Both the position numbers and the translations under genes were made by a program. The notes under the pieces were generated by a model. It ran no database searches. It was not told the DNA's origin and was given only the letters and a program-made list of their open reading frames with translations. A stretch of 64,000 nt of DNA from a virus: IMG/VR virus record IMGVR_UViG_3300025168_000034, positions 1-64,000 of that record, one strand, 5' to 3'. Numbering within the stretch: position 1 is the first letter of the stretch; the number at the start of each line of letters is the position of its first letter. Shown here one piece after another: positions 1 through 64,000 of this stretch.

Positions 1-39
1 CAAAGGCTATTATTATTAAAAGTGGGGTTTTATCATTCA

Positions 40-282
40 TCATCTTTGGTTTGGTTTAAGTTCTTCTTCAATTATCTTTACCATTTCATCAAATGTAACT
101 CCTTCTTCGTCTGCTCGTTGTTGTATGAATTTTGCTGGTAGATGTATATAATTTGCTTGACCTAATTTTTTCTTGTGAATTTCGTTAGCTGCTTTTAGTA
201 ACCTGCTGTTTAATTCCATATCTTCTTCTTTACTCATCTTTGTTTTGCTCCGTGTTGTCATTCGAGTTACGTTTAAGTGCAT
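40..282 (-). CDS. hypothetical phage protein (start may be an internal Met)
   Basis: ORF in the co-oriented minus-strand gene train; no recognisable motif. Confidence 0.55.
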   Translation of the reverse strand: MHLNVTRMTTRSKTKMSKEEDMELNSRLLKAANEIHKKKLGQANYIHLPAKFIQQRADEEGVTFDEMVKIIEEELKPNQR

Positions 283-415
283 GCAACTCTTGATTGTTAA
301 ATAATGTTAAAAAGGTCCAGAATACGAGTTCATGTAACTCTTCCGGTTGCATTACATAGTTGTACAAAGTCATTCCCATGCACCCCAACACTAATAAGGT
401 ATAAAATATTTTCAT
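230..415 (-). CDS. small predicted membrane protein
   Basis: hydrophobic N-terminus MKIFYTLLVLGCMGMTLY. Confidence 0.5.
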   Translation of the reverse strand: MKIFYTLLVLGCMGMTLYNYVMQPEELHELVFWTFLTLFNNQELHALKRNSNDNTEQNKDE

Positions 416-431
416 TTGCTCTTTCTTTTAG

Positions 432-617
432 TTACCATTCAAAATTCTTAGATTTCTTCGGCGGTGGGAATCTTCCCCAATTACCGTGACCATCATAATC
501 CATACTATCATCTACCTTAATCTTGTACTCCTTTTGCTCTTCCTTTACGCTAAACATAATAGAGAAGACATAGGTACAAAATATAATGAAGCCAATTATA
601 AACATAATCATATCCAT
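432..617 (-). CDS. small single-TM membrane protein
   Basis: N-terminal hydrophobic helix followed by a charged tail (DYDGHGNWGRFPP). Confidence 0.65.
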   Translation of the reverse strand: MDMIMFIIGFIIFCTYVFSIMFSVKEEQKEYKIKVDDSMDYDGHGNWGRFPPPKKSKNFEW

Positions 618-620
618 TAA

Positions 621-839
621 CTATCTTCTTTGTTTTAGTTTAATGTCATGCAACATGTCTATTCTTTCCACTGCATCAACTAGATTCCTCAACGCCTCCT
701 CTGCATTGTTATAGAAGTCTTGTGTCGAATGATCCCCAATGCCGGCTGGGTGATCTGATAGTAAGTTTAATGTTAGCTCTGCCTTTGACTTGTCTGCCTT
801 AGCAGAGTCCATCAACATATTCCATAATTCAATCTTCAT
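621..839 (-). CDS. conserved hypothetical phage protein
   Basis: HPAGIGDHS motif resembles a small protein family common in large aquatic myoviruses (from recall). Confidence 0.65.
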   Translation of the reverse strand: MKIELWNMLMDSAKADKSKAELTLNLLSDHPAGIGDHSTQDFYNNAEEALRNLVDAVERIDMLHDIKLKQRR

Positions 840-932
840 CGTCTAGTGTGTTTGCGTATAGGATAGTTACTCCTATCATTATTATTATTGCTATTACCCA
901 ACTTGCTTTTGCTAGTTCCATGTTACCTTTTG

Positions 933-1184
933 TTACTTGACCCAATCGTTGTATGCGTGTATGTACGCGTCTACGATTGACATTTCCCTGCCACCATTTT
1001 CAATTTCCTGCGCGACGGATCTTATGACCTCCTCTCGTAAACCATGCGCGTCGGCTTGTTGGAGGATCTCTTCGATTGCCTCCAAGTTGGATTGTTTTCT
1101 AACTTTTTTGATTTTGTCGTACAAGGGTTTGTTGACATTGTCCCATGCATCCATCCAGTCCCATTCTCTTCCGCTATTGATCAT
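933..1184 (-). CDS. hypothetical protein
   Basis: minus-strand ORF in gene train. Confidence 0.6.
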   Translation of the reverse strand: MINSGREWDWMDAWDNVNKPLYDKIKKVRKQSNLEAIEEILQQADAHGLREEVIRSVAQEIENGGREMSIVDAYIHAYNDWVK

Positions 1185-1353
1185 CTTAATTGTTTTTCTA
1201 TAAAGTAAATCATACCAATAAGAGTCGCATTACAGCCAGTCATATATTGGCTAGCTTCACCATCGTTTGAATCAATGCATTGATGATTTTCTTTTAGCTG
1301 ACGTTTTAACTCCTGGAGTATTAGTTTGTGTTTCTTAATCTTTTTCTTCTCAC

Positions 1354-1644
1354 TCATCTTTGTCCTTTTTTAGTTAGCCATGTTAGGGATCGTAACATCT
1401 GTGTTGGTATCTCTATTATCTGTCCAGCACAATCATTATACTTTCCCCAGTTCAATCCTTTCCTCTTGCTATGGTTCTTTGTTACTTCAAAGTATCCCCA
1501 CTTGTCATCATAACCCAAGAAGCGAGCTCTGAATGTTGGTGAGATGTTTGTTGCAGCTCTCTTGCCAATCATTGTGTCTAAGTCTTGCACTACATCTACT
1601 CTAGGTGTATTGCGTCTTCTTTGGTCTGGATAACAATTACTCAT
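1354..1644 (-). CDS. hypothetical protein
   Basis: minus-strand ORF overlapping its neighbours by a few nt. Confidence 0.6.
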   Translation of the reverse strand: MSNCYPDQRRRNTPRVDVVQDLDTMIGKRAATNISPTFRARFLGYDDKWGYFEVTKNHSKRKGLNWGKYNDCAGQIIEIPTQMLRSLTWLTKKGQR

Positions 1645-1897
1645 AGTTTACTTGTTTTAAGCTCTTTGCCCATATTGCTCTAGCTATTCTGAAGTCTGAC
1701 AATACTCCTAGCTTCAAGTTATATTCCTTAGCAATCTGACTCAACGCTGGTGCTGCTTCTGATAGTTTAGTAGCTTGCTCGTATGCTGCAGGTGAAGGTA
1801 GTCCACTATACTCACAACGATTCAACTCTTCCATTGCTTTACCAAACGCCATATCAAATGCGTGGTCTTCCATGTCTTCTAGTTCTTCACTGCTCAT
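1637..1897 (-). CDS. hypothetical protein
   Basis: minus-strand ORF; CEYSGLPSP motif. Confidence 0.6.
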   Translation of the reverse strand: MSSEELEDMEDHAFDMAFGKAMEELNRCEYSGLPSPAAYEQATKLSEAAPALSQIAKEYNLKLGVLSDFRIARAIWAKSLKQVNYE

Positions 1898-2192
1898 ATG
1901 TTGTGTCTGTTAAACTCATCTCTGCTAAATACGATCCGAGTATTTGATTGTCTTCTGTTAGAAAATCAATCTCTTTATTAATTGTAACAAGTCTATCCAT
2001 TACCTCTTGCCGCTCATCTTCCAATAGTTTGACGTACTGCTCTAGCTCTTGTATGTATTCATTCTTTGCGTTAGCTAGTACTTTTGAGTATTGTATTAAT
2101 CCAATACATCCTACCACAACAACAATCATCAAACCATGTCTCCACACGAAGCTCTTGAAGTCATTCCAATATAACTCTTTCCACTTTCTCAT
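1887..2192 (-). CDS. membrane-anchored coiled-coil protein
   Basis: TM segment GLMIVVVVGCIGLI followed by a heptad-rich helix. Confidence 0.65.
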   Translation of the reverse strand: MRKWKELYWNDFKSFVWRHGLMIVVVVGCIGLIQYSKVLANAKNEYIQELEQYVKLLEDERQEVMDRLVTINKEIDFLTEDNQILGSYLAEMSLTDTTYEQ

Positions 2193-2488
2193 AGCAATCC
2201 TCCTTCATACAATGCTACTGCCACAAATGACGTTACAATTGCTCCAATAAACATTCCTATGAAAATTCCTCGTAAGAAAAATTTTTGGTGTGAATCTCCT
2301 AACGAACCTTGCTCCTCGTCATGCTTTTCAATTGCGAGTTCTACTAGACGTATGAGTGTATCCTTTCGCAATCTTCTGTCCAACTCTACTCCATACTTTC
2401 TAGCAAGGATTTCTAATTCTCTTTTACTCAACTTTGAGTAGTCTTTAATTACTGGTGCTTTCATGTTATTTGTTTTTACGTTTTTCAT
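2189..2488 (-). CDS. Rho-N/HeH-like helical domain protein with C-terminal TM
   Basis: YSKLSKRELEILARKYGVELDRRLRKDTLI resembles a Rho N-terminal/HeH motif; hydrophobic C-terminus. Confidence 0.5.
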   Translation of the reverse strand: MKNVKTNNMKAPVIKDYSKLSKRELEILARKYGVELDRRLRKDTLIRLVELAIEKHDEEQGSLGDSHQKFFLRGIFIGMFIGAIVTSFVAVALYEGGLL

Positions 2489-2616
2489 ATGCCTTAATGG
2501 AAAGTCCTAGTATTAAGACACCCAGCATTGATAATAAAATAATTGTACTAATTGTATTCATATTAACTTATTTAGTGGAGGAGGACTTATCACCACTCTG
2601 GTTGCCTCCTTGTTGT

Positions 2617-4755
2617 TTACTTATTCATTAACTCTTTGTTCAAGTGAGTAGCAATCGCAGCTGCATTACTAGCATCTGGAAGAGCTTTACTCTGCTTCAC
2701 TCCGTACATCTCTTTGAATTGAAAGAATCCATTTCTATCAGGATCTCCAAAGAAGAAACCTACATGTTTGATTCCCAACTCATTGTTGATTCTCTTTACT
2801 TGTTTCTTAGTATGGTAGCGAGCGTTATATCCTCCGTAGTTACCACACCCTGGAGCTCCATCACAGATATTGATTAAGTAGCTATCACACTCTTCGTTAG
2901 AAGGAATTAGTAAGTTCTTCTTGATCATAGCTTCTAAACATAATCCCTCTGGAGTCATTGAGTTACAATCGTAGATGTTAAGTAGGTTAGTTAAGTGACC
3001 TAGTCTGTTAGTTCTACTATCGTAAATGATAGAGACAACTGGAGTATCATTCTGATCAGTTTCTCTCATACTCACTTGAAGCTCTAATCCATCAATCATG
3101 CTAACTGCTTTTCCAATTGCAGCAGCCATCTTGATTGAGTTTTTCCATCTCTCACCTCCCATAGATCCAGATGCATCTATCGTTAAGTGAATGTTAGCTT
3201 TCTTGTACTTCTCAATATGAATCTGACTAAAGATATTCTCGATACCATAACCAGCATGAGCAAGTCTCTTGTTATCAATTCTTCCACTTCTTAGTCTAGT
3301 AGTCTCTAACGATCTTGACTCTCTACGAGTAAGAAGTTTTCTTCCAAGCATAGCTCCTAACTGAAGACCTTCGTTTACTTGAGTCTCATTCAGCTTAGTT
3401 CCTTGACGTGAACCATAACTTAATCTATTCAATCCAGCTGGACCTTCATAGGCGCTAATTACTTTCTGAGCATCTGACTGCTCTTTAGTAATCTTATCAC
3501 TGTAGGAGCTTTTGAACTCATCTTTAACTCTAAGCTCTGCAAGAAACTCATTAGCTATTGTAACAGTAGCCAACTTAGCAGTCTCTTTGTCTAATCTGTA
3601 AATCAAACAATCAGTCTTCTGATTACCATCTCCAACTGGAACAAAGTCTACTTCTGAATCTTGTAGTTGAATGATCTTCTTAGAAACACTCTTAGCGATC
3701 TGTTTCTTGTTAGTCTGCTGATTCACTTGTTGTTTAGCTTCTTCAAGAGCTTTCTGAACCTTAGCTTCTTCTTGAGGAGTTAGATCTTGCATTTCTGGAC
3801 CTTCATTTCCTTCCTCATCATCAGTACCACCCTCTGCTCCAGGAGCTTCTTCATCACCTTCAGATCCTTCACTCTCAGTCTCTTCCTCTTCCTCTTCTTC
3901 TTCTTCGTCAGAAGAATCTGGACCTGGACCTGATTGAGTGTCTTGCTCTTCTTGCTCTTCGTTATTCTCACCTGCTCCTGACTGCTCTTCCTCTTCTTGA
4001 CTCTGTGCCTCTTCGATAATTTCGTTAATCCTAGCGACAACTTTCTTAGCAAGCTCTAAAGCAGCTTCAGTGTCTTTCAAACGACTAATGTTATTAACAT
4101 CAATCAACTTCGTTATCTCAGTAAGACCGACAATTCTTCTAGAATCATAAGCTGGATTCATCATGTTGATAATGTGAGCGAAGAAGTTCTCCATAGTAGG
4201 AGTACAATACTTAGGACTCTTTAACATCTTAGCAATGTCTTTGTTTCTAAAGTAGTGATCATACATCTTATGATAATAGCCTTTGTAACCTGGACAATTC
4301 TTAAAGACGATAGTATCAATCCTACGATCTTCAATCCAGTTTAACATATCTTTGATCTCCATTTTATCTCCGTGGCTACCTTCATAGTTACTTATGAAGT
4401 CTGTAAGCACTTCTTTCTGAGTATGTTTAAGGTGACTAGCTTCGTGAAGAGCTAGACCAGCAGTAACATCGAAGTTCTTATCGTTGATGTTACCAGCAAT
4501 AGTTACATGGTTAAAGTCTGTGTAAGACTCAGTACCTTTAAAGTAAACTGGAACATCTTTTTGAGATAGAATCTTTACGAAGTTACCAATAGCTTTCTGA
4601 TAGTTGCGAAGCTTAATAGCTTTTACAACACTACTAGCCTGACTCCTACCATCGAGAGTAACATTAGCAGCTCCTCTGTCAAGCCAGAAGCCTGCATAGC
4701 TGTGATCTTTTTCGACCTTTGCTTTTCTTTTCTTGTTGTTAAATATAATTGCCAT
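2617..4755 (-). CDS. CobT-like protein: N-terminal HExxH metallopeptidase-like domain, acidic linker, C-terminal vWA domain
   Basis: LALHEASH and NWIEDRRID motifs; Glu-rich linker; vWA MIDAS motif IDASGSM; TPEG and ICDGAP. Confidence 0.85.
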   Translation of the reverse strand: MAIIFNNKKRKAKVEKDHSYAGFWLDRGAANVTLDGRSQASSVVKAIKLRNYQKAIGNFVKILSQKDVPVYFKGTESYTDFNHVTIAGNINDKNFDVTAGLALHEASHLKHTQKEVLTDFISNYEGSHGDKMEIKDMLNWIEDRRIDTIVFKNCPGYKGYYHKMYDHYFRNKDIAKMLKSPKYCTPTMENFFAHIINMMNPAYDSRRIVGLTEITKLIDVNNISRLKDTEAALELAKKVVARINEIIEEAQSQEEEEQSGAGENNEEQEEQDTQSGPGPDSSDEEEEEEEEETESEGSEGDEEAPGAEGGTDDEEGNEGPEMQDLTPQEEAKVQKALEEAKQQVNQQTNKKQIAKSVSKKIIQLQDSEVDFVPVGDGNQKTDCLIYRLDKETAKLATVTIANEFLAELRVKDEFKSSYSDKITKEQSDAQKVISAYEGPAGLNRLSYGSRQGTKLNETQVNEGLQLGAMLGRKLLTRRESRSLETTRLRSGRIDNKRLAHAGYGIENIFSQIHIEKYKKANIHLTIDASGSMGGERWKNSIKMAAAIGKAVSMIDGLELQVSMRETDQNDTPVVSIIYDSRTNRLGHLTNLLNIYDCNSMTPEGLCLEAMIKKNLLIPSNEECDSYLINICDGAPGCGNYGGYNARYHTKKQVKRINNELGIKHVGFFFGDPDRNGFFQFKEMYGVKQSKALPDASNAAAIATHLNKELMNK

Positions 4756-4789
4756 ATTGTGATTATTTGTTAGTGTTAATTATCTCTCT

Positions 4790-4830
4790 CTTTACATAGT
4801 AAAGAACACCCTTTTTTATCGTCTTTGCAA
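4790..4830 (-). promoter_or_regulatory. promoter-like site with CTTTAC-N3-GTAAAG palindrome (class A)
   Basis: minus strand TTG-N20-GTTCTTTA overlapping the palindrome at 4790-4804; the same arrangement recurs at 14913, 54662 and 55096. Confidence 0.7.
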
Positions 4831-4842
4831 CAGTTTGTCCAA

Positions 4843-5055
4843 TTATTTTTCTCTAATTTTATCAATTAATTGAAAAAAACCTATACCAGCTAATGTAGCA
4901 ATGACAAGATAACCAAATGCAATGTGTGGATAAATCATTATCATATGCAATGACCACACTAATACCTTTATCGCAAAACTAACTAATACCATGGAAGCAA
5001 CAATCATAGTAACCCACATGCAACAGTTCTTAAAAAATTCTATATGCTTTTTCAT
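4843..5055 (-). CDS. small two-TM membrane protein
   Basis: two hydrophobic segments. Confidence 0.6.
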   Translation of the reverse strand: MKKHIEFFKNCCMWVTMIVASMVLVSFAIKVLVWSLHMIMIYPHIAFGYLVIATLAGIGFFQLIDKIREK

Positions 5056-5060
5056 TTTCT

Positions 5061-5249
5061 TTACTCTTTAATTAAAATCCATAACGTACCTACTCCCATT
5101 ATGACTAGAAACAAAGCCACTGGGATCCATAGTGGTGAAGTAACCCACCACCATGACCAATCAATATTATCTGTTAGCTTGAGGGTCAGAAACACTAAGA
5201 ATAGTGCTTCTGCTATACCAATACCTCCGTAGTTGTTTTTCTTTTCCAT
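5061..5249 (-). CDS. small membrane protein (phage transmembrane Fragile-X-F-like family)
   Basis: FLTLKLTDNIDWSWWWVTSPLW signature. Confidence 0.7.
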   Translation of the reverse strand: MEKKNNYGGIGIAEALFLVFLTLKLTDNIDWSWWWVTSPLWIPVALFLVIMGVGTLWILIKE

Positions 5250-5668
5250 TATTTTAATCCGATTAGTTCTTGTTCTAACTCTAACTCCATGTCTTCTGCC
5301 ATCTCTTTCAATCGATAGCTAGCTGCATTTTCAAGCTCGTTAATAACTTCTGCATCAACATCCTTCATTGGATATCCCATTCCGAATCCATAACAAGTAA
5401 CATACTGTTGAATGCTTCTCAACTCTTCAGTTTGGACATCTGTGTATTCTCTTTCTAAGAAAGGCTCAATCTCGTAGCCATGCTCTTCAGCTTCGATCTC
5501 ACAAGTATTCTCATCATATTCGAGCTTGGCTTGTTCCATTGCCTCATTCCACTTCTTGAGTATCTGAGTCTTAATATCTTCACCAACCTTCTCATTGTGA
5601 GCATACATCTCTTTGCTCCATGGTTTTGTGATCTCGATTCCGTACTTAACTTCTTTTGCTTTTTTCAT
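5249..5668 (-). CDS. hypothetical acidic protein
   Basis: ORF downstream of the promoter-like site at 5715-5754. Confidence 0.65.
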   Translation of the reverse strand: MKKAKEVKYGIEITKPWSKEMYAHNEKVGEDIKTQILKKWNEAMEQAKLEYDENTCEIEAEEHGYEIEPFLEREYTDVQTEELRSIQQYVTCYGFGMGYPMKDVDAEVINELENAASYRLKEMAEDMELELEQELIGLK

Positions 5669-5714
5669 AACTTTGATTTTACTAGTGAAGATCTTAGAGC
5701 TCCCTGCCCCTGCA

Positions 5715-5754
5715 TCTCTATACTAAAGACCACCCTTTTTTTCCAGACTAGCAA
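5715..5754 (-). promoter_or_regulatory. class A promoter-like site (degenerate palindrome)
   Basis: TTG-N20-GGTCTTTA; imperfect palindrome TCTTTA-GTA-TAGAGA; AT-rich upstream tract. Confidence 0.55.
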
Positions 5755-5901
5755 CAGTTTAGTAAAAAAAATAAAAAAAATTACATCACATTCTTTTGGA
5801 ATCTAGCTCTCTTCGGCTTTCTATTCTTTTGTGGTCTTCTTTCATCTTTGGTCTTAATACCCATCGATCTTCTCCAATCCTGGAGGCATTGTAATCTTGC
5901 T

Positions 5902-6387
5902 TTAGCGCTCATTTTGCTCATTATTTATTTGTTTTTGTTTTGTAAGTCGTTTGTATTTGTATAGCATCAATCCGTGAAATAATACTAAACACGCTATTGC
6001 TAAGATCTCAGCGAATAACATATCATAAAACACAAGTATCGTGCAAGCAAGATAAGGTTTTAAGATCCACTTAAAGTGGTTGGTTGTTGTTAATGGCACA
6101 ACACACGCTAGGAAGAAACATACAGCCATCCAGTTGTGAATTGCTAAATAATCTTCAACAGAAAAGCCTATTAGCAACACTAAGAATGCTGCAGGGATTT
6201 TCCATTTCTCCGAATCAAATAGATAATAAGCTGTTATGATATTTGATAGTATAAATAGTGGTTGGAGTGGTGTGTTCCAGTATTCTGAATACGAATGTTC
6301 CCAACCATAAGTAGCTACACACACGAGTGGTGCAACTAGCGCTAATAACAAAGCTGATGTTCTAACAGATAGTTCTCCTTTACTCAT
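5902..6387 (-). CDS. multi-pass membrane protein
   Basis: about 5-6 hydrophobic helices; SYSEYW and IHN motifs. Confidence 0.7.
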   Translation of the reverse strand: MSKGELSVRTSALLLALVAPLVCVATYGWEHSYSEYWNTPLQPLFILSNIITAYYLFDSEKWKIPAAFLVLLIGFSVEDYLAIHNWMAVCFFLACVVPLTTTNHFKWILKPYLACTILVFYDMLFAEILAIACLVLFHGLMLYKYKRLTKQKQINNEQNER

Positions 6388-6389
6388 AG

Positions 6390-6617
6390 TTAAAATGGAA
6401 GTTTAGTCTGTGCTTCATCTTCCTTCTTAACATCCAATAGGTGTTGATACGTATCTGTTGATATTTGTAATTCTACTTGTCTGTGAGCAAAGTATCCTGA
6501 TCTGTCTGGATCTGCTTCTCCCAATGTCCATACGACATCCTCAAAATCTCCTTTCATAAATGCATCAAAGTGACTATCTCTGACTTTGATTGTGATTGAT
6601 TTTATTTCTGGCTTCAT
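6390..6617 (-). CDS. hypothetical protein
   Basis: ORF preceded by a TTG-N20-TATAGTTA site (6632-6662); ends in LPF. Confidence 0.6.
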   Translation of the reverse strand: MKPEIKSITIKVRDSHFDAFMKGDFEDVVWTLGEADPDRSGYFAHRQVELQISTDTYQHLLDVKKEDEAQTKLPF

Positions 6618-6645
6618 AACTTAAATTTATATAACTATACTCTTT

Positions 6646-6906
6646 CTAATCCAGAAAGTCAACAAGCTCATCGTACTTTCCTACCTCAATATATATTGGT
6701 GTTTGATCACCTACATGCGCTCCCCACACATTGTATTCGAGATACTCAATAGCATCTTCGTGAGTCATATCCATATCATAAACTGAAATGGTTATCATCT
6801 TTTGTCTGTCGTATACAAACCTCTGCGAATAAGGCTCTAAGCCAATAATCGCTGCATCGTATCCATCTGGTTTCATCATATCATTTCGTTTTGTACTTTG
6901 TTCCAA
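6646..6906 (-). CDS. conserved hypothetical phage protein (probable start near 6879)
   Basis: DGYDAAIIG...VYD...EDAIEYLEYN..GAHVG..TP pattern common in aquatic phages (from recall). Confidence 0.7.
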   Translation of the reverse strand: MEQSTKRNDMMKPDGYDAAIIGLEPYSQRFVYDRQKMITISVYDMDMTHEDAIEYLEYNVWGAHVGDQTPIYIEVGKYDELVDFLD

Positions 6907-7409
6907 TAACCTTTAGTGGAAGCATAGGTCATTCCTCTAGGTCCTCCATTCCAACATCTAGCTATATCTTCAAGATTATTAAGCTTATAAAATCTAGCAA
7001 AAATTTTGAGCATCTGTATTGATTCTGAACGTGACCATCTATCTTGAAGTTCATAAGTTTTTTTGATTCCTAACCTCTTACAAATACGATTAACTTCTTT
7101 AACCATAATTGGTCGGATCTGTAAACAACCTACAGCATCTTCTGATGCACAATAAGCTGAATCATTATCTCTGCTCTCAACCTGAATCATTGCATAAATC
7201 AAACTATCTATAGATGGTGGTGCAGTAACAATTGTAATTTGATCTACAACTTTTACAGTATCAGGTAATACTTCATCTGTCTTGATTGGATTGGAGTGAT
7301 CATGATTGCAATCTTCATGTTGATTGGGACTACTTTCATGCATTCGACCATACAATGCGATTGCAAAGTAGGAGGTGATTACGATAGGTACTATTACTTT
7401 CATTTTCAT
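6876..7409 (-). CDS. lytic transglycosylase/lysozyme-like protein with N-terminal TM anchor
   Basis: MIQVES catalytic Glu, AVGCLQI and WNGGP motifs of the SLT/lysozyme fold; start set at MKMKVIV. Confidence 0.8.
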   Translation of the reverse strand: MKMKVIVPIVITSYFAIALYGRMHESSPNQHEDCNHDHSNPIKTDEVLPDTVKVVDQITIVTAPPSIDSLIYAMIQVESRDNDSAYCASEDAVGCLQIRPIMVKEVNRICKRLGIKKTYELQDRWSRSESIQMLKIFARFYKLNNLEDIARCWNGGPRGMTYASTKGYWNKVQNEMI

Positions 7410-7420
7410 GTTTTTGTATT

Positions 7421-7771
7421 TTATTTCCAAAAAACCTGCACTGCCATTAAAGCACACGCAAGCACTAAACTAACTAATGTCTTTGTATTTATACCTTCGT
7501 CATTAAACACATACACAAGTGCTGCAAATATTATTACTCCTGTACCAAAGCTGAAAATCCTGCTAGGCCATAGAGCACCATCAAATGCTAAGTATAGGTA
7601 CTTAGTAGCATATAGGTAAAAAAACGAAATAGGAATTGATGGTATGATAATCATAAACCATTCATGCTTCTTGCACCATTCCCAAAAGAACTGACTATTG
7701 AGCTGAAACCATGCTGAAGCTTGTGCTGCTGCCATAAACAGCAATCCAATTATTAGTGATCTAATATCCAT
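7421..7771 (-). CDS. four-TM SMR/DMT-like membrane protein
   Basis: four hydrophobic helices; xxEGINTKTLVSLVL C-terminal pattern typical of the DMT superfamily. Confidence 0.6.
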   Translation of the reverse strand: MDIRSLIIGLLFMAAAQASAWFQLNSQFFWEWCKKHEWFMIIIPSIPISFFYLYATKYLYLAFDGALWPSRIFSFGTGVIIFAALVYVFNDEGINTKTLVSLVLACALMAVQVFWK

Positions 7772-8208
7772 TAACAACCTTCTAAATAAGTTTCTAATAC
7801 ATCTCTCATTTCAAAGAACAGCTCTTTGGCATCTCTGTCTGGATTCTCAAACCATATCTGACAATATTTGCCAATCTCATCCAGTGCCATTGTAGAAGAG
7901 GTTTGCCAAAATAATTCTGCATCTTGACCGCTTTGCAGCATGGTGTCTAAGAACATAAACACCTTTGTATATGGTGAAATAAACTCATCTGCGATTCCAT
8001 CTTTACTATAAGGACCAAATTCATCTAGCTGCTTTACGTTGTCTTCTGGTTCATATATCATCTGCCAAACGTAATCAGCATAGAGTTGATCATTCACAAA
8101 GTGAATTGAATTCAAATCCTGCTGTCCTTTGAAAGCTTTTACGTTTTTGAGAGCTTCAGGAGAAACCCTCTCTGGATACTCCAACCATTCAGTTATATTT
8201 ATTGCCAT
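7771..8208 (-). CDS. hypothetical protein
   Basis: stop/start-coupled ORF. Confidence 0.65.
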   Translation of the reverse strand: MAINITEWLEYPERVSPEALKNVKAFKGQQDLNSIHFVNDQLYADYVWQMIYEPEDNVKQLDEFGPYSKDGIADEFISPYTKVFMFLDTMLQSGQDAELFWQTSSTMALDEIGKYCQIWFENPDRDAKELFFEMRDVLETYLEGC

Positions 8209-8558
8209 TACTTTTTGTATTTATCAAATTCAAATGTTGGATTACTTTGCTCTAATTCAATCTGACGATCTCTTAGTGTGGTTCCTAAATCCTTGTCATT
8301 AGGTGTTGCTTTAATTGTACGACTAATGGTGATAACTCCTGATCTCGTAGGTAACTTAACACCAAATGCAGACTCAACTTCCTTGTCAGATAAAACATCT
8401 GCACTCACCACACTTCCTGGTTCTAATTGATTGTAGGGTGATTCTTTTATTACATAGAAGAGACGAACATCTCCATTTGTAAATCCGGTAGGAATAAATT
8501 TTAATACTTCATCTGTCTGAAGTAGATTGTAGATTGTTGCTGTGCTTAACTTGTCCAT
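8208..8558 (-). CDS. hypothetical protein
   Basis: ORF after promoter-like site; PNDKDLG motif. Confidence 0.65.
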   Translation of the reverse strand: MDKLSTATIYNLLQTDEVLKFIPTGFTNGDVRLFYVIKESPYNQLEPGSVVSADVLSDKEVESAFGVKLPTRSGVITISRTIKATPNDKDLGTTLRDRQIELEQSNPTFEFDKYKK

Positions 8559-8576
8559 ATGTTTAATTTATTTGAT

Positions 8577-8607
8577 TAAATATACGGACTTTATATCGAT
8601 TTTGCAA
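8577..8607 (-). promoter_or_regulatory. host-RNAP-type promoter (class B, TTG-N20-TATATTTA)
   Basis: TTGCAAAATCGATATAAAGTCCG-TATATTTA; resembles Bacteroidota -33/-7 (TTG...TAnnTTTG) and also fits TTGnnn-N17-TATAnT. Confidence 0.7.
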
Positions 8608-8608
8608 C

Positions 8609-9139
8609 TTATGCCTTAACTGTTTTTATTATAATGTCAGGGTATTTGTCTTGAAGCTTGGCGACTGCATCTACATTCTTCTGTGAATCATCAATAAAGA
8701 ATATCTTGTTGTATCCTTTCTTGATTTCATTTTCAATGTATTGAGCTTTTTTTTGCGGGTTAGCATCGCCTACTGGTATTATGTATGGATCAATGTTGTG
8801 CTGTGTCTTGAAGAAGTGTTTCATTGGATATCCTTGTGCACGTGCTGTGAGTATGGTTACTTTGTTTTGTGCATTAGCCATAGCTTTCTTCAACATCTTC
8901 ATGTTACGATCAATAGTCTGTGGATTCTTTAGCATACTGTTAAAGTCTTTGAAATCAAACTTATCTCCAGGATCCTCTTCATAGGTAGCATATTCAGCTG
9001 GATCTAGTTTTAGTTTGGTGCCATCTGATTTTGTCACATATATGAATGCTTCGGATGTAGCTAATGTGTCATCAAAGTCAAATATGACAAGTCGTTTGCC
9101 AAGCTGCTTTTCATTTAGTATTTCTGCTAGTTTGATCAT
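8609..9139 (-). CDS. HAD-superfamily phosphatase with MIKLAEILNE leader
   Basis: motif I FDFDDT, motif II ILTAR, motif III K, motif IV FIDDS. Confidence 0.85.
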   Translation of the reverse strand: MIKLAEILNEKQLGKRLVIFDFDDTLATSEAFIYVTKSDGTKLKLDPAEYATYEEDPGDKFDFKDFNSMLKNPQTIDRNMKMLKKAMANAQNKVTILTARAQGYPMKHFFKTQHNIDPYIIPVGDANPQKKAQYIENEIKKGYNKIFFIDDSQKNVDAVAKLQDKYPDIIIKTVKA

Positions 9140-9381
9140 TTTAATCTAAAAAATTCTTCTGGTTTAACATTGCCGTCAATTAATGGAGAATACTTCCACG
9201 CAATAGACATAGCTTTCTTCAGAGCTGTAAGTTCCTTTTTAACCTTTGGATAGTCAGCTGGGTCACCAATTTTCTTTTTTAGATAGGCATCTTCGAGCCA
9301 TTCATAAGTTGTATTTACTGTACCAAAGTCTTTTGGATTGTAGTTCGTGCTTTCGTTCAATATATCTTTTAATTTAATCAT
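9136..9381 (-). CDS. small leader-bearing protein (MIKLKDILNE)
   Basis: shared leader; ATGA overlaps on both sides. Confidence 0.75.
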   Translation of the reverse strand: MIKLKDILNESTNYNPKDFGTVNTTYEWLEDAYLKKKIGDPADYPKVKKELTALKKAMSIAWKYSPLIDGNVKPEEFFRLK

Positions 9382-10460
9382 CCTTTCTTCCAGCCTCCTC
9401 CAGCTGCTTTATATTTTTTAGCTGCCCATCCATTAGCATACGCAGATGGATACACATCAAATTTCTTTTTAGCTTGCGACTTGTAGTAGGACCATTTCGA
9501 CGGATCGGTTGGTATGTTCTTCTCTAAAAACAACTCAAGCTTTTCAGTTACTTTTGTTTTCACGTTTATTGGTTTATTTCCCTGTCCTGGTTGTTTCTTT
9601 CCTCCCTTACCAGCTTTGTTTTGTGCTGCTCGCTTTCTACGAGTAGCTGATTCTTTCTCTTTCTTACTCATGCCTCTTGCTTTAGCAGCAGGAACACATT
9701 TAGCATATCCTCTCTTCTTACCACTTGTTCCACATTCTGGATGTTTACCGGACTTGTCCTTCTTTCCAATGTTGACCCACTTCTGTTTGAACCACTTACG
9801 AAGATCTTCTGATACGTCTTGCTTTTTGAGCTTATCTCTGTTAGCTTTAGCCCAATCCATCCATATACTCTTGATACGTGACCAATCAGCTTTCTCTGTA
9901 CCTTTTTTGCCAGAGTTTTCAAAGTTCTTAATATTTTCTGTATGCCACTCTTCCATAGCCTGATCGAGTGTTATACTCTTATGCACTGCTCGTGTCACAA
10001 GTCCTTGCACATAGGCAGGAATCTCATCAGCTTGTGTGAGATAGTTTTCATATGTGTCGTAGTCTTGATTAGGATCGTGCGCAACAATAAACATATCATC
10101 AAAGCTTTGCTGACCGATATGTTCTAATTCATGTCTCAATGTTTCGTATACCTCTGCTTCTAATCCACTTAATGCTTGAGGAAACTCAGTAGGCTTATAC
10201 TGTACAACTATGTTTAAATCACCTGGCATGTCTACAGTACCACCTTCACCATAGGCTGTTATATCGTAAGCATAATCTAAATTTGGTCGTTCTTTATAGG
10301 ATATTTCTAAGTCAAATGCTCCTCGCTCTTTTCCACGATCTAGGATATAAAGTTCATCATAGTTTTTGAAAGATCCAATTGTTGGTTTGAGTGCTTTAAA
10401 CAATCCTTCAGCTGCTTGATCTAGCTCATTTTCTAACAATATATTTTTTAGCTTCATCAT
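9378..10460 (-). CDS. leader-bearing modular protein: HExxH zincin-like domain plus two basic C-terminal modules
   Basis: MMKLKNILLE; LRHELEH...DEIPAY; then EDLRKWF...CVP and EKNIPTDPSKW...YPSAYAN modules. Confidence 0.75.
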   Translation of the reverse strand: MMKLKNILLENELDQAAEGLFKALKPTIGSFKNYDELYILDRGKERGAFDLEISYKERPNLDYAYDITAYGEGGTVDMPGDLNIVVQYKPTEFPQALSGLEAEVYETLRHELEHIGQQSFDDMFIVAHDPNQDYDTYENYLTQADEIPAYVQGLVTRAVHKSITLDQAMEEWHTENIKNFENSGKKGTEKADWSRIKSIWMDWAKANRDKLKKQDVSEDLRKWFKQKWVNIGKKDKSGKHPECGTSGKKRGYAKCVPAAKARGMSKKEKESATRRKRAAQNKAGKGGKKQPGQGNKPINVKTKVTEKLELFLEKNIPTDPSKWSYYKSQAKKKFDVYPSAYANGWAAKKYKAAGGGWKKG

Positions 10461-11215
10461 TTCTTTTTTCCACTTTTCATGTTAGCACACCAGTGGTACA
10501 TCTTTCCCTTCTCGCCTCCATGCTTCTTAGCTCTAGCTCGTAGATCAGTTACCGATCCTTTGCAGCTAGCTCCTGCACGTTTAACTCTACCTGGACTACT
10601 CTTAGCTTTCTCATTAAGTCCAAGTTTTGATAACACTCTTTGAAAGAAGCTTTTGACTTCTTTTGGTGGTATTGGATCACCATTCCCATCTATAGTGTTG
10701 ATCTTAATATTCTTCTCTTTGCACAACTTTATGCAATCTTTCATGTCTAAGTAATACAGCTTATCATTAGTCCACTCCTTTTGATCTTTATACTCTATGA
10801 TAATGTCAAAGCTTATTACATATTTGCTAAGTAGCACATCAAATTTCTTTTTAGACACAATACGCTCTTCTGCTTCAAAATTCTGCTTTCCTGCCTTTGT
10901 AAGGCTTCCCTTCTCAAATCCTTTTTGAGCATATGGTTTAATAGAAAATTCATTACTCATCTTATTTCCATCAAAAGTAAACCTACATGGAATATTTGAA
11001 CCAACCTGTGTTAAGAATCTCGACTCTTTGTGAAAGTTTTTATCACGAGTGAATGATATTGCATAAAAAGGATCATCCAAAGAACCTAATGCTCCACCTT
11101 CATCACTTTTAAGTTTCCCTGACTTGACAATGTCTATAGCTCTAGAGTAGCTGGTATAGTGGTATATGATTCCTACTTGCTTAGCTTCAAATAATATGTC
11201 TTTAAGCTTAATCAT
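10457..11215 (-). CDS. leader-bearing putative ADP-ribosyltransferase-fold protein plus basic C-terminal module
   Basis: MIKLKDILFE; IYHYT...ISFTR...EAEER (H, S-x-T, ExE pattern). Confidence 0.6.
   Translation of the reverse strand: MIKLKDILFEAKQVGIIYHYTSYSRAIDIVKSGKLKSDEGGALGSLDDPFYAISFTRDKNFHKESRFLTQVGSNIPCRFTFDGNKMSNEFSIKPYAQKGFEKGSLTKAGKQNFEAEERIVSKKKFDVLLSKYVISFDIIIEYKDQKEWTNDKLYYLDMKDCIKLCKEKNIKINTIDGNGDPIPPKEVKSFFQRVLSKLGLNEKAKSSPGRVKRAGASCKGSVTDLRARAKKHGGEKGKMYHWCANMKSGKKK
11182..11215 (-). repeat. 34-bp gene-start repeat, copy 1
   Basis: tagcttcaaataatatgtctttaagcttaatcat; 33/34 identical to 11604-11637. Confidence 0.9.
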
Positions 11216-11637
11216 ATTCTATTTATTTTCATATAGTAGATGCCATCCTTCTCTCCTAGGACTTCTCCACCTAACTTCTTCCAGAAGCCTATTGCTCCGT
11301 CTGGGCCAGCTGTTGTGTATAGTGTTATGTGTTGTGTGTTTGGACTATCTTTGAAGATCTTCTGTATCACTTGTTTTCCTATACCTTGTCTGTATTGCAT
11401 TATTGCCATCCCGCCATACATGAATATTGAGTTGGGTGATGATGGTCCCTTGCCTTTCTGCTTGATTCGGTCCATCGGATCAAACGGTATAGTTCCTGTG
11501 TCTTCTATATGAAATACTCCGACCTTTTGACGTCCTGAGAATACGAAATGAGCTCCAGTACCTAACTCTTTCTTTTTAGTGGTATCGTTCTTGTAGCTGA
11601 TCGTAGCTTCAAATAATATGTCTTTAAGCTTGATCAT
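11212..11637 (-). CDS. leader-bearing GNAT acetyltransferase
   Basis: start re-assigned to MIKLKDILFE; acetyl-CoA motif QYRQGIGK and AIGFWKKLG. Confidence 0.8.
   Translation of the reverse strand: MIKLKDILFEATISYKNDTTKKKELGTGAHFVFSGRQKVGVFHIEDTGTIPFDPMDRIKQKGKGPSSPNSIFMYGGMAIMQYRQGIGKQVIQKIFKDSPNTQHITLYTTAGPDGAIGFWKKLGGEVLGEKDGIYYMKINRI
11604..11637 (-). repeat. 34-bp gene-start repeat, copy 2
   Basis: tagcttcaaataatatgtctttaagcttgatcat. Confidence 0.9.
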
Positions 11638-12208
11638 TAGGATTCTCAAATTTTGGTTGAATAAGAAAGTAGTCGTTGAATACTCTCACTCCATATGGCT
11701 TACTAAGTTTTGGTAGATTCTTTTTAATGAATGCTAGATATAGTTTACCTCTTCTGGTATCCACACCATCTGTTGAATCCACATCATCATCACCACCATC
11801 TAATGATTTTATAGGAGCTACTTCTAGGTTATGTATATACCAATGCTCTTGCCATTCTTCTATGAAATCAAACACAATGTCTTTTATTGTTGACATCACT
11901 CGGTATTGTTCTCCTAGGTTTGTGTCATCTAAACTAAACCCACCTCCTGGTGTCTTCACATGAAAATCTACTTCTGATTGGATTGTTCCGGGAGTGCGCA
12001 TCACATCAAGATCAATACTGACGACATACTGAGTTTGTTTATCTGTAGTGAATTCATACTCAATCATGTTAGCATCATATGATTCATACGGCATGTTAGA
12101 ATCACTACCTTTATACTCTTCTGCAGATTTTCCAAGAGTTCGTTTAAATGCAAATGGCTTTGCAGACGCATCACCTATCTCATATAATATGTCTTTAAGC
12201 TTTATCAT
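11624..12208 (-). CDS. leader-bearing protein of unknown function (paralog of the C-terminal domain of the 12205-13164 gene)
   Basis: MIKLKDILYE-IGDASAKPF; YEFTTDK, YRVMSTI and RRGKLY align with 12205-13164. Confidence 0.75.
   Translation of the reverse strand: MIKLKDILYEIGDASAKPFAFKRTLGKSAEEYKGSDSNMPYESYDANMIEYEFTTDKQTQYVVSIDLDVMRTPGTIQSEVDFHVKTPGGGFSLDDTNLGEQYRVMSTIKDIVFDFIEEWQEHWYIHNLEVAPIKSLDGGDDDVDSTDGVDTRRGKLYLAFIKKNLPKLSKPYGVRVFNDYFLIQPKFENPNDQA
12184..12208 (-). repeat. gene-start repeat, copy 3 (25 bp core)
   Basis: ataatatgtctttaagctttatcat, 24/25 identical to copies 1 and 2. Confidence 0.85.
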
Positions 12209-13164
12209 GGTAAGTGTATTACGTAAGCATCACCTTGAGCTCCAGATGGCTGTCTTTCTACTCTTGCTCCAGGCACTTGTTTTTGTATGTATGCTTTATA
12301 GAGATTTGATCTCCTACTATCTTCTTTTTCTGATCTTCCTTCCTCTTTTGTTGTGTTAAACGATATCTTTTTAGGTTCTAAAGCATGCTCCATTTCACCA
12401 TATAAATCCTTATCGTTTATGTGCATATCGAATGTTGAGTCTAAAAAGTCTTTGACAATCTCTACAACTGTAGCCATTACTCTAAATGCTCCAATTCCTG
12501 TCACTACTCCATAGTTTGCTGATTGCGATATGTTGAATGATGAGCTGCTTCCTAATGGTCCAAATGCTAGATCCCACTCATTGGTTCCTGCATGTACGAA
12601 GCTTACATAATAATCTCCTTTATCTGTTTTGAATGTATATCCAAAATCCTGACTATCTGCAGCTGGATGCTCTTCGTGATACTGCCATGGGAATGCTTTT
12701 GCAGATCCATCACCTATCTCTCTCAACATAGGCATCAGCTTAGCCATATCTGCAGAGTCTGTTGGCATCTCTTCTTTTCCTACTTCCTTTTCATCAGTGG
12801 GAATGTCTTCATACATGCTTATGGTATCTCCTGACATCTCCCAAGGACCCCAGTGCTTTGCTTTGAGTATCCATTTTAGTGATTCATCTGTATCGTAGTA
12901 CTTATTATCTTCCTTACGAACACCTCCGATAGCATAGTATAAATCTTTAGGGATTTCTAACTCTCTTCCATTAGAATGATCTAATACTGTGTCGTTTGTT
13001 TCTACCCAAGCATGACCAAATCTCTTACCTTCCAATGCTCCTTGTCCATTCACCATTCCATGTACTAACGTATGACCATCACGTAATTTTGTCATAAGTC
13101 TGCCAGCTGCTTGATAGCAATCTCCTTTTGCAACTTCTAGTAATATGTTGTTAAGTTTAATCAT
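12205..13164 (-). CDS. leader-bearing two-domain protein: transglutaminase/papain-like Cys-His-Asp domain plus unknown domain
   Basis: MIKLNNILLE; GDCY...GHAWVE...VLD triad pattern; second domain starts at PMLRE-IGDGSAKAF. Confidence 0.7.
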   Translation of the reverse strand: MIKLNNILLEVAKGDCYQAAGRLMTKLRDGHTLVHGMVNGQGALEGKRFGHAWVETNDTVLDHSNGRELEIPKDLYYAIGGVRKEDNKYYDTDESLKWILKAKHWGPWEMSGDTISMYEDIPTDEKEVGKEEMPTDSADMAKLMPMLREIGDGSAKAFPWQYHEEHPAADSQDFGYTFKTDKGDYYVSFVHAGTNEWDLAFGPLGSSSSFNISQSANYGVVTGIGAFRVMATVVEIVKDFLDSTFDMHINDKDLYGEMEHALEPKKISFNTTKEEGRSEKEDSRRSNLYKAYIQKQVPGARVERQPSGAQGDAYVIHLP

Positions 13165-13343
13165 TCAAATTTTCTTCTATGCTTTGCACGTTGATCTTCT
13201 AACACATATTCAACTACATCTCTTTTACCGCAATGTGGACAATTCAAATGTTCAATATCTTCAGCTTCATTAATCTTCCACTCTCCTTTACAAGAGCTGC
13301 ATTTATAAATGTATGTGTGTCGGATAAATACTTTGTGACTCAT
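13161..13343 (-). CDS. small zinc-ribbon protein
   Basis: CSSC...CPHC; start re-assigned to MSHKVF (ATGA overlap with an upstream 18-aa ORF). Confidence 0.7.
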   Translation of the reverse strand: MSHKVFIRHTYIYKCSSCKGEWKINEAEDIEHLNCPHCGKRDVVEYVLEDQRAKHRRKFE

Positions 13344-13392
13344 ATTGCTGTATCGGGATACCAATCTTCGTCATCCCATTCGTTTGGTTGTT

Positions 13393-13866
13393 TCATTTTA
13401 TTGGTCCCCCTCCGACCCAAGCATCACAAGTTCTAGCTCCTGCACACTTAAACCAAAAGAATTCACAAAAACCTATATTTGCATTTTTAACTATTGTCTT
13501 ACCATCTGTTCCAATGGCTTTTTCAATCTTAGCAAGTGTAGCTTTCTTCTGATCAAATGCTCCACAATTACCACACCTTGATTGTTTAGCAGCCTCTACT
13601 GTGGTATTCCATAGCTCAGCTTTGTCTTCCCAAAAAGGTTTAGATCCTTTCTCGTCGTCTGGATTAAGTGGTCCATAGCTGTATTCTTTAACTGTACGAT
13701 TTCTGTTTAGAGTATTGAGATCTAAATCAGTAATTGAATCCTCAGGCTTGCCATCTTTGTTACCAATCTCCTTTTCTTTTTTTAAAGCAGCAGGAGTATT
13801 GTATCCATCATAATCTGATAGCTTTCCTTCAAGGACAATATCTTTTACTATTCCTTTAAGTTTCAT
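13393..13866 (-). CDS. leader-bearing Cys-rich protein
   Basis: MKLKGIVKDIVLE; CGNC...GFC...KCAGARTCDAW metal-binding pattern. Confidence 0.75.
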   Translation of the reverse strand: MKLKGIVKDIVLEGKLSDYDGYNTPAALKKEKEIGNKDGKPEDSITDLDLNTLNRNRTVKEYSYGPLNPDDEKGSKPFWEDKAELWNTTVEAAKQSRCGNCGAFDQKKATLAKIEKAIGTDGKTIVKNANIGFCEFFWFKCAGARTCDAWVGGGPIK

Positions 13867-14438
13867 CAGAATTTACCTATCATTATTTTAGTTACTGGCT
13901 TTCCGTTAATTTGTCTTGTGTACCATCCATTGCCCGGCGCTTTGCCTTTAGGATGTTTTCCATGCCATGTTGTTTCTTGAGACCTTCTATCACCTAATAC
14001 TTTACGTACTTGTGCTTCATCGTCTACAGTTGGCACTCCACCTTTTCCTACAAATGAATCATATGCAGGTCCTGATACTTCTACATAGTTTCCAGGAGTT
14101 TTAAGTTCAGCTGATTTCCTTTGTAGGAGATTCTTGATATTCCCTCGTTCACCATCGTGTCCCATTCCAGTATGTTTAACACCGAATGGAGTCTTTTTTC
14201 CAAAGTAAACTACATCAATTTCAGGATCTGCATCTATATCAGCAACTCTCCAGAATTTGAGATTTGGATCTTTCATATCTTCTGGCTTCTTGTACTTGAG
14301 ATGTCCGCCAATATTAGCATAGGCATTTGCAACAAGATTATAGAGATCTTGTTTGAGATCATCTACATCTGCTGGAGAAGGAGTTACGTATTTACCTTTT
14401 GGTAAATCTAATTCCTTTAGAATATCTTTTAACTTCAT
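13866..14438 (-). CDS. leader-bearing protein of unknown function (first gene of the operon)
   Basis: MKLKDILKE; ATG lies 3 nt after the GACTATTTATA motif. Confidence 0.75.
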   Translation of the reverse strand: MKLKDILKELDLPKGKYVTPSPADVDDLKQDLYNLVANAYANIGGHLKYKKPEDMKDPNLKFWRVADIDADPEIDVVYFGKKTPFGVKHTGMGHDGERGNIKNLLQRKSAELKTPGNYVEVSGPAYDSFVGKGGVPTVDDEAQVRKVLGDRRSQETTWHGKHPKGKAPGNGWYTRQINGKPVTKIMIGKF

Positions 14439-14440
14439 AC

Positions 14441-14902
14441 TTATAAATAGTCTTCAAAAATCTTTATAGGAGTTCTGTGACCGTGATCTTTCAAGTGGTA
14501 ACGAAGCTGACCTTTCTTGATGCTCTTTCTGAGTAGCTTAGCTGTCTCAGTAGGATCAATCACATCATCTTCACTTCCATTAATCATCACACCGACCACT
14601 TCATTAGGTCCTTCGTAGACTCCCTCAGGCTCAAACTTTCGACTATGGAGAGCAGGATTAAGAAGCACAACTGGTGTCTTTGTAAAAGTAGCAATCATGT
14701 AAGCAAAATAGCCTCCCATACTACTACCAATAATAATATCAGGCTCAAATCCTCGAACCAAATCTAACATCTGTTGAAACAACTTAGGATTGTGATAGTC
14801 CATTTCTGGAGCAATCACCTCATACTTGCTAGCAAGGAAGTCAACCTTTGGCCCTCCTTGCCCACTCTCTAAACCGTGAAAATAAATTACTTTTTGTTTC
14901 AT
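14441..14902 (-). CDS. YqiA-like alpha/beta hydrolase (esterase)
   Basis: YFHGLES, nucleophile elbow GSSMGG, LLNPA, DDVI, GH. Confidence 0.85.
   Translation of the reverse strand: MKQKVIYFHGLESGQGGPKVDFLASKYEVIAPEMDYHNPKLFQQMLDLVRGFEPDIIIGSSMGGYFAYMIATFTKTPVVLLNPALHSRKFEPEGVYEGPNEVVGVMINGSEDDVIDPTETAKLLRKSIKKGQLRYHLKDHGHRTPIKIFEDYL
14442..14452 (-). promoter_or_regulatory. putative late promoter GACTATTTATA (class C)
   Basis: recurs just upstream of starts at 15903, 17343, 44506, 49373, 57219 and 57316, with variants at 20727 and 50517. Confidence 0.65.
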
Positions 14903-14912
14903 TTCTCTCTCT

Positions 14913-14953
14913 CTTTACATTGTAAAGATCAGAATAAATATTCGATTTTGCAA
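14913..14953 (-). promoter_or_regulatory. class A promoter-like site with palindrome
   Basis: TTG-N20-GATCTTTA; CTTTACAATGTAAAG. Confidence 0.7.
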
Positions 14954-14971
14954 CAGTTGAAGGGGATTATT

Positions 14972-15898
14972 TTACCACCATTTGCTTCCTTGAGCTTTCT
15001 TATTTTTCCTTCTAGGTGGAGGAGGTGGAGGTTCATTAACAGCACTTGGTGGGGATGGTTCTGGAGTTGGGGCTTTAACCCTCTCGGCTTTACTCTCCTC
15101 CTGATTACCATCACCCGCTAGTGCCTTATTGGCTGAGATTAATAGCATGATAGCCAATGGATCAAATACGATAATGAATAATAAGATAAACCAATTTACT
15201 ACTTTGTCAGTGGGTTGGTTTGTTATACTAGCAACATACTTCAGTGGTCCTATCTCAGCTGCTACATCTGAGTTAGTCTCTAAATCTAATACTCGCAAAT
15301 CAATTGCTGTTACACTATCATTCAATACATCTTGTTTTATTGCTAAAGTGTCACGTCTTGCTTGTTGTGATTCTAGTTGTTGTTTGATGATCTTTCTTGT
15401 AGATGATGATTGTGTTGTGATTACCTGACCCTCTGAATTAGTATATTGCACAACATTGTTTCCTAAACCTTCACTTAGTTGTATGATTTGAGTGTTAATG
15501 TCTTGCTGTTCCTTATTGATATCTAAAACCTGCTGTTTGTATCTGTCACGTTTCTTGATTTGCACTTCAACTTGTTTATCAACGGCTTGCATCTTATATG
15601 CTGTCTCTTGGTATGCTGATACCAGGAATCCATATATTCCTAATGATGTGATACCCATTAAGACAATCATTGCTGATACAAAGTAGATCTTACGAACCCA
15701 ATGGATAGTCTTCCAAAAGCGTTCAAGATAGGCAGCTGTAATTACTTTGGATGCTTCTAATATTCCAGCCATTATTATGACAGCTGTTGTCTGAGCTGAA
15801 AAGAGTTTGCTTATTCCAAACACACTATAATACGCAGCTGTGGAAGCTAATGATAGTGCAGCTACCAATACAAGAAGTGGTAGTAGTTTATGTTTCAT
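14972..15898 (-). CDS. membrane protein with a long coiled coil (conserved in large phages)
   Basis: AAYYSVFG, LEASK, ITSLGIYGFL, EIGPLKY and VFDPLAI motifs; start set at MKHKLL after the class C motif. Confidence 0.8.
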   Translation of the reverse strand: MKHKLLPLLVLVAALSLASTAAYYSVFGISKLFSAQTTAVIIMAGILEASKVITAAYLERFWKTIHWVRKIYFVSAMIVLMGITSLGIYGFLVSAYQETAYKMQAVDKQVEVQIKKRDRYKQQVLDINKEQQDINTQIIQLSEGLGNNVVQYTNSEGQVITTQSSSTRKIIKQQLESQQARRDTLAIKQDVLNDSVTAIDLRVLDLETNSDVAAEIGPLKYVASITNQPTDKVVNWFILLFIIVFDPLAIMLLISANKALAGDGNQEESKAERVKAPTPEPSPPSAVNEPPPPPPRRKNKKAQGSKWW

Positions 15899-15919
15899 CT
15901 TATATAAATAGGGGGGAAA

Positions 15920-16320
15920 ACACAATTAGACACGCTTAACGGTTTGTTAATTATCCTTTGAGCAATTGCTTAGTTGAAACCTTATCGTCCCAACAAGCTT
16001 GCACTTTGTTATCTAGTTTATCGAATCGAGAGTCAGTGTGTGAAATTGCCTGCTCAACTCGCTCATCTAAATCCCGACTCAACTGATCACGATCAGTATT
16101 GTGTATGTTCATTAGAGTTTGCTCGACCATGGTTATGTCTCTGTGGGTACTTGCAAATTTCTCATCATAGTCTCTGAGTTTCGCGTTTAACTTCGCCACC
16201 TTGATAGCAGCCCAAACAGCCATTCCAGCTACTGCCAGAACAACCACAAAAGCTATACCTAAAGTAAAATAAAGTGTTTCCATATTTTCTATTTGTTAGT
16301 GGTCAAGCGTGTCATTGTGT
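15920..16320. repeat. imperfect inverted repeat (15920-15940 / 16302-16320) enclosing one gene
   Basis: acacaattagacacgcttaac vs reverse complement acacaatgacacgcttgac. Confidence 0.8.
15951..16283 (-). CDS. N-terminal TM plus coiled-coil protein
   Basis: hydrophobic residues 4-28, then heptad repeats. Confidence 0.75.
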   Translation of the reverse strand: METLYFTLGIAFVVVLAVAGMAVWAAIKVAKLNAKLRDYDEKFASTHRDITMVEQTLMNIHNTDRDQLSRDLDERVEQAISHTDSRFDKLDNKVQACWDDKVSTKQLLKG

Positions 16321-16742
16321 TATATATCTAAGCTCCCACTATCGGGATCTAGATCGTCAGCATCTCCGCCAAAGGATCTTAAAGCGGAAAGAAAAGCAAG
16401 CATGGCTGACATCTTGCTAGTTTTTTTATTCAGTAAATAATCGACATAATCCTTAACCCAATCATCAACTGGGAATCCTAGATCATATAAGTCGTGAATG
16501 GCATGCGATACGGTTTTGTCGTGATATCTATTCATCAAGAACATAAACAATTCACCGTTGTTTTCTTTTCTGTCTACCTCAAGCCTGTAATCCATAAAAG
16601 CGCCATATCGTATTTTAAAAGCTGTTCCTTCATCAAAATCTATAGCAATTTCAAAACAACCCTTTCCAGGATTATCTTCATAATCATATATAGGTGTAAT
16701 CACCTTTACATCATCTGCACTAAACTTTAAAGGATCTTCCAT
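16320..16742 (-). CDS. hypothetical protein
   Basis: coupled ORF. Confidence 0.65.
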   Translation of the reverse strand: MEDPLKFSADDVKVITPIYDYEDNPGKGCFEIAIDFDEGTAFKIRYGAFMDYRLEVDRKENNGELFMFLMNRYHDKTVSHAIHDLYDLGFPVDDWVKDYVDYLLNKKTSKMSAMLAFLSALRSFGGDADDLDPDSGSLDI

Positions 16743-16954
16743 TATGACATTCTATTGTGTTTTACTAAAACTTCTTCCAACACACCTCTTACAGTTGGAC
16801 GAGGCCATTTGTATTCTGTTTGTAAGGCTAATTCGATAGCATCATATATAATGCTAGCTACATCATGCTTATCTTCAATATTCTCTAACGTCTCTCGGAT
16901 GTATGTTCTAGTGAACGTCTGACGATATGCTTCGTGTCGATCATCAACTCCCAT
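16742..16954 (-). CDS. hypothetical protein
   Basis: coupled ORF. Confidence 0.6.
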   Translation of the reverse strand: MGVDDRHEAYRQTFTRTYIRETLENIEDKHDVASIIYDAIELALQTEYKWPRPTVRGVLEEVLVKHNRMS

Positions 16955-17175
16955 TACAACTTTATATCTTTTAAACGATCAAACTCGGCTGCTGCTTTTG
17001 GGTCTTTAAAGATTGCTATACCCTGCATTGCATCATCTGCTGATGTTCCAGTATGTACTGGTCTTGCAGCATATGCTGATGTTGTTGAGTGTTGGACACA
17101 CGTTCTTGTGTTGGGTAATATTTTAAGTCTTCCTAAAGGAATTTCAACTCCACAGACTATACATCTTCTTTCCAT
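16954..17175 (-). CDS. TraR/DksA-type zinc-finger protein
   Basis: CIVCGVEIPLGRLKILPNTRTCVQH matches CxxCGxxIPxxRLxxxPxxxxCxxC/H. Confidence 0.8.
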   Translation of the reverse strand: MERRCIVCGVEIPLGRLKILPNTRTCVQHSTTSAYAARPVHTGTSADDAMQGIAIFKDPKAAAEFDRLKDIKL

Positions 17176-17339
17176 TTGTTATTTTGATTTTGTTTTCGAT
17201 TGTATGCTTTTTTGTTTTTGTGCACCTTATGGGTGGGGATCGAGTACATCCCCAACTCCACTAAGGCTTGTCTGTATGCGCCACTGAGGCTCTTGAATTT
17301 GTCCGTACTACTCTCTTTATGTTTTTCAACTCGTTTCAT
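17157..17339 (-). CDS. small basic protein
   Basis: HKVHKNKKAYNRK; ATG immediately after the class C motif at 17343-17353. Confidence 0.65.
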   Translation of the reverse strand: MKRVEKHKESSTDKFKSLSGAYRQALVELGMYSIPTHKVHKNKKAYNRKQNQNNKWKEDV

Positions 17340-17359
17340 AATTATAAATAGTCAAATAA

Positions 17360-17611
17360 TCACAATTGTGGACATTCACAAAACTTCTTGGCTGCTAACT
17401 CTTTGCGGATTTTCGTTATGTAAAGGATGAAATCCATTGCTTCTTCTTGAGCGTGTTCTAACCATTGGTCTATGGATAGATCATCACGATCCATTGTAGC
17501 GTTATATTTCTCGTAGCCTTTAGCTGCTCTGTCGGCAAACTTCTGGCGTACTTCTTCTACTACAGAATCGGTAGAGAAGCGGTCAAGGTTTATATGGTCT
17601 AATGGATCCAT
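17360..17611 (-). CDS. all-alpha NTP-pyrophosphohydrolase-like (MazG/dATP-dGTP diphosphohydrolase-like) phage protein
   Basis: KGYEKY...WLEHAQEEAMDFILY with an EExxD metal motif. Confidence 0.5.
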   Translation of the reverse strand: MDPLDHINLDRFSTDSVVEEVRQKFADRAAKGYEKYNATMDRDDLSIDQWLEHAQEEAMDFILYITKIRKELAAKKFCECPQL

Positions 17612-17612
17612 A

Positions 17613-17822
17613 TTATACAGACTTTTCTACTACTCCCACAATCCTAGATACTCCTGCTGCAACTATCTCAAAGTCGTGTGTTCCGTCTTTTGATAAAGAT
17701 TCAGTCATCCTAGCTTCTGCTTCGGTTACTGACATAGCATCTACTAGATACCTTTCTGTCAACTTTTTTACTCCACCTTTTCCGTTGTCGGTAAGGATTT
17801 TAACTGTTACTGTAAAATACAT
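17613..17822 (-). CDS. DUF4494-like protein (Bacteroidota family)
   Basis: VKKLTERYLVDAMSVTEAEAR signature. Confidence 0.75.
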   Translation of the reverse strand: MYFTVTVKILTDNGKGGVKKLTERYLVDAMSVTEAEARMTESLSKDGTHDFEIVAAGVSRIVGVVEKSV

Positions 17823-17851
17823 ATATTTGGTTTTTGGTTTTTAATGTTAAA

Positions 17852-17931
17852 AAAAGGCAGAGGTGGGCTCCTTAGTCTTCGGCTGATGCCGGTCTTAGCC
17901 ATACTAGCGTCTGCGTTTTCACGTGCCTTTT
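17852..17931 (-). ncRNA. candidate structured RNA / terminator-like element
   Basis: GC-rich intergenic island closed by AAAAGGCA/TGCCTTTT plus a U-run; internal hairpins CGT-GAAA-ACG and CGGC-ATCA-GCCG. Confidence 0.35.
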
Positions 17932-17936
17932 ATTCT

Positions 17937-18185
17937 TTAGTGTACAATATAAATCATCTCTTGCCCTTTCTTCTCTCCATCAGTCCATGTGGCAATTCCA
18001 TGAGCTTTACGAACTCTCTGTAGAATATGTTTAGCATCTAATGCTGTAATATTCTTGAATGATAAAGTGTTTTGAATACACTTGCTCTTCTTAGGCTTCA
18101 TTTTTGGAGTCTCTTTTGTACCAACATTCACCGGAGTTACCTCTCTAAATATTGGTTGTTCTAAATGGACAGTTAATCTTGTCAT
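17937..18185 (-). CDS. hypothetical protein
   Basis: preceded by a class B site at 18207-18237. Confidence 0.6.
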   Translation of the reverse strand: MTRLTVHLEQPIFREVTPVNVGTKETPKMKPKKSKCIQNTLSFKNITALDAKHILQRVRKAHGIATWTDGEKKGQEMIYIVH

Positions 18186-18201
18186 ATCTTATTGTTTTAA
18201 T

Positions 18202-19110
18202 TTAGACTAATATACGCTCTTTATTTCGATATTGCAACACTGCAACCTCTTTTTTCTTACATTCAAACATAATATCTATGTCATGCCCATAAGCATCTAC
18301 ACTCTCGTAGATCATATCTGCATGAGCTTGAGCTTTAACAGAAGAGTCTTCGTTAAGTTTCCTAGATGAAGAATAATGCACTACTGGAGTAATATCTTTT
18401 GGCCATGTGCTAATAGCTAATTCCAAAGCTTGTTGATGAGTCATATCACCTGAGTGACATGTGTGGTGATGGTAATCGAATACTAATGGTATGCCACACT
18501 CCTCATGAGCTCTCATAAGATCGGCAATCGTATACATAGATTCTTTGTCGTCGTTCTCTAACGTAATACGTTTCTTTGTACCCTCGTCTAATCTGTGAAA
18601 GTTCTTGATCCATCTACCTAATGTGATATCCTTCTCACCGTATGTAGCACCTACATGTATGTTGATCTTGTTATATGGACTAGGCTCGAATCCCATAAGA
18701 TCGAATACTTCTGAGTGATGGTTAAGATCGTAAATTGTACGCTCTACTACTTCTGGTTTGATAGATCCTAGAATATTGAAAGGACCTGGATGAAAGGATA
18801 ATCGATGTCCATTCTTCTTAGCATAGTTACCTATAGCTTTTAACAACATACAAGCCTTGTCATATTGTGGTAAGTCAGAAAACTTATACTCACTACTCCA
18901 AGGAAAGATATCTGAACCTATCCTAAAAAACTTAAAGCCATTACGTTCGTTCCATTGAAGGATCTTGAAAAGATCTCTAAGATTTTGTAAGCCTAACTCG
19001 CCTACATATTCTAAGCCACCTTTCTGCCAAGTAGCTTTGCGACAAGTTCTACCTGAGTAGATTCCTTCCTTACGCAACTCCATATTGATACATGCATATC
19101 CGTACTCCAT
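18202..19110 (-). CDS. uvsE: UV-damage endonuclease UvsE/UVDE
   Basis: GYACIN, FFRIGSD, RLSFHPG, INIHVG, LENDD, FDYHHH, VHYSS, AHAD and DIMFECK motifs. Confidence 0.95.
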   Translation of the reverse strand: MEYGYACINMELRKEGIYSGRTCRKATWQKGGLEYVGELGLQNLRDLFKILQWNERNGFKFFRIGSDIFPWSSEYKFSDLPQYDKACMLLKAIGNYAKKNGHRLSFHPGPFNILGSIKPEVVERTIYDLNHHSEVFDLMGFEPSPYNKINIHVGATYGEKDITLGRWIKNFHRLDEGTKKRITLENDDKESMYTIADLMRAHEECGIPLVFDYHHHTCHSGDMTHQQALELAISTWPKDITPVVHYSSSRKLNEDSSVKAQAHADMIYESVDAYGHDIDIMFECKKKEVAVLQYRNKERILV

Positions 19111-19127
19111 AACTAATTAATTTTACT

Positions 19128-19158
19128 TAAATATCAGGAATTAATATCGATTATGCAA
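19128..19158 (-). promoter_or_regulatory. class B promoter-like site
   Basis: TTG-N20-GATATTTA upstream of uvsE. Confidence 0.6.
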
Positions 19159-19164
19159 CTTTTT

Positions 19165-19590
19165 TTACCATTTTCCTTGAGGACAGTAGTCGTGCAAGCT
19201 TCGTACTTTTGCGCTAAGATTACATCCACAATCTGTACATTTCATGCCTTGGATGTTTGCTGTACGATTATCAACTACTACAGAGTATATTCCTGTTTTT
19301 TGTGCTGAAGGGCATTGAGCACATATAGCTGCTCGCTTCATTGCCATCTCTTCTACTTCTTTGCTTGGGAAAGCTAGATTCTTAAATCCTGATACGATGT
19401 TTGCTAATACAATAGGTGGCTTATCCTTTCGTGGTATCTTGCTTTTGGTTATCAGTCGTTCTAGAAGGGATACAAGTACAGCAGGCCACAACACAACTAA
19501 CTTTAACCAGAAATACCATTTAGACTTTCTAGTCTTTTTGCTGAGATGTTGCTTCTCCCAATATACAATATATCCAAAAAACTTTTTCAA
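19165..19590 (-). CDS. TM plus Cys-rich zinc-binding protein
   Basis: RAAICAQC...CTDCGC...K...CPQGKW. Confidence 0.7.
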   Translation of the reverse strand: MKKFFGYIVYWEKQHLSKKTRKSKWYFWLKLVVLWPAVLVSLLERLITKSKIPRKDKPPIVLANIVSGFKNLAFPSKEVEEMAMKRAAICAQCPSAQKTGIYSVVVDNRTANIQGMKCTDCGCNLSAKVRSLHDYCPQGKW

Positions 19591-20231
19591 AACGAGTCTT
19601 TCAAGTCTTTAATCATCTGAAGCTTTTCTTCTTCAGTAAGAATATCCATAGTAGAGAGTGCATCTAAACTATCGTTATTTTCTAACAACTCTTCTGCCTT
19701 ATCTGGTGCTTCTGTTACATTCACCTTCAATTCTACTTTTCCTAGATTACCAACATTTACAAAATAGCAGTTATAACATAACACTTCTAAATTCTCTAAC
19801 CGCAAATCTTTTTTATTACCATTAGTTGTGTTTAATACTAAAGGTACTTTAAGATCGGTAGGACGTTTCTGGCAAAAGCCACAATTAGAACACTCTTCCG
19901 GAAAGTATCCATTTGCTATCAATCTAGCTAGTAGTTTCTGACGTGGGTAGTTTGGATGTTTACCTAATAAGATTTCATCAAGGCTTGTTCTTTTGCTAGA
20001 AGATCCTATTTTTGAAATACCTACACCTGACTTATTGTAGTGTGCATCAAAGAGTGTGATACCTTCCTTGTTCTTATATTGTTTAGCAAACTTGCGATAT
20101 AATGGATAGCTGACTCTCAAGTATTCTGCAGCTGCTTTGTTGGATCGAGTTACCTTCATTGCTTGCTCAATCTGACTTTGGAGCAGCATGGTAGTTCTCG
20201 CTTTTCGATTTCTTCTCTTTGACATAACCAA
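19587..20231 (-). CDS. HTH plus degenerate HNH-like protein
   Basis: SNKAAAEYLRVSY (HTH); CSNC...PLVLNTTNGNKKDLRLENLEVLCYNCY. Confidence 0.75.
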   Translation of the reverse strand: MVMSKRRNRKARTTMLLQSQIEQAMKVTRSNKAAAEYLRVSYPLYRKFAKQYKNKEGITLFDAHYNKSGVGISKIGSSSKRTSLDEILLGKHPNYPRQKLLARLIANGYFPEECSNCGFCQKRPTDLKVPLVLNTTNGNKKDLRLENLEVLCYNCYFVNVGNLGKVELKVNVTEAPDKAEELLENNDSLDALSTMDILTEEEKLQMIKDLKDSF

Positions 20232-20237
20232 TAAATT

Positions 20238-20723
20238 TTATAGCTTATCGAGTAGTTGTTTTACATTAGTGCATTTTTCATATTGCTCTACTCCAATATA
20301 GTATTTGAGTGCAGTCTTCAGTCCATCTTTCCATCCCGATCTTTCAGCTGTTAGATATGTGCTTGTACCATTCAACTCAAACAATCTCACTTCTGGTAAA
20401 TTCATATATAATCCTTCTTCCATAGCCTCTATTATTCTATCAAACACAAACCCACTCTTATCATCAAAAAAGTCCTTAGCTTCATCTTCGTCTAGGACTG
20501 GAATGTTTGGTATTTCTGAGTACTTAAAATCTGAGGATTGTTCTTTTGCAGACTTTATGTTGATTTCTACAGTATCATATAGATCAGCTAGATTCCATAT
20601 GATCTTGTCTCGTTCCTTTATGGTACTTGCTACTGATGAATGAACAATCTCTTTACCGTCTACAACATTAATACGATGTTGAGTGCCTTTGCTCGATTCT
20701 ACTACAGTTACAACTATCTTCAT
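20238..20723 (-). CDS. hypothetical protein with UVR-like C-terminal motif
   Basis: ALKYYIGVEQYEKC pattern. Confidence 0.65.
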   Translation of the reverse strand: MKIVVTVVESSKGTQHRINVVDGKEIVHSSVASTIKERDKIIWNLADLYDTVEINIKSAKEQSSDFKYSEIPNIPVLDEDEAKDFFDDKSGFVFDRIIEAMEEGLYMNLPEVRLFELNGTSTYLTAERSGWKDGLKTALKYYIGVEQYEKCTNVKQLLDKL

Positions 20724-20902
20724 GCTTATAAGTAGTTTCGTTATCGAGATATTGCGTAGATTTTGAGAAATTCTTTTAGTGGTAAGTGTTTAAGTTTGGC
20801 AAAGAATAAGGCAGCCTGATATCGATTTGGTGCTCCTATGTTTGCAATTGGTTGTTTTTCTTTATCTAGTCTTGAATAAAAGTAGTGTAAATTTTCCATA
20901 TG

Positions 20903-21142
20903 TTATCGTTTGATGTGTAATATACTAATTTTTTCTAAGAATTCCGACACTCCTATCGTTTGATTTTGATCTGTTTTAATTTGCAGAGTAGGTAATGCTT
21001 CAGGAGCCTTCTCTACTAAAGTCATCAATATTCTAAGACCAGTTCCAGGCCAAAAGTTTCCTAAAGATTCCTCACCCAATAAATTTGCTTCGTTGAGTGT
21101 GTCTGCTTCTGAATCGTTAGGCATTAGTATGTAGTATTGCAT
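20903..21142 (-). CDS. hypothetical protein
   Basis: coupled to the upstream glycosyltransferase. Confidence 0.6.
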   Translation of the reverse strand: MQYYILMPNDSEADTLNEANLLGEESLGNFWPGTGLRILMTLVEKAPEALPTLQIKTDQNQTIGVSEFLEKISILHIKR

Positions 21143-22428
21143 TAGTGTATAGTGTAAAGGTGTTCTTGTTTGATAGCTGGATTGTTTACAGAGATTTGTT
21201 CTTTAGACCTGTCTATTTTTTTATTTATGTATATTTTGAATGGTCCATATTCATAGACATCTTCATCATAATGTTCAACCATCTCCTGCATGTTCATTAA
21301 GAATGTGGCCTCATCTTCTGATTGTGATAACTTGTTAATATCAAACTCGATAAGAACATCGCTAACAATTCTATCTGCTGTGGAAGGCATTTTAACAAAA
21401 TCGTCAACACTCTCTTTATTGTATATGTATCCATACGTATGCCAATCTTCGTCTGAGATATTGAGTAGTTTGTTTGCAATGCTGTGTGCTTGTGAAAAGT
21501 TTTGATCAAATAGTTGATATGTTTCTGACTCTGTCGTATATATGGTATTGAAGAAAGACAGTATGCTAACAGTAAAGTTTGGGTTTGGATGTGTGCCTTT
21601 AATTTGAGCATCTATCTTGTAATAAGGTTTGGTTTCAGTTGTGTGTTCAAACTTTCCCCACTTTCTTTGAAATCTACACATCTCTATATAGTCAGCTTGA
21701 TTTTGAAGTTGTAAGCGTTCTTGTGCTTCTTTATTTTCTTTATTGAACCACTCAGGTCCTCTACTAGATGTGCATGTGAAATGATACACCAATGCTCTCC
21801 AGGTTTGTTTAATTTGCACTCCATTCCGTACAAGTCTGGTTAGGATATCTGTATCTTCTCGTGAGCGTCTAAACATAGTATCGTGACCACCAATCTCATT
21901 CCACACTGCTTTATACATTGTGAATGGTGCAAAGAAGTATTCTGTAAACCTATCCTCCTTCAAACTCTCAGCTAACTTTGTAAACTTATCTAACTCAAAC
22001 TTAGTAGGATCTAATCCAAAGTCGTGTGTGTGCTTTTCTCCTGAGCTTGGATGTAGTGGTGGTTCTATTCTAGTAGAACAAAGCACAGTGTTAGGTTCTA
22101 TAGCCTTCCACACCTCAACGTCATAGTTCTTGCATATCACCATATCAGATTGCAAATAGGAGACGCATGGATTACTAGCTTGCTCAAACATCTCATTGAT
22201 GTTTCTTGCATACCCATAGCAGATGGGTAGGTTATTTTTTAAGATCTTGAGATTAGGAAAATCAGCTTTTTGTTCTAATAACCATTCAAAAGTACCTTGA
22301 TTGTCGCTATCAATAAATACCAAAATCTCATGATCTGTGTGTGAGAGGTTTTGCTTTAGAGACTTGAATAATAACTTAGTGTGGTTAAGCTCATTGCGAG
22401 CTGTGTTTATGCAGAAGGTTATGTTCAT
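21142..22428 (-). CDS. glycosyltransferase, GT-A/GT2-like
   Basis: EILVFIDSD, YLQSDMV, GGHD...REDTD and VYHF motifs. Confidence 0.85.
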   Translation of the reverse strand: MNITFCINTARNELNHTKLLFKSLKQNLSHTDHEILVFIDSDNQGTFEWLLEQKADFPNLKILKNNLPICYGYARNINEMFEQASNPCVSYLQSDMVICKNYDVEVWKAIEPNTVLCSTRIEPPLHPSSGEKHTHDFGLDPTKFELDKFTKLAESLKEDRFTEYFFAPFTMYKAVWNEIGGHDTMFRRSREDTDILTRLVRNGVQIKQTWRALVYHFTCTSSRGPEWFNKENKEAQERLQLQNQADYIEMCRFQRKWGKFEHTTETKPYYKIDAQIKGTHPNPNFTVSILSFFNTIYTTESETYQLFDQNFSQAHSIANKLLNISDEDWHTYGYIYNKESVDDFVKMPSTADRIVSDVLIEFDINKLSQSEDEATFLMNMQEMVEHYDEDVYEYGPFKIYINKKIDRSKEQISVNNPAIKQEHLYTIH

Positions 22429-22429
22429 G

Positions 22430-23254
22430 TTATTTCATTTTATTATATACTTTTTTGATAGCATCTCTCATTGAGTGTGTCTTTACTGGAATATAAAAAT
22501 GATCTCCAACATAGCTTTTTGTTGTTTTATTTTTCTTAGGAGTGCCGACTTTATAGTCTGAAAGCTCATTGATCATTTCAAGAATATCGCTAAGCCAATA
22601 CTTTTCAAGGTAGACACAATCAATAGAGTTCATACGCCATTGTTTTGTAGGATATCTTGCAGTGGTCTTTTTTGTTTCAGTACGTTGCGCTTCTAAATGG
22701 TACCTAATGAGTGACACTAAATCTTCCATAAAAAAGAAATCCATCATCTTATCTTGATGCAATTCAAAATCCTTATGATCTATATATCGTTGGATATTGT
22801 TCTTAATGAATCTAGTATCCAACTCATTATGATCAAACACTCCCCAAAGTCTTAAATTTAAGTAGTTAGGATTGTGTTTCATCAAGTCGCTTATGATTGC
22901 CTTACTCAAACCATATGGATCTGTAGGGTTGTTCTTTCCAGCACCTGTTCCAAAATGTATTAATCTTGTGAAGCAATCTTTGTTTGCCATTAAATTGTAA
23001 TACATTTTTAAGTTGTCAACTAAAACACTATCGTCATCTTCCTTGAATCTACTACCTCCACTAACAGCTGTGTGTATTACACAATCAAACTTTATATTAA
23101 GCTCTGTGCATTTATTAAAGAATAAATCACACGCTTCTCTATCTCTAAGATCAAAGTTAACTCGATGTTGTGCTGTAACCTCAAAATCATCCTTCAAGTC
23201 TTTGTATAAACTACTCCCTATGTAGCCATTAGCTCCCGTGATTAATATTTTCAT
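22430..23254 (-). CDS. NAD-dependent nucleotide-sugar epimerase/reductase
   Basis: ITGANGYIG; YGLSK (YxxxK). Confidence 0.85.
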   Translation of the reverse strand: MKILITGANGYIGSSLYKDLKDDFEVTAQHRVNFDLRDREACDLFFNKCTELNIKFDCVIHTAVSGGSRFKEDDDSVLVDNLKMYYNLMANKDCFTRLIHFGTGAGKNNPTDPYGLSKAIISDLMKHNPNYLNLRLWGVFDHNELDTRFIKNNIQRYIDHKDFELHQDKMMDFFFMEDLVSLIRYHLEAQRTETKKTTARYPTKQWRMNSIDCVYLEKYWLSDILEMINELSDYKVGTPKKNKTTKSYVGDHFYIPVKTHSMRDAIKKVYNKMK

Positions 23255-23256
23255 GT

Positions 23257-23793
23257 TTATTTAGTTTTACAATAATCAGCAAACTCTACTAGGATAGTAT
23301 TTACACCGTCAGTACGGTTCAGTGCTTTTTCATAAGCAGGCACTATGTCTTCTGGTTCAATCAACTCCATTACTTCGGTATTGTTAGTCATTGATCTGAA
23401 GGCTTCAGAGAAGTTTCCTTTGTGTTGACATTGAGGGTCAACTGGATGCTCGCTACCAACAGCAACTCTTATTATAACTCTTGGTGTGAGTTTGCCATTT
23501 GACATCTGCGAGAACTTATCTAAGTGATTGACAATTTGATCAGTTCCCATTAATAAAAAGTTCCACCTTGGATATGTGGATATAGGAATCATACCCTCTA
23601 TCGCCATTCCGTTTGCTAATCCGGATTGAAGATACTCAGCTACTGGTAACTCTAACCTTCTTGATTGATCAATATGTTTTAGGGAATCAAACAATCCAGT
23701 TCCTTCGTATTCAACAGCTTGCCCTATAAACATAGTAGCAGGATGCTCAGCCAATAAACTCATTGCTTTTTGTATTTCTGTATAGTATTTCAT
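23257..23793 (-). CDS. TPP-dependent E1 beta-like subunit (pyrimidine-binding domain only)
   Basis: ELPVAE, GLANGMA, DQIVNHL, QH motifs; lacks the C-terminal transketolase domain. Confidence 0.85.
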   Translation of the reverse strand: MKYYTEIQKAMSLLAEHPATMFIGQAVEYEGTGLFDSLKHIDQSRRLELPVAEYLQSGLANGMAIEGMIPISTYPRWNFLLMGTDQIVNHLDKFSQMSNGKLTPRVIIRVAVGSEHPVDPQCQHKGNFSEAFRSMTNNTEVMELIEPEDIVPAYEKALNRTDGVNTILVEFADYCKTK

Positions 23794-23796
23794 AAA

Positions 23797-24426
23797 CTAA
23801 AATTGTACTCTTAATCCAGCACCTGCGTGTGGATATTTGTTGTTATCGTATTGGTAATATATTAAATTCTTTTGTTCAACAATTCCTCCTTCATATTCCT
23901 TTTCTAAGAAGTATGGAGTAGTTCGTTGCCAAATTTCTGGAGTAGGTGTGCATACAGACTTTTTATTATCTTCAATTATAAAAGTAATTGGAAGATCTTT
24001 ATTCAAAGAGTATTTGTAGGCTTCATGAAAATGTCCAGTCTCTGCACTCATGTCACCAACCCAACACCAAACTCTATTCTTTTTCTTTTGTAACTTTATA
24101 GCTAATGCTATGCCAGCTGCGATTGAAGGGATCCCACCAACAATCGAACTGCATATGAATTTATATTCCGGTAGATTGGCTACCATAGACTTGCCATCTC
24201 TAATATTAGATTCTAGCACTTCAGGCGGTATGCCTTTAAGTAGTCCTTGATAATGATTTCGCCAAGTACAACACACCCAATCGTTTTCAATATCTATTTT
24301 TTTGAATATCTCTAAGATTTGATCTTCATTACCGTGATAAAGATGTATGGGTGCAGAAATTTCACCACTATTAAAAGCATCTCCTATTCTTTTTTCAAAT
24401 GCTATTAGTTCCTTTTTGTCTATCAT
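23797..24426 (-). CDS. TPP-dependent E1 alpha-like subunit (short)
   Basis: PIHLYHGNE, TWRNHY, SIVGG; TPP motif GDM...EDN. Confidence 0.85.
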   Translation of the reverse strand: MIDKKELIAFEKRIGDAFNSGEISAPIHLYHGNEDQILEIFKKIDIENDWVCCTWRNHYQGLLKGIPPEVLESNIRDGKSMVANLPEYKFICSSIVGGIPSIAAGIALAIKLQKKKNRVWCWVGDMSAETGHFHEAYKYSLNKDLPITFIIEDNKKSVCTPTPEIWQRTTPYFLEKEYEGGIVEQKNLIYYQYDNNKYPHAGAGLRVQF

Positions 24427-24496
24427 ATCCTAACCTTATCTTTTGTTTTAATACCCTCACCGATTAAGGTGTCTATCGTATACTCTAAGCCTCTTT

Positions 24497-25459
24497 TTAC
24501 CATATAAACTTGTGTTTGTAATACTCTACTATACTCTTTATTTCCCATTTAAACAACTTTCTCGGCTTCCAACCGAGTGATCTAAGTTTAGAATCATCTA
24601 ACGAGTATCGCACATCTTGACCTGGTCTGCTGTAAGAGTAATCTATATATTTATTCTCCTTCTTTCCATCGGAAATATCAACACCCATAGAATCAAAAAC
24701 GCTACGTACTGTATCGAAGTTTGTTTGCTCAAACCCACCAGCTATATTATATATCTCACCAATCGTTCCTTTTTCAATCAATGCAATAACAGCTTCTGCT
24801 GTATCGTCTGCGTGTAACCAGTTCCTATAAGGCTTTCCATAATTATGTAGAGGCACTTTGCGACCGAGATTAGCTAGCTTGACAGTTTTAGGAATCAATT
24901 TCTCAACATACTGACCTATGCCATAGTTGTTGGTTGGTCTCAAAATCATATAAGGAATCTTGTGCGTACGACCCCAAGCTGTTATTAACATATCAGCAGC
25001 TGCTTTTGTGGCAGAGTATGGATTACTTGGTTTAAGAAGAGCGTCTTCTGTATGACTACCTTCATCAATATCACCATAAACCTCATCTGTACTAAAGTGT
25101 ATCAGTACTGGTTTCTTATCCTGCTCACCTCTATGATTCTTAATTAATTCTAAAAGGTTGTGTACTCCATCGATATTTGATTTTACAAACTCACTGCTAC
25201 TTGCTATGCTGTTACCAACATGTGTTTCAGCAGCTGTGTTGATTACATAATCACAATCATACAGAAAGTATAGGTCGTTTATATCACAATCTACAAATGA
25301 AAAGTTAGGATCTTTTTTAAACTCTTTAAGTATTGTTTTGTTTGCTGCGTAAGTCATCTTATCAACTCCCTTGACATACCATCCCTTCTCTAAACACTTA
25401 CGTGTAACATAAGATCCTATAAATCCTAAACATCCAGTTACGTATACTATTTTTTTCAT
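24497..25459 (-). CDS. rmlB: dTDP-glucose 4,6-dehydratase
   Basis: GCLGFIG, DKMTYA, AAETHV, STDEVYG, PYSATKAA, NNYG, RPGQDVRY. Confidence 0.9.
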   Translation of the reverse strand: MKKIVYVTGCLGFIGSYVTRKCLEKGWYVKGVDKMTYAANKTILKEFKKDPNFSFVDCDINDLYFLYDCDYVINTAAETHVGNSIASSSEFVKSNIDGVHNLLELIKNHRGEQDKKPVLIHFSTDEVYGDIDEGSHTEDALLKPSNPYSATKAAADMLITAWGRTHKIPYMILRPTNNYGIGQYVEKLIPKTVKLANLGRKVPLHNYGKPYRNWLHADDTAEAVIALIEKGTIGEIYNIAGGFEQTNFDTVRSVFDSMGVDISDGKKENKYIDYSYSRPGQDVRYSLDDSKLRSLGWKPRKLFKWEIKSIVEYYKHKFIW

Positions 25460-25461
25460 AA

Positions 25462-26442
25462 TTATCCTACTCTATATTTTTTTAACCAATACTCTATCAT
25501 TTCATCTAACATTGTTTCAAATGTATAGCTGTGTTTCCAACCCAACTCTTTCTCTGCTTTTGAGCAATCACCCTTTAAGAATCGTAACTCTTCTGATCTA
25601 TAATATTTCTCATCCTGAGTGACATGCTCATTCCAATCCAAATCTAATTTACCAAATACATACTCAACTAAATCTTTTACTGTGTGAGATACTCCAGTTG
25701 AGCATACAAAGTCGTCTGGATGGTTGTGTTGAAGCATTAGCCACATTGCATGCACATAATCCTTTGCATGTCCCCAATCTCTACTAGCATCCAAGTTTCC
25801 AAGTGCTAATTGGTTTGTTAATCCTAGTTTGATTCTAACGGCTTCCTTTACCACTTTGTTAGTTACAAAGTTTGTACCACGTCTTGGTGATTCGTGATTA
25901 AATAATATTCCGTTTGATATGAATAATCCGTAAGCATTTCTATAGTTTCTGCATATGTTATAACCAAACACCTTCGCACAACCGTATGGTGATACTGGAT
26001 TAAGAGGTGTTGTTTCTCTTTGATATCCATCATCATCTATATTGTTGCCAAACATCTCTGAACTACTAGCTTGATACATTTTTGCTTCTGGACATGTTAA
26101 GCGAATCGCTTCTAATAAGTTTAGTGTTCCCATTGCAATAGAATCTGTTGTATATATTGGTTGGTCAAAACTAATCTTTACATGCGATTGTGCAGCAAGG
26201 TTGTATATCTCATCAGGTTTACACTTCTGTAATACACGTATAAGTGATGACATATCTGTCATGTCGGCATACTCTAAGTTAATTTGTTTGAATAACTTGT
26301 CTGGAATACGAGCTGTTTGATTTTCTGATACAGAGTTGCGTTTTAGTATTCCCCACACCTCATAACCCTTCTCTACCAATAATTCTGTCAGATAGGATCC
26401 GTCTTGCCCATTAATTCCAGTTATTAACGCTACTTTACTCAT
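25462..26442 (-). CDS. gmd: GDP-mannose 4,6-dehydratase
   Basis: ITGINGQDGSYL, NLAAQSHV, YQASSSE, SPYGCAK, FNHESPRRG, RDWGHA. Confidence 0.95.
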   Translation of the reverse strand: MSKVALITGINGQDGSYLTELLVEKGYEVWGILKRNSVSENQTARIPDKLFKQINLEYADMTDMSSLIRVLQKCKPDEIYNLAAQSHVKISFDQPIYTTDSIAMGTLNLLEAIRLTCPEAKMYQASSSEMFGNNIDDDGYQRETTPLNPVSPYGCAKVFGYNICRNYRNAYGLFISNGILFNHESPRRGTNFVTNKVVKEAVRIKLGLTNQLALGNLDASRDWGHAKDYVHAMWLMLQHNHPDDFVCSTGVSHTVKDLVEYVFGKLDLDWNEHVTQDEKYYRSEELRFLKGDCSKAEKELGWKHSYTFETMLDEMIEYWLKKYRVG

Positions 26443-27589
26443 ATTTGTTTATTATGTCTATTATTAAATTCATGTCTTTCTTTGTAAGATCTTGATGGTT
26501 AGGAATATAAAACCCTTGTGCTTCTAGTAATTCACAGTTTGGTAAAAATGGCTTCCAATGTTTGTTCATCCACATTGGTTTATTTGCCATGTTGCCTGCA
26601 ATCAATGGTCTTACTTCAACATCTGCAGCTAATAAGTCTCTGATAATATCATCTCGACGAGAATGTACAATTGGTATTGCAAAACTAGAAACATAGTCTC
26701 CAGGCTTTTCTTCTAACTCGAGATAGTTAGCTTTCAGTTTTTCTTTGTAGTATTCAAAGTTATTGTTACGTTGTCGTGCATAACGATCTAACTTATCTAT
26801 AGCTCGCAATCCTATAAATGCTTGGAGGTCTGTAGATCTCAAGTTCATCCCTGGAACATAGAAATTATATAGAGCATCAAAATCAGTACATCCATGCTGT
26901 TCTCTCAACTTCTTCTGTTTTTCTCTTGGTAAATCTCGATCCCATCCATGACTTCTCATCATTAATAACAAATGATAAAAATCTTCATCATCTGTATTTA
27001 TAAAGCCGCCTTCAATTGTTGATAGATGATGACCAAAATACATTGAGAAAAAGGATGCAAGTCCAAACGATCCTAAATGCTGTTGTTGGTACTTAGATCC
27101 CATACTCTCACAAACATCCTCTAATAGAATTACACCATATTTAGCACACAACTTTGTTATCTCTAACATATTAGGGACTAACCCTAGTGGTGACACTAAA
27201 ATAAATGTAGCAGGATTTTCACGTCGAAATATTGCTTCTAACGATTCTAAATCACACGACAAATCACTTAAATTACAATCACACATTGTGACATCGTAAC
27301 CTAACAACATAGGTGAACTTACATCCGTAGCCCAACTCAACGCAGGCACTACTATTTTATTGTTTTTTAGCTTACCTGATTCTTTTAATGCTGCTAATGT
27401 TAATAAGATAGAAGAAGATCCAGAATTAACAAATACTGAATATTTTGTTCCTATTTTTTTTGCCCATTTTTCTTCCAACTGTTTGGTTAATTCACCTTTA
27501 GTAAGTCTTGGTATCGGGTCTTGCTGTAACCATTCGACAAGTGCATTGATGTCTTGTCTATCTATTGTATCGCTAACTAATTTTATCAT
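26435..27589 (-). CDS. colD: ColD-like PLP-dependent GDP-4-keto-6-deoxymannose 3-dehydratase (DegT family)
   Basis: VNSGSS, EDVCES; FSMYFGHHLSTIEGG with His in place of the Schiff-base Lys; RSHGWDR; sits between gmd and fcl-like genes. Confidence 0.8.
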   Translation of the reverse strand: MIKLVSDTIDRQDINALVEWLQQDPIPRLTKGELTKQLEEKWAKKIGTKYSVFVNSGSSSILLTLAALKESGKLKNNKIVVPALSWATDVSSPMLLGYDVTMCDCNLSDLSCDLESLEAIFRRENPATFILVSPLGLVPNMLEITKLCAKYGVILLEDVCESMGSKYQQQHLGSFGLASFFSMYFGHHLSTIEGGFINTDDEDFYHLLLMMRSHGWDRDLPREKQKKLREQHGCTDFDALYNFYVPGMNLRSTDLQAFIGLRAIDKLDRYARQRNNNFEYYKEKLKANYLELEEKPGDYVSSFAIPIVHSRRDDIIRDLLAADVEVRPLIAGNMANKPMWMNKHWKPFLPNCELLEAQGFYIPNHQDLTKKDMNLIIDIINKYE

Positions 27590-28463
27590 ATACTTTTTTT
27601 ATACCTTCTTCGTATGGAGTAAATTCAAATTCTGGAAATAATGATAACATCTTATCTATGCTAACATCTTTTCTGTATTGACCGTCAAGCTCTGGCTTAT
27701 CGTACTTAATATAGTAATTTTTACCCAAAGAAGCTAAAGCTTTTTCAGCTAATTCATGAATTGATTGGTTCTCTGGATAAGCTATGTTGAAGTTTTCAGT
27801 TATATCATTTTCAATGGTCAACTTAATAATCCTAGCTAGATCTCCTGCATACATGAATTGACGAAGTGGTCTACCAGTTCCTAGCAAATTCAATTGGCTA
27901 TCACTTGTCTTGATCTTTTTTAAGAGTGCAGTAATGAAATGCATCTTCTTATCGTTTTCAAAATTATCATACTCACTATATAGATTGCATGGTGTGATGT
28001 AGTTATACTTTGTATCATATTGCTTGTTGTATGCTTTAATCTGCACCGCTAGAGCTCTTTTGGCATATCCATAACTAAAATTAGTTTCTGCTGGAGGTCC
28101 TGAGAATAAGTCCTTTTCTTGCATCGGGTATGATTGCATTTTGTCTGGATAGATGCATGTGCTTAATATTCCTACAAATCTTTTGACACTATACTCGTGA
28201 CACACCTTAACAATATTAGTATTCATCAATACATTATCGTCAAAATATTCTGCAGGCTTTGCTATGTTATCTTGAATACCACCAACCTTAGCAGCTAAAT
28301 GAACAACTACATCAGGTGTGTATGAGGATATCAACCATCGAACCTTTCCAATATCTGTAAGATCACAATCCTTACTACCAACGTATATTGCATCAGGAAT
28401 CACTTCTTTGAGATGCTTACCTACTGTACTCGTACCGCCGGTCACTAATATTCTTTTATTCAT
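27573..28463 (-). CDS. fcl: GDP-L-fucose/GDP-L-colitose synthase (epimerase-reductase)
   Basis: HLAAKVGGI, STCIYP, YGYAKR, PCNLY, GRPLRQF. Confidence 0.9.
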   Translation of the reverse strand: MNKRILVTGGTSTVGKHLKEVIPDAIYVGSKDCDLTDIGKVRWLISSYTPDVVVHLAAKVGGIQDNIAKPAEYFDDNVLMNTNIVKVCHEYSVKRFVGILSTCIYPDKMQSYPMQEKDLFSGPPAETNFSYGYAKRALAVQIKAYNKQYDTKYNYITPCNLYSEYDNFENDKKMHFITALLKKIKTSDSQLNLLGTGRPLRQFMYAGDLARIIKLTIENDITENFNIAYPENQSIHELAEKALASLGKNYYIKYDKPELDGQYRKDVSIDKMLSLFPEFEFTPYEEGIKKVYDKIS

Positions 28464-29467
28464 AGCGTTTTAAATTCGTTTAAATGTTGTTCAATCTCAA
28501 TATAATTTACTTCTTCTAAAAACATATTACCAGGTCTTTTTGTCAATACACAATTTAGTTTATCGCTAATATTTTTTTTGTCTTGCTTTAATGCATTAAT
28601 CATTTGATCAGTATTAGGTACTGACAAATCTTTATATATAGCTTTTAAGGTACTACCAATCTCAGTTAGATCTGCTTTATCTATATATCCTCTTTTGTAT
28701 GAAATATAATTTGCAATATCCATTCCCAAAGACACAGCTACACCATGTGGCACTTTGTTATTTGTACAAGACTCAATAGCATGTCCAAACGTATGGCCAT
28801 AGTTTAAGATTAATCTCTCCTTCTTATCAAACTCATCTAATTCAACAAAGCCACGTTTAATCTCCAAACACCTTGCGGTGAGTTTTTTTGGTGAGTTTTT
28901 ATTAAGTACAAAAAACAAATAATCTTCACGGCTCGATACTAAGAAGAAATGCAACATCTCACCTAATCCGGATAACATATCTGCTTCTGGTAGAGTGTCC
29001 AGAAAACTACTACACACAATAACTTTGTTAGGTGGATAAAAATTCCCTAGTTGATTTTTGTATGTATTAAAGTTTATTGAAGTCTTGCCTCCAATACAAC
29101 TATCACCTTGAGCTAGTAAGGTTGTTGGGTAGAATACCCAATCAACACCTCGAAATATTATTGAAGAGATAAACCCAACTGCATCTTGAGTAATCCCTCC
29201 GCCTACTGCAATCAGCTTATTTCTTTTGGTAAACGGTGTCTCAGGCACTTTATATATTAGATCGAGTATATCAGCAATCTTAGAAAACTCTTTAGTCTGC
29301 TCAGACACATCTAACAAGATATATGAACCTACATCACTCAGAGCTGATGTAAAAACATTTGAATCAACAATTATGATATCTCCTGGATTGTATACGGTTT
29401 TGATAGACTTGATGAAGTCTGTTTCAAATTGTACTTGGTAGTCTCGTATTGATGATTTTATATTCAT
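28460..29467 (-). CDS. 3-dehydroquinate-synthase-like sugar-phosphate cyclase
   Basis: GGGITQD, RGV, PTTLLAQGDSCIGGKT, KNQLG, LNYGHTFGHAIE, HGVAV. Confidence 0.9.
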   Translation of the reverse strand: MNIKSSIRDYQVQFETDFIKSIKTVYNPGDIIIVDSNVFTSALSDVGSYILLDVSEQTKEFSKIADILDLIYKVPETPFTKRNKLIAVGGGITQDAVGFISSIIFRGVDWVFYPTTLLAQGDSCIGGKTSINFNTYKNQLGNFYPPNKVIVCSSFLDTLPEADMLSGLGEMLHFFLVSSREDYLFFVLNKNSPKKLTARCLEIKRGFVELDEFDKKERLILNYGHTFGHAIESCTNNKVPHGVAVSLGMDIANYISYKRGYIDKADLTEIGSTLKAIYKDLSVPNTDQMINALKQDKKNISDKLNCVLTKRPGNMFLEEVNYIEIEQHLNEFKTL

Positions 29468-30138
29468 GTGATTGAAAAGCCTCCGTCTATTATAATATTT
29501 TGTCCAGTAATATATGTGTTTAGGTCGCTACATAAAAATATGACAGCATTAGCTATCTCTTGTGGAGTAGCCATTCTTTTCATAGGTACCTTAGATACTA
29601 ATTCTGATATCTGTGAGTCTGTTAGTATGCTTCTTGTCAGCTTTGTGTCTGTAAAGCCTGGTGAGATTGTATTGACTTGTATGTTGTACTCTGCTAACTC
29701 AGCTGCTAATGTCTTGGTCATTCCTATTAATGCAGATTTTGATGTAGTGTAGCATAACCTTTTTGCTACTGTTTTATCTCCCCATATTGAAGCTATGTTT
29801 ATTATCTTTCCTCCACCACTTCTTTTCATATGTTTAGATACGTGTTGTGATATTATGAATGGAGCTTTAACATTTACTTGCATAATAGTATCAAAGTCGT
29901 GCTCCTTAATGTCATGCAAGTTATCAATCTTATTAATGCCAGCACAGTTAATACAGATATCAATGTTAGGTAGATCAGCTAGTAGTTGTTTAATTGACGT
30001 GTCTGATCTAAGATCATAATCTTCTGATCCTATGCTCGTAACACTGCCTCGATTGCAGTTGAAGGAATTGACTATAGCTTTGCCAATCCCTCCACTGCCT
30101 CCAGTTACTAATATATTTTTATCTGCAAAGTTGAACAC
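29464..30138 (-). CDS. SDR family oxidoreductase (probable GTG start at 30138)
   Basis: VTGGSGGIG, INCAGI, NIAS, YTTSK, NTISPG, ITGQNIIIDGG. Confidence 0.9.
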   Translation of the reverse strand: MFNFADKNILVTGGSGGIGKAIVNSFNCNRGSVTSIGSEDYDLRSDTSIKQLLADLPNIDICINCAGINKIDNLHDIKEHDFDTIMQVNVKAPFIISQHVSKHMKRSGGGKIINIASIWGDKTVAKRLCYTTSKSALIGMTKTLAAELAEYNIQVNTISPGFTDTKLTRSILTDSQISELVSKVPMKRMATPQEIANAVIFLCSDLNTYITGQNIIIDGGFSIT

Positions 30139-30749
30139 TATTTTAGTGGGTTTCTTGCTAATGGTTGAGATGTACCCTTCCTTACTACCTCTTCTTTTAT
30201 AGAAGGACACTCAGCACCACATGCGTGAATAAGATCGTAGAATAATATTAGCGAAAGAACCTCTACAGTGTGAAAGTATTTACAATCTAAAACCACATTG
30301 TTAATTTTATCTCCTAATACACCTCTATCTTGCCCAGCTATCATTGCTGTCTTGTATCCATTCTTCTCAGCCCAATGACAACAAGACACTACATTCTTTG
30401 AACCGCCAGAACATGATAAGGCTACAATCATAGCGTCATCCTTCATCTTTCCAGTCTTTCTTTGTAGCTCAAGCCAACTCAAAAAGAGATTGTTATATCC
30501 ATAATCATTCGCGATGCTTGTCATTAAGCATTGACTCTCAAGCGTTGAGATGCTTTTTTGGATACCTGCCTTTGCAAACAAACGAGTACAATCGTCAGCG
30601 GCATGGTTAGCAACAGCCCACAACCCTCCATTTGCAACAAGGTATATGTCACTACTCGAAGCAAAGTCTTTTTCAAACTTCTTCCATTGCTTTGTGATTA
30701 ATGTTGCTTCTAACTTTTCTTCTATGTTTTCAAAATCAATATTTGCCAT
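30138..30749 (-). CDS. SIS-domain sugar-phosphate isomerase (GmhA-like)
   Basis: ANGGLWAVANH, TSIANDYG, LSCSGGSKNV. Confidence 0.85.
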   Translation of the reverse strand: MANIDFENIEEKLEATLITKQWKKFEKDFASSSDIYLVANGGLWAVANHAADDCTRLFAKAGIQKSISTLESQCLMTSIANDYGYNNLFLSWLELQRKTGKMKDDAMIVALSCSGGSKNVVSCCHWAEKNGYKTAMIAGQDRGVLGDKINNVVLDCKYFHTVEVLSLILFYDLIHACGAECPSIKEEVVRKGTSQPLARNPLK

Positions 30750-30797
30750 TTGTTTTCTTTTTATTTGTAATATACTTATTTTTTATCATTATTCCTA

Positions 30798-31961
30798 CTA
30801 TAAACTCCTTCTTATTAAAGATAATGCATCTCTAATTGTTCCCCATGTAATATTCAAATTCGGTCTTAATCTAACAGACATCTCTCCAGTTGGATTACAT
30901 ATCATACCATTCTCATACAGCTTCTTAACAAAGCTATCTCTGTATATTTTTCTGTTGAAGTCAAACGCCAACAATAAACCTATTTGTCTCACATTTGTTA
31001 TTTGAGGCATCTCTCTTAATCCATCAGCTAATAGGTTCCCCATTGTTGTAGCATTATCTAAAAGGTTGTCTTTTTCTATTGCTTTGATAATATACTTACA
31101 TCTAATCATGTCTAATAAGTCTCCATCAAATGTGACTGATAATCGCTTTGGTACTTCAAAAACCTTATTGTGTGTGTTTTTCACCATTATTCCTGATACT
31201 TGTGATTTCTTACCAAAAGCAATAATGTCAGGCTCTATACCTAAATGATCGCAATACCACACCTTACCAGATGCTCCAAAGCCAGTTTGAACTTCATCAA
31301 AAATTAATGGAATATCTTTTTCTGTACACAACTCTCTTAGCTGGAGAAGTTGGTGTTGTGGTAAATAATTATCACCATACGTAGATTGTATTGGTTCAAT
31401 GATAATTCCATGTATGCGTGATGTGTTTCTCCATGGGCTACGAATGTGTTTGATTGCTTGCTTTATAGAATCAACTTGAGGCCATGCTTGTGCGCCAGGT
31501 AAACTTCCTTGTCTCACATCTACTCCTTGGAATCTTGTAGTAAGTATGTTTCCTACAGAATTGATACCATGAAAGCTGTTCTTAATTGAAAGTATATATC
31601 CTTTGGGGTTAGGTCCTTTGTGCCACATAGCTGCTTTAACAGCTGCTTCGTTGGCTAATGCTCCTGTGCATGTAAAAGCGTAATTTGAGTAACCTTCTCG
31701 AGATGTAAAGTTTTTAAAGTGTTCATAGAAGGACTCGTATTCATCAGAAAGCATTTCACAGTTTACGATTTTAAGCTTTGATACTCTCTTCACCTCCTCT
31801 TCAAACGACTTATCGAATACTGGATGGTTATATCCTATTGGAAGAGATGAGTACATACCCATGAAGTCGAGGTAGTATTTGTTTGTGGTTTTATCAAACA
31901 CATAGCTACCTTTGCTTTTGTCAAAGTCAATCTTAATATTAAATGCGCTTGTTTTACTCAT
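30798..31961 (-). CDS. class III PLP aminotransferase (lysine 6-transaminase-like)
   Basis: YLDF, GYNHP, TGALANEAAVK, SFHG, IIEPIQ, FDEVQTGFG, DIIAFGKK. Confidence 0.9.
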   Translation of the reverse strand: MSKTSAFNIKIDFDKSKGSYVFDKTTNKYYLDFMGMYSSLPIGYNHPVFDKSFEEEVKRVSKLKIVNCEMLSDEYESFYEHFKNFTSREGYSNYAFTCTGALANEAAVKAAMWHKGPNPKGYILSIKNSFHGINSVGNILTTRFQGVDVRQGSLPGAQAWPQVDSIKQAIKHIRSPWRNTSRIHGIIIEPIQSTYGDNYLPQHQLLQLRELCTEKDIPLIFDEVQTGFGASGKVWYCDHLGIEPDIIAFGKKSQVSGIMVKNTHNKVFEVPKRLSVTFDGDLLDMIRCKYIIKAIEKDNLLDNATTMGNLLADGLREMPQITNVRQIGLLLAFDFNRKIYRDSFVKKLYENGMICNPTGEMSVRLRPNLNITWGTIRDALSLIRRSL

Positions 31962-33060
31962 ATATGTGATCTACGTCATCTCTACTAACTGCTAATCTTA
32001 TTGCTTGTTCTGATCCTACAGCTGTGATCTTGTGTTTTTTATTTCGCTCTATGAAAACTATATCTCCTTTCTTAACAACCATAGTATCTCCTTCCACAAA
32101 CCATTCCCACTCTCCTTTTATGATGTACCACCACTCATCCCAATCATTATGATAATGTAATCGATTTCCTTCACCTGGCATCTGTCCAATTAAGGTAGCT
32201 CTGTTAGATTTTGAGTTTATTACTGTGTGTGACCAAGACTCATCATCCGGATTATTACCTATGATACTCTGTACTTTTGTGACTTCTTTATTGTAATCGT
32301 GTAGGTTATTATTAACAACACCGTCTTGGGTTAGTACACGTTCTACATTGTGATCATAGACCTTTCCTGGTTTGTAATATTGAGGATCTTTTGGCTTTGC
32401 TGCTAGAATCGATTCAGCTAGCAGAAAATCATCCTCCTCGTCTATGTCGACTGTAGCATACCCATCTAACTCAAAGAATCCTATATTGCCATCACCTCCA
32501 TGATATCCGCAACCATACTTCTCCATATTTTTTTTATAATTTTCATATGTCCAAGACATTAAAGAGCAGGCATATGCATAGACTGGTTCTAGTAATTGGC
32601 TTGGTGGTGATGGTTTTTTTTGATCAAAGTTGATTGGTTGATTATCATACACTGATTCTATTTTGACTTTTTTGGTAGATACTAGTGTTGTATATTGCTT
32701 AGCTTGATTTACAAAATCCTTAACTTGCGACGAAGTGATGAAAGGTGATGTTGCAAGTATCTGTATTAGAGTATCTCCTTCTACACTATTCATAAAGTCT
32801 AATGTGAAATCGTCATTTGTTGCTTCATCTGTAGATAGATGGGCTGGTCTTTTGTAGAACTTCACACCATACTCCTCAGCTATCTCTGCAAAAATATCTG
32901 ACTCTGAATTGATATATATTTCATCAAACACATTTGCTTCTTTAGCAGCTTGTATTGCATAACTAACTAGAGGAACATTACCTAATAGTCTTAGATTCTT
33001 ATTGGGTATCCGTTTACTTCCCAGTCTAACGGGGATCATTGCTATAACTTTTTTATTCAT
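31954..33060 (-). CDS. NeuA/KdsB-type cytidylyltransferase fused to a cupin domain
   Basis: IPVRLGSKRIPNKN, ATSPF, VDIDEEDD; C-terminal HYH...DEWWY...H cupin. Confidence 0.9.
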   Translation of the reverse strand: MNKKVIAMIPVRLGSKRIPNKNLRLLGNVPLVSYAIQAAKEANVFDEIYINSESDIFAEIAEEYGVKFYKRPAHLSTDEATNDDFTLDFMNSVEGDTLIQILATSPFITSSQVKDFVNQAKQYTTLVSTKKVKIESVYDNQPINFDQKKPSPPSQLLEPVYAYACSLMSWTYENYKKNMEKYGCGYHGGDGNIGFFELDGYATVDIDEEDDFLLAESILAAKPKDPQYYKPGKVYDHNVERVLTQDGVVNNNLHDYNKEVTKVQSIIGNNPDDESWSHTVINSKSNRATLIGQMPGEGNRLHYHNDWDEWWYIIKGEWEWFVEGDTMVVKKGDIVFIERNKKHKITAVGSEQAIRLAVSRDDVDHIYE

Positions 33061-34778
33061 TATTTGTTGTTTATAAACTCATTCATTAAATAATCATCTA
33101 ACGTGAGTGTTCCGTAATGCTCATCTACCATTTTTCTAAAATAATCAATCTGTGGTTGTTGATGATGTATATCCATTCGTAGCTGTTCTACAGAGGGTTC
33201 TTTATTTTCTGTAGAGCTGAAATTGCCTATTGCTGAAGCTGCATCGTGATATGTATCATTGTACACTTTTCCAAAAGTATTCATATTGAAAAAAGTCATA
33301 CCGGTGATGAATAGCTCTTTGACATCATAATTTAACAAGGTTATGACACCCATCAACCCTGTGTTAGCAGTTGTTCCGATTTCATTAAAGCATTTGAATA
33401 AATAACCATCAGATACATCGTGCCAATCCACTTTTAGATCTTGCATAAAATCATATATCGATTGGATATTCCACATTAACACCATTGGACACACAACATA
33501 CTTTAGAGATTTTACAAACTCCACATTATTAGACATTGCATTCTGCTTATAGTGATTCAGGCAATTCATAACTATATCCGTTCGTTGTCCATAGTCTTCC
33601 CAATCACTCTCTGGCATATCATATGCTTGATTAACCCTCACAACTACATCATAAGAATCTATTAATTTACCTAAACCCTTTCCTTTAAGGTGAGGAGATG
33701 GACAGACATATGCTACCCGCTTTCCTTTTACCAACTCGTTAAGCTTTTCATCGAGCTTATAATCTCGAAAGCTATTTACAAAAGGTCCTCGAGAGCCTAA
33801 ATCAAAAAGCTGATCAGCTGGGGTTGGTGTAGATGATTGCCATTCCGGTGGATTAATGCTAAGAGGTATGTTTGTTATATTGTTCAAAGTGTTTCCCCAC
33901 CAATTATCATTATCAATTAAACTCACTCTACACTCGATAAGCTCTTTGTGGTGTATCGGTGGTATCTCCCACGGAAAGATAGGAAATCGACCTATACTCT
34001 CTCCGTTGAACCATCTTAGATCTGTAGTAAAGGACTCTACATTAATCTTATTGGTATCAATAACTTCGCCTGATAATAATAAGCTGTTTAGATACTCAAC
34101 ACTATACACTTCTTCGTACCTATTCAATGAGTTGTTAGTGTGTATTTGTTTTACTACTTCTGTGTGGTGAAACAAATTATATGTATAGTCTTGGAATATA
34201 GGAGATTTTGAACCTGCTATCTCTAGCTCGACTGGTGTGTTGATCTTGTTGTCAGTTTGTATTAATTCTAATACATCTTTCTTTCTGTGAATAACACTAC
34301 TCGCATTAAAGGGATATTTTAGTGCCAACTCTTCGATAGAGCTAGATCCTTTGGTACTTTTGTTAATAGTGTAATAAGCTTCTTCTTGCTTATCCCACCA
34401 CTGCTTATTAAATAAAGTAGGGTCAAGTCCAAAACAATACTTACCAGCGCTATTAAGTGTTTTTAAAGACTTATCACACTGATCAAGGTTTAATGATTTA
34501 AAGTATATAGTATCATCTACCTCAAGCATTACATTGTCTGATTGTATTTCATTACTTAATATTGCTGTAAGTGTTTGTTGGAAGCCATAAACACTCTCGT
34601 CTACAAAAATAACATTGTTAAATATGTTGTTAAGTTTTTGATACCCTTCAAGATACTGTTTATTAGAGTACCCAAACTGGACGTATATATTGTCTACTCC
34701 AGTCACATACCTCTCTATCGTCTCAAGTGATGTGTGTAACTGAAAAGCTCTATCTTTTGAAAAAATTAAAATATCCAT
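33060..34778 (-). CDS. bifunctional glycosyltransferase: GT-A domain plus GT29 (sialyltransferase)-like domain
   Basis: FSKDRAFQL...VDD; sialylmotif-L-like GKRVAYV...LGKLIDSYDVVVRVN...DYGQRTD and motif-S-like NTGLMGV...LFITGMTF. Confidence 0.75.
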   Translation of the reverse strand: MDILIFSKDRAFQLHTSLETIERYVTGVDNIYVQFGYSNKQYLEGYQKLNNIFNNVIFVDESVYGFQQTLTAILSNEIQSDNVMLEVDDTIYFKSLNLDQCDKSLKTLNSAGKYCFGLDPTLFNKQWWDKQEEAYYTINKSTKGSSSIEELALKYPFNASSVIHRKKDVLELIQTDNKINTPVELEIAGSKSPIFQDYTYNLFHHTEVVKQIHTNNSLNRYEEVYSVEYLNSLLLSGEVIDTNKINVESFTTDLRWFNGESIGRFPIFPWEIPPIHHKELIECRVSLIDNDNWWGNTLNNITNIPLSINPPEWQSSTPTPADQLFDLGSRGPFVNSFRDYKLDEKLNELVKGKRVAYVCPSPHLKGKGLGKLIDSYDVVVRVNQAYDMPESDWEDYGQRTDIVMNCLNHYKQNAMSNNVEFVKSLKYVVCPMVLMWNIQSIYDFMQDLKVDWHDVSDGYLFKCFNEIGTTANTGLMGVITLLNYDVKELFITGMTFFNMNTFGKVYNDTYHDAASAIGNFSSTENKEPSVEQLRMDIHHQQPQIDYFRKMVDEHYGTLTLDDYLMNEFINNK

Positions 34779-36433
34779 TAAACTAAATCTTTTAAGTACT
34801 TATTGTAAAATTTATCATTATCCTCATACCAATCTAAAGCTCTTTCGTAATTTTCTTGAATTGCAGCTTTTTTGGATTCATAAATAGGAGTTTTTTCAAG
34901 GTCTTGGATAATAGTCACCAATTCTTTAGTTGTGTCGAAGGTTATAATACCATCTGGATTAAACCACTGTTGTATATTTGGACAGCCATGATAGATAGGA
35001 ATAACTCCAGCTAACATACAATCAAGTAGCTTTTCTGTAAAGTAGTTTTTCATCTTAGCATTCTCCATTGCTATTGAAAATTCATAGTCCTTTAATCCTT
35101 CTAATTTAGAAGCTATGGGATTAATATCTCGTCCAAAAGCATCAACATTGAGCCTCTGTTTCTGCATCTCTGCTAGACATTCTAATCTAAACTCATGCCC
35201 CTTTACCATACTTTTCTTGGAGGTAATGAAGGATGTCTTTTTAGATTTTTTATAAACCTGAAACTGAGTTGTATCTAGTTCTATTGGTAAAAGATTCCAT
35301 TGTGAAATCTCTGTGATTGGTTTAAATTTAAAGTTTGGTAAATTGTGTAGCGACTCATGCCACCCAAGCACCCTATCAAACTTTCCGTATTCTGTTTGTA
35401 TTGTATCATACAAAAGCTCTTGATTAAACAGGTGTGGACCTTCAGCTATAACTGCTACAATAGGCTTATCCTCATCAACTTCAATTGATCCATTCAAGTA
35501 TTTTAGAATACTATCATCTTGCAAAACTGTCAAATCAAACTCACCTTTTGACAGATTGTATGTGTAGGAAAAGTCTTTAGGAATTGTATGTCGCTCTCTA
35601 TAATCTCCAAAAGCATTTACTTGTGGCAACTTTTCGCCACTCAACTCTTCTCTAACAGCTACTCTCTTGAATTTTTTTCTATTTCGTATTTCTATTTCAT
35701 ACTTTTCATTCTCTTTCGAATCTCTAAAAGAGCCATCCTTTAAAGGCCTTACTCGGTCAGGATCGTTATTAAACATTACAGTAGGATATTGTAGATTCAC
35801 TATCTTCTCTGAAGGTACCATCTCCATCATAGAGAATTGGAGCTGTAGATCAATTGCATGTTTATATATCTCATTATCGATGTTTGAGATTGCATTTTCA
35901 ACTTTAAATTGCTTATGTACAAACCATCTAAACGAGTGTAGGTGACCTGCTCTCCACATGTCCTTTCTATATAGAGCATGTTTATGCACAAACGGATCAT
36001 AATCGCTATTTTGTGGATTAGGCATGACAATCTCTGTGCCACCATTCCATACACGCATACCACCGTAGGTTAGCCAACAATCGGTTTCATTATATGTTTG
36101 GTTGAGTTGTTCTAATACTGTTGGAGTAGCAAACCAATCATCACCACAAAGCTCTACTAGGATTTCATTTTCATCCCTACCATCCATAAACTCATAAGGG
36201 TGTTTAATGTAGTTTGTTGGAGAGTCTAAGTTTTTTTTATTGTTAATAATGTGAAATCTACTATCATTACCAACTAAATCAGTTACTATCTGTAGGGTGT
36301 TGTCTGTAGATGCATCATTAACATATATTACCTCATAATTAGTATATGTTTGTTCTAAAATACTTTCCAAGTGAGTTTCCGCCCACTCCTCATTGTTGTA
36401 TGAACAACATAAGATTATAAATTTATTTTTCAT
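34778..36433 (-). CDS. bifunctional glycosyltransferase: GT2 plus GT10 (alpha-1,3-fucosyltransferase)-like domain
   Basis: SYNNE, VNDASTD, GDDW; C-terminal KLEGLKDYEFSIAMEN...YFTEKLLD...VIPIYHG. Confidence 0.85.
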   Translation of the reverse strand: MKNKFIILCCSYNNEEWAETHLESILEQTYTNYEVIYVNDASTDNTLQIVTDLVGNDSRFHIINNKKNLDSPTNYIKHPYEFMDGRDENEILVELCGDDWFATPTVLEQLNQTYNETDCWLTYGGMRVWNGGTEIVMPNPQNSDYDPFVHKHALYRKDMWRAGHLHSFRWFVHKQFKVENAISNIDNEIYKHAIDLQLQFSMMEMVPSEKIVNLQYPTVMFNNDPDRVRPLKDGSFRDSKENEKYEIEIRNRKKFKRVAVREELSGEKLPQVNAFGDYRERHTIPKDFSYTYNLSKGEFDLTVLQDDSILKYLNGSIEVDEDKPIVAVIAEGPHLFNQELLYDTIQTEYGKFDRVLGWHESLHNLPNFKFKPITEISQWNLLPIELDTTQFQVYKKSKKTSFITSKKSMVKGHEFRLECLAEMQKQRLNVDAFGRDINPIASKLEGLKDYEFSIAMENAKMKNYFTEKLLDCMLAGVIPIYHGCPNIQQWFNPDGIITFDTTKELVTIIQDLEKTPIYESKKAAIQENYERALDWYEDNDKFYNKYLKDLV

Positions 36434-37301
36434 ATGACTTAATTGTCTTTTTTATACCTGATTGTATATCGTGTTTAGCGCACCATCCAGTGAGTTGTAG
36501 TTTACTATTATCACCACATAGATGGTTTGTGTAGGAATTCTTTCTGTCCTTGGTAGCGTCAAAAGTAATAGTGTGTTCGAGTCCTAAATAGTCATCGTCA
36601 AACTCTTGTTTTATTGTATTGACTACATCCCTAACCACATACTCCTTTCCGGAACATATGTTGAATATACCGGTATGTTTACCTGATAATAGTTGATCAA
36701 CAGCGCTCGTAAAGTCATCTATATACAAGTAATCTGCTACTGAATTACAAGAATTGAGAGTAAGGTTTTGGCGGTCAATGCATGCTTGAACTGTCATAGG
36801 GATTAACCTACTCTGTACGTCACCTGGTCCGTATACATAACAAGGACGCAGCCACAACCATTTAAAATTATTGACCTCACACAAGGTTCTTGTAAACAGT
36901 TTAAGAATATTCTTAGATGCACCATAGTAGTTGTTAGCATACTCCGGGTCTTCTTCTGTTATGCTTGTTTTGTTGATTCCATACTCTGCAAACGATCCTA
37001 CACCTACAAAGTGTAAATTCTTTAGTTGAGAGAATACTCTACCTAATTCGATAGCTATATTAATGTTGCTAAATTGCTCGTAACTATTGACACCGTTAAA
37101 GTTGTTACCATCAGACCATCCATTGTATATAAAGATGTCAGGTTGATATTCTAAAATCTCTTCTCCAACTGTAGTTAGGTTGTTATGCCTTATACTGACA
37201 GATCGTATGTCATATTTTTTTGATAAATGGATTGCTAGACTCTTTCCTAAGAATCCACTAACCCCACTAATCATTATTTTAAGTTTATCTGACTTCTCCA
37301 T
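36423..37301 (-). CDS. NAD-dependent nucleotide-sugar epimerase/4-reductase
   Basis: SGVSGFLG, GSFAEYG, YGASK, VYGPGD, DYLYIDD. Confidence 0.9.
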   Translation of the reverse strand: MEKSDKLKIMISGVSGFLGKSLAIHLSKKYDIRSVSIRHNNLTTVGEEILEYQPDIFIYNGWSDGNNFNGVNSYEQFSNINIAIELGRVFSQLKNLHFVGVGSFAEYGINKTSITEEDPEYANNYYGASKNILKLFTRTLCEVNNFKWLWLRPCYVYGPGDVQSRLIPMTVQACIDRQNLTLNSCNSVADYLYIDDFTSAVDQLLSGKHTGIFNICSGKEYVVRDVVNTIKQEFDDDYLGLEHTITFDATKDRKNSYTNHLCGDNSKLQLTGWCAKHDIQSGIKKTIKSYEK

Positions 37302-38251
37302 TCCTTCAAATCGTAGTGTTTTTTATAATTTCTTTTTGCTTTGATTACACAATCTGTGTAAAAATCGTAATCATTGCTTAGCCTTTGTGCTAACTTTCTA
37401 GCTGAATCAACGTCTTCTACATCAACACACAAGTCTGGATGACACAATCTTTGTGTATCAACGTGTTTGTTACCTATACAAGGTATGCCAAAGTATGCAC
37501 AATTTAGGCTAAATGTGCCTGCTGCAATAGTTGGCATAAGATGTACAGCATACTTGAATGTTGATAACTCTTTCATCCAATCGATCCAGCTCAATCTAGG
37601 TAGATGTTGTAGGTTTGGTACATATCCTTCACCGTCACGTTTTGCATGAGACTCTTGAGCCCAGATTGGTGCTTTGAATTCATCTGCAACAACGTAGCTT
37701 TGAAAGCCTCCATACCATCTTGCAAAGTTTCCTCCAATAATCACCTTGTTTTCTGTCTTAGGCTCTATATTACTAATAAGCTTTTCGATCATTAATGTAG
37801 GTATTGTTTGTACCTTTTGACCTGGCACTAACCCTTTATAAAATCTCGTATCATATTCGTTGTGAGCATATATTGTATCGACATCAGTTAGCATATTGTA
37901 GAAATTAAACTGATCATGCACTTCTAATTCTGTGAACATCCAAGCCGGTCCTTCTTGTATATAATGGATTTGCTTGTTGTTCTTTTTCAAGACCTCGAGC
38001 CAGTTTGAGTTTAAAAGCTCAGAGTGTGGATTAGGTGAGTTAGCTATTTTTGCTCCAACTGCATTTAGATTAAGCTGTCCTTTAGGGAATATAACAAACA
38101 CATGATCACAATCTTTAATACTTGCATACTCATATATGTTTGTGTGTGTTGCGTCTAATGCATGCATCCATGCAAACTCCGTTCTCATATTAGTATGATC
38201 ACTAGCAATCTTACCACTAAACCCCATCTCTGTAACGAACGCTATTTTCAT
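37274..38251 (-). CDS. glycosyltransferase (GT-B-like)
   Basis: AGTFSLNCAYFGIPCIG C-terminal GT-B pattern; glycan-cluster context. Confidence 0.65.
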   Translation of the reverse strand: MKIAFVTEMGFSGKIASDHTNMRTEFAWMHALDATHTNIYEYASIKDCDHVFVIFPKGQLNLNAVGAKIANSPNPHSELLNSNWLEVLKKNNKQIHYIQEGPAWMFTELEVHDQFNFYNMLTDVDTIYAHNEYDTRFYKGLVPGQKVQTIPTLMIEKLISNIEPKTENKVIIGGNFARWYGGFQSYVVADEFKAPIWAQESHAKRDGEGYVPNLQHLPRLSWIDWMKELSTFKYAVHLMPTIAAGTFSLNCAYFGIPCIGNKHVDTQRLCHPDLCVDVEDVDSARKLAQRLSNDYDFYTDCVIKAKRNYKKHYDLKEWRSQINLK

Positions 38252-39405
38252 TTTGCAAAAAACTCTTTTATTTTATCACACACATAATCAACATCGTCAA
38301 CTGTCATACCGTGATGAGCACCTAACAAGAATCCATTAGCCATAATGAGGTCTGAATTTGTAAAATCTTGCAAATACTCTCTATAGATTGGATGTCTAGT
38401 AACATTACCAGCAAAGGTAACTCTAGTCTGTATATTGTTATCTTCTAAGAATGTTAACAACTCAAGACGTCTATCACACTGTAAAGGTACTGCTAGCCAG
38501 TTTGGTTTTATACTATCGTCTGGCAATATAAGCTCTTTAACATCTTTAAGGTTTTCTATATATCTTTCAACATTATCTCTCCTTATCTTTTCAAACTTTT
38601 TAAACCTTTCGAGTTGTACTAATCCAAAAGCTGCGTTCATCTCTGAGCATTTCATGTTGTATCCAAGTACGTCATATAGAAATTTGTGATCGTAAGCAAT
38701 ACCATCTACTTCGTGATTAAAGCGATCTGACATTAACTCTGAGTTGTCTCCCATTCTTCCCCAATCACGATATTGTAGAGCTCTGTTTACATGCTTCTTG
38801 TCGTTAAACATAACCATACCTCCTTGACCTCCAGCTGTAATGACATGACTAGCATAAAAGCTGGTCGTAGACACATCCGATTCTTCTGTGTATGTAATTG
38901 TATCTGCTGAATCTTCTATGACTTTAATGTCATATCTTCTTAGAGCTTGTAGTTTTTGCTTTAACTTAACCCAATCAGGTTTGTTTCCTATTAAATTTGG
39001 AACCATAATAGCTTTAACTTTAGATTCCGTATCCTTAGATACAATGTCAATAATATCTTCCACTGTTGGCACATAGGATTGCAATCCTACATCACAAAAA
39101 ACTGGCTCGAAGCCTAACTGTATAATTGGAGCTAATGTTGTTGAAAACGTACATGCTGGTGTTATCACCTGACATCCTTTAGGTAAGTCTAATGCTGCTA
39201 ATGCTAACAGACATGCTGATGATCCTGAGTTCACAAACACTCCATATTTCTTACCAAAACGCTTAGCTATTTGCTCTTCAAACTCAATAGACTTAGGTCC
39301 AAATCCAGCTAGCCATCCATCACGGAGACACTGTTCTACTGCTTTAATTTCTTCCTCTCCATAAGATTCAAACTTGTTAGGAGCGTACCATACTTTCTTT
39401 CTCAT
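38248..39405 (-). CDS. DegT-family PLP enzyme, RfbH/DdhC-like 3-dehydratase type
   Basis: VNSGSSA, FSTT, IEDSAD, TSFYASHVIT (His at the Lys position), RDWGR, YDHKF, GYNMK. Confidence 0.8.
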   Translation of the reverse strand: MRKKVWYAPNKFESYGEEEIKAVEQCLRDGWLAGFGPKSIEFEEQIAKRFGKKYGVFVNSGSSACLLALAALDLPKGCQVITPACTFSTTLAPIIQLGFEPVFCDVGLQSYVPTVEDIIDIVSKDTESKVKAIMVPNLIGNKPDWVKLKQKLQALRRYDIKVIEDSADTITYTEESDVSTTSFYASHVITAGGQGGMVMFNDKKHVNRALQYRDWGRMGDNSELMSDRFNHEVDGIAYDHKFLYDVLGYNMKCSEMNAAFGLVQLERFKKFEKIRRDNVERYIENLKDVKELILPDDSIKPNWLAVPLQCDRRLELLTFLEDNNIQTRVTFAGNVTRHPIYREYLQDFTNSDLIMANGFLLGAHHGMTVDDVDYVCDKIKEFFAK

Positions 39406-40034
39406 ATTGTGTTGTAAAATTTATTTTGACGTTCTTGTCGTTGTATCGACTTAGGATGATGTAAGCAATACTCTGGATTGCCTGGCATATGTCCAAATTT
39501 TTTGTAGCCAACCAATCTTTCATGAACCGGCTTTATCCATTTAATGTCTGGTGAGTTTTTGTATAAGCGCATTTGATGATCAGGAAAATTAACCCACCCT
39601 CGTTCACTCACCTGCCATCCCCACTTTGCTATATGCTCTTGTGTTAATCCGCTGACTGTGTTAATTCGTGACAACCAGTACGCTTCAACATCTGGGTTGT
39701 CTGATATTACATAAGGGATTGCTTCCATCAAGTAGTCGTCTGGATACTCGTCTGCATCTAATTGGAGTATCCAATCTCCAGAACAGAGACTGTTTAAGTA
39801 ATTCTTGTGTTTAGCAAAGTTTTTGTTTAGAGGATGATATGCTCGAATCACATTATCATCGATACACTCTTCAGCGAATGCTTCTACATAATCCTTTATC
39901 TCTTGTGTGTGATTTGTTTCATCTACTAAAATAACGATCTCATCTTCAGGTGACTTCCATTTCAATAAATACTTGGTGAGGTTTTTTATTTCTTCAATCT
40001 CGTTACATACGGGGACAGCATAACTAATTTTCAT
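39402..40034 (-). CDS. glycosyltransferase GT2
   Basis: VCNE, NFAKHKN, WILQLDADE, PDHQMR, VHE. Confidence 0.9.
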   Translation of the reverse strand: MKISYAVPVCNEIEEIKNLTKYLLKWKSPEDEIVILVDETNHTQEIKDYVEAFAEECIDDNVIRAYHPLNKNFAKHKNYLNSLCSGDWILQLDADEYPDDYLMEAIPYVISDNPDVEAYWLSRINTVSGLTQEHIAKWGWQVSERGWVNFPDHQMRLYKNSPDIKWIKPVHERLVGYKKFGHMPGNPEYCLHHPKSIQRQERQNKFYNTI

Positions 40035-40061
40035 AACTACAATATACTAAATTAAATCCTA

Positions 40062-40559
40062 TTAAACAAGGTCTTCGTTAATAATAAATCCAGCATGCTT
40101 ACAAGCATCATAAAATTGAGTTGATGCAAATTTCTCTTTTTGAGACATATCAACTCTCTTTTTGTAATACTCGCCATTAGATCCTGGTATTGGATATTTT
40201 TCTCTTTCACTATCTTTAACATCTACAGATGGAGCAGTAGTCCACCACCAATCTAACTTACTGTTTCCATCTGGAAAAATAATTCCAACATTTGGAAAGT
40301 TGAGAACAAGTGGATACCATACTAAGTTTTTATCATCGATCCATCTAAGATCCTTGATAAGTTTTGCAGTATTTTCTTCGTATTGAATTATAGTTGGGCT
40401 CCCTTCTACATTCAAAGATGTAGTGGTATAGCCACAATCAATACACATGTAGCTTGTTGCTTTTGAGCCATCAGGCAGTTCTGTGTGTTCTTTAAAACAC
40501 CTATGGCCTCCACAGTGTTTGCATATTACCTTTTCAGGTTGTTCATCTTGTTGGTACAT
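40062..40559 (-). CDS. zinc-ribbon-containing hypothetical protein
   Basis: CKHC...CIDCG. Confidence 0.7.
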   Translation of the reverse strand: MYQQDEQPEKVICKHCGGHRCFKEHTELPDGSKATSYMCIDCGYTTTSLNVEGSPTIIQYEENTAKLIKDLRWIDDKNLVWYPLVLNFPNVGIIFPDGNSKLDWWWTTAPSVDVKDSEREKYPIPGSNGEYYKKRVDMSQKEKFASTQFYDACKHAGFIINEDLV

Positions 40560-40791
40560 ATTCTATATTGTATGATAGTCCGTTATTATTATCGCTCACT
40601 CCATGTTTTACATTATCAAATATTGCCATGGAGCTACGCACGACAAATTGACTATACTCTTCTGAGTTTTGTAATAATTCTTGTTTCCATTCACAATCGT
40701 GATTTGCTGATGTGAACCAGTTTATAAAGTGATCATGCGTCCATTTAGTATAACACTTTATGTAATATTTTATGTATTGTTCTTTCTTCAT
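40543..40791 (-). CDS. hypothetical protein
   Basis: ATGA overlap with the upstream glycosyltransferase. Confidence 0.45.
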   Translation of the reverse strand: MKKEQYIKYYIKCYTKWTHDHFINWFTSANHDCEWKQELLQNSEEYSQFVVRSSMAIFDNVKHGVSDNNNGLSYNIEYVPTR

Positions 40792-42122
40792 GATTCTACT
40801 TTTTTGAGTTTAGGAAGTTTCATTTTAGGTTCTGCTTTTCTGAGTTTAGGAAGTTTCAATGAAACCTCAGTAGGAGTGTTTGATGTGATCTTGTCAAGAT
40901 GTTCTTTTAGTTTTTCTTCCATATGCTTCATTGCAAAGTTTTCTTTTATAAACTTAGCTTGACGTTTAGCTAAAACGTTGAGGTTCTTTTGATTTTTCTT
41001 ATCACAAACATACTTGAAGGCATCTGCTGCATGATTATAATTAACAGAAAACCACTGACTTTCTGGTAAAATTACATCATCCCATACAGCTGAAGGATGT
41101 ACGTTTGTTAGCTGTCCTTCCAATCTAATGCTATGTTTTAAGAAGTCGACTTGGCCACTCCAGTTAGGAGCTATGATAATTTTTTCAGATAAACTTGCTT
41201 CTGCTAAAGGTCTTCCAAAACCTTCTCCTTTGGTAAAAGTGACATGCGCTTTTACTTTTGGATGATTGTAGAGTGAGTTCATTTCATCATTAGTCAAATC
41301 TCCATGTACAAGATATATGTTTGGTAAATTTTTTCCACCATTAACACTTGTACATATCTGTTCAATTCTATTAATCATCTGATCTCGATCAACAGGAGAG
41401 AAGTCAGCTGCTGATGTTTTCATTATCAACGCAGGCTTGTTATGTCTTGCTTTATCTTTAAAAGTTTCCAAAAAACTCTTAATCATACCAGAGATGTTTT
41501 TACGATCTTCGCCAAAATCACCTTTCAGCCAATGACCTACAAATAAGAAAGCAAAGTCTTCTTTCACTTGTTTTAATTGATCATCTATTGACTTGTGTAT
41601 TTCTTTAGTTTTAAAGTAGGTTGTAAGATCGACCCCTTCTAACAACACTTCAACTGGAACCTGACATTTAATTGTTCCAACCTTCTGTTTGGTTTGATTG
41701 TCTATTTTTTCAAACGCTGTGCTCTGTAGTACATTTTTAGAATGTTCGGATGATGTCAATACTAAATCCATTTTATTCATTCCTTCAATCCATGGAGCTG
41801 CACACATTGTAGTCTCAATGCCTGCTGTAATTCCTATATTGACTTTGCCAATTTTCTGAAACTCATTAGGTACTGTGATTTGTATAAACACTTCTGGCTG
41901 TTTAGGTAAATTAGGGTCCGCAAGACATCTATTGAGTATCTCTACGTCTCTTTCATCTTCGGTATTTAGAAAGTTTTGTGGTGTTGTTCCCCAACGTGTA
42001 GGCCATATCTTAACATCATACTTATCTAATGCAATAAGTGCGTGTGCTACGTCTCGTGATCTTGCGCCATATCCAGATACTGTATTGACTGGCGCCATTA
42101 ATAATAATAGTGGTTTTTCCAT
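40788..42122 (-). CDS. glycosyltransferase GT4-like
   Basis: SGYG, RKN, KGEGFGRPLAEA, NWSGQVDF. Confidence 0.9.
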   Translation of the reverse strand: MEKPLLLLMAPVNTVSGYGARSRDVAHALIALDKYDVKIWPTRWGTTPQNFLNTEDERDVEILNRCLADPNLPKQPEVFIQITVPNEFQKIGKVNIGITAGIETTMCAAPWIEGMNKMDLVLTSSEHSKNVLQSTAFEKIDNQTKQKVGTIKCQVPVEVLLEGVDLTTYFKTKEIHKSIDDQLKQVKEDFAFLFVGHWLKGDFGEDRKNISGMIKSFLETFKDKARHNKPALIMKTSAADFSPVDRDQMINRIEQICTSVNGGKNLPNIYLVHGDLTNDEMNSLYNHPKVKAHVTFTKGEGFGRPLAEASLSEKIIIAPNWSGQVDFLKHSIRLEGQLTNVHPSAVWDDVILPESQWFSVNYNHAADAFKYVCDKKNQKNLNVLAKRQAKFIKENFAMKHMEEKLKEHLDKITSNTPTEVSLKLPKLRKAEPKMKLPKLKKVES

Positions 42123-42124
42123 AA

Positions 42125-43624
42125 CTAAAGTGCTATTCCTGTTTTCTTGTTTTTACTCTTTTTTATCTCTGCATGTACATTATAAACTGTAAAGCGTGGT
42201 TGTGGTGTAAAATTGTCTATGCATAACTGCATTGCATCTCCTACAGTTTTACACATATGTTCTGCTGTGAATCCTGCTTCTTCACTCATTGCCCAAGCTC
42301 GACCTCTAGCCCCACATTCAGCACGTACATCTGCTGGAGTCTCCCACCACTTATATAGTGCTTTAGCTACATCTCTTGGATCACATCTATCGTCAAATAT
42401 GTATGGTGTTTGAGGAGAACCTTGAAGGTTAATACTTGCTGGGAATACTGGATTAACCCATCTTCCGTGTTTTTTGTATCTACCTTGATGGTTGCTACCA
42501 AAATCTTCATCGAAGTCGATCCAGTTACCTTTTTCATCTTCAAAGCGACATTGATCCTGCAATCCTCCAGTCACATTGTTTACGATAGGTGTTCCAGTAA
42601 GCATTGCTTCTGTACTACTAAGTCCCCAACCTTCGTTAGATGCAATGTTTGGTACTACATCTGCAATGTTATAAAACATGTTAAGCTCTTGCAGTGATAC
42701 TTTCACATTAGTGATCACTATCAAATGTTCAATTTCTGGACAGACGTTTTTAATGACTGCAGGAAGATCAGTACCATTACCATCTACAGCGTCTGTGTGT
42801 AATAGTAATCGAATCTTTTCTGCTTGCTCTGGATCTTCTTTCTTTATCTTATCATACATCAACTTGAATGAAAGAATTAAATCAGAAGTCATCTTACGTC
42901 GTATGTTTCTGTTGTTATGAAATACAATAAAATTCACATCTTTGTTGTGATTCTCTCCAAACAACTTTGCTCTCAGTTCTGTCGTTTCATGCTTAGCTAG
43001 TGGATAAAACCTCTGTTCGTTGATGCCGTGAGGTGCATAGCACACCTTTGGTAGAGTACTTTCGTACAAACGATCAGCAACATTAGGCATATCAAGATCT
43101 ATGTAATTCTCTTTACCACCCAATACAATCTTTGCGATGTTGTTGGATTGCTTGCTGATGCCCATCAAAAGGTCACAGCTTTGATAGAATGGTTTGTTGT
43201 AATGTGGTGCTGGAAGATCATCCCATATATGGTAGTAGAATATAGGTAAGTTCTGTCTAATCTCTGCTGACATTCTGTATAGCCAGTTCCAATATCTTGG
43301 ATCAGTGAAGTGGATAATTGCATCAATTTTATGCTTATCTACTAATCCTCTAACTACTTCTGGATTGCCATATCCATCAAAAGGATACACAAACACACAA
43401 GAGTCTTGAATGCCTTGTTGTTTGTTAATATCTTCCGACAAGTCAAATATCTTACCTGCCTCTGGATGTTTTATGGCTGCGCCTAGTTGGAAAAAATTGA
43501 ATCGATGAGCATTACCAATAATAATCTCACGCGTCATTGTACCTATACCTGATGGTATTCTACAATCGTCTGCTAAAAATAGGATATTCTTTCTATCCTC
43601 TTGCTTAATATAACCTTCTTTCAT
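42125..43624 (-). CDS. glycosyltransferase GT4-like
   Basis: PHGI, NRNIRRK, YNIADV, NEGWGLSSTEAM..GTP. Confidence 0.9.
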   Translation of the reverse strand: MKEGYIKQEDRKNILFLADDCRIPSGIGTMTREIIIGNAHRFNFFQLGAAIKHPEAGKIFDLSEDINKQQGIQDSCVFVYPFDGYGNPEVVRGLVDKHKIDAIIHFTDPRYWNWLYRMSAEIRQNLPIFYYHIWDDLPAPHYNKPFYQSCDLLMGISKQSNNIAKIVLGGKENYIDLDMPNVADRLYESTLPKVCYAPHGINEQRFYPLAKHETTELRAKLFGENHNKDVNFIVFHNNRNIRRKMTSDLILSFKLMYDKIKKEDPEQAEKIRLLLHTDAVDGNGTDLPAVIKNVCPEIEHLIVITNVKVSLQELNMFYNIADVVPNIASNEGWGLSSTEAMLTGTPIVNNVTGGLQDQCRFEDEKGNWIDFDEDFGSNHQGRYKKHGRWVNPVFPASINLQGSPQTPYIFDDRCDPRDVAKALYKWWETPADVRAECGARGRAWAMSEEAGFTAEHMCKTVGDAMQLCIDNFTPQPRFTVYNVHAEIKKSKNKKTGIAL

Positions 43625-43669
43625 GTGTGTTTACTTATAACTTATAATACGACTTTTTTTTTGTTTTTG

Positions 43670-44113
43670 CTAATTAACTATTGTAATTTTTACCATTTGG
43701 CTACCTGACATCTTTTGCAACATCTTGATAGCAGCTCTAGCTTTGAGAGTCTTCTCTTGTGCCATATTCTTGGCAGTTGTCATTGCTTGAGCTTCTCCTA
43801 TACTTTTAGAGTTTTTTACAAGTGCATCAACCCACGATTGTGCATCTCTATCTTGAAAACCTCCTAGACCAAAACTACCATCACGCATACTACTCATGGG
43901 TGGTGATTTAGGTACATAGTCTTGTTTAAGAGCATCGTATCTGAACATTTTTTGTGAGACTCCTTGGAATCGTTTTTCATTTACAATTTTGATTAGTTGT
44001 CCTTTTGGAAATGTCATTCTCCATGCACCTCCTCCAATTTCAAATCTGTTAGTGACTTCAAAATAACCCTCAGGCCATTCAACAGCTTCGTTTAGTAAAT
44101 TCTTTAGTTTCAT
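43670..44113 (-). CDS. leader-bearing protein (MKLKNLLNE)
   Basis: same leader as the 8609-14438 operon. Confidence 0.7.
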   Translation of the reverse strand: MKLKNLLNEAVEWPEGYFEVTNRFEIGGGAWRMTFPKGQLIKIVNEKRFQGVSQKMFRYDALKQDYVPKSPPMSSMRDGSFGLGGFQDRDAQSWVDALVKNSKSIGEAQAMTTAKNMAQEKTLKARAAIKMLQKMSGSQMVKITIVN

Positions 44114-44502
44114 TTGTATTTTGTATTATCTGTCCAATCTCTGAATAACATAGCGCTTCGTTCGTAAGCTTCTCTCTCCATCTCGCGAAGATGCTTATTG
44201 CTTTGTGCATAACCATCTCCAGCTCCTTGCATTTTTTCTTCATCCAAATCACCTCTCAAGTTTTGTTCGTGATGGATCAACTCATGAGCTAATGTCTTGA
44301 GTATATCTTTCTCATGTCTTCCGTTAGTGTATAGTGTGATTGTTTGATTTGCTGGCTCGTAATGTCCAGTTGGATGTAAGTGTGCAGGTCCTTGGTGTTG
44401 CATGTTACTCAACTTGACTTTAGGTAATGAGTCGCATCCACAACCATTCTCGGTCATATACTTACACATTTCTGCCATGCTCTTTTTTAAAGACTCTTCC
44501 AT
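44110..44502 (-). CDS. HExxH zincin-like protein
   Basis: TGHY, ITLY, TLAHELIH...EREAY; ATG 3 nt after the class C motif (44506-44516). Confidence 0.75.
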   Translation of the reverse strand: MEESLKKSMAEMCKYMTENGCGCDSLPKVKLSNMQHQGPAHLHPTGHYEPANQTITLYTNGRHEKDILKTLAHELIHHEQNLRGDLDEEKMQGAGDGYAQSNKHLREMEREAYERSAMLFRDWTDNTKYK

Positions 44503-44517
44503 GATTATAAATAGTCA

Positions 44518-44922
44518 CTAATTAATTACAACAACTTTTTTCTTATGTTTGTTAGCAGCTTTGATTAGGTTACCAAGTTTACGATCTGTTCCATTTGTGT
44601 CATCAAACACCAAGAGCCTATCAATGTACCTTGCATACGTGTTGTTACGTAGAAAGAAGTTTTTGACGTTGTAAGTCTTATTGTAGAAAGACTCATTCAT
44701 CATACTGTATAGTGTTGGTGGAGTGTGAGGTAGATTGGCTTCTTGATAATTGCAACCAAACTCTAAAGCAAACTTGCGAATGTGTTTATCAGCTCCGTGT
44801 TTGTCTCCAATTCCAATAAGCATTACATCTTCTTTCAACTCTTGCTTTATCTTAAAAATCATCTGTTTGATTTTAACTCTATTCTCGAAGGTTGTTGAAC
44901 CCGTTATTCCTAATTTCACCAT
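44518..44922 (-). CDS. SLOG/YspA-like (DUF2493-like) protein
   Basis: LGITGS, GADK, FFLRN and LLVFDD pattern. Confidence 0.65.
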   Translation of the reverse strand: MVKLGITGSTTFENRVKIKQMIFKIKQELKEDVMLIGIGDKHGADKHIRKFALEFGCNYQEANLPHTPPTLYSMMNESFYNKTYNVKNFFLRNNTYARYIDRLLVFDDTNGTDRKLGNLIKAANKHKKKVVVIN

Positions 44923-45376
44923 ATGTTTCTGTGTGCCATTGTCCTATTGATCTGTCTAAGAGGTTTTCTACATGACCTGGTTCGTAATTGTGTTGTCTTC
45001 TAAATCCTGAGCTCCATCCATGCTCTTCAAATCTTTTTATCACCTTTATCCACATCCATCTCCAGTACTCTGTTTGTTTTGCTTCTTTCCATGTTTGCAT
45101 TTTGCTATCATAAAACAAACAAAAATCCAAAGCCAGTCCATAGTTGTGAGGACTGTATCCAGGTCTATTAATAGTTAAAAGTGTTCCCGGAATCGTTCTT
45201 CCGTATTTATAAATAGTAGTCTGCTCTTCCAGACTTCTTCGGCCACATATAATATGCAAAGGTATTCTATCTTTAATGCAAGAGTTGTACACTTGTATTG
45301 CGGATTTAGTTAGTTGAGGATTAAGAGTGTTGATTCTATTTATAGAAGTCGTTTGTGTAAACTCTTTAGTTGTCAT
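44879..45376 (-). CDS. M15 family peptidoglycan endopeptidase (endolysin-like)
   Basis: RSLEEQ...GRT.PG...SPHNYGLALD...GHVE. Confidence 0.85.
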   Translation of the reverse strand: MTTKEFTQTTSINRINTLNPQLTKSAIQVYNSCIKDRIPLHIICGRRSLEEQTTIYKYGRTIPGTLLTINRPGYSPHNYGLALDFCLFYDSKMQTWKEAKQTEYWRWMWIKVIKRFEEHGWSSGFRRQHNYEPGHVENLLDRSIGQWHTETYGEIRNNGFNNLRE

Positions 45377-46212
45377 TTAGGCTTCCTACAATACTTACAC
45401 CACCTATCTTTACACTTAGGAATATCAATATTGAGATCCATGTTATATGTACCGTCATCATTGAAGGCTTCATCTATAAACTCTTGCAAAAGATTTCCAA
45501 TCTTATTAATAGTCGGTTTTCCATTAGCAGGAGCAAATGTTTGTATACGTTTCATAGGCCATTCAGAATCCTCATTGATCTGTCTACGTAGTATAATGTA
45601 CTCTACGTCAATAAGATCTTCACTAACATTAAACTGTTTAGCATAAAACTTCTTATACAATATTAATTGTGCAGTCTTTTTATGATCTTTCTTCTGATAC
45701 TTATTCCAACCTCTTGTCGAAGTTTTAAGGTCAATGATTGTAATACGTCCATCTCGTTTATCACGTATTATGACGTCAACAAATCCTTTGAATACAAGAT
45801 TATTAACCAAGCCTACTTTCAACTCAGTCTCTATTCCTAATAACTCATGATGTGATGAGAAGTGTTGTCTTCGTTTACTTTTGAAGTACTTTAGAATCTC
45901 TACACCATCTTGATAGAATGATTGTAGTTCTTCAGGAGTAGAAAAGTGACCAGTCTTCTTGGCAGCTTCTCCATACAAAGTAACTAAACGACTTTGAAGG
46001 TCGGACGCTAAATCAATCTCGTCCGCCTTCTTAGCCGTAGTGGAGTACATAACTGTCAAATAATTTTGCAGAACCTCATGCATTGCAGTCCCGAAGATAG
46101 TGTGAATGCTTTGCTCAAATACTCTTTTGTTAAGTGCATATTCGTTGTACCATCTAATCTTACAACTCATGAACATTGAAAACTGTGAGTAGGAAATTGA
46201 ATTTTCTGCCAT
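45373..46212 (-). CDS. PD-(D/E)XK RecB/Cas4-like exonuclease
   Basis: ISYSQ, FGTAMH, KGFVD, IIDLKT, QLILY, C-terminal CxxxWCxYC. Confidence 0.9.
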   Translation of the reverse strand: MAENSISYSQFSMFMSCKIRWYNEYALNKRVFEQSIHTIFGTAMHEVLQNYLTVMYSTTAKKADEIDLASDLQSRLVTLYGEAAKKTGHFSTPEELQSFYQDGVEILKYFKSKRRQHFSSHHELLGIETELKVGLVNNLVFKGFVDVIIRDKRDGRITIIDLKTSTRGWNKYQKKDHKKTAQLILYKKFYAKQFNVSEDLIDVEYIILRRQINEDSEWPMKRIQTFAPANGKPTINKIGNLLQEFIDEAFNDDGTYNMDLNIDIPKCKDRWCKYCRKPK

Positions 46213-46270
46213 TGTAACTTTGTTTTGTAACCTATATAACTATACTCCTTTTTTATCGTTTATGCAACAT

Positions 46271-46525
46271 TTAACCTGCAAGTATTCCTGGTCCACTGTT
46301 ATCATCTTCATCATCTGGAAGATCCTTTGGAAGAAACTCCTTGTTGATGTGTCCACACTTTACACAAGCAAATGCTTGTATTGGTACCAACATCTCTTCA
46401 CCACTCGGTGATGCTATTGCTGATATTTGTCTAAGTTTAAAGACTGTTTGAAATGTGTCGTGTCCACATGCTTCGCACACATAAGGTGTGCTTGCAGATA
46501 AATCTACGTTTGGTTGTTGTTGCAT
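46271..46525 (-). CDS. zinc-ribbon protein
   Basis: CEACG...SPSG...FACVKCGH. Confidence 0.75.
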   Translation of the reverse strand: MQQQPNVDLSASTPYVCEACGHDTFQTVFKLRQISAIASPSGEEMLVPIQAFACVKCGHINKEFLPKDLPDDEDDNSGPGILAG

Positions 46526-46528
46526 ATT

Positions 46529-46873
46529 TTACCTTTTACCACCATAGTATTCTGTTCCATGGCCTTCTGTTATTAGTTGTTTATTGATTGAATGGTCGTC
46601 AACACGAATGTCTCCTAAGCATCTTCCAAACTTACCGACTCCATGTGATACTAATATAAATTCGTTATCAATATCTTCAAGGAGTTCGATTAATCTAGCC
46701 TTTGCAGCCAATCCTCTTTTCTTTTCTTCTAAGTCTCTGGTACGAGATTCTGGAGCGTTGATACCATGCATTCTTATTCTGACCTTTTTCCAAGTATCAA
46801 ATCCTAAGTCTATCATGGCATCAACTGTGTCACCATCTACAACTCGTAATGTTTTTGCGTTGTATTCGTACAT
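46529..46873 (-). CDS. thermonuclease (SNase-like)
   Basis: RVVDGDT, RMHGINAPE, GKFGRCLG. Confidence 0.9.
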   Translation of the reverse strand: MYEYNAKTLRVVDGDTVDAMIDLGFDTWKKVRIRMHGINAPESRTRDLEEKKRGLAAKARLIELLEDIDNEFILVSHGVGKFGRCLGDIRVDDHSINKQLITEGHGTEYYGGKR

Positions 46874-48483
46874 TACATCATGTATTGTGGTTTCTTCTCC
46901 TCTTCTTCAGCTTCTGGATTGATACCTACGACACACTCAGTTGTAAGTAATGTTCCTGCTGCTGAAGCAGCTAATTCTAATGCAGTCAATGTTACTTTGG
47001 CTGGATCAATAATACCAGCATCGAACATGTTTACAAACTCATCATTCCTAGCATCATAGCCAGCATCATCGTTAGATGGAATCATCTGACGAATAGCTTC
47101 AGGACTCTTTCCTGCATTTCTAACGATAGCGTTGAATGGTTCAAAGCATGCTTTGCTGACTATGCTATGTCCCATACTTTGATCTGGATGATCAGTTTCA
47201 CATACAAAGTTTTCAGCAGCTTGGGATAATCCAATTCCACCTCCAGCAATGATGCCATCTTCGACTGCAGCTCTTGTAGCACATAAAGCATCATCAACTC
47301 TGTCTGCCTTTTCTTGAAGTTCAATCTCTGTAGCAGCTCCTACATTAATAACAGCTACACCTCCAATAAGCTTGCTCATTCTGCTTTGGTGCATTTGTTT
47401 ATCGAAATCACTTTCTGCACTCTCGTATTGGGATGTGATCTGCTCTACTCTCTCTTCGATAGCTTTCTCGTCACCTCCACCATCTACAATAACAGTCTCG
47501 TTCTGATTAACAGTTACAGTTTTAGCTGTTCCTAACATGTCAGCAGTTAGCTTCTCTAGCTTCATACCCTTCTGTGTTGATATCACTTGACCTCCAGTAA
47601 GAGTAGCGATGTCTTCTAGGTATTGTAATTTTCTGTCTCCAAATCCTGGAGCCTTAACTGCACAAACTTGAAGAATTCCTCTAGCTTTGTTTACGATCAT
47701 GGCTGCCAATGCTTCACCATCTACATCATCTGCGATGATTAATAGTGGTTTGTTTTGTTTGCTACAATTCTCTAGCAAAGCTAAAACCTCTTTTACACTA
47801 CTGATCTTTTTATCACACAATAAGATTAGTGGATCTTTCAATGTACACATCATTGTGTCATTATTTGTAACAAAGTATGGTGAAACATAACCTTTTTCAA
47901 ACTGCATTCCTTCAACTATCTCTAAAGTAGTTTCAGCAGTCTTGCTCTCTTGTACTTGAATGACACCATCCTTACCAACATTATCCATAGCTTCTGCTAT
48001 AATAGTTCCAATTGGTTCATCATTATTAGCTGAGATAGTTGCCACTTGTTTGATCATATCATTCGTAACTACTTCTTTAGCATTTTTACGAATATTCTTA
48101 ATGATCTCCTTTGCAGCTGCTTCCATTCCTCTCTTCAATTCTACTGGATTCATTCCAACCATTACGGCTTTCAATCCTTCATTGTACATGTAGGATGCTA
48201 AGATTGTTGCAGTAGTTGTTCCATCTCCAGCTCTCTTTGCAGCTCTCATTGAAACCTCTTTAATTACTTCTGCTCCAAGGTTTTCGAGTGAGTCTTCTAG
48301 TTTGATTTCCTTTGCTACTGATACTCCATCTTTTGTAATTGAAGGTGGTGCACCTTCTTTCTCGATTATAACATTTCGTCCACATGGACCTAGTGTTGTT
48401 TCAACAGCTTTGGATAACTTGTTGACGCCAGTACGGATTCTCTCTCTTCCGTCTTCTCCGAATTCTAAAACTTTACTTTTCAT
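46873..48483 (-). CDS. groEL: chaperonin GroEL
   Basis: TLGPCGRNV, ITKDGVSVAK, AGDGTTTAT, KAPGFGDR, GIIDPAKV. Confidence 0.97.
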   Translation of the reverse strand: MKSKVLEFGEDGRERIRTGVNKLSKAVETTLGPCGRNVIIEKEGAPPSITKDGVSVAKEIKLEDSLENLGAEVIKEVSMRAAKRAGDGTTTATILASYMYNEGLKAVMVGMNPVELKRGMEAAAKEIIKNIRKNAKEVVTNDMIKQVATISANNDEPIGTIIAEAMDNVGKDGVIQVQESKTAETTLEIVEGMQFEKGYVSPYFVTNNDTMMCTLKDPLILLCDKKISSVKEVLALLENCSKQNKPLLIIADDVDGEALAAMIVNKARGILQVCAVKAPGFGDRKLQYLEDIATLTGGQVISTQKGMKLEKLTADMLGTAKTVTVNQNETVIVDGGGDEKAIEERVEQITSQYESAESDFDKQMHQSRMSKLIGGVAVINVGAATEIELQEKADRVDDALCATRAAVEDGIIAGGGIGLSQAAENFVCETDHPDQSMGHSIVSKACFEPFNAIVRNAGKSPEAIRQMIPSNDDAGYDARNDEFVNMFDAGIIDPAKVTLTALELAASAAGTLLTTECVVGINPEAEEEEKKPQYMM

Positions 48484-48781
48484 TCTTTTCTTTTAGTTTT
48501 GAGATTACATCTCGTTCTTGAATAACATGATACTCTTCATTATCGAATTCGATAGTTTGAGCTGCAAATCGTTGATATAGGATTATATCGCCAGGCTTCA
48601 TAGTGGTTTCGATAAACATATCGGTACCAGCCCAAAATCCTTTTCCTACGGCAACAACTTTTGCTGTGAGTGATTTCTTGTCGTCAACATCAGGTAAATA
48701 AATACCTCCAGATGACATTTCTTCTTGATCTACTGGTAAGCATATTAGCTTATCACCGATCGGTTCAAATTGATCTTGCAT
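48473..48781 (-). CDS. groES: co-chaperonin GroES
   Basis: PIGDK, SGGIYLP, VVAVGKG, GDIILY. Confidence 0.92.
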   Translation of the reverse strand: MQDQFEPIGDKLICLPVDQEEMSSGGIYLPDVDDKKSLTAKVVAVGKGFWAGTDMFIETTMKPGDIILYQRFAAQTIEFDNEEYHVIQERDVISKLKEKNEK

Positions 48782-48808
48782 ATAACTTTTAGTGTTTATG
48801 TGTTTGGT

Positions 48809-48839
48809 TTAATATACGGCTTTTATACTTATAAAGCAA
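48809..48839 (-). promoter_or_regulatory. class B promoter-like site for groES-groEL
   Basis: TTG-N20-TATATTAA. Confidence 0.65.
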
Positions 48840-49310
48840 CTATAAAATCTCAATTTTATGAGATACTTCTACTTTAGGCTCCTTCTTTGGTAATGTTAAA
48901 TCTAACACTCCATTATGAAAAGTTGCTTTTGCTTTAGAGCAATCTAGTACCTCTTCATTCACATTCCAGCTTCGTCTGAATGAGCTTCTTTTTAGCTCTC
49001 GAAGTACTACGACACCAGTGTCTTCTAAGTCTTGTGCTTTTGCTCCACTAACTGTTAAGACACCATCTTTATATTCGATGTCAACATCTTCTTTAGTGAG
49101 CCCAGCAACTTCAGCAGTTATTACTACTCTGTCGTCGTAATCGGTAATGTTTACTTTTGGATAAGATCCCTTTGCAAATAAGTCTACTCCAAACTCTTGG
49201 GAAAATTGTGGGAAATTTGTTTGGATGATTTTGTCGAACATGCTGTCAAAAGCGTCGACGAAGTTTGATCTGTGGTTGTGGAATACAACCGGAGTTAATC
49301 TAGTTTTCAT
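48840..49310 (-). CDS. hsp20: Hsp20/alpha-crystallin small heat-shock protein
   Basis: YPKVNI, AEVAG, LTVSG, SFRRS, ATFHNGVLDLTLPK. Confidence 0.92.
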   Translation of the reverse strand: MKTRLTPVVFHNHRSNFVDAFDSMFDKIIQTNFPQFSQEFGVDLFAKGSYPKVNITDYDDRVVITAEVAGLTKEDVDIEYKDGVLTVSGAKAQDLEDTGVVVLRELKRSSFRRSWNVNEEVLDCSKAKATFHNGVLDLTLPKKEPKVEVSHKIEIL

Positions 49311-49401
49311 TTTAGATAATTTTTAGTTAAACAATTAAATTAAAACAACCCATCTTGTGGCGTTGCTCTGACTATAAATAGTATGCTGTTTATGAAAACA
49401 G

Positions 49402-49950
49402 TTATTTTATTCTGATAGTTATATCATGAGGTGCTTCTTCATCACCACCAAAGTAAGGGTATAGGTAGTATCTCTTATAAGCCTCGGAGCACTTTCGATC
49501 TACTACAACTTCAATGCCATCCACACCCAAGATGTAAGAATCTTCTGTGAACGTAATTGTACAGTAGTACGATGTGTTTAGTTCTATTGTTGTGATTCGT
49601 TCAAAGCTGAATTTGCTATCCTCTCTCTTATACCACAAGATCTCGAGACTGTCATTTAGCCATCTCCAACCAAATCGTATTGAGTTTTTTGAATGAGATG
49701 TTCCGCAGTCACTTAAACCATACAGCTTATTTACATCGTATTGATTGGTAGGGTCGTTTGTTGTGTATTGTGCTGATTCGTCGAATATAGCCTCAAAGCT
49801 TAGATAGTTGCTTTTAGTTGTGCAGTATGCTGTGTTGGATCGATGACGACCTTCTTTAATTGTGAATACTCTATAGCCGTTGGAATCTATTTTTTTGCAT
49901 GATATAACACATAACATTAAAACTATGAAACTGAGGTTTTTTATATTCAC
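49402..49950 (-). CDS. putative lipoprotein
   Basis: lipobox-like VISC after a hydrophobic signal; NKLYG, SIRFGWR and YPYFGG. Confidence 0.7.
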   Translation of the reverse strand: MNIKNLSFIVLMLCVISCKKIDSNGYRVFTIKEGRHRSNTAYCTTKSNYLSFEAIFDESAQYTTNDPTNQYDVNKLYGLSDCGTSHSKNSIRFGWRWLNDSLEILWYKREDSKFSFERITTIELNTSYYCTITFTEDSYILGVDGIEVVVDRKCSEAYKRYYLYPYFGGDEEAPHDITIRIK

Positions 49951-50462
49951 CTTTTTTCTTTTTTATCCCAAGAATGGATTGGCCATCGCCATCCTACATT
50001 AAGGATGTGTATATATTCACCTCTTCCCCAATATCCAGTACCCATCTCTAAACAAAAAGTAAAGAATCCTAAGTCTTTCATTTTGATATGATACTGAGCA
50101 TAAAGCATACCTGGATTAAGTCTTACACCTAGAGTGATACTGGCATTTTCTATACCTCCATGATCGTAGTAAGATCCCATACCAAATTTTGCAGTCCATA
50201 TGTCTGGAAAAGAAACTCCTGCTGACATATCAATTAAACTATAACCACCAAAATCAAACACATAGCCCACGCCTAGTGATTGAAATGTTAGATTGTCAAT
50301 CTCCCAACCCTCTGTACTAAAGGTAGGAATAATTGGTTTTCCGCCTGAAACACCAATGCCGGTGTTTGCTTCAACGTATATTTGATTGTCCGGACGAAAT
50401 ACTCTAGTTTGTCCAAGGAGGATTGTAGGGATTAGTAGTAGTGCAAGTAATAGATGTCTCAT
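49947..50462 (-). CDS. secreted/outer-membrane beta-strand protein
   Basis: signal peptide MRHLLLALLLIPTILLG-Q; alternating beta-strand pattern ending LNVGWRW. Confidence 0.6.
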   Translation of the reverse strand: MRHLLLALLLIPTILLGQTRVFRPDNQIYVEANTGIGVSGGKPIIPTFSTEGWEIDNLTFQSLGVGYVFDFGGYSLIDMSAGVSFPDIWTAKFGMGSYYDHGGIENASITLGVRLNPGMLYAQYHIKMKDLGFFTFCLEMGTGYWGRGEYIHILNVGWRWPIHSWDKKEKR

Positions 50463-50552
50463 GTAGTAAGTTAGTTGTAATAATCATAGTCATTGTAGTT
50501 CTCTATAACTTGTTACAATAAATAGTCTATATGAAACACCTAACACCTATTA

Positions 50553-52799
50553 TTACACGTGACCTTCTGCGAAATCTGTTGCTATATTTGGTTCTGCAAT
50601 TAATCCAGTCTCAATTGAAACAGTATTCTCCATACAATCCTTTGTAATCTCACAAGCTTTCTCTGCATGCTCTGCTGATGCGTTTACTACAAATTCATCA
50701 TGTATCTGTAGCATTATATAAGCATCGATGTTATGCTTTTGAAACTCTTCATGAATTCTAATGGCAGATCTGTTCATGATTGAAGCTGCAAGAGATTGGA
50801 TCTGGAAGTTCTTAGCATTGTTAAGGCCGTTCTTATATTCCATTCTCAACTGCTGAAGCTCTTTCTCGTTACCAGCCTTGCGTGCATTCTCTTTCATGCC
50901 TTTGAATACCCACGGCTTGATCAAATTGTCTTCAAATTTCTCATAAATGTACTTGACTTTATCAAGATGTCTAATTCTACCAGTCTTGTTTACAATCTTA
51001 CCTACCGTGTTTGCACGAAGGTGGGTATCATTCATCCACTTTGCTAACTCTGGAAAACCATCTAAGTATCCGTTGATCATTTTCTGAGCTTCTTTGATGT
51101 GGATGTTAAGTTGTTTACCAATCTGCCATGCACCAGCTCCATAAGGAATAGCTAGTGCAATCGACTTAGCTCTCTGTCTAAGGTCAGGTCTGAGTTTCTT
51201 GAGATAGTTATCATCTGATTTGATAGCAGACATACCTTCAAGCTTCCATGCTTGTATTGCTACTCTACTATATAGATCTTCACCATTCTTGAATACGTTG
51301 ATTAGTCCTGGATCATTGCTCACACTTGCAAACACTCTTGGCTCCAAACTACTCTGGTCACATATGACTAAACGTCTATCGTCTTCTGACTTAACAAACT
51401 TACGGACAATGTTATTGTACTTCAATACGAGTGGACTAGCCTCACCAGGTTCTAGGATTCTAGGTAACTGTTGGCTGTCGGAGCTGAATCGTCCACTCGT
51501 AGTTCCATGTTGTTTCACATAGAAGTAGTACCTTCCATCCTCAGATCGTTCTGTGAATCGATCAATGTAGGAAGATTTGATCTTGTTAAGTTTGTTGTAA
51601 TCTTTCATCTTAGCAGCCCACTCATAATCCTTAGATATATGGTCAACCAAGCCTTCGTTGAATTGATTATTACCTTTACGTGTTTTGCTTAACGGCTTTA
51701 TTCTGAGATAGTCAAAGCATAATTCACCAAGTTGTTTCTTACTACTGATGTTAATGAGTCCACCTTCTTTCTCTTTTAAGAGATCCAGACTAACTCTCAT
51801 GCTGTCCATAGGATCCAGATGTTCAGTATCACCATCTGCAAGAAACTGATCAACACCATCTTCATTCTTCATCATGCCTCTATTCTTGTAGTCTAAAAGC
51901 TTCTTAGCAAAGTTACCTCTTTTCTTTGGTGGAAAGGATTCGTGAGCTCTTTCTAAAGCCCATCTCTTAGCTTCTGGTAGTTTCATCAAAGCATCTACAA
52001 CTTCTTTCTCAAGTCTCGTAATGTCTTTTGTAATCTGACTATCCATATCATTGATCAAATCCATATCAAGCATAGATCCTTTCTCTTCCATCTGAATAGT
52101 TACTGTACGATATAGAGGCATCACCTCATCTGTAAAGAAGAAGTCCCATAGGTTTTCCTCTTTTAGTAGTGGCAGATAGTGAGTCATTACACGTAATGTA
52201 AGATCGGTATCAGCTGCAGCGTATTCTCCAATGATCTGCATGTCAGCTTTGTATAATTCGTAGTTAGTCTTGGTAGTCTGACCTCCATTGGCTTTTATAG
52301 ATTCTTTCAATTTGATCTGCTCTTCGTTAGCTTCCTTCTCAGCATCTATACCTAACTCGTTCTGAAGCTCTATTGCAATATCCTTCAAACCAAATGGACC
52401 ATCTTCTTTAAGAGTGTGACGTAGTAGCATAGTATCACAATAAAGTGAATCACGCAAATCTATACCATAGCAGTTTAGAGTATAGCGAACATCAAAAGAT
52501 GCATTATGCATTACTAACTTCTTACCGACAAGCAGCTTGATTAGCTTAACAGCAATATCCTCACACCTCTTACCTTCGATAGTAAGATTATCAATAGTTT
52601 GTGTGTCGTTGTTCCAAATCTTAGTTGGAAAATAGTAACCTTCATTGAGGTTAGCAGAAACAGAGAAACCTATGATATCTCCTTGTCGAGGATTAACACT
52701 GGTTGTCTCAGTATCATATGCAATTATGTTTCCTTGTGTGATGTAGTTGGCTAGCTCTACTACACCAGCTGCATCTGTGATTATTTTGTAACTCTTCAT
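50553..52799 (-). CDS. polA: family A DNA polymerase with 3'-5' exonuclease
   Basis: ExoI YDTETT, ExoII HNASFD, ExoIII YAAAD; TTSGRFSS; motif A DQSSLEPR; motif B RQRAKSIALAIPYG; motif C QIHDE. Confidence 0.95.
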   Translation of the reverse strand: MKSYKIITDAAGVVELANYITQGNIIAYDTETTSVNPRQGDIIGFSVSANLNEGYYFPTKIWNNDTQTIDNLTIEGKRCEDIAVKLIKLLVGKKLVMHNASFDVRYTLNCYGIDLRDSLYCDTMLLRHTLKEDGPFGLKDIAIELQNELGIDAEKEANEEQIKLKESIKANGGQTTKTNYELYKADMQIIGEYAAADTDLTLRVMTHYLPLLKEENLWDFFFTDEVMPLYRTVTIQMEEKGSMLDMDLINDMDSQITKDITRLEKEVVDALMKLPEAKRWALERAHESFPPKKRGNFAKKLLDYKNRGMMKNEDGVDQFLADGDTEHLDPMDSMRVSLDLLKEKEGGLINISSKKQLGELCFDYLRIKPLSKTRKGNNQFNEGLVDHISKDYEWAAKMKDYNKLNKIKSSYIDRFTERSEDGRYYFYVKQHGTTSGRFSSDSQQLPRILEPGEASPLVLKYNNIVRKFVKSEDDRRLVICDQSSLEPRVFASVSNDPGLINVFKNGEDLYSRVAIQAWKLEGMSAIKSDDNYLKKLRPDLRQRAKSIALAIPYGAGAWQIGKQLNIHIKEAQKMINGYLDGFPELAKWMNDTHLRANTVGKIVNKTGRIRHLDKVKYIYEKFEDNLIKPWVFKGMKENARKAGNEKELQQLRMEYKNGLNNAKNFQIQSLAASIMNRSAIRIHEEFQKHNIDAYIMLQIHDEFVVNASAEHAEKACEITKDCMENTVSIETGLIAEPNIATDFAEGHV

Positions 52800-52803
52800 A
52801 CGC

Positions 52804-52834
52804 TTAATATACGTTTTTTATTTCGATTTTCCTA
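52804..52834 (-). promoter_or_regulatory. class B promoter-like site for polA
   Basis: TAG-N20-TATATTAA, 4 nt before the ATG. Confidence 0.55.
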
Positions 52835-53119
52835 ATCATCTTTGTTTTGGTTTGTATATAATTCCACTAAAGTTAGTGCAATGGCTAATAACACCACAGT
52901 CTCAAACCCAAGTTCACTTTTCATAAGGTGAAACCCTGCGAACACCATTAGAATATTTATTACTCTTACTATTATATCTATTATCCTATCACTCATCTTC
53001 TTTTTGTTAGTTTAAAAAAATCATTAATAATGTGACAAATACAATTGCTAGTAGCAAGGCTTTAGGGTTTACATGTGCATTTTCAGGATCTCCAATTCTG
53101 TCATCAAACATCTTATTCC

Positions 53120-53341
53120 TTATTTATCCATGAACCGAAGCTCCGTTTTATAAATGGTACTATCTTCTATTTTTTTGTCTATAGCTCTGACAGTTCTTCC
53201 TATGTCTATTAAGTCATTGGTTATATGATGTTGTCTTTTATTAAGATCTTCCCAATGGTATTCTTGATCCCATTTTATAAGGACAAGAATAATAAGATTT
53301 ATTAGTGATATTCCAGTTATTATTAATATTGCTGTAATCAT
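53120..53341 (-). CDS. small membrane-anchored protein
   Basis: N-terminal TM. Confidence 0.6.
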   Translation of the reverse strand: MITAILIITGISLINLIILVLIKWDQEYHWEDLNKRQHHITNDLIDIGRTVRAIDKKIEDSTIYKTELRFMDK

Positions 53342-53357
53342 TTTATTTGTTTTTGGT

Positions 53358-53567
53358 TTAATATAATTCTCCGTGTAATTTTTTTTCTAATTCTTTTGTG
53401 AGAAGCTCCTCTGTAAAATAAATTAAAAGTGCAATTCTAAATCCGAAACGAAATGAATTTACAATACTGAAAGGTTCGTTGTATGTTTCATATATTAATC
53501 CTGGAAGGAAAACTATTGCGGTGATTTGTACTAATTTCAGTAAAATGTATTCTATTTTATTTTTCAT
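53358..53567 (-). CDS. small membrane protein
   Basis: two hydrophobic segments. Confidence 0.55.
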   Translation of the reverse strand: MKNKIEYILLKLVQITAIVFLPGLIYETYNEPFSIVNSFRFGFRIALLIYFTEELLTKELEKKLHGELY

Positions 53568-53585
53568 TTCTTTTCGTTTACCATA

Positions 53586-53813
53586 TTACAAATTAAATTT
53601 ATCTAACTCCATCTTAGCTCTTTGGAGTGCTAGGTTATACTCATCAGATGATACCATCTTTGCTCCATAATAACCAGTCGTTACAATCTCACTATTATCA
53701 AACTTCTGTGCCATTAACGCTCTAGCATCTAGTTTATTATCTGCTTTTACATAACCAAGTATATCTTCTGGTCTACCATAATCATCTGTACTATACACTT
53801 TATAAATCTCCAT
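53586..53813 (-). CDS. hypothetical protein
   Basis: minus-strand ORF in an early-type block. Confidence 0.6.
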   Translation of the reverse strand: MEIYKVYSTDDYGRPEDILGYVKADNKLDARALMAQKFDNSEIVTTGYYGAKMVSSDEYNLALQRAKMELDKFNL

Positions 53814-53818
53814 ATCTC

Positions 53819-54628
53819 TTATTTTTGGTAATCTGTAACGTAATCAACAATGTTTTCAACTCTTACTCGATCATAAGTGCAAGTGTGAGTCATACCTCTG
53901 AAGTCATTAGATGCTACTTCTATTGTGGCACTCTTACCGGAAGCAGATTTCTTTGTGATCTTGATGTGTGTAGGAGCCCAGATAGTTTTCTTGTAACCAT
54001 ATTCAAAAGTGTGAGCACCTTCTTTGATATCAACTCCAGTAGTTGTTAGTGTTTTGATCAAATTCTTTTGAGCTTTTTCTTCCTCTTCTTCTTTCAGTAC
54101 TCGAATGTGCATCTCTAACTCATGAATCTCTTCTTGAAGAATGTTATAAGTATTTTCGAAAAACATGAATGTATCAACCATTTTAGAAACCATCTCTTCT
54201 TTTGTGTCCTCTATACATTGAGCAACAAGACCGAAGAATGCAAGCTGTTTAAGATTGTCTCCGTTAGTAATCATATCTCCATTACCATAGCGACTGTGAA
54301 TATTAAACTCAACTCCTAGCTCAAACTTACCTTCTTTTTTAGCTCTCCACTCAAGTAGGTTTTTAAATTTAACTTGATTCCAGTTGTTATTGTTGAAGGT
54401 AATTTCAAAAGGAATAAAAGGAGTCTCCGCCTTAGTATGGTAGGTTGTGTAACCTAACTCAGGTCTCACTGTAATATCATTGTCACCCATATTAAAGTAG
54501 ACACCTTGTGGTTTGAAGAATTTCTCAATCATAGTTTCTTTAGCTACTCTCATAGCCTCCATATAAACTTTTGACTGCTTCTCTCTTAACTCGACGATTT
54601 GATTGTTAATTTTTTCGATTTTTTTCAT
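53819..54628 (-). CDS. hypothetical protein (early-type)
   Basis: directly downstream of a class A promoter-like site. Confidence 0.7.
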   Translation of the reverse strand: MKKIEKINNQIVELREKQSKVYMEAMRVAKETMIEKFFKPQGVYFNMGDNDITVRPELGYTTYHTKAETPFIPFEITFNNNNWNQVKFKNLLEWRAKKEGKFELGVEFNIHSRYGNGDMITNGDNLKQLAFFGLVAQCIEDTKEEMVSKMVDTFMFFENTYNILQEEIHELEMHIRVLKEEEEEKAQKNLIKTLTTTGVDIKEGAHTFEYGYKKTIWAPTHIKITKKSASGKSATIEVASNDFRGMTHTCTYDRVRVENIVDYVTDYQK

Positions 54629-54703
54629 TTTGTGATTATTTGTTAGTATTAATTATCTTTCCCTTTACATAGTAAAGGTCAGGACTTTATTCCGTGTTTG
54701 CAA
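54629..54703 (-). promoter_or_regulatory. class A promoter-like site plus conserved 5' leader
   Basis: TTG-N20-GACCTTTA; palindrome at 54662-54678; 54629-54677 is 45/49 identical to 4756-4804. Confidence 0.75.
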
Positions 54704-54710
54704 CTTTTTT

Positions 54711-55082
54711 CTAATGTTTTTGAATTAAATTATCATAATGATTAGCTACCCAACCATACTTTTCTATACTATCTTCATAGAATGAATCATCTCCATACAT
54801 GAAATAAGCATCGGCTTGATCTAACCATCTCAATGCTGTCTCTTTATCAGCACCTAATGCCATAACATCTGCAATGGCTTTTTCCACAACTGCAGATTCT
54901 AATTCAGCTTCTCGCTCAGACTCTTCAAATAAATCATTAACAAAATCTGTTAACTCTTGAAACGTGAAAGCTTCAAAGTTATAAGTACGAGGACGAAATC
55001 CATACACATCTTTGTATAGATCTGAGATCCACATTAAACAGTCGTTGAAGTCTTCTTGAGTTGTTATCTTGAAATTTTTCAT
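54711..55082 (-). CDS. conserved hypothetical phage protein
   Basis: ISDLYKDVYGFRPR motif seen in early genes of large myoviruses (from recall). Confidence 0.7.
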   Translation of the reverse strand: MKNFKITTQEDFNDCLMWISDLYKDVYGFRPRTYNFEAFTFQELTDFVNDLFEESEREAELESAVVEKAIADVMALGADKETALRWLDQADAYFMYGDDSFYEDSIEKYGWVANHYDNLIQKH

Positions 55083-55095
55083 ATCTATCTCTTTT

Positions 55096-55137
55096 TCTTT
55101 ACATTGTAAAGATCAGGACAAATATTCAATTATGCAA
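55096..55137 (-). promoter_or_regulatory. class A promoter-like site with palindrome
   Basis: TTG-N20-GATCTTTA; TCTTTACAATGTAAAGA; T-rich upstream tract. Confidence 0.7.
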
Positions 55138-55230
55138 CGCTTTATAGGAAAAAAATTGAAAAAAAAATTTTACGTGGGATTATGATTTAGTGATGTTAAA
55201 GTTTAATCGCCTAGTTTTGCATTATCCAAA

Positions 55231-57201
55231 TTATTTTGTAGTATATGTAATAACATAAGTTGATTTTCCAGATGTAACAGTTAGTGTATTGTTGGTAAAC
55301 TGTGCTGTGGTTGATAGAGTTTCTAGACCATTAGTTAATCTAAATGGTCCATTTGGAGATGTTTCTGCATCAGTTGCAGTAAGTGTAATGGTTGTTTTTG
55401 AAGCGTATTGTAAAGTTCTTGTTCCCAACTGAACCTTGTTAGTCATTGTTACAGTTTCTCCACCATTTTCCGTTAGTTGATATGTACCACTACTAGCTAT
55501 GTGATGCGTATCAAAACTATTAATTTGAAATCTTCGAGCCGCATCTTTACTAGATATATTAGTCCATTGAGCTTCATTAGTAAAATCAGCAATATGTGCT
55601 GTTAATGTTTTCGAACCTCCCTGAGGAGTTATTGAATATTCATATCTACTTGTTGATGAATTATATGCTATTTCATAATTAGTACTTCCAAGCTTGCTAC
55701 TCAGTGTAGCAGATGTAGATGTTTGATTTGCTGCTATTGAAGCTGTAAATGGTTGTATAGGTGCAGTTGCCCATTGTTTTCCATCATACTCTTGTAACGT
55801 ATAACTACTTGCAGTTGGTAAATATTTTGCTTCGTCTTTTAATTCAGATGATAATACTTGGAATCCAGGATTAGCCAATGTTATTTCATACACTTTACCG
55901 GCTGATGCCGTAACTTGTGTTGCTATGATAGTTGGTGCTGCTTTTGGAAAAGTAGCTGCTACTGTTGGATTAAATGGTCCAGACTCATTGTTTAAGAATT
56001 GTCCTCTTCTTATTTCAGTTCCTACTACAAACATTTGACCTGGGGCTTCTTTAAATTCAAGCGTAACAACATCTTCACCTTTTTCTTGCATTGTGTAAGT
56101 CATTCCACCTAATTGAAAAAATTCACGAGAAGGTTTTTTAGATGTATTAGCATCTGTTTCATTTGCTTTGCCATCTTCTATTTGAGCTAAACTACTTTGT
56201 TGGGTTTCTATTAATTCAAATACAGGAACAAATCCAGCTGATGCACCTTGTGCTAATCTATCTGCTTGTACAGCATAATCTTCTTTTACGCCTCTGTTAA
56301 CTGCTTGGATTTGGGTCGTTAAGTAGTTAGCATTATATAATTCAGATCTTGATAACTCACCTAATTGTTCACGTACACTGTTTAGTGATGATTTGATAGT
56401 TCGTCTAGCCGAGGTATCAAGACTACCAGTTGTTGTCCAAGCATTACCATCAGGAAGTTTAACTTTATCGAAAAGAGTTTCAGGATCAATTTCGGTTTTA
56501 GCTCCTCTTGTACTTTGTATTTGTCGAGCTATAGATTTATATCCTTCTACCTTTGCATTATTAGTTGTAAAGTTTGTAGAGTCTGCTCCTTTTACTGCAC
56601 TACCTACCATCTCGGTAACACTCTCTAAATAGGTTGCTATTGATTGAGCTGCTACTGCTGCTTGACTGTCAGCTAGTATGGATTCTGCTACGTAGTCTTT
56701 GTTGAGCATTACATCTTTATCTGCTACATCTAACTCTACTCCAAACAATGTGCTTGAGCTAACAAATAAAAGATCAATAGCTGTGTCAACAGTTAGGTTT
56801 GTATCTTCTTCTTTGAGGTGAAATGCTAATGTGGTTAATGGAGAAACTGTTGAGTATTCTGCAAAGCCTTTTAATTCACCAGTGAATGCTACTCCGGTAA
56901 TTGCATCGGTTCCTCCAATCACTGTTATTTCTTCAGTTGGAATTCCAGGTAAGGTGAATCGACCAGCGTTGTCTGTTACAGCATTTCCGGTTCCTGGAGA
57001 AGATACGGTTGCTCCTGATAAGGGTCCATCAGATGCATTACCACTAAATCCAACTCCTCCTGCAGCTCCGCCATACATGGCTTGGATTGCTTGAAGGTCA
57101 AGTAATTGTTTAGAGTTTTCTAAAAGGAATCTAGCCTTTTGTTCTCTAAGAGTTAGTTTTGTATTTTCTGGATTGCTTATAAATTGCTGCCATGTAATCA
57201 T
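55231..57201 (-). CDS. large Thr/Ser-rich surface or virion protein
   Basis: DGPLSGATV...TDNAGRF...GGTDAITG...VSPLTTL resembles an N-terminal domain of bacterial surface proteins; beta-rich C-terminus; class C motif upstream. Confidence 0.7.
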   Translation of the reverse strand: MITWQQFISNPENTKLTLREQKARFLLENSKQLLDLQAIQAMYGGAAGGVGFSGNASDGPLSGATVSSPGTGNAVTDNAGRFTLPGIPTEEITVIGGTDAITGVAFTGELKGFAEYSTVSPLTTLAFHLKEEDTNLTVDTAIDLLFVSSSTLFGVELDVADKDVMLNKDYVAESILADSQAAVAAQSIATYLESVTEMVGSAVKGADSTNFTTNNAKVEGYKSIARQIQSTRGAKTEIDPETLFDKVKLPDGNAWTTTGSLDTSARRTIKSSLNSVREQLGELSRSELYNANYLTTQIQAVNRGVKEDYAVQADRLAQGASAGFVPVFELIETQQSSLAQIEDGKANETDANTSKKPSREFFQLGGMTYTMQEKGEDVVTLEFKEAPGQMFVVGTEIRRGQFLNNESGPFNPTVAATFPKAAPTIIATQVTASAGKVYEITLANPGFQVLSSELKDEAKYLPTASSYTLQEYDGKQWATAPIQPFTASIAANQTSTSATLSSKLGSTNYEIAYNSSTSRYEYSITPQGGSKTLTAHIADFTNEAQWTNISSKDAARRFQINSFDTHHIASSGTYQLTENGGETVTMTNKVQLGTRTLQYASKTTITLTATDAETSPNGPFRLTNGLETLSTTAQFTNNTLTVTSGKSTYVITYTTK

Positions 57202-57321
57202 ATGATCAAGTTCTTTCTTATAAATAGTCAGATGTTAATCTTCTTTGCCTAAATATTGTAAGCCAATAGCTAAAACAATAAGACATATAGCTGTTGGTAT
57301 AAGTACATCCATGCATATAAA

Positions 57322-57354
57322 TAGAGCCTTATATTAGGAAAACATAAGGCTCTA
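57322..57354 (-). terminator. stem-loop terminator after the deazaguanine module
   Basis: TAGAGCCTTATGTT-TTCCT-AATATAAGGCTCTA (14-bp stem with one G-U) followed by TTTAT. Confidence 0.7.
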
Positions 57355-57361
57355 GTTTGTG

Positions 57362-58174
57362 TTAAAGATCTGCTCGCAGCAGTTCTGGGATTCTGCATTG
57401 TAATCCTAAGAAAGCTATATTCTTTTCGATTAAGCTAAAGTCAATATCAGCAGGATTACTCAGATCAAACTCCTCCAAAAAGTTGTGAGGTGTTGGAGTT
57501 CTTGTCTCGTGATCCATACTAAAGTCTTGACCATGTACAGCTGCTAATACTGGATACACTGAATCTGTACTTCTCATCATCGCATGATCATAGTAAGCAA
57601 ACTCAGTTGGATCTCCTTGGCCTAGACAATGAATAGGCTTCTTGAGTAAATCTTTCTTTTTGAGATAATCGTAACACGCATGACGTGCCTCTTTGATTCC
57701 TTGATCATCTTCAAAATCATCAAGCCATGCATTAGGTACTGCTATTTTTGATAAGCCAATTACCTTAACCCAATTCTTATCTATACCCCACTGATAAGCT
57801 TCAATCCAATCCTCTTTAGTTTGTCCTTGAGGACAGAAGAAGATATCGATATTGTCAGATAATCCTTCTGCATCCATTCTTGCTTTGAAGTTTGTTGCAT
57901 TAGCAATTGTAGCTTGTTTGTCAAACAACACATCAGGTGCAATCACTTCATTTGGCATAAGCACTTTGCAGATACCAATCAACACATCTTCAGTAACTAA
58001 TGCTCTTTCAGCTGCGCTATTGTCAAGTGTTATAAATTTACCTTGCTCTTTTTGTTCGAGAATAAACTTTCTGTATTCTGGAAACTGTACCCATAAGTGT
58101 GCAAGAGCAAATATTCTATCTCCGAGCTTCATTGGCTCGAGGTTGCTTACAGGTGATATTACGTAATAATCCAT
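57362..58174 (-). CDS. dpdA: TGT-fold 7-deazaguanine transglycosylase-like protein (DpdA-like, short)
   Basis: LDNSA, APDV, PQG, IGLS, IHCLG and RSTDS motifs map onto the TGT barrel; next to folE and que genes. Confidence 0.65.
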   Translation of the reverse strand: MDYYVISPVSNLEPMKLGDRIFALAHLWVQFPEYRKFILEQKEQGKFITLDNSAAERALVTEDVLIGICKVLMPNEVIAPDVLFDKQATIANATNFKARMDAEGLSDNIDIFFCPQGQTKEDWIEAYQWGIDKNWVKVIGLSKIAVPNAWLDDFEDDQGIKEARHACYDYLKKKDLLKKPIHCLGQGDPTEFAYYDHAMMRSTDSVYPVLAAVHGQDFSMDHETRTPTPHNFLEEFDLSNPADIDFSLIEKNIAFLGLQCRIPELLRADL

Positions 58175-58175
58175 A

Positions 58176-58817
58176 TTATGTTCTACTTTGATCTATTAAT
58201 TGAAAAAATTCTTGTCTTGTTCCTATCTCATTTGTCCAGAAGTATCCAGACATTTGTGATGTCTTCATTACTGAGTCTTGTTTGATACCTCTACACTTCA
58301 CACAGTTGTGTTGTGATTCAACTACCACAGCTACACCTCTGTTTCCTACACATAACTTATCAACGTGATCGTGAATTTGCTTTGTTAAGCTTTCTTGTAT
58401 GTTTGGTCTACGAGAATAAAAATCTACAATACGATTAAGCTTACTCAAACCAACTACTAGATCCTCCTTCTCTTTACCTGGTATGTAAGCTACATGAGCT
58501 ACTCCTGAGAAAGTTAAGTTATGGTGTGCACACATACTCATTACTGGAATACGTGTTTGGCATATTAATCCGGTGTAGCCTTCGTCGTTAGGGAATGCAG
58601 TTACTTCAGGTGCTGGATTGATGGATCCTGCAATAAGATCATTAACCCATGCTTTCGCTACACGGTGAGGTGTACGATCGCTATGAGGATCAGCTTTCCA
58701 ATCAAAACCTAACGCTTCTAAAAATCCACCATAATACTCAGCAGCCTTTTTTATCATCTGCTCCTTCTCTTCGTTTGTACGAGGAAGATTCCCGTTCGCT
58801 TTTTTAATTAATTTCAT
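58176..58817 (-). CDS. folE: GTP cyclohydrolase I
   Basis: TPHRVAK, SMCAHH, VGLSKLNR, IQESLT, HNCVKCRG. Confidence 0.97.
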   Translation of the reverse strand: MKLIKKANGNLPRTNEEKEQMIKKAAEYYGGFLEALGFDWKADPHSDRTPHRVAKAWVNDLIAGSINPAPEVTAFPNDEGYTGLICQTRIPVMSMCAHHNLTFSGVAHVAYIPGKEKEDLVVGLSKLNRIVDFYSRRPNIQESLTKQIHDHVDKLCVGNRGVAVVVESQHNCVKCRGIKQDSVMKTSQMSGYFWTNEIGTRQEFFQLIDQSRT

Positions 58818-58820
58818 ATA

Positions 58821-59297
58821 TTAATTGTTGTTTATAATTTCTAATCGTTCTTCAAATATACTAAAAATCTTTTGACATTCCAACTCTATTGGTTTATTAT
58901 CTGCAACCTCAAAAGATTCAGTATCTTTGATATCGTCACGACGTTCATAACGCACTTTTCGTATGTGTTCGGATGTGTTTAACCATATTAGATGAGAGTC
59001 GGGATACCACTCAAGAATTTTATCTACGATTGTAGATTGTCTTATCCCATCTACAATAATAGGTCTTCTCTTAATGATACCTTTCTCCACACAAGTTGTT
59101 ATAGCATCTAACACTCCAACAACCTCTTCCGCAATACGCTCATCTAAATGTAGTGAGTTTTGTAACTTTGTTCGATCCTCACTTTTTATCAAATCCTTAA
59201 CAATGTTAGATACCGATATTCTGTAAGATGTTGATGCTTGAAACGAACTCTTCCCACTACATATACGTCCAAATAATAATATAACTTCTGCTTTCAT
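58821..59297 (-). CDS. P-loop nucleotide/nucleoside monophosphate kinase-like protein
   Basis: GRICSGKS Walker A, IIVDGIR, RxxRYxxR lid; start re-assigned to MKAEV (ATGA overlap). Confidence 0.75.
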   Translation of the reverse strand: MKAEVILLFGRICSGKSSFQASTSYRISVSNIVKDLIKSEDRTKLQNSLHLDERIAEEVVGVLDAITTCVEKGIIKRRPIIVDGIRQSTIVDKILEWYPDSHLIWLNTSEHIRKVRYERRDDIKDTESFEVADNKPIELECQKIFSIFEERLEIINNN

Positions 59298-59635
59298 ATC
59301 TCTACAATTCCAAAAAATTCTCCATCCTCTGACACAGTGCATCGACAAAGACCAAAATAGTTTAACAAATCCTCCGCTATCATCTCACAGCTCATTCCTC
59401 CAAAGTTGCAACATCCATATGCTCCATCGTACCAAGTCTTAGCAATATATTTTTTAAGCTTATGTTTAAAATCTATAAACTCAATGTCTCTATCACCATG
59501 TGACACTTCTGCTCTACAACTTATCTGGAATGTGTGTCTGTGTAAATGTTTTAAATACTCAACATTTGGTAGTGGACAATCTTTCCACTGATGCAATCCT
59601 TCTACATCAACTCTTACCTCTATATATTTTTTCAT
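59294..59635 (-). CDS. dpdL: QueD-paralog T-fold protein (DpdL-like)
   Basis: GLH.W, LKHLHRHTF (LxxxHRHxF), DRDIEF, SCEMIA, VSEDGE. Confidence 0.65.
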   Translation of the reverse strand: MKKYIEVRVDVEGLHQWKDCPLPNVEYLKHLHRHTFQISCRAEVSHGDRDIEFIDFKHKLKKYIAKTWYDGAYGCCNFGGMSCEMIAEDLLNYFGLCRCTVSEDGEFFGIVEI

Positions 59636-59675
59636 AATTCTAATATACGGCTTTTATTGCAAAGATACAACTTTA

Positions 59676-59879
59676 TTAGTCTTCAATTAATTCTGGTTCT
59701 TCTTCGCTCTCTAAACACTTATCTCTTGCTAGATCCCAATCGAAGTCAAACTCCCCCTCGTAATATGCTTCTAAAAAGCTTTCTTTATCTTTCTTGTAGT
59801 GAGCTAACTGTTCTTCAGTCAACTCCACCTCTTCCCATCTGTAGTCCGTATATGTGACTAGCTTTCGTAACTTTGCCAT
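59676..59879 (-). CDS. small acidic hypothetical protein
   Basis: probable start MAKLRK just after the upstream gene stop. Confidence 0.55.
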   Translation of the reverse strand: MAKLRKLVTYTDYRWEEVELTEEQLAHYKKDKESFLEAYYEGEFDFDWDLARDKCLESEEEPELIED

Positions 59880-59880
59880 A

Positions 59881-60363
59881 CTACTTTTTGTCTTTGTCTT
59901 TTTGCCATTGACCATCGTACAACTCTGCTTCTGCATTCTCCATCATAATGATCTGAGCTACTCTAGCACCTTTTTCTAAAACAATAGTTTCAGTAGCTAT
60001 AAGCATACCACCCATCTCATCTACCTCAAATCCTGGATCGTAAACTCCTGATGTGATAACACCTCCTGATCTTAGAACAGAGGACCTATGCCTAATAAAA
60101 GCTGTGTGTTTGTCATCCAACTTACATCCTTGTTCAAAGGTGAGTGAATAGGTACCTGGTTCTAGTTGATATAGAAACTTACCATCATCATTAATGAATG
60201 GTGTAACTTCATCGTAATCAAATACAGTGGTTTTATCTTTCATAACCATACCACCATTTACTTTATTTATTGACTTTAAGGTTAAGTCATAACCAACTTG
60301 CGCTTTCTTTCCTTTGTCTTTTGTATCAAGCAAGGAAGCGACTCCATCTGCATTTAGTAACAT
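59881..60363 (-). CDS. trimeric dUTPase/dCTP-deaminase family protein
   Basis: GYDL, RSS, GVYDPGF, GARVAQ, YDGQWQ. Confidence 0.85.
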   Translation of the reverse strand: MLLNADGVASLLDTKDKGKKAQVGYDLTLKSINKVNGGMVMKDKTTVFDYDEVTPFINDDGKFLYQLEPGTYSLTFEQGCKLDDKHTAFIRHRSSVLRSGGVITSGVYDPGFEVDEMGGMLIATETIVLEKGARVAQIIMMENAEAELYDGQWQKDKDKK

Positions 60364-60705
60364 ATTTGTATCTTATTTGTTTTGTGTATTAATACTTCTT
60401 TTTAAAACTGCAGCAATTAATAACATTGCTCCTCCTATTACCAACGCATGCATAAGAGTTGGTGATCCTTCATACTGACAACACTGCTCTCCGCATGCTC
60501 CCATAGTGTGTTTAATTAAATCTGTGTTCATATTATTTGGTTTTATTTGTATTAATATACGGTTTATTATTCTATTTTCCTAATTCTTTTATCTTTTCTT
60601 TAAGCTCATCAATCATTGCTTGAACCTCATCAGGCTCCATTGTAATAGCACAGCATGTGCCAACGTGTTCTGATATCTCTTCTAGTAACTCTAAAGCTTC
60701 TTCCA

Positions 60706-61563
60706 TCACACTCCTCGTTCTGTATCGAATGCTATGATGTGATCTCTACCAGTCATATTGTATCCCTCTCTTTCGCACATTCTGAATACTTTGGGATACA
60801 TTTCGATTAGTGTTACTCTCGTATCTCCGGCTGGCATCATATATGTCTTGTCTTTTGGAATATTCATCTCAACTCTGAAAGCTTCGATCTCCTCTAAGTT
60901 TTTATCTGTACCGTCCCATACTGGTTTGAAGTGATAGTCTGTGTGATAGTCTAAAGTCTTACGCATTGCGTCGTAATTCATTCTCAACTTGTTGTGTTGT
61001 TTTATCATACGCTCATCCGTTTCTTTACCAGATGGCGTCTTAGCGCCCAAAACGGGAACACTATTACTAAACTTAGGGCTAAGACTAATAAGCCCAATAG
61101 GATGATCAGTTGGTAAAAAGTGACTACCTTCAGTTTCAATAGTGATAAGAATACCTCTTTCATTTGCAAAGTGTGTTAATTCGTTTACTAGAGCTGGATG
61201 CATTGTTGGTGATCCTCCAGTTAACATCATTTCTTTTACGTGAGGATTGTCGTCATAAATTTTAATAATGTCGTTGAAGTTGAATGTACCTTTCTCTGGA
61301 TGAATACTTGTGTACCAAGAATCACACCATCCACCCTCACCAAAGTAACATCTGTGAGTACATCCAGTTGTTCTTACTGCAATAGTAGGTCTTCCGAATC
61401 TACTACCTTCAGACTGAACACATCTGTAAACTTCCACTATAGGTAGTACTTTATCGTAATTCTCAATACGTTTTAGTTGCTTTTCTTTTGTTGCTTGATA
61501 AGGTTTGTTCCTATCAAAATCGTAGTAATGCTTTGAGTGTTTTCTTGTGTCTTGCATGCTCAT
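60706..61563 (-). CDS. queE: 7-carboxy-7-deazaguanine synthase (radical SAM)
   Basis: VQSEG, RTTGCTHRC...WCDS, LTGGSP, IETEG, SLSPK. Confidence 0.92.
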   Translation of the reverse strand: MSMQDTRKHSKHYYDFDRNKPYQATKEKQLKRIENYDKVLPIVEVYRCVQSEGSRFGRPTIAVRTTGCTHRCYFGEGGWCDSWYTSIHPEKGTFNFNDIIKIYDDNPHVKEMMLTGGSPTMHPALVNELTHFANERGILITIETEGSHFLPTDHPIGLISLSPKFSNSVPVLGAKTPSGKETDERMIKQHNKLRMNYDAMRKTLDYHTDYHFKPVWDGTDKNLEEIEAFRVEMNIPKDKTYMMPAGDTRVTLIEMYPKVFRMCEREGYNMTGRDHIIAFDTERGV

Positions 61564-61566
61564 AAA

Positions 61567-61812
61567 TTAAAATGGTAAGTCATCAACCTTTGGTTCTGGT
61601 CTCTTTGGTGTATCTGGCTTTGGTGCAGGAGGGTTAAAATAGCTGTCTAAGAATTGTTTTGGATACATTAGTATCTTTCCTTCGTATGTAGGATTCTGTA
61701 TTTCTTTGCTTTCAATGCGTACACCTTGCTTAAACGCTTCTTCTGCAACTTTCTTACCTAGCTCTGCTCCTGCAGCTCTGTTTAAGTAATCGTATAATGA
61801 TAACATCTCCAT
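61567..61812 (-). CDS. hypothetical protein with DDLPF tail
   Basis: SLYDYL...YEGKILMYP; acidic-LPF C-terminus as in SSB tails. Confidence 0.65.
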   Translation of the reverse strand: MEMLSLYDYLNRAAGAELGKKVAEEAFKQGVRIESKEIQNPTYEGKILMYPKQFLDSYFNPPAPKPDTPKRPEPKVDDLPF

Positions 61813-61878
61813 AACTAATCTTTTATGTATTCGTATACAAAATCTATATCACCAAACGTGGTTGTGTATGTCCAATAA

Positions 61879-62346
61879 CTATCCTTCATAGATTGCTGTA
61901 TTTTTCTTGTTCTCAAAAAATTCCACTCTTGCGATACTCACTCTGCCTTCTGTCTCTTCTTGTACAAACGCGTTTAGCTTTTTGTATATAAACTCAGCAA
62001 ATCTCTCAGCGCCTACTGGACCATCCATTTCTCTTAATTGGATGATACCCTCATCATCTGCTTCTTGAAAATGAGTTAAGTATGGATCATCTTTTGCAAT
62101 TACAACTGTATGATCAAACATATAATCCATCCACTCTTTAGGAGACATTCCATCAATCTTAGTATTGGATCTTTTCATTCCTCCAAAGTCCCATACCCAA
62201 TTACGATGATCAAGATCACCCTCGAAGGTTACTTTAAACTCTATTGCATATCCATGTAAGAATCTGCAGTGTGTTGTTGTTGCTTGGTATTGACGAAATA
62301 CTGTACTGAATCCGTCAAAGATTTTTGTTGATTGAAATTTAGGCAT
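61879..62346 (-). CDS. queD: 6-carboxy-5,6,7,8-tetrahydropterin synthase
   Basis: HCRFLHGY, WVWDFG, FDH, GAERFA, ENKKN. Confidence 0.92.
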   Translation of the reverse strand: MPKFQSTKIFDGFSTVFRQYQATTTHCRFLHGYAIEFKVTFEGDLDHRNWVWDFGGMKRSNTKIDGMSPKEWMDYMFDHTVVIAKDDPYLTHFQEADDEGIIQLREMDGPVGAERFAEFIYKKLNAFVQEETEGRVSIARVEFFENKKNTAIYEG

Positions 62347-62794
62347 ATTGTTCTTTTGTTTGTTTACTTATACTACTATACAAAGAATAAAACGATTTTG
62401 CACCTTTTGTGTCCTGATCAAACGCTTCGGATAAACACTTATCCCAAACATCTATCTCAAAGTAATCTATTAATGCTAACTTGAAATCGAGCAAAATGTT
62501 TCCTTCTTCCCAGTTATAATCCTCCATCAGCTTATTATATCGCTTTCGATACCTACGCTCGATGTCTAGGTATCTGTGATCTTGTTCTGGGTTTGTGCCT
62601 TTGTAGGATTCTACAAATGCTTTGAGCTCTCTGTCTCTTGTTTTAAACTCTTCCTCAGCTTGACGTTTGTAGTCAGACTCATCAAAGTCACCATGCTCGA
62701 TCTGTTGTAAGATGAACGGTTTGAGTTTGTGAGCGTGTTTAGGATTTAGCTTCTTCTTTTTTGGATAACGTCTCCACCAATAAAATCTACTCAT
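62339..62794 (-). CDS. hypothetical protein
   Basis: overlapping ORF in the operon; RFYWWRR and IEHGDFD. Confidence 0.65.
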   Translation of the reverse strand: MSRFYWWRRYPKKKKLNPKHAHKLKPFILQQIEHGDFDESDYKRQAEEEFKTRDRELKAFVESYKGTNPEQDHRYLDIERRYRKRYNKLMEDYNWEEGNILLDFKLALIDYFEIDVWDKCLSEAFDQDTKGAKSFYSLYSSISKQTKEQYA

Positions 62795-62978
62795 ATTCTT
62801 CTATTATTTCAGCGTCTTGTATATGTTCACAGAAGTATAGTTTTCCCTCCTTGCGCAATACTAGATTGCACAGCAAATGTTCTTTCATTTCTACTGATGG
62901 AAAGTCGGGGTGATCAGTGAACTTTCGCTTCACTATATATAGTTCCCCTTTATAGTTTATAACCTCTTTATTAAACAT
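62787..62978 (-). CDS. hypothetical protein
   Basis: first gene after the class B site at 62982-63012. Confidence 0.65.
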   Translation of the reverse strand: MFNKEVINYKGELYIVKRKFTDHPDFPSVEMKEHLLCNLVLRKEGKLYFCEHIQDAEIIEEYE

Positions 62979-62981
62979 ACC

Positions 62982-63012
62982 TAAATATACGGAATATTTA
63001 TTAGTAATCCAA
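62982..63012 (-). promoter_or_regulatory. class B promoter-like site
   Basis: TTG-N20-TATATTTA, 3 nt before the ATG. Confidence 0.65.
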
Positions 63013-63016
63013 CTTA

Positions 63017-63925
63017 TTATTCTTCTTTAGATACCTCAGACTCCTTTTGTGGTGCCGCTTTGTATTCTATACGTGGTAACAAGTTACTCGAAAGATTAAA
63101 TACTTCAAAGCCACACTCCTGACTCCACAGATAATCAACTATATCGTTTATGCTTCCTTTTGCGTATATATAATCTCCATTGCTTGGTGCATCTTTTTTT
63201 CCAGCGTCACACGCTATAAAGCCTACAAATTTACTCTTTAAGCCATTGTAGTACTTGATTAAGTTTCCAAGACCCCAATACCTATTAACTTCTAACGGAT
63301 CTTTCCAGTTACATGTTATGTTTGATGGTGGTATCAAATTTGTAGCTTTCATCATGTCAACAACCAAAGCTTCAACCTCAGCTTCATTTCCATCTTCAGC
63401 AGCTTTAGCCAATGCAAAGGGAGCTGTTAATGATTTATCATTGTACATTATTCTAGTACCCTCCTCCAACGCATCTTCTTGCACTTTTCCACCGCTAACA
63501 GTAATGCCAATTTCGTTCAATCTTTTAATAAAATCCTGATTCGTAATGAGATTGACTCCTCCTGATGCTCCCAGCCTTGCACTCCATCCTTTAACTTCGA
63601 GTTCTCCAACTTTGTCAAGCTCTAAATCACCAGCTCCTTTTGGCTTTCTTATGTTTTGATACAATAAAGCCATCATAATCTCAGCCATTCCAACCCCTTT
63701 TACGCCCTCATCTTGTCCAGTATATTTAGACAATATATCGACCAACTCGTCAGTCATTCCAGTTTCCGCAAGGTCTTTTTTGAAGTTACCATAGTGGGAC
63801 TCTGGATTAAAATATTCTTGTTCACCCTTTCCTTTCTTATCTAAATAAGAAATAAATTTACTATACACGGAAGATGGTAGAGCTTTTAACATTTCTTGGA
63901 TTTCTAAGGATATCTTTTTTGGCAT
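63017..63925 (-). CDS. hypothetical protein, possibly PD-(D/E)XK-like (may extend beyond the window)
   Basis: GVGMAE...GDL...ELEVKG resembles a restriction-endonuclease-fold motif. Confidence 0.55.
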   Translation of the reverse strand: MPKKISLEIQEMLKALPSSVYSKFISYLDKKGKGEQEYFNPESHYGNFKKDLAETGMTDELVDILSKYTGQDEGVKGVGMAEIMMALLYQNIRKPKGAGDLELDKVGELEVKGWSARLGASGGVNLITNQDFIKRLNEIGITVSGGKVQEDALEEGTRIMYNDKSLTAPFALAKAAEDGNEAEVEALVVDMMKATNLIPPSNITCNWKDPLEVNRYWGLGNLIKYYNGLKSKFVGFIACDAGKKDAPSNGDYIYAKGSINDIVDYLWSQECGFEVFNLSSNLLPRIEYKAAPQKESEVSKEE

Positions 63926-64000
63926 GTTGTAAACTACATTACCTTTCTTATCTATTTTCTCTTTAAATCCAGTTAGTTTAAATGTCTTTTTGAGTGGATC

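Follow-up and report, generated by a model that had tools for sequence, protein, structure and literature searches.

A conserved N-terminal decapeptide as probable T4-type capsid-targeting sequence of a swappable protein set in a far-T4-like phage

Phage P1 packages into its head, and injects, a set of anti-defence proteins (the Dar proteins DarA, DarB, Hdf, and DdrB), some of which are proteolytically processed. P1 is not T4-like and, unlike in the phage described here, incorporation of the Dar proteins is hierarchical via specific Dar proteins without a common short leader. In T4-like phages one of the proteins to be considered is Alt of T4, which is an ADP-ribosyltransferase (ART). The capsid-targeting sequence (CTS) of T4 consists of the first 10 residues, with targeting dependent on residues 4 and 7 and processing by gp21, which cleaves after L/I-X-E, dependent on residues 8 and 10; these 10 residues suffice to package foreign proteins, and Alt is trimmed at both ends (PMC9026906). 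The IP loci of T-even phages are polymorphic, the IP set being composed of diverse proteins that have just the CTS in common (PMC3012670, PMC9026906). In phiKZ, 201phi2-1, and SPN3US inner-body/ejection proteins are processed by a diverged gp21 homolog (PMC9026906), and polyvalent and MuF-fused effectors have been inferred to be head-packaged and delivered with the DNA (PMC5512222, PMC9503650).

The window analysed here is the whole of a 64,000-nt stretch of DNA, positions 1–64,000 of the 165,609-bp genome of an uncultured marine, far-T4-like phage (IMGVR_UViG_3300025168_000034) whose host probably belongs to the Bacteroidota. On its minus strand, between 8609 and 14438, are found nine tightly coupled genes with related leaders, and all nine N-termini read as quoted in the initial annotation. 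Coupling is mostly by ATGA: there is a 4-nt ATGA overlap at five tagged junctions and at the junction of the Zn-ribbon ORF with g4, g1 and g2 overlap by 1 nt, and g5 and g6 by 14 nt. It should be noted, however, that the run is not a purely tagged one as had been described, since an untagged 67-aa ORF sits among the nine genes. The features are as follows (a slash in a sequence marks the position after the Glu).

14442–14452, minus strand: GACTATTTATA motif, 3 nt upstream of the ATG of g1; candidate phage promoter or start signal
13866–14438, minus strand: g1, 190 aa, leader MKLKDILKE (9 residues)
13393–13866, minus strand: g2, 157 aa, Cys-rich body, extended 13-aa leader MKLKGIVKDIVLE
13161–13364, minus strand: untagged Zn-ribbon ORF inside the run, 67 aa; sub-threshold Zn_ribbon_8 match, E 4.7e-5
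12205–13164, minus strand: g4, 319 aa, leader MIKLNNILLE; Cys/His/Asp-motif N-domain and g5-like C-domain
12718–12747, minus strand: internal tag relic in g4, MAKLMPMLRE/IGDG, residues 140–149, at the domain junction
11624–12208, minus strand: g5, 194 aa, leader MIKLKDILYE; stand-alone copy of the g4 C-domain family
11212–11637, minus strand: g6, 141 aa, leader MIKLKDILFE; probable GNAT acetyltransferase
10457–11215, minus strand: g7, 252 aa, leader MIKLKDILFE; predicted ART-fold core, LNE site, basic C-module
10460–10609, minus strand: basic C-terminal module of g7, residues 203–252; preceded by L-N-E, E202 at 10610–10612
9378–10460, minus strand: g8, 360 aa, leader MMKLKNILLE; HExxH (gluzincin-like) core and two basic C-terminal modules
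9603–9806, minus strand: basic module 1 of g8, residues 219–286; phrog_23735, E 3e-17
9396–9512, minus strand: basic module 2 of g8, DUF5872-like, residues 317–355; PF19197, E 2.4e-5 (25.3 bits, slightly below the 27.5-bit cut-off)
9136–9381, minus strand: g9, 81 aa, leader MIKLKDILNE; small basic protein, pI 9.1
8609–9139, minus strand: g10, 176 aa, leader MIKLAEILNE; HAD-superfamily phosphatase, DFDDT motif
43670–44113, minus strand: dispersed tagged gene, 147 aa, leader MKLKNLLNE
63017–64000 in the window, start at genome position 64381, minus strand: dispersed gene, 454 aa, leader MEINDILLE

Seven of the nine leaders carry L8-x9-E10, and the 9-residue leader of g1 and the 13-residue leader of g2 also end in h-x-E (h, hydrophobic). 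A motif search of the genome and its relatives, as proposed in the initial annotation, returned nine matches to KL[KNAG][DNEG]I[LV].[ED] in the six-frame translation of the genome (165,609 bp), all at array starts, and the exact back-translated tag in at least 119 viral contigs as compared with 0 for a scrambled decapeptide. The tag string was absent from the literature searched. The array is only part of the tagged set, at least five dispersed genes being headed by looser tag variants; outside the window such looser leaders are found at genome positions 111686–111985, 142909–143343, and 158124–158996. The dispersed genes at 43670–44113 and 63017–64381 have no Pfam match.

The closest likeness is to T4, where, as read from the T4 record, IPII and IPIII begin with MKTYQEFIAE and gp24 with MAKINELLRE. 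The register of the tag matches that of IPIII and gp24 (hydrophobic at 4, 7, and 8; Glu at 10), and the hydrophobic targeting residues Y4 and F7 of IPIII are matched in sequence by L4 and I7, which are conserved across 119 independent tag instances. In both systems a leader of about 10 residues with hydrophobic positions 4 and 7 and L/I-x-E at 8–10 stands on unrelated proteins, and in both the genome encodes an S77 prohead protease and a capsid protein with an aligned h-x-E site. The consensus differs, however, MIKLKDILxE versus MKTYQEFIAE, the N-terminus of gp24 being nearest to the tag, and homology to the T4 CTS cannot be established from a similarity over 10 residues.

The protease of the tagged phage is of the gp21 type (PF03420, 90.9 bits in a profile search; genome positions 101586–102200) and is accompanied by a gp23-type capsid protein and a gp20-type portal. 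At the sequence level, the capsid protein has LKE/G at the site aligned to LTE/A of T4 gp23 and a head-core ORF reads ...DILGE. In nine proteases from tag-bearing phages [IL]-x-E followed by S, A, or Q is kept near residue 20. An S77 protease is present in all nine searchable large contigs that bear the tag and also in both complete contigs of the set defined by the g7 C-module. Thus both the gp21-like protease and the tag-like cleavage motif on head proteins, which the initial annotation had suggested looking for, are there.

We consider it likely, judging from sequences, that M(I)KLKDILxE is the T4-type CTS of this lineage and that the tagged proteins form a cargo set cut by the S77 protease, packaged, and ejected, with trimming at both ends for some. 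The tag would be a 10-residue N-terminal propeptide, whose hydrophobic residues 4 and 7 would mediate docking to the prohead core as this assembles. The gp21-type (S77) protease would then cut at L8-x9-E10 during head maturation, and the mature protein would be freed inside the capsid and ejected with the DNA. The cargo set, made up of the nine-gene operon and the at least five dispersed genes, would include a nucleic-acid-branch ART-fold enzyme, a HAD phosphatase, a probable GNAT, an HExxH protein, a Cys/His/Asp-motif domain, and small basic proteins, and the cargo bodies would pass between phages as units, with the post-Glu position as their boundary.

The bodies are diverse: clustering of 175 tagged ORFs without their tag gives 88 clusters. 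This does not mean that all nine are unrelated after the Glu, as had been claimed. Indeed, the C-terminal half of g4 has a homolog in g5 (E 4e-9), and the relic MAKLMPMLRE/IGDG in g4 aligns residue-for-residue with the N-terminus of g5, MIKLKDILYE/IGDA. "Nine unrelated enzymes" is therefore overstated, because g4 and g5 share a domain and only g10 and g7 are really supported. The former matches PF11019 (DUF2608) with 34.5 bits, above the cut-off of 22.6 bits, and phrog_415, a polynucleotide kinase family (E 2.7e-9), and DFDDT can be read in its sequence as motif I (DxDx(T/V)); profile and motif point to the HAD superfamily phosphatase that had been proposed. The model of g7 (pLDDT 75) finds in Foldseek searches against the PDB Tpt1 (7yw4, E 9e-4, probability 1.00) and DarT (probability 0.92–0.97; 7yk3 and 7omw 0.97), and its core is thus predicted to have an ART fold of the Tpt1/DarT type, in agreement with the ART-like protein of the initial annotation; the Pfam match to Tox-ART-HYD1 has an E of only 0.08. 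In 25 homologs of g7, R57 is invariant and Y18, H19, T21, S54, E114, E116, and E117 are nearly so.

The other assignments are less firm. That g6 is a GNAT acetyltransferase is probable, as suggested by matches to Acetyltransf_1 (E 0.035) and to a GNAT in the PDB (E 0.32), both weak; the C-terminal half of g4 (residues 156–319) has a weak GNAT-like fold (Z 6–7.4). In the N-domain of g4, a candidate for the transglutaminase-like domain of the initial annotation, Cys, His, and Asp motifs are conserved. In g8, annotated as a zincin, eight homologs all share HExEH and, further downstream, E-x-PAY, and the HD pair is not conserved; searches of Pfam, PHROG, and PDB sequences did not match g8 to any zincin, which by its motif is a candidate. 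The g8 core also stands alone in proteins of approximately 215 aa. No Pfam or PHROG match was obtained for g1 (for which the ESM Atlas gave no lead) or g9, and no family or PDB match for g2. Tagged homologs were found for g1 in one locus (L073, 38% identity) and for g5 in two (L017 and L093). Flavobacterium phage immuto, which is in culture, has one tagged protein (gene immuto35A_41, beginning MIKLIDLLTE), and in a by-eye comparison of the unaligned sequences this protein resembles g5.

That the set is swappable, as had been proposed, is supported by natural fusions. In relatives, the g7 core is fused to the g6 body or to a g5-type body exactly at ...LNE/, and the downstream body begins at the residue that follows the leader Glu in the stand-alone gene; for example, in P0004 and P0005 the g6 body starts right after LNE/ of a g7-type core. 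The post-Glu position is thus a real module boundary, because close relatives fuse the same bodies exactly there. The families of g7, g4, and g8 carry different leaders in different phages, and, within loci, leaders are of a uniform flavour (50 of 61 versus a permutation mean of 25); the flavour tracks the phage rather than the cargo.

New here, and missed in the initial annotation, are the basic module of about 50 aa that ends g7 and the second cut-site motif before it. The module, predicted to be a two-helix hairpin, is found in 1,182 protein clusters at 50% identity and in at least 584 viral-contig stretches, and matches nothing in Pfam, in PHROG, or among cultured phages. It is preceded by the junction h-x-E/N[FY]ADGK, a V/L/I-x-E type site, in 128 of 135 cases. 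Because of this second hydrophobic-x-Glu site and the basic C-module, some of the cargo is probably trimmed at both ends, as is T4 Alt. A Pfam scan of 136 proteins that share the module found NUDIX (9), GNAT (8), ART-PolyVal (6), ParB_N (4), and others, in line with the repertoire that characterises polyvalent proteins (ART-PolyVal, ParB, NUDIX, GNAT, MPTase; PMC5512222); nucleotidyltransferase, deaminase, RegB, and EndoU cargo also occurs. This overlap with domains proposed to be virion-delivered supports the capsid-cargo reading. ART-PolyVal, NUDIX, GNAT, ParB, zincin-like HExxH, and nucleases are shared with polyvalent/MuF-fused effectors (PMC5512222, PMC9503650), but these are long single polypeptides or MuF/portal fusions, whereas here most genes are separate, each with its own tag, and the fusions are joined at prohead-protease-type sites. 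Polyvalent proteins have 2–15 effector domains per polypeptide; most members here are single-body, g4 and the relatives' fusions coming closest. In PMC9503650 a term search did not find the wording "capsid-targeting" or "N-terminal leader."

One could argue that the leader is a propeptide removed by the protease, for example, keeping the enzymes inactive in the producer, and that targeting is by the C-modules or by affinity for the core or the DNA. Such a division of labour would go with the cut-site motifs at both ends of some cargo, as in Alt, which is trimmed likewise (PMC9026906), and with a C-module that is far better conserved than the leader and common to phages with different leaders. 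It would also go with a dispersed tagged protein, ...LHELNE/C, whose weak match to an Ntn-hydrolase (AAT) would imply the need for a free N-terminal Cys. However, all nine genes keep the leader, whereas among them only g7 and g8 have basic C-terminal modules; the first 10 residues alone package foreign proteins in T4 (PMC9026906), positions 4 and 7 being hydrophobic here too; and the leader flavour follows the phage, as it should if the leader docks to a core that is specific to the lineage. We regard this alternative as unlikely.

The conserved start could also be an element of the mRNA or DNA without being a peptide address, namely an A/T-rich unstructured initiation region in an SD-less phage and/or a microhomology for cassette recombination. 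The region upstream is A-rich and without SD-like sequence, the array genes overlap by ATGA, and the fusion joints of relatives fall in leader-coding DNA. Codons 5–7 (AAA GAC ATA) are far more uniform than predicted from genome usage, Ile7 being ATA in 96% versus 42% genome-wide and Asp6 being GAC in 67% versus 27%, which indicates that gene conversion or a constraint on the DNA or RNA also plays a part. Nevertheless, in the 119 instances the amino acids stay the same although all six leucine codons occur at Leu4 as well as at Leu8, and synonymous changes are seen at Ile2, Lys3, Asp6, and Glu10; at position 9 the residue itself differs between instances, and P1' is occupied by a small residue. 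The tag is thus, by its codons, under selection as a peptide. In addition, the Glu is invariant although leader length ranges from 7 to 13 residues, h-x-E recurs at the capsid site, the protease N-terminus, and internal junctions, and within the same operon-like runs coupling extends to genes that have no tag, all of which makes a pure nucleic-acid element very improbable. That the tag sends proteins elsewhere (to the membrane, secretion, another phage-built compartment, or as a degradation mark) is favoured by none of the results and hardly credible, the leader being short, amphipathic, charged (K3, K5, D6, E10), and without a hydrophobic span, and the tag co-occurring with S77 proteases and ending in their known site motif.

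The array begins behind GACTATTTATA, as had been noted. The core TATTTATA has 36 coding-strand occurrences versus about 11 expected and stands 3–20 nt before many ATGs, including those of portal, TerL, tail tube, and adaptor, and also of RNR and PhoH. As a T4 late promoter it was rejected: the core differs from TATAAATA of T4 and is not late-only. Because TATTTATA also precedes the RNR and PhoH genes, it does not mark the array as late. Fragments at least 99% identical to all nine genes are present in RNA libraries of two studies; they give no timing and weakly support the capsid-address reading. The nearest cultured relative has just one clearly tagged gene, which counts against that reading.

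A capsid-address tag would place this phage beside others with processed head cargo. The phiKZ-type phages likewise have many head-internal proteins with propeptides that are cut C-terminal to Glu by an S77-related protease and ejected, but their motif is S/A-x-E, and a decapeptide leader common to these proteins has not been reported (PMC9026906); here the motif is L/I/V-x-E in a fixed N-terminal register. The phiKZ-type phages are also giant and have an inner body, unlike the tagged phage. As in T4, the cargo includes a predicted ART-fold enzyme and small basic proteins. Unlike in T4, there are nine genes in one operon and at least 14 per genome (versus the three IPs, IPI, IPII, and IPIII, and Alt), the cargo is mostly enzyme-sized rather than small inhibitors, a second h-x-E site is followed by a conserved basic C-module, and the lineage is a distant, far-T4 one of Bacteroidota type, nearly all from metagenomes and known here from sequence. 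The modular address tag is supported by the S77 protease, LKE/G, the T4 register, selection on the peptide, the tracking of leaders with phages, and the fusions at E/, from which we infer targeting, cleavage, loading into the virion, injection, and any action on the host. Since the tag resembles the load-then-cut signal of T4, a swappable set of enzymes is probably carried in the head of this phage and injected along with its DNA.

The phage genome from IMG/VR (165,609 bp, 98% complete) encodes a T4-like head module with a gp23-type major capsid protein, a gp20-type portal and a Peptidase_S77 (gp21-type) prohead protease, the enzyme for which the initial annotation had proposed to search. In a comparison of capsid proteins, Flavobacterium phage vB_FspM_immuto (52% identity), Microcystis phage Mel-JY01 and Rhodothermus phage RM378 came closest among cultured phages. 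Judged by these sequences the phage belongs to a distant "far-T4" branch, and its host is probably a member of the Bacteroidota. In blastn against cultured phages the region gave three short matches only (71–73% identity). Immuto carries one clearly tagged gene, immuto35A_41 (MIKLIDLLTE..., annotated hypothetical; MW353176.1, 24977–25402; locus L125, 6978–7403).

The large ORFs of the window lie on the minus strand throughout. Between 8609 and 14438 nine of them (g1, g2 and g4–g10) start with an N-terminal leader of the M(I)KLKDILxE type (the tag), exactly as previously quoted, and most neighbours in the array are joined by ATGA overlaps. In a six-frame scan of the whole genome the strict motif KL[KNAG][DNEG]I[LV].[ED] occurs nine times, each time at an array N-terminus. 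A looser scan of the whole genome for [IL][ILV]xE within the first 25 residues showed an about 3-fold N-terminal enrichment and yielded dispersed leader-bearing genes. The features concerned are:

13161–13364, minus strand: untagged Zn-ribbon ORF of 67 aa, which interrupts the tagged run
43670–44113: dispersed tagged gene, leader MKLKNLLNE (looser scan)
63017–64381: dispersed tagged gene, leader MEINDILLE (looser scan)
genome 111686–111985: dispersed tagged gene, leader MELKKLLSE (looser scan)
genome 142909–143343: dispersed tagged gene, leader MKAIDFAKLLKE (looser scan)
genome 158124–158996 (locus L137): dispersed tagged gene, leader MIKLRNLLHE (looser scan)
genome 100848–101219: head-core ORF with ...LVDILGE (looser scan)

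The product of the gene at 158124–158996 (290 aa) starts with MIKLRNLLHELNE followed directly by Cys and has a weak Pfam match to AAT, an Ntn-hydrolase family (E 4.6e-4); removal of its leader would bare an N-terminal Cys nucleophile.

The tag is widespread. Fully degenerate back-translation of MIKLKDILxE matched at least 119 IMG/VR contigs, and the same codons in scrambled order, used as control, matched none. In loci among the matches listed, the tag stands at ORF starts, repeatedly in arrays of 3 to 9 genes; locus L081, on a 296-kb contig, has nine. In the 119 distinct tag instances listed, six codons each are used for Leu4 and Leu8, and synonymous variation is also seen at Ile2, Lys3, Asp6 and Glu10; the residue at position 9 is variable (N, L, K, T, S, F, M, V), and the Glu is followed mostly by A, V, M, G, T or S. 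Because the codons vary synonymously across these instances, the tag is under selection at the peptide level. Codons 5–7 (loci L004–L122) are more uniform than genome usage: Lys5 is AAA in 114 of 119 instances (65% genome-wide), Ile7 is ATA in 114 of 119 (96% versus 42%), and Asp6 is GAC in 67% (versus 27%). On top of the peptide selection there is thus a second constraint, at the nucleotide level or possibly through gene conversion or recombination within the leader DNA; among the nine array genes the leader DNA differs at 1 to 11 of 30 positions. No paper containing the tag string was found in the literature searched, and term searches for capsid targeting or an N-terminal leader in a 2022 survey of phage NAD+/ADPr systems (PMC9503650) gave nothing.

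The principle of a capsid-targeting leader is already established for T-even phages, whose internal proteins are a highly diverse set with the capsid targeting sequence (CTS) as sole common feature (Rao and Black, 2010, PMC3012670). In T4, L/I-X-E is the motif after which gp21 cuts, the N-terminal decapeptide of the internal protein IPIII is enough for encapsidation, residues 4 and 7 of the CTS serve targeting and residues 8 and 10 processing, the internal protein Alt is trimmed at both termini, and the CTS is perhaps a general loading route for various proteins in T4-like phages (PMC9026906). The T4 record gives MKTYQEFIAE/A for IPII and IPIII (the slash marks the site after Glu), MKTFKEF... 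for IPI and MAKINELLRE/S for gp24. In length and register the CTS equals the tag (M1-I2-K3-L4-K5-D6-I7-L8-x9-E10), and the N-terminal decapeptide of gp24, a protein that loses exactly 10 residues, is identical to it at M1, K3, L8 and E10 and conservative at positions 4, 6 and 7. The same type of site, which the initial annotation had proposed to look for on head proteins, is present in the capsid protein: ...FLTE/AEIGG of T4 gp23, which is cleaved after Glu65, aligns with ...QLLKE/GSAT here and with ...QIVSE/ANVT in immuto. Moreover, in nine of nine tag-bearing phages the protease itself has [IL]-x-E followed by Ser, Ala or Gln near residue 20, which resembles the LIE-9 sequence noted in gp21 (PMC9026906). 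Among large contigs with the tag nine were searchable, and each of them has an S77 protease gene. A complex prediction of the S77 protease (9-row alignment) with residues 1–45 of g9, run without controls, scored 0.01 and speaks neither for nor against binding.

What follows the leader is modular. Without their tags, 175 tagged ORFs from loci among the matches listed fell into 88 BLAST clusters. Members of the g7 and g4 families are mostly tagged, some having other leaders such as MKIYEILNE or MKHLKSYELYE, and in the g8 family the leader is 7 to 10 residues long with an invariant Glu. Five leader flavours were distinguished: A, MIKLKDILxE; B, MRAxEFIxE; C, MKTFKEFFxE; D, MKKSELxxIVRE; and E, MKIxEIIxE. 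A single flavour was found in 50 of the 61 loci with at least two leaders (permutation mean 25, maximum 33) and in 14 of 23 loci picked not by leader but by the basic C-terminal module of g7 (C-module), the mixtures there being mostly A with D and B with E. Because of this purity, leader flavour seems to go with the phage and not with the cargo, as is expected of an address that fits the prohead core of the phage concerned. Contigs with leaders of the MRAxEFIxE and MKIxEIIxE types (loci L156, L161, L173, L190, L226, L205, L208, L214) have 105–167 kb at 29–45% estimated completeness, which implies that they come from jumbo phages of about 350 kb that use a leader flavour of their own; in 8 contigs with MRAxEF-type or related leaders S77 was not found, which at 29–45% completeness is uninformative.

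The strongest indirect evidence for a boundary after the Glu comes from natural fusions. The junction in g7 itself reads ...KLGLNE/KAKSSPGRVKR. In the proteins P0004 and P0005 of relatives the g7 core ...KLGLNE/ is followed by the body of g6, ATISYKNDTT..., just as in g6 (MIKLKDILFE/ATISYKNDTT), and in P0002 the core ...KLKLNE/ is followed by a g5-type body, IGDGSSKAF... (compare g5, MIKLKDILYE/IGDASAKPF). Our g4, with an internal MAKLMPMLRE/IGDGSAKAF, is arranged like the P0002 fusion. Since the fusions join at the post-Glu residue, cutting after Glu would give the same mature bodies, whether separate or fused. The swappable set that had been postulated is supported by these exact boundaries.

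Of the enzymes assigned at first sight, the HAD phosphatase is g10 (Pfam above cut-off, PHROG match, DFDDT motif), and the ART-like domain is found in g7, whose predicted structure has an ART fold that is closest to Tpt1 and DarT, in the branch directed at nucleic acids. The proposed GNAT is probably g6, but only weak matches point to it (PDB sequence search, E 0.32). For the proposed HExxH zincin, g8, the motif stands, HExEH and E-x-PAY being invariant in homologs, but no family or fold match was obtained and the PDB sequence search gave nothing usable. An alternative assignment of g8 as an HD-domain protein (YfbR-like, Pfam E 3.5e-4) was rejected because the HD pair varies in homologs while HExEH is kept. 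The C-terminal region of g8 (9396–9806) has two other basic modules that are portable, phrog_23735 (E 3e-17) and a DUF5872-like one; these are shared with one close homolog and absent from homologs of about 215 aa with the same HExxH core. The N-domain of g4 has conserved Cys, His and Asp motifs; its C-half and g5 show a weak GNAT-like fold (Z 6–7.4). Both fold searches with g4 were dominated by the C-terminal domain, the one row for YopQ (Z 5.8) being not interpretable. For g1, g2 and g9 no family match was found in Pfam or PHROG; g1 gave no lead in the ESM Atlas and g2 nothing usable in the PDB sequence search.

The C-module had not been recorded in the initial annotation:

10460–10609 (g7 residues 203–252; also loci L154–L233): C-module, basic, about 50 aa, PGRVKRAGASCKGSVTDLR...KMYHWCANMK...KK

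At 80–98% identity it forms the very C-terminal end of widely differing proteins with unrelated enzyme cores; within this genome it is found on g7 only. There are more than 2,400 matches in a 90%-clustered database, 1,182 clusters at 50% identity (765 with E ≤ 1e-10) and at least 584 viral-contig stretches. No match was found in Pfam or PHROGs, nor by tblastn in 50,697 cultured phage records, to which the low-complexity filter may contribute. AlphaFold models it confidently as a two-helix hairpin followed by a Lys tail, from which we infer a SAP/HeH-like, DNA-binding module; a variant without Cys exists. Directly before it, in 128 of 135 proteins, stands a hydrophobic-x-Glu site (h-x-E) continued by N-[F/Y]-A-D-G-K, P3 being V, L, I or M in 87%. 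Leaders also accompany it: among 139 full-length module-bearing representatives, h-h-x-E occurs within the first 24 residues in 70% (internal windows, 11%) and ends at residue 9 or 10 in 72, and minimal proteins consist of leader plus C-module alone. The cores include NUDIX, GNAT, ART-PolyVal, ParB, Pol-beta nucleotidyltransferase, cytidine deaminase, NT5C, RegB, EndoU, HicA, Cu/Zn SOD and sigma-70 region 4, a set that overlaps the repertoire of Iyer et al. inferred to be virion-delivered (PMC5512222, PMC9503650).

With respect to expression, GACTATTTATA lies 3 nt upstream of g1, so that the array indeed starts right behind this motif. On the coding strand of the whole genome its core TATTTATA occurs about three times as often as expected (36 against about 11), and as (c)TATTTATA(taaa) it stands 3–20 nt before many start codons that have no Shine-Dalgarno sequence, which implies very short or absent 5' leaders. 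Examples on the coding strand are:

14442–14449: TATTTATA
15903–15910: TATTTATA
17343–17350: TATTTATA
44506–44513: TATTTATA
57219–57226: TATTTATA

The motif is not a T4 late promoter, since the coding strand reads TATTTATA and the TATAAATA of T4 is depleted there (7 versus about 21 expected). It precedes the genes for portal, TerL, tail tube and adaptor and also those for RNR and PhoH, and late timing of the array can therefore not be deduced from it. Directly upstream of the array an untagged gene for a UPF0227 protein (YqiA-like alpha/beta hydrolase, 153 aa, 14441–14902) has its stop codon inside the motif. In the 119 related instances listed, no Shine-Dalgarno-like sequence was seen before the tagged genes, the upstream region being A-rich. 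For all nine genes there are contigs at ≥99% identity in the RNA libraries of two studies, a result that fits transcription of the array in the sea but from which strand, timing and transcription itself are not deducible.

Taken together, we consider it likely, on comparative grounds, that the tag belongs to a T4-type capsid targeting and propeptide system, in which a lineage-specific leader would direct shufflable cargo, enzymes and small basic proteins, into the phage head. New with respect to the T-even phages are the consensus, the array size and enzyme content, the wide occurrence in uncultured phages, the fusions at exact boundaries and the C-module. More tentatively, and with rather more doubt than confidence, the tag may be one part of a general cargo grammar, not described before, that uncultured T4-related and jumbo phages have in common and in which a lineage-specific leader ending in h-x-E, an effector body ending in h-x-E and the basic two-helix module of about 50 aa follow each other. 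The C-module, which keeps its 80–98% identity also between phages whose leaders differ, could then be a new class of protease-released internal protein or DNA tether, coupling the cargo to the packaged genome so that it exits the capsid with the DNA. If so, injected effectors would be predictable from sequence alone in metagenomes.

Only in a few model phages is it known which proteins accompany the DNA at cell entry, and these proteins act first on the host: they counter defence, seize transcription or modify nucleic acids. If the tag works like the CTS of T4, a simple rule would suffice to list the proteins injected by a large T4-related marine branch that is mostly uncultured: the genome has an S77 protease and the leader ends in h-x-E. 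Hundreds of unknown protein families would be marked in this way as candidates for early effectors or anti-defence factors. How cargo shuffles between phages is shown by the exact-boundary fusions. The C-module, with its more than 1,000 clusters, is a family that lacks annotation and whose role can be tested, and the leader could become a packaging handle for engineering phages of Bacteroidota.

Follow-up and report, generated by a model that had tools for sequence, protein, structure and literature searches.

The window analysed here, a stretch of 64,000 nucleotides, is the first 64 kb of the 165.6-kb genome (approx. 98% complete) of an uncultured marine phage, whose closest cultured relative is a Flavobacterium phage. 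A preliminary description had pointed to six adjacent genes on its minus strand; all six open reading frames were confirmed as real, and every domain call made for them was upheld by profile searches. The genes are translationally coupled, with overlaps of 1–8 nt and one exception (a 48-nt gap), and the cassette lies inside a 22-kb block of soluble glycan enzymes, as follows:

21142..43624, minus strand: glycan block of 22 genes (Pfam and hydropathy scan)
28460..29467, minus strand: AroB-like protein, here DHQSl, 335 aa (Pfam, NCBIfam, alignments)
29464..30138, minus strand: classical SDR, FabG/KduD-like, 224 aa (Pfam adh_short_C2, 174 bits)
30138..30749, minus strand: divergent GmhA-like SIS sugar-phosphate isomerase, 203 aa (NCBIfam, PDB matches)
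30798..31961, minus strand: class III (omega-type) PLP aminotransferase, 387 aa (Pfam Aminotran_3, 216 bits)
31954..33060, minus strand: NeuA-like cytidylyltransferase-cupin fusion, here CMP::cupin (Pfam CTP_transf_3 and Cupin_2, PDB)
33060..33911, minus strand: predicted sialyltransferase-fold (GT29/GT42-like) domain, residues 290-572 of a 572-aa protein (AlphaFold, Foldseek)
33912..34778, minus strand: N-terminal half of the same protein, residues 1-289 (searches without a match)

The block also encodes a GDP-mannose dehydratase, DegT-type enzymes, epimerases/reductases, a split ThDP enzyme and transferases of the GT2, GT2+GT10 and GT4-like types (Pfam). In the hydropathy scan no membrane protein was predicted among its 22 genes, and annotation searches gave no result for a 325-aa gene at 37274-38251 on the minus strand.

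In the fusion protein the cytidylyltransferase (approx. residues 1-220; CTP_transf_3 83.3 bits, gathering threshold 22.6) is followed by a metal-binding cupin (approx. residues 285-368; Cupin_2 52 bits) with an HxH...E...H motif. Its top PDB matches are NeuA enzymes, the N-terminal P-loop-like motif PxRxGSKxxxxKN is present as IPVRLGSKRIPNKN, and the fusion motifs are kept in the 9 fusions compared, while the equivalog cut-offs were missed (PseF 91.8 vs 205.7; KdsB models at most 49). For the 572-aa protein (gene at 33060-34778, minus strand) the Pfam GT29 match is marginal, 27.6 bits vs a gathering threshold of 23, and spans the sialylmotif-L region only. The AlphaFold model of residues 290-572 is confident (pLDDT approx. 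90), and the 31 best PDB matches found by Foldseek are all GT29 or GT42 sialyltransferases, as are all matches at E ≤ 0.001, with target-length-normalised TM-scores of 0.41–0.55; on the basis of this model, the GT29 call is upgraded from marginal to a predicted sialyltransferase fold. When the family is aligned, H538, a candidate for the catalytic His, hardly varies; stand-alone homologues of the domain exist (284-360 aa). Residues 1-289 had no Pfam or PDB match, were modelled at pLDDT <50 and have only about 5 homologues. The earlier suggestion of a NeuA-like CMP-transferase feeding a sialyltransferase-fold domain in an uncharacterised pathway is supported, and our literature search found no paper characterising such a cassette.

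The open frame of the SDR extends to 30210, the probable true start being the GTG at 30138, and the gene overlaps that of DHQSl by 4 nt; in bacteria, an SDR lies within 7 kb of DHQSl in 71 of 79 loci, at a median of approx. 0.9 kb. The SIS protein reaches 50 bits on the NCBIfam model gmhA (TIGR00441), below the equivalog cut-off of 209, and has a Ser-rich phosphate loop and the SIS fold, with GmhA structures in the PDB matching at E = 2e-8. The aminotransferase is nearest to lysine epsilon-aminotransferase (PDB search, alignment), but has Ile and Thr in place of its Arg170 and Glu243, and retains the C-terminal Arg as well as the PLP lysine; the L-lysine 6-transaminase model TIGR03251 gives 267.6 bits and its cut-off of 520.8 is not reached. 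Across the 38 viral loci with a full CMP::cupin fusion, the SIS gene was present in 35, the aminotransferase gene in 33 and the sialyltransferase-fold gene in 25.

DHQSl is matched by both the N-terminal and the C-terminal DHQ_synthase domains (Pfam). Its top NCBIfam model is TIGR04425, titled 'AroB-related putative sugar phosphate phospholyase (cyclizing)', with 354.2 bits against a curated cut-off of 400, and the aroB model TIGR01357 gives 231.9 bits, likewise short of its curated cut-off of 305; among the relatives, TIGR04425 scores 402 for locus L007 and 430-482 for the bacterial members of type A. Since TIGR04425 scores best though below its cut-off, DHQSl is, as judged from sequence, a divergent TIGR04425 relative. 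Aligned with DHQS (5hvn), 12 of the 13 active-site residues, namely Zn ligands and residues binding the phosphate and carboxylate of DAHP, are present (equivalents of R130, D146, K152, N162, E194, K250, R264, N268, H271, H275, H287 and K356), the exception being Lys197, which is His, and the same 12 are invariant across all family members (86/86). The listed residues reportedly bind the carboxylate and the phosphate of DAHP, as described by Carpenter et al. in 1998. Relative to AroB, HGE is changed to HGV, and the subclade of the family with His197 was found only in CMP-transferase contexts.

In the alignment to annotated AroB, sedoheptulose-7-phosphate (S7P) cyclases and DOIS, DHQSl has the DKK motif, K250, R264, N268 and H275. 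S7P cyclases and DOIS differ from DHQS at these four residues and at K356; the annotated S7P cyclases have M, K/E, D and P at the four, and a 2-deoxy-scyllo-inosose synthase shows G and E at separating positions where DHQSl is of the DHQS type. The EEVS/DDGS/EVS fingerprint (250 M, 268 D, 275 P, no DKK) is missing from DHQSl, which has K, N, H and DKK instead, as is the DOIS fingerprint (Glu at the N268 position, no Arg264), replaced by N and R, and the EEVS and DDGS structures in the PDB align with it over the N-terminal domain only. The active site is thus of the DHQS type, neither EEVS/DDGS nor DOIS, and an aminocyclitol route from S7P or G6P is rejected on the fingerprint residues. The initial proposal that a DHQS-family cyclase makes an (amino)cyclitol from a heptulose phosphate is not supported, in view of these residues and of a phosphatase exchange in related cassettes.

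Gene-neighbourhood analysis showed that the same six families recur contiguously in a second viral lineage, whose AroB-like protein is only approx. 40% identical, and in about 20 IMG/VR loci; therefore, the grouping is not due to chance. In 22 viral loci DHQSl keeps its synteny with the cassette. The exchange was counted on the 41 viral CMP::cupin loci: 22 have DHQSl only, 12 have only a small HAD-like phosphatase, none has both and 7 have neither, so that AroB-like protein plus SDR and the small HAD phosphatase are mutually exclusive (Fisher p = 6e-6), and 19 of the 41 have CMP::cupin, aminotransferase and SIS but no DHQSl. The small HAD-like protein has DxDGV/S/K/DD motifs, is fused to SIS in three loci and had no Pfam or PDB sequence match; its model matches HAD sugar phosphatases alone, weakly, with GmhB and HisB-N among the best neighbours. 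The sibling contigs L117 and L125 differ by just this swap: their flanking genes are 97-100% identical (SIS 97.5%), and L125 has a KdsC/KDN-9-P-phosphatase-like gene at the site that DHQSl and SDR occupy in L117. CMP::cupin (84%) and the aminotransferase (81%) are more diverged than the flanks, which is expected, because these enzymes would act after the swapped step. That a phosphatase can stand in for DHQSl and SDR suggests that the pair serves to take the phosphate off an acid sugar phosphate.

In bacteria, the glycan loci that contain DHQSl homologues also have CTP_transf_3, Maf-like and polysialyltransferase-like genes. The cassette has a wide distribution, both among marine phages and over many bacterial phyla. 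Among 50,697 deposited phage records there was no CMP::cupin fusion or GT29-like protein, and the DHQSl clade was absent from deposited phages, where AroB matches are ordinary host-type aroB at approx. 32% identity.

The absence of a NeuB/KdsA synthase, noted before for the window, holds for the entire 165.6-kb genome, in which no NeuB, KdsA/DAHP synthase (zero PF00793 matches), HpcH aldolase or second AroB was found. Maf-like, GFO/IDH/MocA and 2-hydroxyacid dehydrogenase genes were not found in the phage genome either, and hence the oxidative route to the keto acid of bacterial type A loci (SIS-GFO-lactonase-2HADH) cannot operate here. KdsA (309 bits against a cut-off of 242) is encoded on L117 as well as on L125, and so is a KdsD-like isomerase.

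On balance, we think it probable that the six genes form a single module, by which an amino, terminal-deoxy 3-deoxy-ulosonic acid is built, activated with CMP and transferred, and in which DHQSl eliminates the phosphate of a host-made precursor. With 7 or 8 carbons, the product would be a small sugar resembling sialic acid or Kdo. A PEP-condensing synthase is missing from the phage, and so the host presumably supplies the phosphorylated keto acid, DAHP-like or Kdo-8-P-like, from which the route starts, possibly with the assistance of the phage SIS isomerase. DHQSl would first remove the terminal phosphate by transient NAD+ oxidation and then beta-elimination, leaving a deoxy keto group, which the coupled SDR would reduce ahead of carbocyclisation or in its place. 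An amino group may then be introduced by the cupin together with the class III aminotransferase, the NeuA-like domain would make the CMP-sugar, and the GT29-like domain could add the sugar to a cytoplasmic glycan built by the neighbouring soluble glycosyltransferases, with virion proteins or a host envelope precursor as the possible carrier.

Several observations count against this scheme. All DHQS catalytic residues are kept, and the intermediate of DHQS is said, from the work of Bartlett and Knowles, to cyclise spontaneously, so that, without interception by the SDR, a carbocycle would be expected by default. The geometry of DHQS suits a 7-carbon pyranose (DAHP) over Kdo-8-P, yet the only synthase of the relatives is KdsA. 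The need for both an SDR and an aminotransferase is unaccounted for, DHQSl stays under the TIGR04425 cut-off (354 vs 400), and, given the likeness of the small HAD-like protein to GmhB, the SIS and HAD pair could be part of a heptose route.

It seems unlikely, though less so than the other alternatives, that DHQSl takes DAHP, or a near analogue of it, through the complete DHQS reaction, and that the ring is reduced or aminated and linked to CMP at the tertiary alpha-hydroxy-acid carbon. The outcome, with the same low likelihood, would be a carba-analogue of sialic acid, serving as donor or as inhibitor of CMP-sugar transferases. The retained catalytic and binding residues (apart from Lys197, which is His) speak for it, as does the enol-pyranose intermediate, which reportedly closes by itself, and host DAHP would be the simplest substrate for a phage without a synthase. 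Quinate and 3-deoxy-ulosonic acids are isosteres, and CMP-quinic acid, a synthetic compound of the Schmidt group, reportedly inhibits sialyltransferase. However, a CMP-linked ring cannot form an oxocarbenium ion, which makes GT29-like transfer chemically hard, and the sialyltransferase-fold gene nevertheless travels with the cassette (25 of 38 loci). The phosphatase exchange in near-identical contigs with orthologous CMP-transferases argues for similar products in both variants, and an SDR together with an aminotransferase is more than a single ring ketone calls for. Less likely still is that this phage and the many bacteria that carry the cassette derive from DAHP a CMP-linked quinate-like amino acid ring, which would act as a pseudo-glycosyl donor without precedent or would naturally inhibit the CMP-sugar transferases of the host. 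Of the product first suggested, a CMP-activated sialic-acid mimic, the amino sugar acid agrees with our main reading, and the carbocyclic version, made from a DAHP-like substrate, is a minority one.

We regard it as rather improbable that two unrelated routes are adjacent here, where SIS with the phosphatase or with DHQSl/SDR would make a neutral heptose or deoxy-heptose (GmhA/GmhB-like), and the part of CMP::cupin and the aminotransferase would be limited to altering and activating Kdo or a different ulosonic acid of the host, in the manner of Kdo8N formation by KdnA/KdnB. The GmhA-like SIS protein, GmhB and HisB-N among the structural neighbours of the small HAD-like protein, and the 19 of 41 loci without DHQSl would fit, and terminal aldehydes, like the one in Kdo8N formation, are fitting substrates for a class III aminotransferase. 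Against this, DHQS-type elimination is, by chemical reasoning, infeasible on a heptopyranose 7-phosphate, and the carboxylate-binding K250 and R264 are invariant in the DHQSl family. Furthermore, neither a heptose kinase nor a heptose nucleotidyltransferase was recognised among the 22 proteins of the glycan block, 19 of which have matches to other named families, and six-gene translational coupling with conserved order favours a single pathway.

The acceptor could also be phage DNA (base hypermodification) instead of a protein or lipid glycan, which is compatible with any product but in our opinion very improbable. Phage DNA glycosyltransferases can put Kdo and heptose on 5hmC (bioRxiv 10.1101/2023.12.21.572611), and according to a figure legend a DHQS-like gene and a CTP transferase adjoin TET genes in metavirome contigs (PMC8256090, Fig. 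2). However, no C5-methyltransferase, TET/JBP (TET search without a positive control) or ThyA-like hydroxymethylase was found in the 98%-complete genome, and the block encodes several transferases of the GT2, GT10, GT4 and GT29 types, as is usual where oligosaccharides are assembled. Finally, it is hardly credible that DHQSl is an auxiliary gene raising host shikimate flux independently of its neighbours, or mere complementation of aroB, since, despite its DHQS-like residues, scores (aroB 232 vs 305, TIGR04425 higher) and synteny in 22 viral loci speak against this, it overlaps the SDR by 4 nt as one of six overlapping or closely spaced genes, a phosphatase takes its place elsewhere, DAHP synthase is absent from the genome, and the preliminary description saw no other shikimate genes in the window.

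If the phosphate-eliminating role holds, an enzyme fold of the shikimate pathway would have been recruited for phosphate elimination in sugar-acid biosynthesis, giving a nucleotide-independent, and common, route to terminal-deoxy sialic-acid-like sugars. Because the cassette is widespread yet without a known product, it marks a missing monosaccharide in environmental glycobiology. The natural swap of a phosphatase and the AroB-like protein plus SDR offers a clean paired system for biochemistry, and the presence in a phage of GT29-like transferases and of a complete, soluble glycan factory suggests that glycosylation of the virion or of the host surface takes place in Bacteroidota phages.

Compared with AroB (EC 4.2.3.4) and TIGR04425, DHQSl has the fold and 12 of 13 active-site residues in common, and differs by scores below both cut-offs, by Lys197 to His and HGE to HGV, and by its glycan context, SDR pairing and interchangeability with a phosphatase. 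EEVS, DDGS, EVS, DOIS and EboD belong to the same superfamily, and an aminotransferase follows DOIS in aminoglycoside pathways as one accompanies DHQSl here, but their fingerprint residues are unlike those of DHQSl. The Kdo pathway (KdsD, KdsA, the HAD phosphatase KdsC, KdsB) shares with the cassette the logic of SIS isomerase, 3-deoxy-ulosonate phosphate, dephosphorylation and CTP_transf_3, and in the Kdo8N branch (KdnB/KdnA of Shewanella) an aminotransferase provides the amino group, as proposed here. Unlike that pathway, the phage has no KdsA or KdsC and has a DHQS homologue with an SDR where the phosphatase would be; its isomerase is GmhA-like, not KdsD-like, its cytidylyltransferase NeuA-like and cupin-fused, and its transferase GT29-like, not WaaA/GT30. 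The CMP-sialic, legionaminic and pseudaminic acid pathways likewise combine a NeuA-like cytidylyltransferase with a sialyltransferase-fold transferase, although the cassette is without their NeuB-type synthase, UDP-/GDP-HexNAc 4,6-dehydratase feed and N-acetyltransferase; the amino and terminal-deoxy pattern of Leg and Pse resembles the proposed product. Virus-encoded soluble sugar-nucleotide enzymes and glycosyltransferases, like those of the glycan block, also serve giant-virus glycans, mycobacteriophage virion glycosylation and Kdo/heptose glycosylation of phage DNA.

The six genes that the preliminary description had picked out as a CMP-sugar set are real and lie where they had been placed, as judged from open reading frames and Pfam/NCBIfam domains. 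They sit inside a larger glycan block, flanked by phage genes (family A DNA polymerase, GroEL, nucleases), and every gene of the window (GC ~36%) is on the minus strand. The probable GTG start of the SDR overlaps the preceding gene's stop by one base.

Features of the window discussed in the text
21142-43624, minus strand, 22-gene glycan block around the six-gene cassette (Pfam)
23257-24426, minus strand, split minimal ThDP enzyme among NDP-sugar enzymes (E1-alpha-like, 209 aa; transketolase-pyr-like, 178 aa)
28460-29467, minus strand, AroB-like protein
29464-30138, minus strand, SDR (GTG start probable)
30138-30749, minus strand, divergent GmhA-like SIS protein
30798-31961, minus strand, class III aminotransferase
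31954-33060, minus strand, NeuA-like cytidylyltransferase fused to cupin (CMP::cupin)
33060-34778, minus strand, 572-aa protein with C-terminal GT29-like domain
34778-36433, minus strand, GT2 + GT10 (fucosyltransferase-like) fusion protein
37274-38251, minus strand, conserved 325-aa protein with an RfbH-like enzyme on one side and an epimerase on the other (~70% identity in relatives)
46873-48483, minus strand, phage-encoded GroEL chaperonin (phrog_5725, 551 bits)

The AroB-like protein scored 354 bits against TIGR04425 and 232 bits against the aroB model, below the respective cut-offs of 400 and 305. It was aligned with one solved dehydroquinate synthase (DHQS) and with an annotated AroB, two sedoheptulose-7-P cyclases and one synthase of 2-deoxy-scyllo-inosose (DOIS), the latter sequences being taken from plasmid records. 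When active-site residues were compared (DHQS versus EEVS/DOIS), the protein was DHQS-type at all discriminating positions (K250, R264, N268, H275, DKK356), positions at which M, K/E, D and P stand in the heptulose cyclases, and G and E in DOIS; the earlier idea of a cyclase turning a heptulose phosphate into a cyclitol was thus not borne out. The sole departure is His at the position of Lys197, which is Lys in every known type aligned. Across 86 family members 12 DHQS residues are invariant, while 55 of them have Lys and 30 have His at position 197, with the His type neighbouring only CMP-transferase, GFO, 2-hydroxyacid dehydrogenase and SIS contexts. From these residues we would expect the substrate to be an acid sugar phosphate like DAHP, rather than a neutral heptulose or hexose phosphate.

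IMG/VR was searched starting from the CMP::cupin fusion, which gave 38 loci with the full-length fusion and 41 with CMP::cupin. The 38 loci contained the aminotransferase in 33 cases, SIS in 35, the GT29-like gene in 25, SDR in 23 and the AroB-like gene in 19. Where the AroB-like gene is missing, loci have a protein of 126-134 aa showing HAD motifs (DFDGV, S, K, DD); its model (pLDDT 78) matched nothing but HAD sugar phosphatases (HisB-N, GmhB and a phage arabinose-1,5-bisphosphate phosphatase), and these weakly. The two genes exclude each other: among the 41 loci, 22 have only the AroB-like gene, 12 only the HAD-like gene, none both and 7 neither (Fisher p = 6e-6). In three loci, all without the AroB-like gene, the HAD-like protein and the GmhA-like SIS domain form one fused protein (~325 aa):

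L114:15057-16034, natural SIS::HAD-like fusion
L136:15047-16024, natural SIS::HAD-like fusion
L141:15798-16787, natural SIS::HAD-like fusion

The exchange can be seen directly in two sibling viral contigs, whose flanking genes are 97-100% identical and whose SIS genes, adjoining the exchanged segment, are 97.5% identical:

L117:14389-16760, AroB-like gene and SDR
L125:12469-13597, KdsC/KDN-9-P-phosphatase-like gene

CMP::cupin (84%) and the aminotransferase (81%) are more diverged than the flanks. A true KdsA (309 bits, cut-off 242) is present in each of the two, as is a KdsD-like isomerase, located 4 kb off. These observations point to the AroB-like and SDR pair as a putative functional stand-in for a phosphatase of sugar-acid phosphates, and the divergence pattern suggests an order in which SIS and the synthase would precede the swapped step and the aminotransferase and CMP-transferase would follow it.

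A DHQS-type reaction strips off phosphate through oxidation and beta-elimination, with a deoxy keto group left behind. By the same chemistry, the AroB-like enzyme would eliminate the phosphate and the SDR, as its obligatory partner, would reduce the resulting keto group, which makes a terminal-deoxy, aminated 3-deoxy-ulosonic acid the likely product; this would be CMP-activated and then transferred by the GT29-like domain. We hold this reading with moderate confidence. A carbocyclic acid is the less likely product: the DHQS intermediate can cyclise spontaneously, without help, but moving a carbocycle off CMP would be unusual chemistry, and the exchange with a phosphatase speaks for similar products in the two variants. 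For the ulosonic acid, the preliminary description had noted that the window has no NeuB/KdsA synthase, and this holds for the whole 165,609-bp genome by profile searches (98% complete by CheckV, the window being its first 64 kb), so we infer that the sugar-acid phosphate precursor comes from the host. DHQS geometry favours a 7-carbon substrate, whereas relatives carry KdsA (8 carbons).

In the CMP::cupin fusion, NeuA structures are the nearest PDB matches of the N-terminal domain, which keeps the nucleotide-binding motif, and the cupin metal motif HxH...E...H is complete in 9/9 aligned fusions, so both halves look active. The 572-aa protein has only a marginal Pfam GT29 match. In related contigs its C-terminal 280 residues also exist as a protein of their own (homologue search). 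AlphaFold, with 28 sequences, models residues 290-572 confidently, and every one of the 31 PDB matches of that region at E <= 0.001 (Foldseek) is a mammalian GT29 enzyme or Campylobacter Cst-I/II. The family consensus has stretches resembling sialylmotif-L and S, with His538 nearly invariant. A 595-aa metagenome homologue of this domain (P0147) carries NeuB as well as GT29 Pfam annotations, and would be a synthase-transferase fusion.

The block further encodes GDP-mannose dehydratase, DegT-type enzymes, epimerases, several glycosyltransferases and the split ThDP enzyme, which may have a role in branched-sugar synthesis and is also present in L105 and L014. In relatives (L014:2703-5939) the counterpart of the GT2 + GT10 fusion protein is a 1078-aa GT2+GT11+GT10 protein immediately before CMP::cupin, and the GT29-like gene is absent there. 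The 325-aa protein has no Pfam or NCBIfam match. A hydropathy scan predicted membrane segments in 0/22 block proteins, and the block therefore lacks a flippase, polymerase and initiating phosphoglycosyl transferase, which suggests cytoplasmic glycosylation. Kdo-using phage DNA glycosyltransferases are known (bioRxiv 10.1101/2023.12.21.572611); DNA is an unlikely acceptor here, because no C5-MT, TET or ThyA-like genes were found in the genome (the TET search being run without a positive control).

The host is likely a member of Flavobacteriia, since the phage DNA polymerase shares 45.6% identity with the one from Flavobacterium phage vB_FspM_immuto. In related phages (L012:18016-21008, L014:20149-20999) a peptidoglycan-binding amidase comes after the glycan block, along with a >1000-aa protein whose C-terminal sorting domain is of the T9SS type (Por_Secre_tail), which is a Bacteroidota host signal; this protein is a possible glycosylation target.

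Exact or near copies of the AroB-like gene occur in six metagenome contigs. Marine metagenomes, TARA among them, are rich in relatives ~65% identical, which sit on phage-like contigs that have the same cassette. The clade is absent from deposited phage records, 50,697 of which were also searched for CMP::cupin and the GT29-like protein with no match. A Thaumarchaeota-labelled MAG (L044) and a SAR86 single-cell genome (L052) carry the phage-type cassette with phage-like order and identity, and are possibly viral contigs that were mis-binned or sorted together with cells. A literature search found no paper characterising the AroB-like family; Burke et al. 2021 (PMC8256090) show a DHQS-like gene next to a CTP transferase only as part of a figure.

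Bacterial homologues (35-50% identical, 80 loci, many phyla) have an SDR within 7 kb in 71/79 loci, at a median distance of ~0.9 kb, and occur in two contexts. Type A comprises 2-hydroxyacid dehydrogenase, GFO/IDH/MocA, SIS, SDR, AroB-like, DUF386 and CTP_transf_3 genes, with lactonase, HpcH aldolase, Maf-like or polysialyltransferase-like genes in some loci. Type B comprises a YerE-like ThDP enzyme, SDR, AroB-like, FGGY kinase, NeuB-like and HAD proteins; in the examples L048, L078 and L084 an HMGL-like protein also flanks, with no CTP_transf_3 within 7 kb, and this context may put the same keto-acid product to another use. A profile search found neither GFO nor 2-hydroxyacid dehydrogenase anywhere in the phage genome, and the phage cassette differs from the bacterial contexts in having the aminotransferase and the cupin.

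Follow-up and report, generated by a model that had tools for sequence, protein, structure and literature searches.

FolE, QueD and QueE have well-established family functions and convert GTP into the free base 7-carboxy-7-deazaguanine (CDG). In the Cellulophaga phage phiST, the genes for these proteins occur together with those for a MazG-like protein (CGPG_00068), DpdL (CGPG_00067), CGPG_00066 and DpdA3 (CGPG_00065), and 100% of the G in phiST DNA is replaced by 7-deazaguanine (dDG) (Hutinet et al. 2023, PMC10516641). DpdL is the proposed decarboxylase that would generate 7-deazaguanine from CDG or a CDG nucleotide, and CGPG_00066 was regarded as unique to phiST and was assigned no role (PMC10516641). 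For the phiST module, a post-replicative insertion was proposed (Hutinet et al. 2023, NAR, PMC10516641). DNA-acting DpdA subfamilies modify no more than ~30% of the G, in contrast to the 100% in DpdA3 phages (PMC10516641). A modified-dGTP route had already been proposed earlier for Campylobacter phages (PMC6884629).

The window that was analyzed here, a stretch of 64,000 nucleotides, belongs to the 165,609-base, 98%-complete genome of an uncultured marine phage, and its positions 57362-62346 are a predicted phiST-type dDG genome-replacement operon with an already published gene set. The seven genes that the initial annotation had named (QueD, QueE, DCD/dUTPase-fold, DpdL, Kin, FolE and DpdA3) were all recovered on the minus strand, and the family A polymerase that it had placed nearby was located as well:

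62339..62794, minus strand: 151-aa ORF, its end overlapping the QueD start by 8 nt
61879..62346, minus strand: QueD, 6-carboxytetrahydropterin synthase (PF01242, 4.7e-14; phrog_2389, 1e-39)
61567..61812, minus strand: 81-aa ORF between QueD and QueE
60706..61563, minus strand: QueE, radical-SAM 7-carboxy-7-deazaguanine synthase (phrog_2076, 4.8e-47; TIGR03365, 1.6e-13)
59881..60363, minus strand: predicted dNTP pyrophosphatase of the DCD/archaeal-dUTPase fold (PF22769, 4.4e-12; PF00692, 2.3e-6)
59294..59635, minus strand: DpdL, QueD paralog, proposed CDG decarboxylase (phrog_17812, 2.3e-20; LKHLHRHTF)
58821..59297, minus strand: Kin, small adenylate-kinase-like P-loop kinase, homologue of phiST CGPG_00066 (AAA_18, 3.8e-6; phrog_19196)
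58176..58817, minus strand: FolE, GTP cyclohydrolase I (PF01227, 4.6e-44; phrog_2197, 1.7e-56)
57362..58174, minus strand: DpdA3, TGT-fold guanine/7-deazaguanine exchange enzyme, 270 residues (phrog_20335, 2.8e-48)
57322..57354, minus strand: terminator-like hairpin, 14-bp stem followed by a T-rich tail
50553..52799, minus strand: family A DNA polymerase (PolA; PF00476, 9.2e-60) with 3'-5' exonuclease domain (PF01612, 5e-14)

The window phage has all five proteins that define the phiST dDG system, with identities to the phiST proteins of 65% (QueD), 61% (QueE), 50% (FolE), 38% (DpdA3), 36% (DpdL) and 28% (Kin), and with 44% and 49% identity of DpdA3 and DpdL to their copies in MA9V-3. Both phages share the order DpdL-Kin-DpdA3 and a family A polymerase downstream, but in the window phage Kin and DpdA3 are separated by FolE, a DCD/dUTPase-fold enzyme takes the place of the MazG-like dNTP pyrophosphatase, and the genome is of myovirus size (166 kb versus 79 kb). 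Both phages lack QueC. The absence of QueC and QueF, initially noted for the window, extends to the entire genome, as neither QueC (PF06508) nor QueF (PF14489) was found in a search of all 165,609 bases; CDG is therefore the end point of the pathway, and preQ0 and preQ1 cannot be made. The LKHLHRHTF segment of the QueD paralog fits the LxxxHRHxF motif that had been pointed out before, and the accompanying reference to a DpdL in a Cellulophaga phage was correct, as this phage is phiST (PMC10516641). DpdL is found at 76 of 85 DpdA3 loci. The 151-aa and 81-aa ORFs gave no match in Pfam, NCBIfam and PHROG searches, and homologues of them occur at 13 related DpdA3 loci and 12 related loci, respectively. 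The hairpin lies 8 nt past the DpdA3 stop codon and likely marks the end of the operon.

Our view of this module differs from the published one with regard to the small P-loop protein. Instead of being unique to phiST, the adenylate-kinase-like Kin family is conserved and adjoins DpdA3 at 77 of the 85 loci of the phiST/window clade. The initial annotation had recognized the NMP-kinase-like gene but let it begin at 59348, whereas the ATG at 59297 is the most likely start, which overlaps the DpdL stop codon (ATGA) and is also used by relatives. By sequence and model, Kin looks like an NMP kinase: BLASTP links it to CGPG_00066 (7e-13) and MA9V-3 XQU63046 (9e-18), the best profile match among solved structures is the AMP-bound AdkA-like 3lw7 (1.1e-9), and the AF2 model (pLDDT 90.9) has adenylate and UMP/CMP kinases as its top Foldseek matches (TM 0.57-0.66). 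Residues G15, K16, R42, G84, R86, Q87 and R116 are invariant in the alignment, and the P-loop, a VGDIVR-type segment with Arg/Lys, the DGxRQ motif and a LID arginine are kept. Sulfolobus SSO1041 (AdkA-like; 3lw7, 3h0k) likewise has the P-loop, the NMP-site arginine, DGxR and the LID arginine. Unlike such adenylate-kinase-like NMP kinases, to which its identity is 13-22%, Kin is minimal (158 aa) and, at the loci examined, is always a neighbour or fusion partner of DpdL and DpdA3.

This association reaches far beyond one clade. At about 28 loci in two separate clades, an N-terminal DpdL and a C-terminal Kin form a single ORF, and P0175 is a DpdA3-Kin fusion in one protein. In a second DpdA3 clade, full-length fusions of a kinase with DpdA3 make up 25 of the 120 best protein clusters related to P0241, and several of them have precomputed matches to the thymidylate kinase (PF02223) or deoxynucleoside kinase (PF01712) families. 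Elsewhere, a T4-type dNMP kinase (PF21448, 36.3 bits, above cut-off) directly follows the DpdA3-like gene of Vibrio phage D479, the CP220 DpdA3 (CPT_0056) lies between an HD + AAA_33 fusion and an AAA_28 protein, an AAA_28 gene overlaps the DpdA3 start at loci L084 and L085, and a P-loop ORF overlaps the DpdA3-like gene of Bacillus phage BSTP12. In immuto_2-6A, the second gene upstream of DpdA3 encodes an NTP pyrophosphohydrolase, and the third gene downstream an AAA_28 kinase. The DpdA3 tree has four deep clades, each with its own kinase type, and the linked or fused kinases belong to five families (AK-like, TMPK/dNK-like, T4 dNMP kinase, AAA_28, AAA_33). Phages with this linkage include all three that were measured at 100% replacement. 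Three DpdA3 loci (L003, L063, L091) had no kinase within the flanks examined. In phage 9g, a negative control with DpdA1 and up to 27% replacement, no Walker A motif was found in the DpdA gene and the eight surrounding genes.

We consider it moderately probable that the 7-deaza-dG nucleotide is made before the DNA is copied. In such a pathway, DpdA3 would use TGT-type chemistry with an aspartate nucleophile at C1' to swap guanine for the deaza base, and it would act on free deoxyguanosine nucleotides, with dGMP as the most likely substrate, and not on finished DNA. The resulting 7-deaza-dGMP would be phosphorylated by the dedicated, adenylate-kinase-like Kin and converted to 7-deaza-dGTP by the host NDP kinase, and the phage family A polymerase (50553..52799) would likely be the enzyme that inserts this modified dNTP. 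In PCR, 7-deaza-dGTP routinely substitutes fully for dGTP with family A polymerases. The occurrence of the ADG nucleoside in cells infected by CP220 (PMC10516641) also speaks for this pathway. The weakest step would be the formation of dGMP from dGTP by the DCD/dUTPase-fold pyrophosphatase, or by its MazG- or HD-type counterparts in other phages. The initial annotation had already suggested the sequence of nucleotide-level exchange, kinase and polymerase; kinase linkage and fusion give it strong comparative support and nothing tested contradicts it. The published model, by contrast, places the exchange after replication.

The proposed logic resembles that of the Z-genome (2-aminoadenine) pathway of cyanophage S-2L and relatives, which involves MazZ, PurZ, DatZ, host kinases and DpoZ. 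In both cases, a dNTP pyrophosphatase would give the dNMP, a base-changing enzyme would act on it, kinases would regenerate the triphosphate, the canonical dNTP that competes with it would be removed, and a polymerase would incorporate the analogue until replacement is complete. The enzymes, however, are unrelated. The Z pathway builds its base on the nucleotide, whereas here the TGT-fold enzyme would swap the whole base; it relies on host kinases, whereas the window phage supplies its own; and here a single pyrophosphatase could supply the pathway and remove the competitor at the same time.

What speaks for the published alternative? If DpdA3 were a DNA transglycosylase efficient enough to exchange every G of the finished phage DNA, the P-loop proteins would be ATP-using accessory factors, in a role like that of the ATPase DpdB that bacterial DpdA requires, or ordinary nucleotide-metabolism genes, which in large phages often cluster near replication genes. 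All characterized TGT-family enzymes act on polymers; the known substrates of the superfamily are tRNA and DNA, for Cap10 we infer a protein substrate from a PDB title alone, and we know of no member that acts on a mononucleotide. The AF2 model of DpdA3 (pLDDT 95.6) matches ArcTGT (Z 17.4), the DNA preQ0 insertase DpdA (7ui4, Z 17.0) and TGT (Z 16.1), so that the DNA enzyme is as close as the tRNA enzymes, and Foldseek finds the Z. mobilis TGT (1e-8). Residues D51, D81, R164, H182, G185 and D204 are invariant in the alignment, and the conserved Asp, Gln-Gly and HLLG-type positions align with the base-binding and catalytic motifs of TGT. DpdA and the phage enzymes DpdA1 and DpdA2 share the TGT-type TIM barrel and conserved aspartates at the base-binding and nucleophile positions, and their genes also lie beside FolE, QueD and QueE; in an HMM search of solved structures, the similarity of DpdA3 to these enzymes was below detection. 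These enzymes differ in that they exchange only part of the G in DNA (up to ~30%), for preQ0 or its derivatives, and in that their phages carry QueC. The absence of the CxCxxC zinc motif and the acidic character of DpdA3 do not discriminate, as the DpdA of phage 9g, held to act on DNA, shows both.

The post-replicative model has been argued in the sole experimental paper on the module (Hutinet et al. 2023, PMC10516641). It leaves unexplained, however, why the partner always has a small-molecule kinase fold, with five families across the DpdA3 clades and frequent fusions. Further points against it are the arginines of the NMP-binding and LID regions, which Kin shares with nucleotide kinases, and the absence of a Walker A motif from the DpdA cluster of phage 9g. 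To convert a genome copy fully, DpdA3 would have to flip out tens of thousands of bases, and E. coli expressing dpdL and dpdA3 alone gave no dDG and no DNA modification (PMC10516641). We regard post-replicative exchange as rather unlikely.

The dNTP hydrolases that accompany the module speak for the nucleotide-level route. Under the post-replicative model, the dUTPase-fold or MazG gene would serve ordinary pool sanitation, and the gene at 59881..60363 is the only dUTPase-fold gene of the genome and may simply be its dUTPase. Among solved structures, its product is closest to 9w59, a probable dUTPase (5.4e-6), the match to NF002598 (86.5 bits) stays below the cut-off of 130, and the deaminase Glu of the ITLE motif is replaced by Gly in the alignment with 4xjc. 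The substrate may be dUTP or, hypothetically, dGTP, with a dGTP role being indistinguishable from that of an ordinary dUTPase. Homologues occur at 41 related loci, and hydrolases of three unrelated folds accompany the module: DCD-like in the window clade, MA9V-3, D479 and RHph_I1_18, MazG/PRA-PH-like in phiST, L050/51, L064/65, L091 and immuto, and HD in CP220. Three further genomes encode a MazG-like protein at a distance of 0.7-1.5 kb from QueE. As a dNMP kinase and a dUTPase belong to the usual gene set of T4-like phages, the D479 and dUTPase-like adjacencies could be incidental.

A combination of both routes appears improbable to us. Most 7-deaza-dG would then arise in the nucleotide pool, either through Kin after a base exchange on a nucleoside or nucleotide or, in phages that carry a phosphoribosyltransferase, through this enzyme and then ribonucleotide reductase. 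DpdA3 would also convert leftover G in the DNA, or its substrate would be deoxyguanosine instead of dGMP and the kinase would be a deoxynucleoside kinase. Phosphoribosyltransferase genes inside the modules of L063 and immuto_2-6A, fused kinase domains that match both thymidylate-kinase and deoxynucleoside-kinase families, and the ADG nucleoside detected in CP220-infected cells (PMC10516641) agree with this idea, but the module of the window phage has no phosphoribosyltransferase, nothing separates nucleoside from nucleotide substrates, and the scheme is more complex than either pure model. That the module modifies no DNA and instead boosts the host's queuosine precursor supply or modifies tRNA is hardly credible, since, although FolE, QueD and QueE are common to queuosine biosynthesis, the genome lacks the QueC and QueF needed for preQ0/preQ1, the orthologous phiST module yields 100% dDG DNA (PMC10516641), and DpdA3 (270 versus 375 aa) lacks the tRNA-binding C-terminal parts of TGT.

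The linkage or fusion of a kinase to DpdA3 in almost all relatives examined thus suggests that the phage prepares its modified G at the level of the free nucleotide, prior to replication. A conversion of dGTP to dGMP would at the same time feed DpdA3 and drain the competing dGTP, and this would explain why replacement is complete in related phages.

The window covers the initial 64 kb of its source record, a 165,609-base genome (98% complete, 36.5% G+C) whose minus strand carries nearly all of the long ORFs. Scans with Pfam, NCBIfam and PHROG back each assignment in the seven-gene module recognized by the initial annotation, and only the start of the small kinase gene (Kin) had to be corrected, most likely to an ATG that overlaps the stop codon of dpdL as ATGA. 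In module order, including three small ORFs, the features are:

start at 62794, minus strand, 151-aa ORF with no assigned function, first in the module
61879-62346, minus strand, QueD (Pfam, NCBIfam and PHROG scans)
between QueD and QueE, minus strand, 81-aa ORF with no assigned function
60706-61563, minus strand, QueE (Pfam, NCBIfam and PHROG scans)
between QueE and the following gene, minus strand, 52-aa ORF
59881-60363, minus strand, dCTP-deaminase (DCD)/dUTPase-fold protein (Pfam, NCBIfam and PHROG scans)
59294-59635, minus strand, QueD paralog DpdL (phrog_17812, 2.3e-20; LKHLHRHTF motif)
58821-59297, minus strand, small P-loop protein Kin
58176-58817, minus strand, FolE (Pfam, NCBIfam and PHROG scans)
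57362-58174, minus strand, TGT-fold protein DpdA3, 270 aa, last gene of the module

FolE and DpdA3 are spaced by 1 nt, and DpdA3 is followed by a hairpin that has a 14-bp stem and a tail rich in T. This hairpin and the gene anatomy suggest that the module is an operon terminating behind DpdA3. At 59660-59667 of the minus strand, 25 nt ahead of the start codon of DpdL, the sequence TATCTTTG matches the Bacteroidota -7 promoter consensus TAnnTTTG, which hints at a promoter inside the operon and suggests that an overlapping 86-aa ORF at 59676-59936 is not a gene. PolA is encoded 4.6 kb downstream of the module. Two minus-strand ORFs between DpdA3 and PolA (656 aa, 55231-57201; 269 aa, 53819-54628) have no Pfam or PHROG match, and a minus-strand gene pair just downstream of PolA (46873-48483 and 48840-49310) encodes a GroEL-type chaperonin (phrog_5725, 5.6e-165) with a small heat-shock protein of the Hsp20 type beside it (phrog_432, 7.3e-19).

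With FolE, QueD and QueE, the module holds the whole set for synthesis of the free base 7-carboxy-7-deazaguanine (CDG), which is the established product of these three families acting together. QueC (PF06508) and QueF (PF14489), of which the initial annotation had seen no gene in the window, are absent from the entire 98%-complete genome as well, and as there is no QueC, the pathway ends at CDG. In DpdL, the motif LKHLHRHTF represents the LxxxHRHxF signature, in place of CxxxHGH. DpdL is 36% identical to CGPG_00067 of Cellulophaga phage phiST, and DpdA3 is 38% identical to CGPG_00065 of the same phage (1e-39) and falls into the same clade of the DpdA3 tree. Going by these relationships, the module is a new member of the known phiST-type system for 2'-deoxy-7-deazaguanine (dDG). 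In phiST, where the genes are ordered QueD-QueE-FolE-MazG-like-CGPG_00067-CGPG_00066-CGPG_00065, 100% of the G in the DNA is replaced by dDG, and the names DpdL (CGPG_00067, a proposed CDG decarboxylase) and DpdA3 (CGPG_00065) were introduced in the study of this phage (Hutinet et al. 2023, PMC10516641). Megablast of the window against phage records gave no match. With DpdA3 as query, tblastn found matches only in the Cellulophaga phages phiST, phi13:1 and phi19:2 (38%) and in Chryseobacterium phage MA9V-3 (44%). The module is also abundant: 575 relatives of the window DpdA3 were found at E <= 0.001 (69-93% identity for the 120 closest clusters), and 1143 DpdA3 relatives were present among 1.84 billion searched 50% representatives.

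An AlphaFold (AF2) model of DpdA3, calculated from 80 diverse relatives (pLDDT 95.6), indicates a TGT-type TIM-barrel fold. Its best structure matches are the archaeosine TGT ArcTGT (Z 17.4) and the DNA preQ0 insertase DpdA (Z 17.0), followed by bacterial TGT (Z 16.1) and QTRT2 (Z 15.6), with generic TIM barrels at 14.7 or below. No TGT was matched when solved structures were searched with the DpdA3 profile HMM, and the relationship to TGTs is therefore visible by fold comparison only. D51, D81, R164, H182, G185 and D204 are invariant in the 80 sequences, and Q116 and G117 are conserved in at least 90% of them. In an hhalign comparison with a single E. coli TGT sequence, which gave a plausible alignment but reached a probability of only 6.8%, D81, the QG pair (Q116-G117), HLLG and D204 align with FDEC, QG, YLMG and FDC, the base-binding and nucleophile motifs of that enzyme. 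The CxCxxC zinc motif of E. coli TGT occurs in 0 of the 80 DpdA3 sequences; it is also missing from DpdA of phage 9g, and its loss is thus no argument against a DNA substrate. Acidity is equally uninformative, as the window protein (pI 4.75, net charge -17) belongs to a family with a median pI of 6.05, in which 29 of the 80 members exceed 7, and as 9g DpdA, an enzyme held to act on DNA, combines both properties with its pI of 5.64. Zinc-motif loss and acidity were therefore dropped as substrate clues.

Kin has homologues in phiST (CGPG_00066, 7e-13) and in MA9V-3 (9e-18), where the gene immediately precedes DpdA3. Among 28 diverse sequences, G15, K16, R42, G84, R86, Q87 and R116 are invariant, and the alignment comprises a Walker A Gly-Lys, an Arg that follows a segment resembling VGDIVR, a DGxRQ motif and another Arg further on. 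We interpret them as the elements that form the NMP site and the LID in adenylate kinases. The Kin profile matches the AMP-bound AdkA-like Sulfolobus protein 3lw7 (1.1e-9) and then adenylate and UMP/CMP kinases, and Foldseek comparisons of the Kin model (pLDDT 90.9) lead to the same kinase group (probability 1.00, TM 0.57-0.66). The polynucleotide kinase 4gp6 ranks third in this structural comparison with a score similar to those of the NMP kinases, but the profile matches are of the adenylate-kinase type only and the NMP-site motifs are kept, so that Kin is more likely an adenylate-kinase-like NMP kinase than a polynucleotide kinase. A T4-type dNMP kinase was not found in the phage genome. 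The predicted complex of DpdA3 and Kin had a median score of 0.06 (mark 0.32) in a run without controls, and is taken as evidence neither for nor against an interaction.

How general is the association of such kinases with DpdA3? A scan for related loci with the single DpdA3 protein as query found no relatives, whereas an IMG/VR pattern scan with a 12-sequence DpdA3 alignment gave 80 loci, and 85 loci were analysed by local iterative HMM searches. CGPG_00066 has been described as being without homologues in other 7-deazaguanine phages (PMC10516641), but we find the Kin family in 77 of the 85 DpdA3 loci, DpdL in 76, and the order is nearly always DpdL-Kin-(FolE)-DpdA3. In about 28 of the 85 loci, which belong to two separate clades of the DpdA3 tree, DpdL (N-terminal) and Kin are fused in one ORF. 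A search with the Kin alignment for longer homologues found none, the DpdL-Kin fusions of about 300-320 aa lying at the edge of its length window. Because many of the loci are close relatives in the tree, independent evidence comes from how many clades and kinase families are involved rather than from the 77 of 85. Each of the four deep clades of DpdA3 is associated with a kinase type of its own. One representative DpdA3, P0175, carries a Kin-family domain at its C-terminus. In another DpdA3 clade, the N-terminal part is a kinase of another type (P-loop IEGVDGVGKTS, YDR motif); among the best 120 clusters related to P0241, 25 are full-length kinase-DpdA3 fusions of 408-454 aa (34-43% identical to P0241), and several of these have precomputed thymidylate-kinase or deoxynucleoside-kinase Pfam hits. 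In Vibrio phage D479, a DpdA3-like gene is followed by a T4-type dNMP kinase and a dUTPase-like gene, and in Bacillus phage BSTP12 a P-loop ORF overlaps the DpdA3-like gene. AAA_28 genes recur as neighbors: one locus has the order dUTPase-FolE2-AAA_28-DpdA3 (L085), and another (L084) has an AAA_28 gene that overlaps the start of DpdA3, and a dUTPase-like gene some 2 kb upstream. In Campylobacter phage CP220 (100% dADG), DpdA3 has an AAA_28 protein on one side and an HD-phosphohydrolase/AAA_33 kinase fusion on the other. In Flavobacterium phage immuto_2-6A (100% fdPreQ1), an NTP pyrophosphohydrolase is encoded two genes upstream of DpdA3 and, three genes downstream of it, an AAA_28 kinase that carries the annotation thymidylate kinase. 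A kinase and a dNTP hydrolase are hence found within three genes of DpdA3 in 3 of 3 phages with measured complete replacement. In phage 9g, a single control phage with DpdA1 and up to 27% replacement, the DpdA gene and eight surrounding genes contain no Walker A motif. In the largest clade with fused DpdL-Kin (L066-L083, e.g. L066:3370-11202), a UvrD-type helicase and a class II ribonucleotide reductase precede the DpdL-Kin-DpdA3 triad, DUF4494 follows, and QueE is located tens of kilobases away from the triad; DUF4494 is also found inside the immuto module.

The second recurrent element is a predicted dNTP hydrolase. The protein encoded at 59881-60363 (PF22769, 4.4e-12; PF00692, 2.3e-6) belongs to the DCD/archaeal-dUTPase branch, with the motifs GYDL, RSS, DPGF, VAQ and a C-terminal YxGxWQ, and its nearest solved relative is the probable dUTPase 9w59 (5.4e-6). 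Against NF002598, which would mark dUTP specificity at the equivalog level, it scores 86.5 bits, below the cut-off of 130. In a phmmer alignment to the dCTP deaminase 4xjc, Gly occupies the column of the Glu of the ITLE motif, the catalytic residue of the deaminase, and a dCTP-deaminase function was therefore rejected in favor of a pyrophosphatase type. Homologues are encoded in 41 of the 85 loci and in modules with DpdL in MA9V-3, D479 and Rhizobium phage RHph_I1_18. The modules of phiST, L050/51, L064/65, L091 and immuto have a MazG/PRA-PH-type enzyme instead, CP220 has an HD domain, and in three genomes with a stand-alone DpdL-Kin-DpdA3 triad, QueE and a MazG-like gene are separated by 0.7-1.5 kb. 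That three unrelated hydrolase folds occur in the same neighborhood suggests that the activity matters to the pathway. Against such a role it can be held that the 59881-60363 gene is the sole dUTPase-fold gene of the genome, and that dUTPase-fold genes are common in phages. The closest homologues from isolates (38-39% identity) are in Bacteroides thetaiotaomicron phages, and Bacteroides phage SJC03 (L005) has two dUTPase-like paralogues 4 kb apart (3395-3895 and 8001-8498) in a locus without DpdA3, indicating that the family is not limited to deazaguanine phages.

Selfish elements frequently target genes of the 7-deazaguanine pathway. Three DpdA3 proteins (P0126, P0127, P0173) contain fused LAGLIDADG endonuclease domains, another has an intein-like insertion (P0183), and the class II ribonucleotide reductase at L066:5407-8721, which adjoins pathway genes, carries an HNH-domain intein. 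The long N-terminal extensions of DpdL in L012 and MA9V-3 (L012:6998-8062; L002:5644-6528), judged by eye, resemble HNH-type endonucleases. A relative of the kinase-fused DpdA3 clade (L091:7533-9480) encodes DNA polymerase III alpha, a 129-aa ORF, MazG, DpdA3 and a Vut_1/YhhQ-family transporter (3.9e-42). As this is the family of the preQ0/preQ1 importer, the phage may import its deazaguanine base. Phosphoribosyltransferase genes (PF00156) lie inside the modules of L063 (8182-8613; without Kin) and immuto_2-6A (immuto26A_60, L092:2840-3235); their products might recycle released guanine or make the ribonucleotide of the deaza base.

What mechanism could link these enzymes? We consider it slightly more likely than not that DpdA3 swaps the base on a free deoxyguanosine nucleotide, that the product is phosphorylated by the linked kinase, that host NDP kinase completes the triphosphate, and that PolA incorporates it. 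The pyrophosphatase may convert dGTP to dGMP, which would feed the exchange and at the same time remove the competitor. Decarboxylation of CDG by DpdL is a proposal of others (PMC10516641); an action of DpdL on the nucleotide just before the kinase would, speculatively, best fit the DpdL-Kin fusions, and recycling of released guanine by the phosphoribosyltransferases of L063 and immuto is likewise speculative.

All 7-deazaguanine DNA modifications have been proposed to be post-replicative (PMC10516641), and under this published model the P-loop proteins would be accessory ATPases or incidental neighbors. DpdA3 matches the DNA-acting DpdA in structure nearly as well as ArcTGT, which is compatible with this model, and the kinase types that differ between clades are less easily seen as incidental; we regard it as a serious but rather unlikely alternative. 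A mixed route appears improbable, and a role of the module outside DNA is very improbable in view of its relationship to the phiST system. Hutinet et al. 2019 (PMC6884629) note that, for Campylobacter phages, a route via modified dGTP was suggested prior to the discovery of DpdA3. None of the papers searched demonstrates or suggests that DpdA3 exchanges the base of a nucleotide. The module as such is known, and what would be new is the nucleotide-level reading of its mechanism.

To our knowledge, a canonical base is rarely replaced completely, and the mechanism is so far understood only for pyrimidines and 2-aminoadenine. It is an even question whether the more far-reaching view holds, in which DpdA3, as the first enzyme with a TGT fold to do so, would exchange the base of a free deoxyguanosine nucleotide and, with a dedicated kinase and a dGTP-cleaving pyrophosphatase, would rewrite the dGTP pool to 7-deaza-dGTP. 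Such a pre-replicative pathway would parallel, for guanine, the Z-genome system; it would be common among phages of marine, freshwater and gut origin and among Campylobacter phages, and would overturn the post-replicative model for all complete 7-deazaguanine genomes. If true, it would explain why expression of dpdL and dpdA3 alone in E. coli did not result in dDG (PMC10516641), and DpdL, kinase, DpdA3 and pyrophosphatase would constitute a compact set for the enzymatic synthesis of 7-deaza-dGTP and related analogues. Should 7-deazaguanine genomes indeed be built via the nucleotide pool, free nucleotides would be a new substrate class for the TGT superfamily.
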